Positions 1 through 26,409 of a stretch of DNA of 26,409 nt are shown here, piece after piece. A program made the translations under genes and the position numbers. The notes beneath the pieces were generated by a model. The model was not told the origin of the DNA. It saw nothing but the letters and a program-made list of their open reading frames with translations, and ran no database searches. The first letter of the stretch is position 1, and every line of letters starts with the position of its first letter. Origin of the DNA: Mogibacterium sp. (GTDB lineage: Bacteria > Bacillota > Clostridia > Peptostreptococcales > Anaerovoracaceae); the NCBI GenBank assembly GCA_021442505.1, contig JABUTC010000001.1:1-26409 (forward strand). The letters run 5' to 3'.

Positions 1-11
1 AAATATCCTTT

Positions 12-3000
12 CTAATTAACGTAATATACCGTTGCATTTGGAGCACCCCACTTGTCTGGGGTGTCATAGCCAGAAGGCCATAGATTTTCAACTTCTTTTG
101 GAAGGGTTATTGACTTCAAACCGGTACAACAATCGTTCGTAGGTCCAAATATAGGACCTAGTTCATTTATATTGTTTGGTGTAGAGTCTGACGGCAAATT
201 CCATTTAATAAAAGACTTACCAAGTTGATTTAGAGTCTCTCCATCGTCCGTAAACTTCCAAGATCGGAAGGATATAGCTTCTAAGGATGTGCATCCTTTA
301 AACATACCGTTTACCCAACGTAGAGAATTTGTATCCCAGTTTTCTATGCCGTCGATCTTAGTTAACTTACTTTGTCCTTCGCACATACAAATCGTATTGT
401 AAAGATTTTCAGTTGAATTGAAATCTAGATCGAGCTCTTCGAGTTTAACTACATTCCCTGATTGAGTTGAATAGTTTTGGAATGCTCTATTTAGAGAGCT
501 AATAAGCCTTCCTCCTGGAGTACCCTTTATAGATCTTACATAACGGAAATCTACGCCTGTTGGAAGTTTTCCAGCAAACCAAGAGTAATTATGCACTGGA
601 ATATTGTCGTTCCAAACTATTGACGTTGGAGATTTGCTAGATGTATAAATATTCGGTTGATTCATCCATCTAGGCCAAGCAGCACTGTCCCAACCAAAAC
701 CAGATCCATTAGGACTGCTTCCTACCGCCATATTCCAAAGATCTGAATACCACCAAATAGATTGATATTTTGTAAATTTATCATAATCATCTTTGTATCC
801 GCCGTATATAGCTATAGGATAGTGGGTTGATGTTATAGAACTTTCAGGAAAGTCCCAACTAAATTCCATAACTCTATCGTTAAACAGCACCGCATATGGT
901 CTCCAATAACGAAAGTCTGGAAATTCAGATGTGTCGTTGGCATTATACGGATAATCAGTTCCAGCTCCGAAATATATATTAGCTGATTCAGCTCCCCATG
1001 GGTACTGATTTGCTACTTCTGGATTGTTTTTACATCTACCAGAAATATAGATAGAAGTAATTCCAGAATCAGAAAAAGCATTGTCTGAAATATAAGGAAT
1101 TTTCTTATCTGAAGAATCTACAGAATATTTATTCCTGCCTTTACCGATAAATATAGCTCTGTCTTCATGCTGCTTGCCTAATGTGAATACTAATGATCCT
1201 CTTCCCGGAAGGTTATTTCCGCTCGATCCAGGTACAGTCGGTACAAATTTAACAATTCCTGTTTCCTCATAAGGAGTTGTGCTAGAAGATCTATATATAG
1301 AATTGCATTGGAATTTATATTCGTCTCCTTCGCTTACGATATCACCGTCATAAGAAACTGCAAGCCATCTAAAAGATCCATAAGGTGTGAACCCCTCTTG
1401 CATGGTCGAACGTTGCATTTCAGCTTCATATTCTATATGAGAATATTCACCAAGACGATTATATACACCAAACATAGGACTACCATCATATTGATGGAAT
1501 CTGAAATTTCCTGGAAGATTATTTGATGTACAGGTGTTTGAAAATATTTGTAGATTACCAAATAAACGAACCAAAGCACCATATTGCGTTAAAACGGTCC
1601 AAGTCGTCAAACCTATACCATAATTTCCACTTGTTTCATGATTATGATGTATTCTAGGAAAATGAATTCTATCAGATAGATCCTTATTGCCAAGATCGTA
1701 ATGCATATTATAGATGCCCGCATCATATCCAAATACACTATGCGATTTAGCTTTATTTTGGTAAATATCCACGTCCCCAGAAACCTCAAGCCAACAATGG
1801 TCTAACGTTTGGCAAAATACTCCGCCAGTGTCGCCAGCTTCATTATGATGGATTTTAATACCTTGACTAGACGACAAATTCTTATCGTATTTGAGTCTAA
1901 CGTACGTACCCGACTTAGCAGAATTATTATAATAGCTAAAACCAACCACTCCGCCGTGCCCAGCTTTATTATTATAAAACTCACCGCCATAAATATCATA
2001 GTAAGTATCGTATGCTCTTTCAAGAGGTTTTTCTATTCCTAGAAAGCCTCCTCGGGAATTAGTATTATTACCATTATAGATTTTTATTTCGTTATTATAA
2101 TACTTACCACCATAAATTTCTAAACGATGGCCTGCTCTAGCTAACCAAAATGCGCCAGCTCCATTGGAAGGATTATCATCCCCTACGAGAGTGATGGCTC
2201 CACCAAGATGCATTCCAATATTTCCGAAATCATTATAATTTATACAATCATGAATTTTGCATCCTTCGTGAAGCAACAAAACGCTATGCCCATCCAGACA
2301 CGCAAACCCGCCAGAATTCGATGCATAGCAGTGATGAATATCCGCGTTCCATACATCGATTCTAGCTAAAGATCCATTCACGGAATATAAAGCACCCCAA
2401 TAGGGCATATGATATAGACTAATAGATTTAGTTCCAAGATTATAAATCTCTGGACCAGGAGTCTCTGTATCCTTCCATTTACCTAAAGAAAGTCTACAAT
2501 ATGAATACGATTTCTGAAAAGAAGCGAGCGTTCCCCTTGCGTACCAAATGCTATTTTGATCTGTAGTATGCCACCCACCTTCGTTATAAATCTTTCCAGA
2601 TTCATACTGAATAACATGGTTTGGCTTATTAAAACAAAATATAGAATGCATCAGTCCATTGTTCACAAAGGACTGACAATCATTATCATGAATGTCGCAA
2701 TCACGGAATATCCATTCAGAACTTCCGCTACCACAACTATCGCTTCCACAATAAAACTCTGGCCAAGCTCCATTACCATAATTTCCAGTAAATTCTATAT
2801 TCTCAAATAAAACATTAGCTATCGAATCAGTCCACAATATAGAATGATACCCTTTAGTGACTCTTCCTTTCAAATCCGCAGAAGATTTAAAGATAATACT
2901 TCCCTTCGATGCAGGACTGATTACAATACCTACCGCATGTGCACCTCTCTGGCCATCAGATGTGTTATTACAATCCCAAATACATCCATTGAGATCATAC

Positions 3001-3512
3001 TCAGTAATCGTATCTTTGTGATAAGCCAATAAGGCTCCTTCGGCGAAATTAGTATTTGGTTCATAAGCATACGCATAAGTCAACCGAGTCGATTCTGTTG
3101 ATTTTGGGAATTTTATTAAATAACGATATCCTTGTTTATCCTCTTTGTTTTGGTCAAGCAACCATCGATTAGCTTGCCCAGAATTATCGCCCATTTTCTC
3201 GAAATAATTAATCGAAATATAATCTCCATCGTTGAGATATCGTTTAGTTCCAATAATATACTTCGCGCTGCTCCACACAGCTTGAAATATAAACACTGTA
3301 GATTCAACATCCGTCAAATCAGCAGTAGCTCCAGGAGCATACGTCTGGCCATCATAACTCCATCCTTCGAATTTATAATTTTCATTGAAAAATGGGTCTT
3401 TTAGGTTTGCCAGCTGAGTTGGCATGGTAAATATCTTGTTTTGCTGGACTTTACGCTCTGGAAATACACCGGAGGTTTTTGCACCAGTAAAATCTGCTAC
3501 ATAATTAGCCAT
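12..3512 (-). CDS. Large tail fibre/adhesin-like protein (1166 aa): InlB B-repeat, parallel beta-helix, BspA/DUF285-like LRRs, WGA cap
   Basis: SD AAGGAG 5 nt before ATG; N-terminal YKFEGWSYDGQTYAPG..FQAVW (B-repeat); repeated N-x-A..GG motifs (YNNKAGHGGVV, HHNEAGDTGGVF, HLGGAI); LRRs ISDNAFSDSGITSI and WDTNSLRWVNGMFKGCTSLEAI; ends KWGAPNATVYYVN-TAG. Product is inferred. Confidence 0.75.
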   Translation of the reverse strand: MANYVADFTGAKTSGVFPERKVQQNKIFTMPTQLANLKDPFFNENYKFEGWSYDGQTYAPGATADLTDVESTVFIFQAVWSSAKYIIGTKRYLNDGDYISINYFEKMGDNSGQANRWLLDQNKEDKQGYRYLIKFPKSTESTRLTYAYAYEPNTNFAEGALLAYHKDTITEYDLNGCIWDCNNTSDGQRGAHAVGIVISPASKGSIIFKSSADLKGRVTKGYHSILWTDSIANVLFENIEFTGNYGNGAWPEFYCGSDSCGSGSSEWIFRDCDIHDNDCQSFVNNGLMHSIFCFNKPNHVIQYESGKIYNEGGWHTTDQNSIWYARGTLASFQKSYSYCRLSLGKWKDTETPGPEIYNLGTKSISLYHMPYWGALYSVNGSLARIDVWNADIHHCYASNSGGFACLDGHSVLLLHEGCKIHDCINYNDFGNIGMHLGGAITLVGDDNPSNGAGAFWLARAGHRLEIYGGKYYNNEIKIYNGNNTNSRGGFLGIEKPLERAYDTYYDIYGGEFYNNKAGHGGVVGFSYYNNSAKSGTYVRLKYDKNLSSSQGIKIHHNEAGDTGGVFCQTLDHCWLEVSGDVDIYQNKAKSHSVFGYDAGIYNMHYDLGNKDLSDRIHFPRIHHNHETSGNYGIGLTTWTVLTQYGALVRLFGNLQIFSNTCTSNNLPGNFRFHQYDGSPMFGVYNRLGEYSHIEYEAEMQRSTMQEGFTPYGSFRWLAVSYDGDIVSEGDEYKFQCNSIYRSSSTTPYEETGIVKFVPTVPGSSGNNLPGRGSLVFTLGKQHEDRAIFIGKGRNKYSVDSSDKKIPYISDNAFSDSGITSIYISGRCKNNPEVANQYPWGAESANIYFGAGTDYPYNANDTSEFPDFRYWRPYAVLFNDRVMEFSWDFPESSITSTHYPIAIYGGYKDDYDKFTKYQSIWWYSDLWNMAVGSSPNGSGFGWDSAAWPRWMNQPNIYTSSKSPTSIVWNDNIPVHNYSWFAGKLPTGVDFRYVRSIKGTPGGRLISSLNRAFQNYSTQSGNVVKLEELDLDFNSTENLYNTICMCEGQSKLTKIDGIENWDTNSLRWVNGMFKGCTSLEAISFRSWKFTDDGETLNQLGKSFIKWNLPSDSTPNNINELGPIFGPTNDCCTGLKSITLPKEVENLWPSGYDTPDKWGAPNATVYYVN

Positions 3513-3521
3513 ATCAACTCC

Positions 3522-4619
3522 TTAGTTAAATACTCCATCAAAAGCATTATCCTCAATTCGATCTATAACAGGAAAGAATATCTCTCGAGCCTTTGGATAA
3601 ATAGTAGTTTCTCCTTCGCAAGAGCACTTTCCAATCTCAAACTTACCTAAATTCTTTGAGTCAGAAAATGCGTATTGACCAAGCTCTTTAAGCTTCCAAA
3701 AATAATTGTGATTGTAGTACAAAGAATTAGTAGTCCAAATAGGATATACATAATCGAGTTTGTCACACCCGCTTAAGGCAGAATCTCCAATATACTCAAC
3801 ATTCGCCAAATATCGATCTACAAACTTATCACAATTTAGAAAAGTTCCATCGCCAATATACTGTAATGGAGAATCGCTACCAAATTTTTCATTCTCATTA
3901 GTTCTTGCATCTAATACTCCAGTAATAGTTTCCAAATTTATACAATTCTCAAACGGAGACATTGTATTAGATTCTAAAACCTTTAATTTCGGAGCCACAA
4001 CTTCCTTTAGAGAAGTACAAGAATTAAATGCTCCTGAGTGAATTGTGGTTGTCTCGTTCAAATATACAAACTCTATTGAAGAACAATGATTAAACATCTG
4101 TTTTGGAATCTCGGTTTCCTTTTCGAGATGAATCCCGATGGATTCGGCAGTACCGACATGCTTTAAATTTGTACATCCATTAAACTGCAGACCATCTTGA
4201 TCAAATATAACGTCCGCAGCCAGTATAACCCTCTCGAGAGAACTGCATTCAGAAAATGCACGATCTCCAACTTTTTTAGCATTTGGAAAATTCGCAGTAG
4301 GTCCGAAAGATATACATCCCCAGAAACACTTATCGCCAATTTCTTTAATCTGAACGCAATCCACAGATTCTAACTGCGTACAATCCGCAAAGACAGAAGT
4401 TCCAAGCTTGGTAATAAGCTCGTCGTCTTTAAAATGTTGAATTGTTCCAGATATAATCTTTCCAAGAGCTTCCGTATCGAAAGTTCCGTTAATGATCTGC
4501 CCTGTAGAGTCTGTGGCAGAAGTATTCTGAGCCAAATATGCTTTTGAAACCGTTTGGCTTCGAATATCCATAATTACTTTACCATGTTCAGTGGTAAATT
4601 TAGCTACAGTTTCTGCCAT
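3522..4619 (-). CDS. BspA-type leucine-rich repeat (LRR_5-like) protein, 365 aa, putative tail-associated adhesin
   Basis: About 10 repeats such as IGDKCFWGCISF, VGDRAFSECSSLERV, IHSGAFNSCTSLKEV, IGDGTFLNC. Start moved from 4640 to ATG 4619 (MAETV) because AAGGAG lies 6 nt upstream. Confidence 0.85.
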   Translation of the reverse strand: MAETVAKFTTEHGKVIMDIRSQTVSKAYLAQNTSATDSTGQIINGTFDTEALGKIISGTIQHFKDDELITKLGTSVFADCTQLESVDCVQIKEIGDKCFWGCISFGPTANFPNAKKVGDRAFSECSSLERVILAADVIFDQDGLQFNGCTNLKHVGTAESIGIHLEKETEIPKQMFNHCSSIEFVYLNETTTIHSGAFNSCTSLKEVVAPKLKVLESNTMSPFENCINLETITGVLDARTNENEKFGSDSPLQYIGDGTFLNCDKFVDRYLANVEYIGDSALSGCDKLDYVYPIWTTNSLYYNHNYFWKLKELGQYAFSDSKNLGKFEIGKCSCEGETTIYPKAREIFFPVIDRIEDNAFDGVFN

Positions 4620-4629
4620 AATATGCTCC

Positions 4630-5538
4630 TTATACATCATCGCAAGCGATGTTAATTGTCAAACCACCAGCTTCGTTCTCGATTTCTACATATGGAATTG
4701 GTTCTACAGTAATATCGTCGCTACACATCTTTCCTTCGGTTTCTAAATCTATATCGGTAGGCATTGGGAATACGTCGTATGGCCCATCATAATATTCAGC
4801 CGAACCACTATAATGCAGCACAACCGTTGCATCTGCACCCCAAGGAGATCCGTCGGATCCTGGGATAGCAGGCTCAGGCCATGGAATCCAAATGTCAGTT
4901 AAGGTATCACATCCAACAAAAGCCCAAGAATCTATATCAATTTTGCTAGATCCTTCGGGCAATTCCATATGGATTTCCTTTAGTCCAACTAATCCATCTA
5001 TAGCATACGCTTTTATCGAAGCTTCTTGAATTGTTAGCGAATTAATAGTATTAGGATTTCGTTCGATATAATCTATGTAAGTTTGCACATCCATAGATCC
5101 GCCGATCTTAATACCTGTTCGATCGTATGCCGTTTTGTCTTGTGCAAGTGTTTCTTTGGTAACCGTCAAGGGTCTAAGATCTATAGGATTTCCATCAGGA
5201 TAAATGTAATCTCCATATACAGGAATTCTCGTATCAGGATCAAATCCTATAAGTTCTCTTCTTGGAAAGCTGACCATATTATACACTTGCCATTTGGGCA
5301 AGAAACTTGTGTCTTTAGTCAGATTAAAAGAATCTCCAGGTTGATACAATTCTGTATCTTCTGAAGAATCATACCATCCGAGAAAAGCATATGGATAGTG
5401 CGAAATGTTCCATGGGTCTTCGTCCGTAGACAACGGAAGAATGTAGTCACCCGCTGGAACATCTTTAGTAGCACCATCATATGGAAGGCGTCCGGATTCA
5501 TCTAAATATCCGTTAAAAGCAAAGTTTACTTTTGGCAT
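4630..5538 (-). CDS. Accessory tail protein (302 aa): InlB B-repeat, short LRR, PWGA cap, C-terminal ITVEPIPY..NEAGG motif
   Basis: SD AAGGAGG 6 nt before ATG, TAATG coupling with the upstream gene; YAFLGWY..LYQPGDSFNLTKDTSFLPKW; IDSWAFVGCDTLTDIWI; GSPWGADATV. Confidence 0.75.
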   Translation of the reverse strand: MPKVNFAFNGYLDESGRLPYDGATKDVPAGDYILPLSTDEDPWNISHYPYAFLGWYDSSEDTELYQPGDSFNLTKDTSFLPKWQVYNMVSFPRRELIGFDPDTRIPVYGDYIYPDGNPIDLRPLTVTKETLAQDKTAYDRTGIKIGGSMDVQTYIDYIERNPNTINSLTIQEASIKAYAIDGLVGLKEIHMELPEGSSKIDIDSWAFVGCDTLTDIWIPWPEPAIPGSDGSPWGADATVVLHYSGSAEYYDGPYDVFPMPTDIDLETEGKMCSDDITVEPIPYVEIENEAGGLTINIACDDV

Positions 5539-5822
5539 TAGTGCCCTCCTTCATATGTATCCTTTATCTCATACCACGTACTTAACTCGGTTTTATCAAT
5601 ATCTTTGATTTTGTAAAAATGTTCATTGTCGTTAGTAAGCAAATATCCATCTGAAGCAACCAAACGATACCAAGCATTCTTATAATCAACCATAGGCCCT
5701 GGTTTTTCAGTGGTCACTACTAGATAGCCATCCTTCATGTATTTGTACAATTGAAGAACTTCAAAGTTTTTTTCCATTTTGAATGTTTTTTGCGATTTAG
5801 CAATTTCATTCCGCAAGCTCAT
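5538..5822 (-). CDS. Small tail-fibre-associated hypothetical protein (94 aa)
   Basis: SD GGAGG 6 nt before ATG 5822 (MSLRNE), preferred over 5840; WYRLVASDGYLLTN..WYEI resembles small proteins I recall beside LRR fibres in gut phages (not verified). Confidence 0.65.
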   Translation of the reverse strand: MSLRNEIAKSQKTFKMEKNFEVLQLYKYMKDGYLVVTTEKPGPMVDYKNAWYRLVASDGYLLTNDNEHFYKIKDIDKTELSTWYEIKDTYEGGH

Positions 5823-7041
5823 CGAGGACCTCCACTTCATGACCAGTCTGTTGATACTGAATAGGATTCAGCCACACACCAGACTTTGGTTTTAAGAATT
5901 GTTGCGCTTCGAACATCGGAACTCGTGGAACAGCTGAGTATGGAATGCCAACTCCTTCTCCTTGAGTATCAGAGATGTCGCAAACGTATCCAGTTCCGTA
6001 TTCATTTGCTACTGGATCGAACTTAATCGGCTTAACGGTAACGCTAGATAGAACTTTATACTCGTCAGGCTTCTTAACGTATTTGTGATTGCAACTTCCT
6101 TGCACTTCGATCGCAATTTCGCCCGACCCACCACTGTCAGTATACCATAGATTTGGATTTGGTGTATCGATTACGGAGGCAATTAGATAAAGTTGCTCTC
6201 CTGTTTCAGGATCTATGACATCATGAACCAGAATGTAGCCTTCCTTTGCGTAAATACGATACCAATTTCCTCTGAAACCTTGTACTGGTTGAGTCATTGG
6301 CATAATTTCCATTTCGCCAGTTTCTGGATCTTCTTGCCTCTGAACTATTGCTTCTACACGATTAAGATCTTCATTAAACGAATACTCAACTTCGAAATAA
6401 TCGATATTATCGTCTGGCTCTATAAGCTGTTGAGCTTCTGGAATCTCTGGTGGATCTACTTCACCCCAAGGATAATATACGTTTGTCTTCAAAGCGCCCC
6501 ATGGTGCTCCAGTAACATATAATTCTGGTCCAGGAAGCAAAGCAGTGGCTTCGTCATACTTGAAAGGAACGTATAAATCCTTAATATCCCAGCATCCTTC
6601 AAGCAAACCTTTATTAAGAGTCCAACTAAGCTTAGCATTGTAGTTTGTAGGCTCCCAACTAGATATATCAAGTTCTGCTGTAGGATCAGTTCTATAATTT
6701 CTAACCAAATTACCAAACGCATCTCTAAACATAGAGGCCACTGAGGTAGCATTAATGGTTTTAAAATTAAGAGCTTCTAATACATCGTGAATGTTACTCG
6801 CGATTGGAGGTTCAGACTTAGTCAAGTCTATCTGATCAAACCAATATGCGGCTGCTCTAGGCTCTACTGTTCCTTCGAAAACGATGCGATCAATAAACTC
6901 TCGCTCGTTATGCCAAGGAACCTCTGAGGCAGACATGTATTCTTTGGTAAGCCATTCTCCTCCATACAATACTGGATATTCTGGTTCAGGCTTATTTACT
7001 CGATTACTATTGCCTGCTTTGGTTCTTTTTTCTTTAGCCAT
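5806..7041 (-). CDS. Accessory tail protein (411 aa) with a DUF285/BspA-like LRR segment and PWGA cap
   Basis: SD GGAGG 6 nt before ATG; VPWHNEREFIDRIVFEGTVEP..YWF, ATSVASMFRD, LDISSW, GAPWGALKTNVYY; C-terminal LSSVTVKPI motif. Confidence 0.7.
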   Translation of the reverse strand: MAKEKRTKAGNSNRVNKPEPEYPVLYGGEWLTKEYMSASEVPWHNEREFIDRIVFEGTVEPRAAAYWFDQIDLTKSEPPIASNIHDVLEALNFKTINATSVASMFRDAFGNLVRNYRTDPTAELDISSWEPTNYNAKLSWTLNKGLLEGCWDIKDLYVPFKYDEATALLPGPELYVTGAPWGALKTNVYYPWGEVDPPEIPEAQQLIEPDDNIDYFEVEYSFNEDLNRVEAIVQRQEDPETGEMEIMPMTQPVQGFRGNWYRIYAKEGYILVHDVIDPETGEQLYLIASVIDTPNPNLWYTDSGGSGEIAIEVQGSCNHKYVKKPDEYKVLSSVTVKPIKFDPVANEYGTGYVCDISDTQGEGVGIPYSAVPRVPMFEAQQFLKPKSGVWLNPIQYQQTGHEVEVLDELAE

Positions 7042-7751
7042 GGTTCTCCTCCGAAATATAAATAGAATGGATTCTTAGGAGCTTTTATTGGAGAATATAT
7101 AACTTCATTTCTCATATTAATACGGTTACATTTCAAACTAAAATCTTGCTTTTCAGCAGATCGATTTTTCACGCTTCCGCATAATACAATTTCTTTCTTT
7201 TTAGTAAAACCAAGAAATATGAATTTTGTGATTTCCCCATTAACCCTAAAATATGTGTAATCACCTGGATGTAAATCGCGATACCTAGAATATTCCAAAT
7301 GATTAAGCGCCTCATCAACCGAAATATAGCTTTGTCTATGCAGCTTTAGAACGTTCTCTATCTTTTCTCCTTCATATATGCCCATCAATGACATATAGTC
7401 TTTAGAATATACAGATTCATCCTGTGCAACTCGAATAACAAAACTTTCTGTCTTATTTACCTGTAAAACCAACACTCGAGCGCCGATTACAACGTTCTGC
7501 AAATATGGTTGTAAATATGCTAAATATTCACTAGAATCCGTCGCTCCGCTAACTCTAACCCATACCGTTCCAGGTTCGCAAACTCTAGGCAAATATTGAC
7601 CTGAATGTTCTGGATCAGGATCTCGATCGCTTGTTGCGGTGATTAATCCCCAGAAATAACGGGGGTATGGTTCTTTCTTATTTTGGAATAGTATTTTTCC
7701 AAGTCTTTGATAAAGATTATACTCATTTGGTTTAATCTCGGTATTGTCCAT
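6996..7751 (-). CDS. Hypothetical baseplate/tail-tip protein (251 aa), probable N-terminal OB-fold-like domain
   Basis: SD AAGGAG 7 nt before ATG; position directly after Tal; VWVRVSG..LAYL..IGARVLVLQV pattern. Function is inferred. Confidence 0.55.
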   Translation of the reverse strand: MDNTEIKPNEYNLYQRLGKILFQNKKEPYPRYFWGLITATSDRDPDPEHSGQYLPRVCEPGTVWVRVSGATDSSEYLAYLQPYLQNVVIGARVLVLQVNKTESFVIRVAQDESVYSKDYMSLMGIYEGEKIENVLKLHRQSYISVDEALNHLEYSRYRDLHPGDYTYFRVNGEITKFIFLGFTKKKEIVLCGSVKNRSAEKQDFSLKCNRINMRNEVIYSPIKAPKNPFYLYFGGEPWLKKKEPKQAIVIE

Positions 7752-7753
7752 TA

Positions 7754-10057
7754 TTAATCTCCTTGCGGTACATTTGTGAACTCAAAAGTAGCATTCGAAG
7801 CTCCCCATGGATATCCAGAAACTTCATCTTTATCCTTAAACGGAAGACGAATAAGCATTTGCTGGGTACATCCTTCAAACATTCCAGTGAAAGCATCACC
7901 TACTCTAGTTTTAATCTTCCAAGAACCCATATCAATACATTCTAACGCTTTACAATTTCTAAAAGCATAACGCATGTTACGAATGTTTTTGGTTGTTGAA
8001 TACCCATATGGATCGGAAGAAGACCTTTCCCATCTAGATAAATCCATACCATAAGTTGCAAGATCACCAGAATTCTTAACATTGTTTTTATTATACATCG
8101 ACCTAAGCTGAGGAGCACCGTTGTCAAACATATGCTCCATATTAGTCAAGTTTGATACACACCAATTTGTGCATGGAAAGTATACAGGACCAGTAGAATA
8201 ATTAGGATTAACTGCTCCACCACTCTGATACCAAACATGTATATCTCGGCAAAACATATAAGCCATTGTAGTAACTGAAGATGTACTAGACGGATGACTA
8301 GCATCATCATGCCAATAGTACATAGATTTGCAAACCCTGTCAAAGTATGATCTATTAGGCTTACGAGGAACCCAACTAGCATATACATTATGCCATACAT
8401 GCGATAAATCGGTGCATTCCGACATATCTATTATATTACGAAACTTCTCTACAATTGTAGAATTATTTTGGTCAAAACGTTGATCATCTATAGACCAATC
8501 AAGGCCAGTAAAGTTTCCTGTTCCATGAGTATACCAATCAGGACTGGTAGCAATTTCGTCAGAGACTTGCTTAGCTTTGTCTGTAATGTTATAATCGTAT
8601 CCAAACCAATACTTTAAAGACTTTGGCTTCCATCTTTTTGTAGAAGTAAAATTCAGAAATCGAATCACATCTAAAGTATTTCCACCCATATCACGGTTCT
8701 CAACTTTATAGAAAGCAGCACCGTCCATATCAGAATAATTAGTATTATTAATGTTTGTGAAAGATTGGATATTCTCCTTCTTATTCTTCTCTAATGTGTA
8801 TTGCCTTTCAGGAAAGATTTGAATGTCATTCCACCAGATAGCATAATTACCAGAATAAATAGGGCCACGATAACCATCTTTGTCTTTAACCGTATAGGCC
8901 GTAGGCTCGTAATCATTGCGTTGCCACTCGATCACCGCTGTAGAGTCTATTTTGATTGTTTTCTCTTGTAGCTTAGAGATAGTAAACTCAGTCTGAGATC
9001 CAGCGGCCAAGGTAATCTTCATCGTAACAATTACGCCGTCTACAGAGATCCCAGCAGAATCATAAGCTAAACTAATGGCTTGCTCTGGCTCTAACGGATA
9101 GTAAGCTGACGTAAAATTCGTAGTATCTGCATAAGTATAGCTTTCATTAAGCTTTTCGATACAAAGTTGACGAAGTTCAGCTAACCTTCCATTGATATCA
9201 GAAGCCCCTAGTCCAGAAGCAGTCTCACTAGCCGTAATCTCTTGGCCTACAACATTAATACTAAACTCGCTATTCGAATCATAGTTAGAAGCCGTAGCAA
9301 CCAAACGCTCATCTTCAGTTTCATAAGTCATAACATAACGATTTGGAATGTCTTTTGTTAAAGTAGTAGAAACATTTGGCTGAAATATAGACTTATCGCC
9401 TGATTCAAAAGTATGAACTATCTGTCTCTCTTTTACTTTAACAAATTTAGATAAAAGAACATTACCATAAGCATCTGGAGTCGCATCATTAAACTCACAT
9501 AGTGTAAGCAAACCATTAACTACCTCTAAGTAACTAGTCCCTGGAGGATATATAATGTCTGAAACTATATGGGTTTCTTGAGCTAAGCCATTTGTTATAC
9601 ATGGAACGTTACAGTCTTCAACCAATTCTTTTACTTTAGCAACTAAATCAACGCCTGCTTTAACGGTTAATGTGGAAGTCAACTGTCTTTGCATAAGAAT
9701 AGATAAAACCGATTGACAATCCAACGTGCCAGAAACATTTGGTCCATTGTAACTTGGATCGGACTTTGTGTATTTAAGAGTAGCCAATAAAATAGATTGG
9801 TATTCACTATTTACATCAGTTACATCGTAATAAATTCTAACATACTTACGATCTTCAATGTCATCGACTCCTTCGAAATTTAAAGAAGCTGTTACTTTAA
9901 CATCATTAGAGGCGGATAGCTCTAGAGAACCTCCTGTGATTTTAGGAAGTGTTCCTTTTTCAACAAAAGTGAAAGATTTATCGGAACCGGATCCTGAAAC
10001 ACTCAAATCAGTCAAAACATATCTAAAGTTTTCGACTCTCATCGATGACCAATCCAT
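7754..10057 (-). CDS. Tal/baseplate-hub-like minor tail protein (767 aa) with a C-terminal DUF285-like LRR extension
   Basis: True start likely ATG 10057 (MDWSS) with AGGAG 7 nt upstream (the track start 10081 is an unsupported GTG). Position two genes after TMP; DATPDAYGNVLLS, PNRYVM hub-like motifs; C-terminal WCVSNLTNMEHMF, NIRNMRYAFRNCKALECIDMGSW, GYPWGASNATF. Confidence 0.75.
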   Translation of the reverse strand: MDWSSMRVENFRYVLTDLSVSGSGSDKSFTFVEKGTLPKITGGSLELSASNDVKVTASLNFEGVDDIEDRKYVRIYYDVTDVNSEYQSILLATLKYTKSDPSYNGPNVSGTLDCQSVLSILMQRQLTSTLTVKAGVDLVAKVKELVEDCNVPCITNGLAQETHIVSDIIYPPGTSYLEVVNGLLTLCEFNDATPDAYGNVLLSKFVKVKERQIVHTFESGDKSIFQPNVSTTLTKDIPNRYVMTYETEDERLVATASNYDSNSEFSINVVGQEITASETASGLGASDINGRLAELRQLCIEKLNESYTYADTTNFTSAYYPLEPEQAISLAYDSAGISVDGVIVTMKITLAAGSQTEFTISKLQEKTIKIDSTAVIEWQRNDYEPTAYTVKDKDGYRGPIYSGNYAIWWNDIQIFPERQYTLEKNKKENIQSFTNINNTNYSDMDGAAFYKVENRDMGGNTLDVIRFLNFTSTKRWKPKSLKYWFGYDYNITDKAKQVSDEIATSPDWYTHGTGNFTGLDWSIDDQRFDQNNSTIVEKFRNIIDMSECTDLSHVWHNVYASWVPRKPNRSYFDRVCKSMYYWHDDASHPSSTSSVTTMAYMFCRDIHVWYQSGGAVNPNYSTGPVYFPCTNWCVSNLTNMEHMFDNGAPQLRSMYNKNNVKNSGDLATYGMDLSRWERSSSDPYGYSTTKNIRNMRYAFRNCKALECIDMGSWKIKTRVGDAFTGMFEGCTQQMLIRLPFKDKDEVSGYPWGASNATFEFTNVPQGD

Positions 10058-10058
10058 G

Positions 10059-12434
10059 TTATCTCTCCTCTCCGTCGACACGTGTTATCTTAAGTGATAT
10101 AGTTCCACGCCATTTAGCATCGTCACCTTCATCATTATGCTTTATGCTTGGAACCACATTAGCATTGAAACAGTATCCTCTAGAAGACTTGTAGAAACAA
10201 TTTCCTTGGTACTCTTTCCATAGCCTAAGCCATTTTCGCTCATCATCATAAGTAAATACCAAACCATCTAAGCTGACCGACATACCTAATTGAGGCATTG
10301 TGTATTGCACTGGCCATTCACGGTCTGCATAATATACTGTAGTCGCATTTGGATTTGATAAATCAACCGATTCAGTAGTATTATATGTTAAATGAGCAAC
10401 ATTATCTTCGGTTCTTTCATTACCAAATAAGAAATAAGAACCTTTTGATTTACGAATGTATTTTAATTCCGTTACAGATACGCCGCCATCGTTATAATAT
10501 GATTTGGCAATATATTTATATTCTATATTTAATGGACAGTAATAATCTGTAATAACAGAACCAAATTTAAGGTCCGAACCTATTTGAATTGGATTTCCCC
10601 ATTTCGTAGCTGGTTTATCTAAAACATTTTGTGTATATTCCGTTTCAGATCCATATCCTATTGGATTAACTCTAAATAAATCAATCCTATCAGGTTTAAG
10701 TCCTTCGTACTCTTTAAAGACAAGTTCACGAATGTACTCACCTTGCTGATCTGGATCAGGAACTTTTCGTAATATAGCTTTTGGATTAGATACGAAATCC
10801 AATCTAACATACGTTTCACCTGAAGAAGTATTTACATCCTCATATGGATATGTATATGTGTCATTGTAATAAGGCTTAATGACCACTGGCTCGGGTGCCG
10901 TATATTCCACATAAAAGTCTCGTAATATTGTAGAGGATGAAAGACCTGAAGTAGACTCAACAATGAAAGCAATTGTATAATAATGCTTATTTGGAAAGAA
11001 AACTTCGTTTCTATCAAACGTATAGCTGACTAATTGCTCGTGCTCAGAACTTCCTTGAGTAACGACTGGATCTACATAATCATCAAATATAGATTCGTTA
11101 ATTATCTTTGGTTTGTTCTGATCGGTATAATCTTTATCATCAATGATAGTAATATGAAGCTTATTAAATTCGCCACATAGATCTGTGACTGAAAGTTCCG
11201 TAACTAAAGGAAGAGTTGTTAAAGTCATATGATATGGCTTTGTAATTGTAAGAGTTGGAGCTTGAAGCAACTGGAATGAGAAATATCCAGAATCACCCCA
11301 TTCATCTTTTATACCTTTAGTTTGAAGCTCGTAGGTATAAACCTCATCTATATCAAGATTTGTAATATCTAAATCATATAGATTAGCATTGCTTTCTTCA
11401 ACTATAGACCATTCTTCCTCTTGAATTTGTTTAATTCTAAAAGCTCTTTGCTCAGATCCATCAAGGTCGTTATGTGTCCATTCAATTCTTAAAGATTCTT
11501 TAAGTTTATCGATTGCAGGACATCCTATTGGACTAGAGATATTAGGAGCATATGGTTTCCAAGGCTCATATACTTCTCCAGACCAGTCTGTCCAATCAGA
11601 ACAAATATAAACAATTGATCCTGTACGATTATCAACCAAAATATTACGAGCAGCATAATACTTATACTGAACCCCGCTTTCAACAGAATCATTCGTTATA
11701 ATTACCTCTGTTGGCTCATATAATGGCGTTGACGATGTAGGAGGATCAGAAGGAGGTTTGTACTGATTATCATTCGACTTATAAAGCTGTATCTTCCAAG
11801 ATATTAAAGTTGGATCTGGAATTGTGTACAGTTTATTACTTAATGATATCTTAGCACATACAGATCCAAGATCTTCGTTATAAGCAATAGATGAAATAAT
11901 ACTTTGAGGTGGAAGAGGATCAGTGTATAGATTCGTACTTTCATTCGATGTTGCAGATCCGTATTCATTATTTGCTACGATTCGATATCTATACACATGA
12001 CCGTCTACAACAGAGCGGTCAGTAAACGTAGTAACTTCATTACTTAAACCAACTGACAAAGTATTCCATATATAATTGTCTGTCATCCTTTGTACTGTTT
12101 GGGATGTAATGATTCCCGTTTGCTGACCTTGATACTCCCATGTAATGGAAACAGCATTGTTGTCTAAAGAAGCATGCGTAATTGCTGGAGCGCTAGGCTC
12201 AGTCATTGTGTACAGTGCATAGAAAACAGTATCTAAATCCCTTTGATAAATGTCTCCAGGTTTATACTTTACGTCTGTTCCGCTGTATTCATCAGTCCAA
12301 CCCTGAAACACATAGTACTTTTTGTAAGGAGCCGTAGAGGTGATTACATAAGGCTGACCTTCATGTTTGACTTCAGAAGGTGGAATAGGCGATCCACCTC
12401 TGGTGTCATACATCATAGTGTATTGATTAGCCAT
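10059..12434 (-). CDS. Distal-tail (Dit)-like minor tail protein (791 aa) with N-terminal InlB B-repeat and fibronectin type III-like domains
   Basis: SD AAAGGAGG 6 nt before ATG; first gene after TMP; YVFQGWT..YKPGDIY B-repeat; Fn3 signature PSAP..VSITW..TTFTD..DGHVYRYRIVANNEYGS. Confidence 0.75.
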   Translation of the reverse strand: MANQYTMMYDTRGGSPIPPSEVKHEGQPYVITSTAPYKKYYVFQGWTDEYSGTDVKYKPGDIYQRDLDTVFYALYTMTEPSAPAITHASLDNNAVSITWEYQGQQTGIITSQTVQRMTDNYIWNTLSVGLSNEVTTFTDRSVVDGHVYRYRIVANNEYGSATSNESTNLYTDPLPPQSIISSIAYNEDLGSVCAKISLSNKLYTIPDPTLISWKIQLYKSNDNQYKPPSDPPTSSTPLYEPTEVIITNDSVESGVQYKYYAARNILVDNRTGSIVYICSDWTDWSGEVYEPWKPYAPNISSPIGCPAIDKLKESLRIEWTHNDLDGSEQRAFRIKQIQEEEWSIVEESNANLYDLDITNLDIDEVYTYELQTKGIKDEWGDSGYFSFQLLQAPTLTITKPYHMTLTTLPLVTELSVTDLCGEFNKLHITIIDDKDYTDQNKPKIINESIFDDYVDPVVTQGSSEHEQLVSYTFDRNEVFFPNKHYYTIAFIVESTSGLSSSTILRDFYVEYTAPEPVVIKPYYNDTYTYPYEDVNTSSGETYVRLDFVSNPKAILRKVPDPDQQGEYIRELVFKEYEGLKPDRIDLFRVNPIGYGSETEYTQNVLDKPATKWGNPIQIGSDLKFGSVITDYYCPLNIEYKYIAKSYYNDGGVSVTELKYIRKSKGSYFLFGNERTEDNVAHLTYNTTESVDLSNPNATTVYYADREWPVQYTMPQLGMSVSLDGLVFTYDDERKWLRLWKEYQGNCFYKSSRGYCFNANVVPSIKHNDEGDDAKWRGTISLKITRVDGEER

Positions 12435-12449
12435 ACGGCTCCTCCTTTA

Positions 12450-15400
12450 TTATACTCTTGCGTAGTTTCTAGAGGCTTGCTCAACCATATTAGTGACATA
12501 CGCTCCAATATCAGCTGGATTGCTAGAACTGTAGACAATTCCATCACCCATATTAAGATTAATCGTTTGACCCGTAGGCTCATTATTAAGCTTAGAGATC
12601 AAAGAATTCAATTGACTGAATAACATAAATCCATTTCCAGAGTTAACCGCTGCATTAATGCCATCAACCGCTACACCAGCCTGAATCTGTTGTGTATCTA
12701 ACATACTCTCCATGGTTTTAACTCCATTTTGAATTTCTGTTAAATCTAGAACAGGAGTGACTACTGGGTCTGAAGATTCGACTATGTCGATCGCAGCATT
12801 GAGGTCTAACGCGGTCTTATCAACTGGTTCAACCAATGAATTCATATCTAGAGATTGATTCTCAATCGCTTTGAATGCTCCGTCAACAGTATTAGCCATA
12901 GCTTGCGCCACGGGCTTAGCCTCTTTGTTGAATGTATCGATGATTCCCTGATCAATCCAATGAGCAAAACGCATAGCTCTCTTAGAAGGAGAACGCGATT
13001 CAGCTTCCTCATTAGCTCTACCAAAGATACCGTCGACCAATGACTTAACCGCTCTACCTACAGCATCAATACCGTTTCGAATTCCATTCGCAATACCATT
13101 GATTATATTACCGACAAATTCTTTAACACCGCCTGCAATATCTTCTGCGGAGTGAGATAAGAAATAGACAGCTGTCTTAATCAATTCCTTGATTAATTCT
13201 TTCATTGCATTATAGGCACGTTCTCTATTGTTTCTTATGCCCTCAGCTAAACCTTCGATAAATGATAGAATCAAGTTAATACCAGCTTCAATAACATCAC
13301 CAAGCTTTTCAGCGATCGTATTTAGTAAAGCAACGATCATATCGATAACGTAGCCTACTAAAACTGGTATATTCATTAGGATATGCTCTCCAACAAATCT
13401 AACTAGTTCATCAACAACAGGACCTAGCCCTTGAATTATAGAAACAAGAACAGAACTAATAGCTTGACCAATAGCAGGAGCTGACTCAGCGATGGCCATA
13501 CAAATAGCCGTAATTATCGCCGCTAAAGCTTCCATAATTGGCCCTATCGTTTCTACGATAGTTTGGCAAACCATTGTAATGATTCCAACTATAAGATCTT
13601 TTATAGCGCCCATAGTTCCGAGAATGGCTTGGGATACGCCGAGAATTAAACCCGTCAACAATCCACTTATGATTAATGCTATACCAGCTACAGAGGATCC
13701 TATAATAGTTCCTAAAGCCAACAAAGCAGAGGGAATTGTTTCGGTTAATGACCATAGTGTATCTGCAATTACTTGCATTGTTTCAGCAAACTCAGGACCT
13801 AAATTCCTAAGAAGCCCTAAGAAAGATGATATAGCAACGTAAATTGTATCAACAAATCTAATAATTACTTGTTGAATAACATCGAATATGATATTTACGA
13901 TACCAACTAATAAAGGCTGAGCAGCAGCTAAGAATACTTCAACTAGACCAACAGCAGCGCCTTTAAGTAGTTCAACAATCATTGGTATATTATTTATAAC
14001 TGATTGAATCAAAATTTGTATCAAAGCGGTGAACAAATCGATCCATCCTTGAATACTATTTTGCACAGTCTGTGCAAATTTAGCAATGATTTCAGGAACT
14101 CTGTCAATTAAAACTAGCAAATTATCGCATATTCGATTGATGTCGGAACCAGTAAATGCAGCAAACATTGAGAATGCGGTTGCTGCTACAAATAATGCAG
14201 TAGATACTCCAAGTGCTGATATCGAGAACAGCAATAATGTTTTTGCTAGTTCATTCATGGTGCGTATCAAATTAGTTTTCTTAAGAATCTCAGCAGCTCC
14301 AGCCAATATCCATATAGCAGCTACTAATGCTGTAACTCCAGCAATAACGCCACCGATTCCTGTTAAACTAAATAACAAGAAAGCAACACTTAAAGCAGCA
14401 ATGGCTAATGCAATAACACCAATAGCTGCAGCAGCTTTTAAAAGTTCACTATCTTTAGGCAATACATTAACAACTACAGTAAACAGCAATAATGACGCAG
14501 CAACCGCTATTAGACCCTTAACTATACTTCCTAAGCTTAAAAGACTCATAAGCATTAATGCAACTGATAAAGCTATCATAGCTCCAGATAAAATAGCAAT
14601 TGACGCTGCTGCTTTTACAACATCAGAAGTTGGTAATTTTGAAACCGCTTTGGTTAATATGGTTATAGATACAGCAGCAGCTACAATGGCTTGAACTAAT
14701 GCAAAGAACTCTATACCCGCTAATATTTTTAATGCTACTGCTAAAGGAAGCATTGAAGCTCCTAAAGCAGCTAAAGCCAATGCTGTTTTATAAACCTCTC
14801 CAGCATGAATAAACTTAATTGCTAATGCAAACACACCCATTGTCACACCTATTGCAATTAAAGAACTAACCATTCTATCAACCGGTACGGAAGATAATAT
14901 CTTAATCGCTAAAGCCATAGTCATTAAAGCCGCTGAAAATGCAAATATTACACCGATTAAACCAACTAATTGTTTTACAGATACTGCAGTTTTTTCAGTG
15001 GCATCGACAACCTGGAATATATCTTTTCCCTTATTACTAAAAGTATGCCAATTCTTTTTAAAACCTGTAAGATTTTTAGTAATAAGATCAAGCGCAAAAG
15101 CAAACGCAACAAGAACAACTGATACTGCTGTAACGCCTTTAACTAATTCGCCAAATGGCATACCACCTAATAATTTTACAGCAGACGCTAAAGTCATTAA
15201 AGCTCCCGCAAATGATGAGATAGCCATCAACTCCCATCCACCTATTTTTACGTTAAACTCTTTTAACGTTTTCGTTAGCAACTGCATTAAAATAGCTAAA
15301 GCTGCCATTCCTTGAAGCAATTCATTCCATTTCAGTTGCCCTAAATAAGCTACTGTCTTAGCTAATATGCTAAGAGCCGTAGCAAACGTAAGAATCATAA

Positions 15401-18134
15401 ATGATATGATTAAAATTTCTTTAACCGCAGCAAACCCTTTAGTTTGGGTAGAAAATTCTTTAAAAGCATTCATTATTCTTGGCATTTGCTTAGTGAGCAA
15501 ACCAAGCATTACCATAAGGCCGCCAATAGCGCCTAAAGCGGGCAATAAGTTTTCAACATTAACATCTGCTAAAGTAACCAACGATATTGCTAATATTCCA
15601 ATAGCTATTGCATAAGTTAATATCGTTTTTGCTTTTACTGATGCTTTTAGTTGCTCAAACCCATCAGCAACCGCGGTAAGAGTTCTATGAATATCGTCCA
15701 CGAATGTAAACTTTTCTATAGTTTCTTTAAACATATTAGCTATCTTATCTACTTTTCCAAGCATTCCTTTTAAGATAACTATTACACCACCAGACGCAGC
15801 TAAAGTAGCTATTTTTCCAAAATCAATGTTACTAAATGCTTCTTTTATTCTATTAGCAATCGTACTAGCTATATTTCCAATTGCATTCATCGCGGTCTTA
15901 AAGAATCCTAATTTATCAGTAGTTGTATCAACAGCATCCCCAACACCTATTATGCTGTCGTTTAAATACTCAAAGAAACTACCAAAAGATTTATCAGAAA
16001 CCTTAATACCATTAAGCATTTCTTGAAATCTGCCTATGATTGGAAGGGCCCCATTGCTGAAAGCAAAACCTATACCCCATACGCTATTCGAAAGATCTAA
16101 AGACGCTTCTGATGTTCCATCTAAAACGCCTTTAACATTCCCAACAACATCTCCAACGTTTTGAGCTCCATTAGCTATTCCAGTCATAGTGTCCTTTAAA
16201 CCGCTTGTAGCACTTTGTACAGAATTAATAGAGTCCGCAAAGCTTTTAAAAGTATCGCTAACCCCTGAAAAATCAATACTGTTTCTAAGCCCGTCAATGG
16301 CGCTAGATATTCCATCTGTTATGGGCCTAATTATTTCACCAATTCTGCCAAATAAAGCTAAAGCAATATCAAATACATGAAATGATGTTTGAAGTTGCGT
16401 TATTGCTTTAACAACTAACATCACCGCTGATTTAATAACATTGAACACCGAAAATAGTCCAGCCATTCCAGATTTAAGATTCGACTGAGCTTGCTCAGAA
16501 AGTTTAAATGACTCTGTAAGTTCTTTAAATTTAGCAATGATATCGTATAATGCATTACCATTTAAAGATCCAAATATTTCATTAAAAGCATCTTTTATTG
16601 GCTTTGCAATAGATAATAAAGACTGCCAAATATTGCGAAGAGATTCAATAAGAAGTTCCCGTCCGCCAAGCTGATCTAACTGATCTTTTAACTGACCTAT
16701 AGGGCTACTCGCATCTGTAGAAGCTGCTGCGAATTCACGCATCTTATCTATTTCTTCTTGCGTATAGCCTTTGTTAATCAACTCAGCGTCACTTAACTGA
16801 TTTATTTGATCTATTACACCACCAAATAAATTCTTATCGAAGAACCCTTCTTTTAGAGAATCTTTAAGAGATCCATTCTTTGTTATTAGGTTATCTATCT
16901 CAATCCCAGCATTGCGAGCTTGCTCGGTAATCATTTTGGTCATGCCAGACTCTAAAGAAGAATCACTTGCAAATAAAGAATCCCATGAATCTGATTGAAC
17001 AGATCTTGGTCCCATTGCGATCTGAAGAGCATTGTTTCTAACTTCTGCTGATTTATTAATAACCTCACTAAGCGTATCACTTATCTCGGTCATTAATGTC
17101 CTAGCTTCTTCGAAGTCACCAACAATAAGCTTCCACGTTTGTGCCCAACCAGATCCAGCAGCTTCTTTCAAAGTATCAAATAACTGTGTTATAGTTTTGA
17201 CCTTTGTTGCTGCGTCATTTGCGGTCTGACCTAATTCTTTAATTTTTACAATCTGCTCTTCCGTATAGCCAAGTGCTCTAAGCTGCTCGTCAGTGTAGTC
17301 ACCTGTAAACTTCTTTAATGTTTCCATCAAGATTTCAGTGGTAACCCAACCTTCGGATAATGACTCTCTAAACGAACCTTGACGAGCAATGATATCGTCA
17401 ACGGCTATTCCATGTACTCTCGCAGTTTCCTTTAGAGCATTCTGAAGTTGCTCGCCACCCATACCGGCATTAACTACAGAATTCCAGTCCATAAGTTTAA
17501 CTGTACCTGAAGCAATAGCTTGGCTAAGCTGATACATTGCTACTGATGCTTGCTGCGAACTCGAACCTGACATAGCTGCCAAGTTAGCGATACCCTTGAT
17601 AGCATCTGCTGAGGTTCTTAGATCTACACCAGCTGCCGTAAAAGTACCAATATTTCTAGTCATTTCAGAGAAGTTATAGATCGTCATATCTGCATATAGA
17701 TTTAACTCATCTAACACTTCCGTAACTTGTTTTAGAGTAGTACCTTTAGATGCAGTGTTAGCCAAAATAGTTTGAACAGCATTCATCTGAGTTTCATACT
17801 CATGAAAACCAGTTGTGATAGGGTCAATGGTTAAAGCTTTACCAATGTTTATACCAGCAGTAACAAGGCGATTAGTTAAATTCTGGACAGTACTAAATAT
17901 TGCTGCACCAGTAACAGAAAACTTGTCGTTTAAGGCGTCTAAAGATCTACCAACCGTATTCGCAAAAGCACGTTTAGCTGTTTCTCCAAAAGTTTCTACA
18001 CTCTGTGTAGCACCTTTCATTTCAAGTTTAGTTTTTAACCTATCTAAAGTAGCTTCAGATTTCCTAACTCCAGATTCAAACTGAGAGTTGTCAAATTTCA
18101 TTGCAACTACTCTAGTGTCTGTGGTATTAGCCAT
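12450..18134 (-). CDS. Tape measure protein (1894 aa)
   Basis: SD GGAGGTG; N-terminus RVVAMKFDNSQFE; tape-measure domain LYADMTIYNFSEMTRNIGTFTAAG; long Ala/Leu/Ile/Gly helical repeats; C-terminal SRSPSK motif; longest gene between tail tube and baseplate genes. Confidence 0.95.
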   Translation of the reverse strand: MANTTDTRVVAMKFDNSQFESGVRKSEATLDRLKTKLEMKGATQSVETFGETAKRAFANTVGRSLDALNDKFSVTGAAIFSTVQNLTNRLVTAGINIGKALTIDPITTGFHEYETQMNAVQTILANTASKGTTLKQVTEVLDELNLYADMTIYNFSEMTRNIGTFTAAGVDLRTSADAIKGIANLAAMSGSSSQQASVAMYQLSQAIASGTVKLMDWNSVVNAGMGGEQLQNALKETARVHGIAVDDIIARQGSFRESLSEGWVTTEILMETLKKFTGDYTDEQLRALGYTEEQIVKIKELGQTANDAATKVKTITQLFDTLKEAAGSGWAQTWKLIVGDFEEARTLMTEISDTLSEVINKSAEVRNNALQIAMGPRSVQSDSWDSLFASDSSLESGMTKMITEQARNAGIEIDNLITKNGSLKDSLKEGFFDKNLFGGVIDQINQLSDAELINKGYTQEEIDKMREFAAASTDASSPIGQLKDQLDQLGGRELLIESLRNIWQSLLSIAKPIKDAFNEIFGSLNGNALYDIIAKFKELTESFKLSEQAQSNLKSGMAGLFSVFNVIKSAVMLVVKAITQLQTSFHVFDIALALFGRIGEIIRPITDGISSAIDGLRNSIDFSGVSDTFKSFADSINSVQSATSGLKDTMTGIANGAQNVGDVVGNVKGVLDGTSEASLDLSNSVWGIGFAFSNGALPIIGRFQEMLNGIKVSDKSFGSFFEYLNDSIIGVGDAVDTTTDKLGFFKTAMNAIGNIASTIANRIKEAFSNIDFGKIATLAASGGVIVILKGMLGKVDKIANMFKETIEKFTFVDDIHRTLTAVADGFEQLKASVKAKTILTYAIAIGILAISLVTLADVNVENLLPALGAIGGLMVMLGLLTKQMPRIMNAFKEFSTQTKGFAAVKEILIISFMILTFATALSILAKTVAYLGQLKWNELLQGMAALAILMQLLTKTLKEFNVKIGGWELMAISSFAGALMTLASAVKLLGGMPFGELVKGVTAVSVVLVAFAFALDLITKNLTGFKKNWHTFSNKGKDIFQVVDATEKTAVSVKQLVGLIGVIFAFSAALMTMALAIKILSSVPVDRMVSSLIAIGVTMGVFALAIKFIHAGEVYKTALALAALGASMLPLAVALKILAGIEFFALVQAIVAAAVSITILTKAVSKLPTSDVVKAAASIAILSGAMIALSVALMLMSLLSLGSIVKGLIAVAASLLLFTVVVNVLPKDSELLKAAAAIGVIALAIAALSVAFLLFSLTGIGGVIAGVTALVAAIWILAGAAEILKKTNLIRTMNELAKTLLLFSISALGVSTALFVAATAFSMFAAFTGSDINRICDNLLVLIDRVPEIIAKFAQTVQNSIQGWIDLFTALIQILIQSVINNIPMIVELLKGAAVGLVEVFLAAAQPLLVGIVNIIFDVIQQVIIRFVDTIYVAISSFLGLLRNLGPEFAETMQVIADTLWSLTETIPSALLALGTIIGSSVAGIALIISGLLTGLILGVSQAILGTMGAIKDLIVGIITMVCQTIVETIGPIMEALAAIITAICMAIAESAPAIGQAISSVLVSIIQGLGPVVDELVRFVGEHILMNIPVLVGYVIDMIVALLNTIAEKLGDVIEAGINLILSFIEGLAEGIRNNRERAYNAMKELIKELIKTAVYFLSHSAEDIAGGVKEFVGNIINGIANGIRNGIDAVGRAVKSLVDGIFGRANEEAESRSPSKRAMRFAHWIDQGIIDTFNKEAKPVAQAMANTVDGAFKAIENQSLDMNSLVEPVDKTALDLNAAIDIVESSDPVVTPVLDLTEIQNGVKTMESMLDTQQIQAGVAVDGINAAVNSGNGFMLFSQLNSLISKLNNEPTGQTINLNMGDGIVYSSSNPADIGAYVTNMVEQASRNYARV
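14280..15620 (-). repeat. Degenerate hydrophobic helical repeats of about 57-59 aa in the tape measure protein
   Basis: KTALALAALGASMLPLAVALKIL.. (58 aa) and KAAASIAILSGAMIALSVALMLM.. (59 aa), followed by KAAAAIGVIALAIAALSVAFLL..; boundaries approximate. Confidence 0.65.
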
Positions 18135-18507
18135 CTGATGTCACCTCCAACCATAGGTTTCTAACTAACTCTTTAAACACTTTAGAAAGGGCTGGGTTAA
18201 TATAATCTACACCTTGAACAAATCCACCGCCATTTGTTCCATGCCCATACTGTATTAGCATAGCGATATTAACATGGCCATTTATATTACTATTGTGAAA
18301 CCATATGGTAATTCCTGTATCAGTTTCCTCAATTTCATATGACCAAGCCATTGCCGTTTTTCCAGATCGTTTAGGTGTATAGATTTCTAAAGCTCTAACA
18401 CCAGCCATAGCATATCTTTCTAAAATAGGTCTAACGTCTTGTTGCTGAACTCGTTTAAAAAACTTTTCAGTTTTAGACCAATTACCTTTAACTTCAAATG
18501 TTATCAT
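18127..18507 (-). CDS. HK97 gp10-like tail-completion protein (126 aa)
   Basis: ALEIYTPKRSGKTAMAW, QYGHGT..VQGVDYINPAL match the gp10-like TP..TG / EYG..PF pattern; ATGA overlap with the upstream gene. Confidence 0.7.
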   Translation of the reverse strand: MITFEVKGNWSKTEKFFKRVQQQDVRPILERYAMAGVRALEIYTPKRSGKTAMAWSYEIEETDTGITIWFHNSNINGHVNIAMLIQYGHGTNGGGFVQGVDYINPALSKVFKELVRNLWLEVTSDG

Positions 18508-19079
18508 CCTAAAGTTCCCAACTGTCTCTTACGTTGCTCATTTAAAGCCCTGTTGCGTCTCATTATTTCAGCTTTCGACATCTTTTTAGGCTTTTCTGAT
18601 TTAATACCAAAGATTCTAAGCAATGTGATCAATCTGTGAATGTTCCATTTTTGGCATTCTATAGGAATTTGGTTTGCAAACATATAATAATAAATTTCTT
18701 CAGAAGAATAATTTTTAGTAGCTAAAGATTTTTGTCCGGTCATTGCGTTTATCCTATCTTCAGCAAAAGTAGTTGCTGTCATAGGATCTTGCAAATAGTC
18801 TCGGATTTTAAGCATTAAATCTGAACTATTAAAAATAGCAGTATATGTACTTTCACTAACATTTTGTGTTGTAGTCATACACCTAATGTAATCATATAAT
18901 TCTTCTGGAGTAAGATCATTAGAACTTGAAACCCTTAGAAAAATCTTTTTCCATTTAGCTTCCCATTTTGAGATTGATACTAAAGAGTGTTCCATCATAA
19001 CCGTAGTAGCTTTTGTCTTTTTAAACTCTTCTGTTCGTTCATCAAAGAATTCAAGCTCGGGAACATCTAAACGTAACAT
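18504..19079 (-). CDS. Putative tail assembly chaperone, second gene (191 aa)
   Basis: Between major tail and TMP genes; EHSLVSISKWEAKWK, SEEIYYYM..IPIECQKWNIHRLITLLRI; TAATG coupling. Confidence 0.7.
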   Translation of the reverse strand: MLRLDVPELEFFDERTEEFKKTKATTVMMEHSLVSISKWEAKWKKIFLRVSSSNDLTPEELYDYIRCMTTTQNVSESTYTAIFNSSDLMLKIRDYLQDPMTATTFAEDRINAMTGQKSLATKNYSSEEIYYYMFANQIPIECQKWNIHRLITLLRIFGIKSEKPKKMSKAEIMRRNRALNEQRKRQLGTLG

Positions 19080-19516
19080 TACTCTTCTTCTTTACCAGAT
19101 TCTAGCTTATCCATTTCTTTCTTAAGCTGCTTATACTCTTTACTGTTCTTATCTATAAGATCGCTTGGCATAACCTTTTCAATGAAACGATCAGCTCTTT
19201 TTGGATCATTTAAAAGATTAAACAATAGCTCACTATAAGCTTCAGACTCAACGAACTCAGCTAAAATCTCATGATTCTTAACGAAGCGAATACCATCATC
19301 AGACTTCTTCCCATATGAAGATTCGATAATGGATGTTATTATCTCAAGCATACGATTCTGATCATTATTAGCTAAAGCAGCTTTGGCAAATGTAGAGAAA
19401 CCTCCTGGATAAGATGTCTCAAGTTTCATAAGTTCAACCTTGTTCAAATGAAAATAGAAATCTCTAGTAATTTTATTGCCATTATAATCTTCAAAAGTAA
19501 TTTGTTCTTTAACCAT
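19079..19516 (-). CDS. Putative tail assembly chaperone, first gene (145 aa)
   Basis: Directly after the major tail gene; ITFEDYNG..FYFHLNKVEL, SYGKKSDDGIRFVK, SEAYSEL; AAGGAG upstream. Confidence 0.7.
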   Translation of the reverse strand: MVKEQITFEDYNGNKITRDFYFHLNKVELMKLETSYPGGFSTFAKAALANNDQNRMLEIITSIIESSYGKKSDDGIRFVKNHEILAEFVESEAYSELLFNLLNDPKRADRFIEKVMPSDLIDKNSKEYKQLKKEMDKLESGKEEE

Positions 19517-19551
19517 TTTAGTTACTCTCCTTCCAATTGTTAAAAACTAAA

Positions 19552-20322
19552 TTAGTTCTTCTTATTGAACTTTGGTTTACCAGCTTCTGGAGCATGAGGT
19601 ACTTTTACTTCAGGCTCTGGGGTTTCTTCATTTTCTTTTACAAAGATGTCATAAATCTCCTGAGGAAATACGAGACGGGCATCATCAGTTTCAGAACCAT
19701 AAAGAATACCTTCAAGCTTCTTAAGTTTGTCATTCTGCGTACCGCTCTCAAGAGTAGAAGTATCCACTGTGACAGAAGCAGTTGGCTTAGCACCGATTAA
19801 CTCTGCAGGAGCAGCTACAGCAGTAGTGGTTGCCTCCCAAGACATAGTAATAGCCTCTGGAGAATCATTTACTGTCTGATACTGCTTTTCTGATGGAGAA
19901 GCAGTCATACCATAAATAATATGAATCTTATAGTTATCATCAGCTGTAGGATCGTCAGCGGAACCAACTTTGGTACGATAAGAAAGAGCAAAGATCTCTC
20001 TCTTCTGCTGTCCAATAGTAACACCCTCTTTAATATCCATAGAACCATCACAAGATTCGAATTCTTTTGGATACGTATATGCTTCGATAGTATTCTTTAG
20101 CTTCTCAGCAGAACGCATAGTAGCATATACAATGTTGTCGGCATACAGATCAGTAGCTTCAGCGCCTTCTGGGGTATCTGAAATAGAAGTAAGACCATTC
20201 CAAGCGACACCTTTCCAAGTTTCATTACCAGAGCCATCCTTAGTTTTCTTATAAAGAACACCATGATCTACGCCAGTTTCAAATTTACGATCAATAGTTT
20301 GATCCCATACAATAGCACTCAT
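19552..20322 (-). CDS. Major tail (tube) protein (256 aa)
   Basis: SD AAGGAGG; WDQ..KFETGVDHGVLY, AWNGLTSISDTPEG, LYADNIVY, YTYPKEF, YQTVNDSPEAITMSWE are typical siphovirus tail-tube motifs. Confidence 0.9.
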   Translation of the reverse strand: MSAIVWDQTIDRKFETGVDHGVLYKKTKDGSGNETWKGVAWNGLTSISDTPEGAEATDLYADNIVYATMRSAEKLKNTIEAYTYPKEFESCDGSMDIKEGVTIGQQKREIFALSYRTKVGSADDPTADDNYKIHIIYGMTASPSEKQYQTVNDSPEAITMSWEATTTAVAAPAELIGAKPTASVTVDTSTLESGTQNDKLKKLEGILYGSETDDARLVFPQEIYDIFVKENEETPEPEVKVPHAPEAGKPKFNKKN

Positions 20323-20333
20323 TAGAGTCCTCC

Positions 20334-20663
20334 TTAATGATATAAAACGTAGACATCATGATGCAAAGAATCTACAACATAATGCCTACTAAATGAACAT
20401 AACGGTAATAGATCAAATAAATCCAATATTGGACTATCTGGATCTAATGAAATAACCATAACTTGATATCCCCTATAATATTGATATGCCATATTGTCTG
20501 CGTTAAGCTCGACTTCTCTATCTCTACTATAAACGATACATGGATATTTCATTTTAAGGGATTCTGGAGGTTGAAAATAAACATGAGTATCTTCTGGCTC
20601 AATGCCAAGAGCTTCAGCCATAATATTTTCGAGCTTATGGTGTAAATCAACTCTTCTGCTCAT
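20334..20663 (-). CDS. Tail terminator-like protein (109 aa)
   Basis: Start at ATG 20663 (MSRRVD) after AGGAGGTG; HVYFQPPESLKMKYPCIVY and position before the major tail gene. Confidence 0.75.
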   Translation of the reverse strand: MSRRVDLHHKLENIMAEALGIEPEDTHVYFQPPESLKMKYPCIVYSRDREVELNADNMAYQYYRGYQVMVISLDPDSPILDLFDLLPLCSFSRHYVVDSLHHDVYVLYH

Positions 20664-20970
20664 GATATACACCTCCTATGTTAATGACTAAACGTGGATA
20701 TCGTATATCTACTGAAGAAACACGCCACAATGTATTCATATACTCAACATATTTGATATACATATAGTTTTCTAAAGCATATGGGTCTGCTACTACAGAT
20801 ATTTCCATATTAACCGCAATATCATTATTTATTTTCGTTTCTTCTTCATTTCTTTTAATATTACGATTTATATCTCCATAATATTGTTTTTCGACCTTAT
20901 TTTCAGTCCAAACACCAGGAGAAGTTTCTTCCGTAGTAACGTATCCAACGATTCCACTAAATTTATTCAT
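20647..20970 (-). CDS. Head-closure/head-tail adaptor-like protein (107 aa)
   Basis: Directly after the capsid gene; beta-rich ISVVADPYA..IKYVEYMNTLWRVSSVDIRYPRLVI (SPP1 gp16-like pattern). Confidence 0.7.
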   Translation of the reverse strand: MNKFSGIVGYVTTEETSPGVWTENKVEKQYYGDINRNIKRNEEETKINNDIAVNMEISVVADPYALENYMYIKYVEYMNTLWRVSSVDIRYPRLVINIGGVYHEQKS

Positions 20971-20975
20971 TACTA

Positions 20976-22910
20976 CTAGTTACCCTTCTTCTCGCTTTTT
21001 TTCTTATCTACATTTGTAGCAGCTTTACGAGTCTCGATACAAATTGCAGAATATGGCTTAATGAGAGCACCAGAACAACGAGTTTCAATTAGGTACTTAT
21101 ACTTATTGTAGTCGATATCAAAGTCATCGAACATATTTACAGCACCGCCCTTGTCAGCGCCAACATTATAATCCTGAAGATTTACAATAAGACCCTGAAG
21201 AGTTCTTTCTTTTGTCTCACCAGCAAGGGTTCTCTTCTGATTCTCCATTACAGGAACAGAGATGATCTTAGAAACGCGCATAGCAGTAGCAAGCTCTTGC
21301 TCAGTGTTGTACTTACGGCGCTTGTTAAGATCCTCAAGAAGTAGACAATCTGTTAGAATATCCTCTGTGCAGAATAGTGTTGGATTACCAGAACCCTTAT
21401 ATTCTTTACGAGCCTTGATAGACTGACGAATGAACTTCTCAGCAATCTCGTCACTTGTAAGAGTGTCGGCATCGATAACTGCTTGAATTGTGTAGAACTC
21501 GTCGTCCTTCCAAATTGGACGAATGTGATCCTCTTTGATCTTGTACTGGCTAGAATTCAGACGACCATCACCAATAAGGAATGCACGTGCGAGTTCCTCA
21601 TCTAGCATACCACGCATCTCAGTCTTAAGCCAAGAAACAACATCCATATCCGTGATATCGATAACATCGTCACGATCCATGGACTGGTGTTTATAAACAG
21701 TCTGAGGTTCTGTTACACGCTTAAGCAAAGAGAAGACCTCATCAATCTTCTTCTCGCCTTTTATGTAACCCAGAGCCCTAGCTTCGTCCTCAGTGATATC
21801 TGCATATAGGCACTTAATCCTGGAGAATGGAGTATTGTGAACGCCACTCATAACAGGTGCCACCCAATCTGTTCTACGCTGAACAAAGATTGGAGTATCA
21901 GTTACATTTTTTGCATCTGGGAACAAATAATCGATGTTCTCAATGCCATGCTGTAAGAAAGCTTTCTTCATAGAGCCAACGGACTCTGCATCGCGAAGGA
22001 TACCTACCATCTCATCGTGAGAAAGTGTATCGTTCAAACCATTAGGATCTTCGCCTTCGAAAATGTTATGTTTCATTGATTCCTCCTTGTTATTGAATGC
22101 GGATTGTTCCATATCTCCGCCTTCACCATTACTTTCAGTTGGTACATTACCCTTTTGTGCATCTTCAATAGCCATACCAATCATAGCATAAACGGCTTCT
22201 TTCTGTTTATCATTAAGAGTGTTAAAGATATCACCAATTGTCTCTTCAGACTGGTCACCTTCGTCACCCTGGGGGGCTTCTTCAGGTGCATCTTCAGGCT
22301 TCTCTTGTTTCATGGCTTTGCCATCTTTGATGTCTTTTTCTTCGGTCTTTTCTATCTCGACCATTACTTTTTTGTCTTTTTCAGTAGGCATATCTTTCCT
22401 TTCCTTCTTCTCTGAACCTCCAGAAGAACCACCACAAGCATGAACTAGCACTGGTTGATCAGAAGAATAAATGCATTCGTCCTCTACATAGGTTTCAACA
22501 CCATGCTGAAGAACTACGTTGTCAATAAATGCTCCTGGATTTGCTCCTGCCAATACGACACTTAGTTCTCTAATAACGCCATGCAATACATTAGAACCTT
22601 CCTGCTTTAGCTTATTAGCATAAATAGAAAGAGATCTAATATCACCATGCTTAAGCAATTCTTTAACGTCTTTTGCTTGTTCCGTATCGTTAAGATAACC
22701 ATAAGCATAAACGCCTTCAGATCCACGATCTTCTAGAGCAGCATGACCGATCACATTTGCTGGATCATTGTGCTGATGCTGCCAAACTAGAGGAACTGTT
22801 TTACCATCGCAGTGCTTAAAAGCATTAGGCTTAATTACACGACCATCAGAGCAACGAATATCGCATCTTGTAGCCCATCCAGAGAAATCGTAACTTTTTT
22901 CTTTACCCAT
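20976..22910 (-). CDS. Prohead protease-scaffold-major capsid protein fusion (644 aa, HK97 fold)
   Basis: SD AGGAG 5 nt before ATG; HK97 gp4-like protease motifs PLVWQH (putative catalytic His45), LSIY (putative Ser95) and ELSVVLAGANP; acidic low-complexity linker (about aa 160-300); capsid domain from GIENIDYLFPDA to ETRCSGALIKPYSA. Confidence 0.9.
   Translation of the reverse strand: MGKEKSYDFSGWATRCDIRCSDGRVIKPNAFKHCDGKTVPLVWQHQHNDPANVIGHAALEDRGSEGVYAYGYLNDTEQAKDVKELLKHGDIRSLSIYANKLKQEGSNVLHGVIRELSVVLAGANPGAFIDNVVLQHGVETYVEDECIYSSDQPVLVHACGGSSGGSEKKERKDMPTEKDKKVMVEIEKTEEKDIKDGKAMKQEKPEDAPEEAPQGDEGDQSEETIGDIFNTLNDKQKEAVYAMIGMAIEDAQKGNVPTESNGEGGDMEQSAFNNKEESMKHNIFEGEDPNGLNDTLSHDEMVGILRDAESVGSMKKAFLQHGIENIDYLFPDAKNVTDTPIFVQRRTDWVAPVMSGVHNTPFSRIKCLYADITEDEARALGYIKGEKKIDEVFSLLKRVTEPQTVYKHQSMDRDDVIDITDMDVVSWLKTEMRGMLDEELARAFLIGDGRLNSSQYKIKEDHIRPIWKDDEFYTIQAVIDADTLTSDEIAEKFIRQSIKARKEYKGSGNPTLFCTEDILTDCLLLEDLNKRRKYNTEQELATAMRVSKIISVPVMENQKRTLAGETKERTLQGLIVNLQDYNVGADKGGAVNMFDDFDIDYNKYKYLIETRCSGALIKPYSAICIETRKAATNVDKKKSEKKGN
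22074..22088 (-). promoter_or_regulatory. Internal ribosome-binding site and in-frame ATG (Met279) inside the protease-capsid gene
   Basis: Minus strand reads AAGGAGG-AATCA-ATG-AAA-CAT (MKH): a perfect SD at 5-nt spacing. Confidence 0.7.
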
Positions 22911-22925
22911 AATTTCTCCTATCTT

Positions 22926-24257
22926 TTATCCATCTTCATAGTACGGCGTTACGGCTGGGTCATTCATATTCACATCTAAATATGACTGTCCAGTTCCTTG
23001 ATCCATTGGCGGAACAGGTGGAGCATTAGGATCTATTCCCATAGTATCTGTAGGATATAGATTCTTATTGCTTAACTCTTCCGCTATTGGTGCATCAGAA
23101 ACAGGATAACCAAGTTCATCTCTGAATACATTCGACTCAACAATAGCATTACGTGTAAATGAATCTGCTATAGCGGCCATTTCGGTAACAGGAACAAACT
23201 TCAATGGATCTAAGAAGTATCCAATAGCTTGCCCTTGCGTTCTAGCAGTCTTAGTAATCCATTTTCTGGACATTTCGACTACTATCGCATTTAGTATTGG
23301 CGAAATAGTACGCTTATAGTAGTTATTCATAACTACAGCATCTGCAGTCCCTTTGAAAACGTCTTCCGTTAACCCTAACTGGTTGTATAACATGCTCGTT
23401 AGGTACTCAATTTGCGCTAGAAGATTATTTTCAGCAGGTCTGTTCAACTGCGTTACACGTTCTGTGCCATCAATATATGCAATTCCGTATTTTGACTCAA
23501 ATAATTGTTTTTCAATGTCTTCTTTTCTCTTAAAAGCTTGATCTCGCTTCTTATCTGTCTTAATTGTGTATGGTAACTGAATCAAAAGATCTAATTTACC
23601 AGAACTGCTTTGCTTATCTATAGCATCCAAATAAGCTAGCTTACGAATAAGCCTTTGAAGAGTAGAATTTGGTTGATTCATAACCGCATATAGAGGATTT
23701 TCTATTATAGCGCATAGCTTCTTCGGAACCGTTATCTCCTTTCGGTCTTGTAAAGCTTGGTTAAATAGATCTACCTTAATATGCTCTGGATACCAATCAA
23801 CTATCTTTGCTACTCGTAGAGATAGAATATCAAACGATCCTTTATACGGATTAGAATCGTAATCTACAGGAACAACGGCTACGGATCCTTCTTGAAACAT
23901 CGATAATACAATATCTGTAACCAACGCACTACCTATTTGATCGATATTAGCCTCATAATTTAGACAATCATTCAAAGAGCTATTTATTTCATATTTAAAA
24001 CGATGTTGTTCATCTCTCATCTCATGTCTAAGTCTAACTTCAGAAACATCCATAGCTATTTTATTATATAATCCAGCTACGATGGTTCTTTCGTTATCAA
24101 ACCTTAGCCTAACACGATCAGGTCTAGTAGAATTTGCAGGACCATAGTTTTCCCAATGTTCTGATGTAACATTGACGTTCTTTATATCCGTCGGATCCTT
24201 ATTAGCGGAAAAGATATTCCACTCATGTTTATAGCGGGTCCAAAAAGATGTCGCCAT
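22926..24257 (-). CDS. Portal protein, HK97 family (443 aa)
   Basis: SD AAAGGAGGT; LNDCLNYEANIDQ, GKLDLLIQLPY, YIDGTERVTQLNR, YYKRTISPI, NAIVESNVFRDELG; position before the protease/capsid gene. Confidence 0.93.
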   Translation of the reverse strand: MATSFWTRYKHEWNIFSANKDPTDIKNVNVTSEHWENYGPANSTRPDRVRLRFDNERTIVAGLYNKIAMDVSEVRLRHEMRDEQHRFKYEINSSLNDCLNYEANIDQIGSALVTDIVLSMFQEGSVAVVPVDYDSNPYKGSFDILSLRVAKIVDWYPEHIKVDLFNQALQDRKEITVPKKLCAIIENPLYAVMNQPNSTLQRLIRKLAYLDAIDKQSSSGKLDLLIQLPYTIKTDKKRDQAFKRKEDIEKQLFESKYGIAYIDGTERVTQLNRPAENNLLAQIEYLTSMLYNQLGLTEDVFKGTADAVVMNNYYKRTISPILNAIVVEMSRKWITKTARTQGQAIGYFLDPLKFVPVTEMAAIADSFTRNAIVESNVFRDELGYPVSDAPIAEELSNKNLYPTDTMGIDPNAPPVPPMDQGTGQSYLDVNMNDPAVTPYYEDG

Positions 24258-24258
24258 T

Positions 24259-25179
24259 CTACCTCCTTTGCCTTACATATTTAGCTTCTTCTTTTAAAGT
24301 ATTATCGTAGATATTAGAAGTTAGCTTTCCAGCCTTCTTAATATCTCTATGTTTACCTATAGCAGATCCAACCTCAGATAAAGCAGCCGTTTTAAGCAAA
24401 GATCTAATAGCTCCTTGCCCTCTAGCTCTATATGTCATATATGCTTTCGTCTGGAATGGATGCCCCATCAAAGAAGCTACTAATTTAACAGTTCTTCCAC
24501 GAGAATTCGCTTGTCTTTGCATTCCTTGATCTATTTCTGAAGATTTATCTGCTTTAGCCATCTCAACTAAAGCTTTTTTGGTCTTACCTTTGGAATATGC
24601 TCTTTCAGCTTTCTTAGTGTGCCTTTTTGTAGACCAAGATCTATAGTTATATGGCTGATTCTTTTTACGGGCTCGTCTAATGCCCCATCGCATCCCAGCG
24701 ATCCCGTAGTGAGCTAAAAAATAACCATCTCCATCGATAGATGAATGCTTTGCCGCATTAGACGCTGAAGATTTTATCTTCTTAGAACTCTTATAAATCG
24801 TTTGAGCATCTTTGTAGTCTTGTTGAAGCGTCTTATCTAAAGACATATTAACTACTTTGCTAGATCCAATCTTTACCGCTTTCTTAAACACAGAATCTTT
24901 GTCATTAAACAATGTATTTGTTATAAACTTCTTAACTTGGTAGCCAGGTTTGGACTTAGAGTACAATTCTTTAAATCTTTGCTCCCTTTCTAACCTATTT
25001 ATTCTGTGATCTAAGGCTTTATCGGACATCCCTCTTAAATTCTTTTTAGTAAACTTAAGATCTGCATTACGCTTCTGCTTATTAGCATCTAAACGAGCTT
25101 GTTGTGAAGACTTTTTTCGTCTAACACCCCATTTTTGGCCTCGTATGCCATAATGGACGAGTACATCTGCATCATACAT
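24259..25179 (-). CDS. Highly basic head-module protein (306 aa) with two HYGxxGxxWGxRR motifs; putative internal virion or DNA-binding protein
   Basis: SD GGAGG 9 nt before ATG; LVHYGIRGQKWGVRR (aa 7-21) and LAHYGIAGMRWGIRR (aa 155-169); manual count about 73 K/R versus about 26 D/E. Confidence 0.7.
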   Translation of the reverse strand: MYDADVLVHYGIRGQKWGVRRKKSSQQARLDANKQKRNADLKFTKKNLRGMSDKALDHRINRLEREQRFKELYSKSKPGYQVKKFITNTLFNDKDSVFKKAVKIGSSKVVNMSLDKTLQQDYKDAQTIYKSSKKIKSSASNAAKHSSIDGDGYFLAHYGIAGMRWGIRRARKKNQPYNYRSWSTKRHTKKAERAYSKGKTKKALVEMAKADKSSEIDQGMQRQANSRGRTVKLVASLMGHPFQTKAYMTYRARGQGAIRSLLKTAALSEVGSAIGKHRDIKKAGKLTSNIYDNTLKEEAKYVRQRR

Positions 25180-25522
25180 TTTCTTCAGCCTCCGCTTCTG
25201 CTATTTCGTTTAATCTCCATTCAAGCTCGTCCGCATTCTTCTTGAATGACTCATTGACAAAGGAACTAGTTGGTGGATCGAATAAAAGTCTTACTCTCAA
25301 ATACATATAACTTTTTATTAATGCTAAAACATCAATGTTGTCTATGTACTCTGACCACGTTTTAGTCTTATCAGATATTGTAAAACCTTTTTCTCCTACG
25401 CCAAGCTCATTAAGAATACTAAATACAGTATTTATATGCATAATTATATCGACGTCGAAGTTAGTATCTTCTTCAGCGATACCTAAAACTTTTTTAATCG
25501 AAGTTAAGATACTCTCATTCAT
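25172..25522 (-). CDS. Head-tail connector (HK97 gp6/SPP1 gp15-like, 116 aa)
   Basis: SD AAGGAGG; SILTSIKKVLGI..FDVDIIMHIN, YMYLRVRLLFDPP..ELEWRLN helical connector pattern. Confidence 0.8.
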   Translation of the reverse strand: MNESILTSIKKVLGIAEEDTNFDVDIIMHINTVFSILNELGVGEKGFTISDKTKTWSEYIDNIDVLALIKSYMYLRVRLLFDPPTSSFVNESFKKNADELEWRLNEIAEAEAEENV

Positions 25523-26409
25523 TCGAAATCCTCCTTATGCAACTTATATGCTACGTAAGCGTCCATTAACGCTGCTACGTTATCTATCTTATCACTGTAT
25601 CTCTTCTTATAAAGCTTGCGATTGCCATTATTATCTTCTAAAGTAATACAATTCCCCATTGTATAAGACATTATCTCTTGGTCAAAGCATAACATCTTTT
25701 CTTCTGCTAGTTTTTTAAGTTCGCCAAGTGGAACCGATTCTGTTCGTACTCCTTGCTTTACTTTTTCGATTCCAAAAGGTCCATTCTCTTGTTCCCATCT
25801 ATCCATAAACTGCTTAGCATTATACGGATCATAACCAACAGAGCAAACATTATAATCATACTTAACTATGTGTTCGTCAAGATCTTCATAAATCTCATCG
25901 AGATCTAAAACAGATCCATCCATAACCCTTAACGATCCTTCCGCTAAGAATTCTTCATACTTTTGTCTTGCTGCTAAAGTTAATTTCTTAAACGTAAGTT
26001 CTGAAATGTAACTTATGGCTTTAATGCCATACGATCCGTCGTATAGTGGAAACATAAATGTAAATGCACAAAAGTCGTCTCCTTGAGAAAGGTCAATTCC
26101 AAGTGAACAATCCATTCCCCAATATTCTTTTGGACTATGTGGAAGCGTTTCATCATACGTAAAGAAATATGTATAACCTTCTGTTGGTATACCAAATCTT
26201 TTAGCTAACATTTCGTTTCGATAAGATGGAACTGCTTCAGCTCTTTCAACTTCTGCTTGATATGTCTCAAAAGAAACGGTTTTTCCAATGTTAGGCTGAG
26301 CTTTCTCCCACAAAGATGGATCTGCGACTTCAGAAACATCATCTAAACGATAATGAAAGATAGATACATGTGGATTAATGTAATCTCCTTTAAGAATATC
26401 CATCAATTC
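25519..26409 (-). CDS. terL: Terminase large subunit, C-terminal nuclease part (5' end lies beyond the window)
   Basis: Frame open to the window edge; WEKAQPNIG, LGIDLSQGDDFCAF (RNase H-like catalytic Asp), VGYDPYNA, KIDNVAALMDA. Confidence 0.93.
   Translation of the reverse strand, partial: ELMDILKGDYINPHVSIFHYRLDDVSEVADPSLWEKAQPNIGKTVSFETYQAEVERAEAVPSYRNEMLAKRFGIPTEGYTYFFTYDETLPHSPKEYWGMDCSLGIDLSQGDDFCAFTFMFPLYDGSYGIKAISYISELTFKKLTLAARQKYEEFLAEGSLRVMDGSVLDLDEIYEDLDEHIVKYDYNVCSVGYDPYNAKQFMDRWEQENGPFGIEKVKQGVRTESVPLGELKKLAEEKMLCFDQEIMSYTMGNCITLEDNNGNRKLYKKRYSDKIDNVAALMDAYVAYKLHKEDFE

Follow-up and report, generated by a model that had tools for sequence, protein, structure and literature searches.

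How would a phage head protein that carries its own protease be taken apart, and can the bonds to be cut be read from its sequence? The minus strand of the window, the whole 26.4-kb stretch of DNA analyzed here, raises this question through a 644-residue gene product that is most likely a self-processing head polyprotein. It most likely begins with an HK97-type (S78) serine protease (aa 1–133); an acidic linker, scaffold-like and largely disordered, leads to a short propeptide helix, and the chain ends in a capsid protein of HK97 fold. The parts are laid out as follows.

20976..22910, minus strand: gene (P0001) for the protease–scaffold–capsid fusion protein, 644 aa (ORF list and profile match)
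22512..22910, minus strand: prohead protease domain, aa 1–133 (Pfam, conservation and AF2 fold)
22776–22778, minus strand: catalytic His45, invariant in 150 diverse homologs
22626–22628, minus strand: catalytic Ser95, invariant in the same 150
22566–22568, minus strand: Glu115, likewise invariant in the 150
22155..22241, minus strand: conserved helical scaffold-like module, aa 224–252 (helices 225–230 and 234–252, AF2)
20979..21947, minus strand: predicted mature major capsid protein, aa 322–644, 37.0 kDa, HK97 fold (VIA-align)

The gene stands in a head module together with genes for a major tail protein (19552–20322), a portal (22926–24257), a 306-aa basic protein (24259–25179) and a large terminase, the last represented by its C-terminal part. 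The window is an entire contig of a metagenome-assembled genome that is 66% complete, and a second member of the fusion family is encoded on another contig of the same genome. In a profile search, phrog_3270 matched the protein end to end (E 3e-211). Proteins annotated as major capsid and protease fusion protein in Gordonia, Arthrobacter and Streptomyces phages are 42 to 47% identical to it, and those of Lactococcus phages 1706 and P078 are 33% identical. The family comprises at least 8,000 database proteins, all 8,000 candidates scored in a first search being members; a second search returned 1,632 cluster representatives. Homologs occur in 244 sequenced phages, many of them cultured SEA-PHAGES isolates.

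The N-terminal domain matched Peptidase_S78 (PF04586) over aa 24–130 with 33.5 bits, above the Pfam cut-off of 21; the stricter equivalog TIGR01543 was not reached (36.6 versus 59). In an alignment with four stand-alone S78 proteases, His45 and Ser95 fall on their W-N-H and M-S-F motifs. Modeled in isolation by AF2, the domain had a pLDDT of 89.6 (98 for aa 11–130) and a last strand at residues 128–132. This model matched the VZV protease (Z 9.8, rmsd 2.8, 113 residues aligned) and T4 gp21 (5JBL; Z 9.8, rmsd 3.0, 120 aligned), followed by the HCMV (Z 8.0) and KSHV (Z 6.4) proteases. Among 48,161 chains, herpesvirus proteases and T4 gp21 were the only clear structural relatives, the next unrelated row having a Z of 4.0. 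As modeled, the protease domain is of the assemblin/T4 gp21 fold.

The full-length AF2 model was poor (pLDDT 60) and served for secondary structure and the capsid fold search only. In VIA-align comparisons, the capsid part of this model matched the GTA capsid 6TB9 (Z 15.0, rmsd 3.5, 224 aligned) and HK97 (1OHG; Z 13.4, rmsd 7.1, 243 aligned); encapsulins and phage capsids, dozens in all, scored Z 12 to 14. Phage_capsid (PF05065) matched the C-terminal half weakly, with 16.8 bits, below its cut-off of 24.2. Within the linker, the helical scaffold-like module is kept from Firmicutes to actinobacterial phages, and AF2 places the propeptide helix at aa 298–311.

The 644-aa translation contains 14 histidines. 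The earlier note had observed that all five in the linker (aa 133–321) have L or M at position −2, and had proposed that the protease cuts after L-x-H. The five are indeed LQH136, LVH157, MKH281, LSH298 and LQH321, and 21948–22511 spans exactly the codons from L134 to H321. Two companion statements also held on inspection: none of the capsid-domain histidines is L-x-H (GVH358, YKH408, EDH462), and H321 directly precedes the start of the capsid fold, the GIENID segment at 21912–21947. Uncorrected for the post hoc choice of the pattern, the chance of five out of five in this sequence is 4e-6 when L and M are counted (8.5% of the linker) and 2.5e-4 when L, I, M and V are (19% of the linker). In the other genes of the window, about a quarter to half of the histidines have an aliphatic residue at −2. 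Four of the five linker histidines are retained here as candidate sites; MKH281 is taken up below.

22503..22511, minus strand: candidate site 1, LQH136 followed by G, just past the last protease strand; His136 in 150 of 150 homologs
22440..22448, minus strand: candidate site 2, LVH157 followed by A; His in 118 of 120 close homologs, with L/I/M at −2
22017..22025, minus strand: candidate site 4, LSH298 followed by D, at the start of the propeptide helix; L/I at −2
21948..21956, minus strand: candidate maturation site, LQH321 followed by G322; His and Gly invariant in 120 close homologs

Whether the motif is enriched in the linkers of homologs was examined in two sets: 120 close homologs (50 to 59% identity), and 127 well-anchored representatives, each from a 50%-identity cluster, with linker bounds based on alignment. 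In the close set, each of the five linker histidines is present in 118 to 120 proteins, all with L/I/M/V at −2, and the three capsid-domain histidines are not conserved. Site 1 has L/I/M/V at −2 in every one of the 120 close homologs, the histidine of site 4 is shared by all 120 of them and by 108 of the 127 representatives, and site 2 recurs in most distant phage homologs. Enrichment among the representatives is strong: 85% of 878 linker histidines, many of them inherited rather than independent, have L/I/M/V at −2, over a linker background of 18%. No other residue type in the linkers exceeds 27%; Lys and Arg are preceded by an aliphatic residue at −2 in 13% and 20% of cases, respectively. 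The corresponding figure for capsid-domain histidines is 21%, and histidine makes up 3.6% of linker residues versus 1.0% in the capsid domain.

Composition-preserving shuffles yielded 163.5 ± 11.2 motifs versus 745 observed (z ~52). When every residue pair at spacings 1 to 3 was scanned without bias, L-x-H ranked first (376 observed versus 48 expected, z = 48), followed by H-S, H-x-D, I-x-H, H-A and M-x-H. With the histidine numbered P1, 86% of the linker motifs have S/A/G/D/N at P1′ and 55% have D/E at P2′, giving the logo [L/I/M/V]-x-H-[S/A/G/D/N]-[D/E]. A linker holds a median of six hydrophobic-x-His motifs (range 3 to 9) at a median spacing of 27 residues. The motif also holds in cultured phages: in six of them, from two bacterial phyla, it accounts for 45 of 52 histidines in the linker versus 1 of 19 in the capsid domain. 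The L/M-x-H code as first proposed thus stands in its enrichment among homologs and in its likeness to the layout used by known proteases, but it was drawn too narrowly: P3 takes L, I, M or V, and a small P1′ residue belongs to the motif.

Chance or shared ancestry alone could be thought to account for the pattern, the five histidines being inherited and standing after aliphatic residues by accident, and the five sites are indeed aligned columns inherited across the family. Histidines outside these columns nevertheless still fit in 355 of 478 cases (74%), the shuffles give the excess stated above, and the capsid-domain histidines do not fit. We regard this explanation as extremely improbable.

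The places at which the motif occurs are themselves informative. The motifs lie in sequence that is disordered in the AF2 model (aa 118–223 and 249–293) or at the ends of short helices. Longer homologs have the helical module duplicated, with hydrophobic-x-His flanking each copy. All 127 representatives have hydrophobic-x-His 5 to 44 residues before the conserved L-F-P of the capsid N-arm, and two registers predominate: a distance of 9 in 36 proteins, which is also that of the window, and a distance of 13 in 42. Where the distance is 13, a Tyr is aligned to H321 and hydrophobic-x-His stands four residues upstream, so that the motif persists although its position shifts. In cultured phages, the last hydrophobic-x-His ahead of L-F-P ends at His326 of Gordonia phage TenaciousP gp22, His289 of Arthrobacter phage BenitoAntonio gp12, His327 of Lactococcus phage 1706 orf10 and His330 of Lactococcus phage P078 (P078_0011); the mature capsid protein is predicted to begin at the next residue. 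By structural alignment, HK97 residue 108 corresponds to residue 316 of the model. We take the mature HK97 capsid protein to begin at residue 104, so that the predicted cut after residue 321 falls at the HK97-type maturation place.

These observations bear on a second explanation, in which hydrophobic-x-His serves scaffold structure or assembly, for example by touching the inside of the shell or by responding to pH or metal as a switch, and the protease cuts elsewhere or with little sequence preference. Such a role would agree with the description of HK97-like proteases as having little site similarity beyond a basic P1 (PMC8569155), with the invariance of His136, which resembles that of a functional residue, and with the same pattern at conserved histidines inside the folded protease. 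It would not readily account for a motif that recurs at non-homologous places in disordered, acidic and otherwise unconserved sequence, brackets duplicated modules, reappears four residues away where the maturation junction has lost it, and carries a small P1′ as known cleavage motifs do. We consider a purely structural signal unlikely.

The histidines of the protease domain qualify the contrast drawn in the earlier note between the linker and the rest of the protein. That contrast is borne out for the capsid domain, but three of the six protease-domain histidines, all conserved, also fit, with an aliphatic residue at −2 (IGH56, LKH88, VLH110). Lying within the folded protease, His56, His88 and His110 are unlikely to be accessible cut sites. 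Together with His136 they are all missing from the four stand-alone S78 proteases, and the capsid delta domains that go with these four hold at most one histidine (0 to 1).

His136 was also considered as a third catalytic residue, in a Ser-His-His arrangement of the herpesvirus type. We rejected this assignment: the residue is missing from the four stand-alone S78 proteases and sits beyond the confidently folded domain, and T4-type enzymes have an acidic third residue (PMC5694885). Glu115 is a candidate for that acidic residue. AF2 confidence collapses at aa 133–141, around His136. Because it is missing from the stand-alone S78 proteases and lies just past the folded domain, we read His136 as a protease-release site rather than a catalytic residue; since it is as invariant as the catalytic residues, it may have an additional structural role.

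The remaining linker histidine calls for a different reading. MKH281 had been put forward as a third cleavage site, but a ribosome-binding site and start codon nested in the gene, and conserved there, account for it better.

22074..22087, minus strand: nested RBS AGGAGG (22082–22087), 5-nt spacer and ATG of Met279 (22074–22076), from the sequence
22068..22076, minus strand: MKH281, with M as the nested start codon and H281 as the sole possible motif residue left (codon and Shine–Dalgarno conservation)

The Shine–Dalgarno sequence of the nested start is stronger than that of the long form itself. Across 78 loci the aligned codon is ATG in 66, GTG in 10 and TTG in 2, and a Shine–Dalgarno match of at least 5 nt precedes it in 88%; for the remaining start-type codons that lie in frame in these genes the figure is 3.1%. 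The stretch that forms this match encodes 50 different amino-acid 4-mers, which points to selection on the nucleotides. Conservation at the His281 column is moderate: of the 127 representatives, 66 have H, 17 R, 10 K, 9 Q and 7 Y. From the conservation of the start signal, a short pro-capsid protein of aa 279–644 (41.8 kDa) is probably made, its 43-residue propeptide containing sites 298 and 321. Such a nested start would explain how a fused protease–capsid gene can supply the hundreds of capsid subunits needed per head.

If the motif directs a protease, it could be expected in other head proteins, and the window holds two cases.

24225..24233, minus strand: YKH11 at the portal N terminus, a possible propeptide site (64 related loci)
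24709..25161, minus strand: two DUF7211 tags in the 306-aa basic protein, LVH9 (25153–25161) and LAH157 (24709–24717) (PF23847, E 2e-15)

The similarity of the portal YKH11 to the linker motif, already remarked on in the earlier note, is borne out by alignment with a conserved L-K-H/A of relatives, whose portals share an N-terminal L-K-H/A-W-N-A-F where the window has Y-K-H. Over 64 related loci, P3 is L/I/F in 63, P1 is His in 47, and P1′ is A/G/S in 63; P1 is N, R, K or Q in the other 17. A drift of specificity in the phages without the portal histidine was considered and set aside, since their linkers still use His (90%). DUF7211 occurs in 67 copies in 46 of 87 related loci, and all 67 have both the His and L/I/M at −2. 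The majority of copies are found no more than about 30 residues from an ORF start, and some are internal, as in the two-unit protein of the window. These patterns suggest that the portal and DUF7211 proteins are trimmed by the same fused protease. That the motif heads such unrelated proteins also argues against its being a structural signal of the scaffold.

We therefore favor a cleavage signal, and consider it likely, by sequence comparison and by analogy with known enzymes, that the fused protease cuts after His wherever [L/I/M/V]-x-His is followed by a small residue in the linker. The bond after the histidine is chosen because the motif has the same layout, P3-x-P1 with a small P1′, as the known motifs of proteases of the same fold. 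The enzyme would recognize [L/I/M/V]-x-His and the small residue that follows as P3-P2-P1/P1′ and cleave after His. A cut after His136 would free the protease, cuts after His157 and His298 would dice the linker into small acidic pieces, and a cut after His321 would yield the mature capsid protein beginning at Gly322. Initiation at Met279 would add a protease-less pro-capsid protein that retains the last two sites and supplies most subunits of the shell. A complex prediction of protease residues 1–133 with segment 304–340 scored 0.01 and counts neither way.

The motif could also be a processing signal in which His is not P1, the cut lying one or two bonds off, or one that is used by a host protease. 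The register of cleavage is drawn only from analogy with the T4 and herpesvirus motifs, and processing of capsid proteins by a host protease is documented for 80alpha (cited in PMC8569155). A host enzyme is, however, hard to reconcile with a motif that travels with the fused protease family in phages of both Firmicutes and Actinobacteria, and strong conservation that ends at P3 and at P1′/P2′ is what a cut after His would be expected to leave. Another register or another enzyme is, in our estimate, quite unlikely.

Cleavage after His by the fused protease would be an unusual specificity, as the earlier note had suspected: a literature search found no cut with His at P1 by a phage head protease, with the proviso that precedent may exist beyond the literature covered. 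No virion proteomics or N-terminal data for any family member were found in the literature searched, some likely sources being outside its coverage, and a PDB sequence search returned no solved relative able to show the mature capsid N terminus.

More tentatively, one His-specific protease may run a T4-like program of loading and release in a siphovirus lineage of gut Firmicutes and soil Actinobacteria that has very many members. We hold this wider scheme to be possible rather than probable. The enzyme would chop up the fused scaffold, mature the capsid protein, trim the portal and, inside the head, free basic, DUF7211-tagged cargo modules from polyproteins; how many capsid subunits carry the protease and how many do not would be fixed by the nested start.

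Readable motifs, as in T4 and phiKZ, allow mature virion proteins, propeptides and packaged cargo to be predicted from sequence. We know of no readable cleavage code for HK97-type proteases. If hydrophobic-x-His is such a code, the mature termini of capsid, portal and cargo proteins become predictable across a large group of phages, DUF7211 gains a testable role, and a rare P1-His specificity is added to the assemblin-like protease fold. What would be new is the variant in His specificity, the mechanism itself being known, and as a proposal from comparative sequence data it is well supported.

Several known systems share parts of this arrangement. The capsid–protease fusion of the actinobacteriophage and Lactococcus 1706 type has already been described (PMC5513430). 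The window protein is a member of this group, whose phage proteins are annotated as ‘major capsid and protease fusion protein’ (phrog_3270; actinobacteriophages and Lactococcus phage 1706), at 33 to 47% identity to them; the descriptions found in the literature searched mention no cleavage sites, His motif or nested start. In HK97, P1 of the protease site is Lys103. HK97 gp4 and phi12 gp32 belong to the same Pfam family as the window protease (Peptidase S78) and likewise remove an N-terminal delta or scaffold domain from an HK97-fold capsid protein. The HK97-like protease of Staphylococcus phage phi12 (gp32) cuts after R or K, at R128 and K87 in phi12/SaPIbov5 (PMC8569155). For these enzymes a basic P1 and no clear multi-position motif have been described, whereas the window family has the His motif.

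Proteases of the T4 and phiKZ types cut at x-x-Glu motifs, at many scaffold and core sites and at the N-terminal propeptides of head proteins, and process themselves (PMC5694885). T4 gp21 (S77) and phiKZ gp175 or SPN3US gp245 (S80) resemble the window protease in fold class and in a short motif whose P1 is fixed and whose P3 is restricted. Numerous scaffold sites, a site at the capsid propeptide junction, N-terminal sites in other head proteins and self-processing of the protease are also common to both, as predicted here from sequence. The T4- and phiKZ-type enzymes have Glu at P1 and are encoded by separate genes of large myoviruses, whereas P1 is apparently His in the window family, where a single gene in a head module of siphovirus type joins protease, scaffold and capsid.

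Herpesvirus assemblins (S21) cut between Ala (P1) and Ser (P1′), with a hydrophobic residue at P3 and any residue at P2. Among them, the VZV protease is the joint best structural match, and the layout of a hydrophobic P3, any residue, a fixed P1 and a small P1′ is the same. Assemblin is likewise fused to a scaffold and accompanied by a nested, shorter scaffold product; it differs in having Ala at P1, a Ser-His-His triad and a capsid protein that lies outside the fusion.

The fusion gene for the protease-scaffold-capsid protein contains a second potential initiation site, and a gene of the same family lies elsewhere in the metagenome-assembled genome. Features discussed here are as follows.

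Window 22074-22087, minus strand: nested AGGAGG, 5 nt, then ATG (Met279), inside the fusion gene
Contig C158 of the same genome, locus L093, about 2987-4792, minus strand: second protease-scaffold-capsid gene, 607 aa
Window 22056-22076, minus strand: K-H-N-I-F at the N-terminus of the predicted nested pro-capsid protein
Window 24204-24233, minus strand: portal N-terminus, K-H-x-W-N-I-F
Window 24259-25179, minus strand: very basic 306-aa protein with two DUF7211 tags
Window 22155-22241, minus strand: conserved helical module, aa 224-252
Window 22581-22745, minus strand: protease-domain residues His56, His88 and His110

At the Met279 position, both the start codon and its Shine–Dalgarno sequence are conserved across 78 related loci, and the nested start is predicted to yield a separate short pro-capsid protein. 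The L093 protein is about 55% identical to the window fusion protein; its gene carries its own AGGAGG-ATG nested start, and six of its seven linker histidines have the hydrophobic-x-His motif.

The N-termini of the portal and the nested pro-capsid product have a common K-H...N-[A/I/V]-F pattern, conserved in relatives of both; the two may have a partner in common or similar P′ preferences. Both DUF7211 tags of the basic protein open with hydrophobic-x-His followed by Y-G-I, and this protein may be a two-unit cargo polyprotein freed by the same fused protease. Relatives show a similar arrangement, hydrophobic-x-His, A-x-x, Y-G-I, at their capsid maturation junction.

Between phages of Firmicutes and those of Actinobacteria, the long linker is well conserved only in the helical module, a likely scaffolding element that is present in two copies in longer homologues. 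Many homologues (P0002, L002-L007) also carry 60-200 additional C-terminal residues past the capsid fold, possibly surface decoration domains, which the window protein lacks.

His56, His88 and His110, each with an aliphatic residue at -2, may be candidate self-destruction sites or else structural residues; all three are conserved in the fusion-protein family and absent from stand-alone S78 (HK97-type prohead) proteases.

Follow-up and report, generated by a model that had tools for sequence, protein, structure and literature searches.

A peptide of about 20 residues, recognized by the Pfam family DUF7211 (PF23847), is a mark carried by accessory proteins whose genes adjoin the DNA-packaging genes in one large phage lineage. 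In the window analysed here, which is the whole stretch of 26,409 nucleotides, a single protein (P0001) bears this tag twice, and its sequence relatives identify it as a fusion of two tagged basic proteins. We favour, with a probability of about 0.5, the reading that P0001 is a capsid-loaded basic internal protein, which the tag would address to the procapsid interior and which would be ejected together with the DNA. Pfam gives no function for DUF7211, and a literature search returned no mention of the family, nor of its core peptide GMKWG in any phage context.

The tandem protein and its head module

The features discussed below are as follows, in the order of transcription.

25519–26406, minus strand: large terminase (TerL), C-terminal part, cut by the window end (Pfam TerL_nuclease, E 1e-39)
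25172–25522, minus strand: head-tail connector (Pfam Phage_connect_2, E 8.9e-39; phrog_4247), the stop of which overlaps the P0001 start
24259–25179, minus strand: P0001, two DUF7211-tagged basic units in a single frame, 306 aa, stop codon at 24259–24261
24739–25179, minus strand: unit 1, residues 1–147, tag and basic domain with the block MSD..L..R.NRLE.E..FKEL; a free-standing DUF7211 gene of contig L094 (169 aa) is 37% identical
25117–25161, minus strand: tag 1, residues 7–21, L7-V8-H9 then YGIRGQKWGVRR; Pfam DUF7211 match at 25108–25167, 30.7 bits
24262–24738, minus strand: unit 2, residues 148–306, tag and second, unrelated basic domain; the free-standing P0008 (151 aa) is 37% identical over 121 aa (E 2e-22)
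24673–24717, minus strand: tag 2, internal, residues 155–169, L155-A156-H157 then YGIAGMRWGIRR; Pfam DUF7211 match at 24667–24720, 35.7 bits
22926–24257, minus strand: portal (phrog_12, E 1.3e-22; Pfam Phage_portal 26.6 bits, under the cut-off)
22515–22910, minus strand: S78-type prohead protease domain, residues 1–132 of a 644-aa protease-linker-capsid fusion (Pfam Peptidase_S78, E 5.6e-8; AF2 pLDDT 83–91)
21948–22514, minus strand: acidic linker or scaffold-like region, fusion residues 133–321, in which all five histidines (H136, H157, H281, H298, H321) are of the hydrophobic-x-His type
20979–21947, minus strand: HK97-type capsid domain, fusion residues 322–644, first residues GIENIDYLFP (weak Pfam Phage_capsid match over residues 372–622; AF2 pLDDT mostly above 85)

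The order of transcription is thus large terminase, connector, P0001, portal, and the fusion of S78 protease, acidic linker and HK97-type capsid protein, the latter corresponding to phrog_3270 (E 3e-211). P0001 lies on the strand of the head operon, between connector and portal, as the preliminary description of this DNA had proposed from the letters alone (Phage_connect_2 upstream and phrog_12 downstream, at E of about 9e-39 and 1e-22). Its ATG stands 9 nt 3' of a GGAGG and overlaps the final codons of the connector gene; the portal ATG follows 1 nt past the P0001 stop, with its Shine–Dalgarno (SD) sequence within the final P0001 codons. On a longer contig of the same phage (L088), the region upstream contains the full 581-aa TerL, an HNH endonuclease and a small basic protein, and nothing else. 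These genes being untagged, P0001 is the sole DUF7211 gene of this head module, in which Pfam detected no MuF gene. On the other side, the protease-capsid fusion is followed by DUF7253, a tail terminator, a major tail protein, a chaperone, a tape measure of 1894 aa and LRR-bearing tail genes. Several large proteins of the tail region (12–12434, minus strand) carry BspA-type LRR, DUF285 and Listeria-Bacteroides repeat domains, and are presumably receptor-binding or adhesin proteins.

Translation of 24259–25179 on the minus strand gives 306 codons without a break. Residues 7–21 read LVHYGIRGQKWGVRR (25117–25161) and residues 155–169 read LAHYGIAGMRWGIRR (24673–24717), so that the two L-x-H-headed motif copies reported earlier are exact, and both are above the Pfam threshold. 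The DUF7211 model is a 25-position HMM with a gathering cut-off of 27 bits; P0001 scores 56.3 bits over two stretches (E 2e-15), and each copy also exceeds the cut-off when taken singly. Pfam gave no match besides DUF7211 at E ≤ 0.1, and no Phage_Mu_F domain is present. The protein is strongly basic (K+R 23.9%, net charge +47, pI 10.5) and has no hydrophobic segment, the highest 19-residue Kyte-Doolittle mean being 0.84. A comparison of one half with the other confined their similarity to the 25-residue tag, the domains being otherwise unrelated. The earlier picture of a single ORF with different basic domains, about 24% K/R and no internal SD is therefore sound. Residues 113–162 contain neither an in-frame ATG, GTG or TTG nor an SD-like sequence, which means that unit 2 and its L-x-H are not separately translatable. 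An identical P0001 protein is encoded on three independent assemblies. This identity rules out a sequencing, frameshift or assembly error as the origin of the fusion, and the tandem arrangement is thus real and translated as a single chain. AF2, run on the P0001 sequence by itself, gave a poor model (pLDDT 48), to which no weight was given.

Units, chains and cargo across the phage lineage

An exhaustive HMMER search of 1.84 billion representatives returned 1528 clusters at E ≤ 1e-3 (representatives at 50% identity). DUF7211 is present in every relative recovered. Unit 2 (residues ~151–285) aligns end to end with N-terminally tagged stand-alone proteins of 136–170 aa. Unit 1 (residues ~3–120) aligns in the same way with stand-alone proteins of 116–169 aa, and also matches later units inside multi-tag proteins. 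Contig L094 has homologues of unit 1 (169 aa) and of unit 2 (P0008, 151 aa) as separate genes flanking the connector gene, and the P0008 gene sits between connector and portal. Since each half is a free-standing tagged gene elsewhere, P0001 is, as judged from these alignments, a fusion of two genes for DUF7211-tagged basic proteins that also occur independently. The proposal of a two-unit chain is borne out in the same way, with several units in one frame, each of them free-standing in other loci. Such chains are not restricted to P0001. Among the 149 best relatives of the 1528 clusters, 94 have two to four tags, in a ranking that is biased toward multi-tag proteins since the query itself has two; in a viral sample selected by motif (the best 80 loci described below), 10 of 200 tagged ORFs are multi-tag. 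The median tag spacing in the 149 relatives is 190 aa, approximately the size of single-unit proteins.

A block following the first tag, at P0001 residues 51–72 (24964–25029, minus strand), is common to ORF7 of Lactococcus phage 1706 and to the 169-aa gene of L094 (L094:3612–4118). The recurrence of this unit-1 block in both suggests, at the level of sequence, that one conserved ‘core’ DUF7211 protein exists beside variable ones.

The wider distribution was obtained by searching IMG/VR with the tag pattern alone, which gave at least 421 confirmed sites; the best 80 loci, which are not a random sample, were analysed. These 80 loci contain 200 DUF7211 ORFs, one to eight per locus, all co-oriented with the head genes, with a median length of 196 aa, a K+R content of 20% and a tag beginning about 14 residues from the N-terminus. 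The typical module comprises the connector, tagged genes, TerL (581 aa), further tagged genes, portal, protease-capsid fusion and two genes of about 110 aa. The window's genes often have homologues in these best 80 of at least 421 loci (TerL 76/80, portal 66/80, connector 58/80). The motif does not lie mostly outside head modules with this protease, a distribution that was specifically checked for: the protease-capsid fusion is present in 61 of the 80 loci, which include every locus with about 1 kb or more of sequence 3' of the portal.

Isolate phage genomes with the same capsid fusion number 244, and their hosts are Arthrobacter, Gordonia, Streptomyces, Lactococcus (1706-like), Rhodococcus, Curtobacterium, Microbacterium and Faecalibacterium. 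Tagged genes are found in the Rhodococcus phages ReqiPoco6 and ReqiPepy6, as in the phage of P0001, with seven of them around TerL in ReqiPoco6. The 1706 ORF7 gene resembles P0001 in standing beside connector, TerL, portal and capsid/protease fusion, and differs in preceding TerL and in being only about 25% identical to P0001. The family was looked for in 301 genomes of the host phylum and found solely in the present 66%-complete MAG, on three phage-like contigs. One of the two others (C158, L091) holds a sister head module, in which two separate tagged genes (261 and 211 aa) stand before the portal, at the position of P0001. On the other (C79, L090), three tagged genes follow genes of tail-fibre-like and glycosyltransferase type, and there is no terminase within 9.6 kb. 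Because the family is missing from the 300 other genomes of the phylum, these two contigs are probably co-binned virulent phages and the DUF7211-bearing lineage looks virulent.

Most tagged proteins are small, basic and without a Pfam domain. Among 76 larger ones, the glutamine-deamidase toxin fold (Gln_amidase) was found five times, a 2H phosphoesterase four times, a GNAT acetyltransferase three times and an ADP-ribosyltransferase exoenzyme domain once. Very long relatives contain several such enzyme domains, plus LysM, with tags between them. The preliminary description had the motif fused to varied C-termini in related phages, and the GNAT, Gln_amidase, 2H, ADP-ribosyltransferase and LysM domains of tagged proteins support this. 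The position of the enzyme domain varies: it may follow the tag, lie between two tags or stand ahead of an internal one.

Some individual architectures can be noted. The layout tag, GNAT acetyltransferase, tag, basic tail occurs within single ORFs at L014:5194–6531, L021:1941–3041 and L062:1635–2708, and gp6 of Streptomyces phage Bilo, matched via its tag, is annotated as an acetyltransferase. A 2H phosphoesterase (2',5'-RNA-ligase-like) is N-terminal in long proteins with internal tags (ReqiPoco6 gp015 in L092, L057, L072, P0097 and P0154), and the tag is thus not always N-terminal to its cargo. A Gly/Ala-rich transmembrane-like segment is present in 40 of 179 distinct DUF7211 proteins (22%; L008–L087), the median distance from the tag to the segment being about 80 residues, compared with 7.5% of neighbouring proteins of 100–350 aa.

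The hydrophobic-x-His motif in tags and capsid linker

Tag contexts were collected with a pattern that is independent of the histidine, G-[VI]-x-G-x-[KR]-W-G. All 174 distinct contexts nevertheless have His at -2 and L, I or F at -4, the residue at -6 being mostly D, N or E. Given the His-independent pattern, this makes L-x-H an invariant part of DUF7211. The same arrangement is found in the capsid linker of the window, at LQH136, LVH157, MKH281, LSH298 and LQH321. The linkers of 21 non-redundant capsid fusions contain 132 histidines, of which 120 (91%) have L, I, V, M or F at -2, a count that takes in homologous columns and therefore overstates independence. Shuffled linkers gave 28 ± 4.5 of 132 (about 21%), and none of 2000 shuffles reached the observed 120. 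In the capsid domain of the same fusions, the share is only 18%. The acidic linker also has extra histidines that are lineage-specific, and these follow hydrophobic-x-His too.

The fusion was also modelled with AF2 from a 27-sequence alignment (mean pLDDT 70). The model comprises a folded protease (1–132), disordered stretches (135–224 and 253–293) with short helices between, and a confident capsid domain. It places H136 at the end of the protease domain, H157 and H281 in the disordered linker, H298 at the start of a short helix pair and H321 directly before the capsid N-arm. The predicted layout of the linker histidines is one that maturation cleavage sites would be expected to show. A PDB sequence search with the capsid fusion gave no match, hence no structure-derived mature N-terminus. 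We conclude that hydrophobic-x-His truly functions as a short motif in this head system, probably as the site of the capsid-fused S78 protease.

The preliminary description had taken the L-x-H of the tag to be the same as that of the capsid linker, which stands for one side of the motif and not for the other. The five linker sites are real, and tag and linker sites are alike in P3, in P1, in a frequent Ala at P2 and in the acidic residues upstream. After the His they diverge: the tag has Y, H or F at P1' and an invariant Gly at P2', whereas the linker has a small residue (A, S or G) at P1' and D or E at P2'. This difference means that the tag may be non-cleavable. A homology between the tag and the capsid N-arm (L-x-H-Y-G-I-x-G-x-x-W compared with L-x-H-G-I-E-N-I-D-Y-L) was considered and rejected (hhalign P 0.18, not significant). 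Elsewhere in tagged proteins hydrophobic-x-His is at chance level, 24% observed for 21% expected, so that the cargo neither avoids nor accumulates extra sites of this kind.

The portal N-terminus has a conserved block of its own, [RK]-L-x-H-A-W-N-A-F, about 10 residues from the start (portals in L008–L087). Hydrophobic-x-His followed by A, G or S is present in 37 of 54 distinct portals, 26 of these 37 having L-x-H-A; in the window, portal residues 9–16 (24210–24233, minus strand) read Y-K-H-E-W-N-I-F. The lambda portal is trimmed, and by analogy the N-terminal His block may be a third class of protease site.

Proposed capsid loading and cleavage, and the alternatives

The functionally nearest known systems are the T4 capsid-targeting sequence (CTS) and the MuF polymorphic toxins, and sequence features place P0001 outside both. 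In T4, a short peptide targets the internal proteins and Alt, which are basic or enzymatic, and the prohead protease trims them at L/I-x-E (PMC9026906). As with the CTS of IPI-III and Alt, a short peptide is here common to basic proteins and an ADP-ribosyltransferase, with variable cargo, and the rule of the T4 protease gp21 also combines a hydrophobic P3 with a fixed P1, L/I-x-E in T4 and hydrophobic-x-His here (PMC9026906). In contrast, there is no sequence similarity to the CTS, and P0001 has no L/I-x-E, its motif being L-x-H followed by a conserved 12-mer. The T4 CTS precedes the cut and is discarded, whereas the conserved YG..G..WG.RR follows the putative cut and would remain on the product. 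Unlike in T4, the capsid protein is fused to the protease, which is of the S78 type, and tags are also internal, in chains. The MuF polymorphic toxins and SPP1 gp7 associate a conserved N-terminal head-module part with variable toxin-like C-termini, in a packaging module beside the portal (Jamet et al. 2017, PMC5576092). The DUF7211 proteins share with MuF toxins the conserved head-module part, the variable toxin-like cargo and the DNA-packaging module next to the portal; they differ by the lack of a Phage_Mu_F domain in P0001, by a tag of about 20 residues in place of a folded domain, and by a lineage that looks virulent. Encapsulin cargo-loading peptides are C-terminal short peptides that address cargo to the inside of an HK97-fold shell. 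The tag resembles them as a short peptide associated with an HK97-fold shell, its capsid loading being putative, and differs since encapsulin peptides are C-terminal and of another sequence.

The packaging and delivery that we infer for P0001 would start with the docking of the protein, through its tag of about 20 residues, inside the assembling procapsid. P0001 would then remain in the head as a basic internal protein, and would exit with the DNA at infection. The S78 protease may in addition cut after H9 and H157, which would yield two basic proteins of about 17 kDa, with pI 10.3 and 10.9, each starting with YG..G..WG.RR. This cleavage is proposed because the [D/N/E]-x-L-x-H of the tag matches the hydrophobic-x-His pattern that fills the linker next to the protease; it is a tentative addition to the loading proposal, with the odds leaning somewhat against it. 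The two-unit P0001 offers a natural test case for cutting at internal tags.

If the tag loads capsids, it would define a large class of phage proteins that are injected and easy to recognise, comprising 1528 representative clusters (50% identity), and would account for the variable genes that surround the terminase. The lineage is rich in cultivable members, the 244 fusion-bearing isolates including SEA-PHAGES actinophages and dairy lactococcal phages. A more far-reaching proposal, which we consider doubtful, is that the tag is a docking-and-cutting module: the capsid-fused S78 protease would cut after the His of hydrophobic-x-His, and chains of one to four effector units would be packed, released and injected. 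The units would then be basic proteins, acetyltransferases, deamidase and ADP-ribosyltransferase toxins and 2H phosphoesterases, and the whole would amount to programmable cargo delivery in siphoviruses, independent of the T4 CTS. Capsid loading by the tag would by itself make hydrophobic-x-His a candidate cleavage code for an uncharacterised branch of HK97-type prohead proteases, and the tag a short peptide for loading foreign proteins into siphovirus heads.

The tag could also be a docking peptide that is never cleaved, an alternative which is rather unlikely on the present evidence and which takes several forms. The peptide would bind the portal in the manner of SPP1 gp7 and further minor head proteins of the MuF type, would bind the capsid interior, or would sit as a pseudo-substrate in the protease cleft, and P0001 would stay whole as a bivalent protein of 35 kDa. 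The aromatic P1' and invariant P2' Gly of the tags, which set them apart from the linker sites, point in this direction, and L-x-H and W-G are equally invariant, which would be expected of a 20-mer that forms one binding surface. The tagged genes adjoin the portal gene and are tightly packed, and the absence of a detected MuF gene leaves that niche free in this head module. In T4, a residue change can stop processing while targeting persists (PMC9026906). However, a tag at each unit junction, in chains of up to four units with single-unit spacing, exceeds what docking alone would need, as do enzyme domains that precede the tag, and the P3, P1 and acidic upstream pattern common to tag and linker sites also speaks against this alternative.

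The one link of this family to the virion is a database annotation, the label ‘structural protein’ that GenBank gives to phage 1706 ORF7 (ABV91214). The 1706 protein has two to three tags, two clear ones being 150 aa apart, with the unit-1 block after the first. The ‘structural’ labels of Rhodococcus phages were copied from 1706 ORF7 by similarity and are thus not independent of it. A literature search for virion proteomics of the relatives, including mass spectrometry of 1706, found none, and the papers on Arthrobacter phages and on Giantsbane mention the capsid-protease fusion and give no proteomics. A complex prediction of the whole protease-capsid fusion with P0001 residues 1–60, with alignments for both, scored 0.00; run without controls, it carries no weight either way.

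The accessible primary data thus place no tagged protein in virions, and the DUF7211 proteins might work inside the infected cell, where they would assist packaging or assembly around terminase and portal, reside in membranes, or modify the host early after expression from the head operon. The tag would then be an interaction or regulatory motif unrelated to capsid loading. The threefold excess or so of transmembrane-like segments over neighbours of similar size (22% against 7.5%) and the three tagged genes of C79, which have no terminase nearby, would fit such a role. It appears improbable in view of the strict linkage of the family to a single type of head module with the protease-capsid fusion, and of toxin-like cargo that resembles the packaged MuF toxins (PMC5576092) and T4 Alt (PMC9026906). 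The 1706 ORF7 label and the lack of a hydrophobic segment in P0001 also speak against it.

That the tandem arrangement is a functionless accident, a recent read-through fusion of two adjacent genes tolerated by the phage, is hardly credible: its units are indeed separate genes in relatives, and a word-indexed search of 5.8 billion proteins returned P0001 itself and no full-length relative, but multi-tag chains are frequent and old, in the best clusters, in the viral sample and in 1706 ORF7 alike, and the identical fused protein was recovered from three samples.
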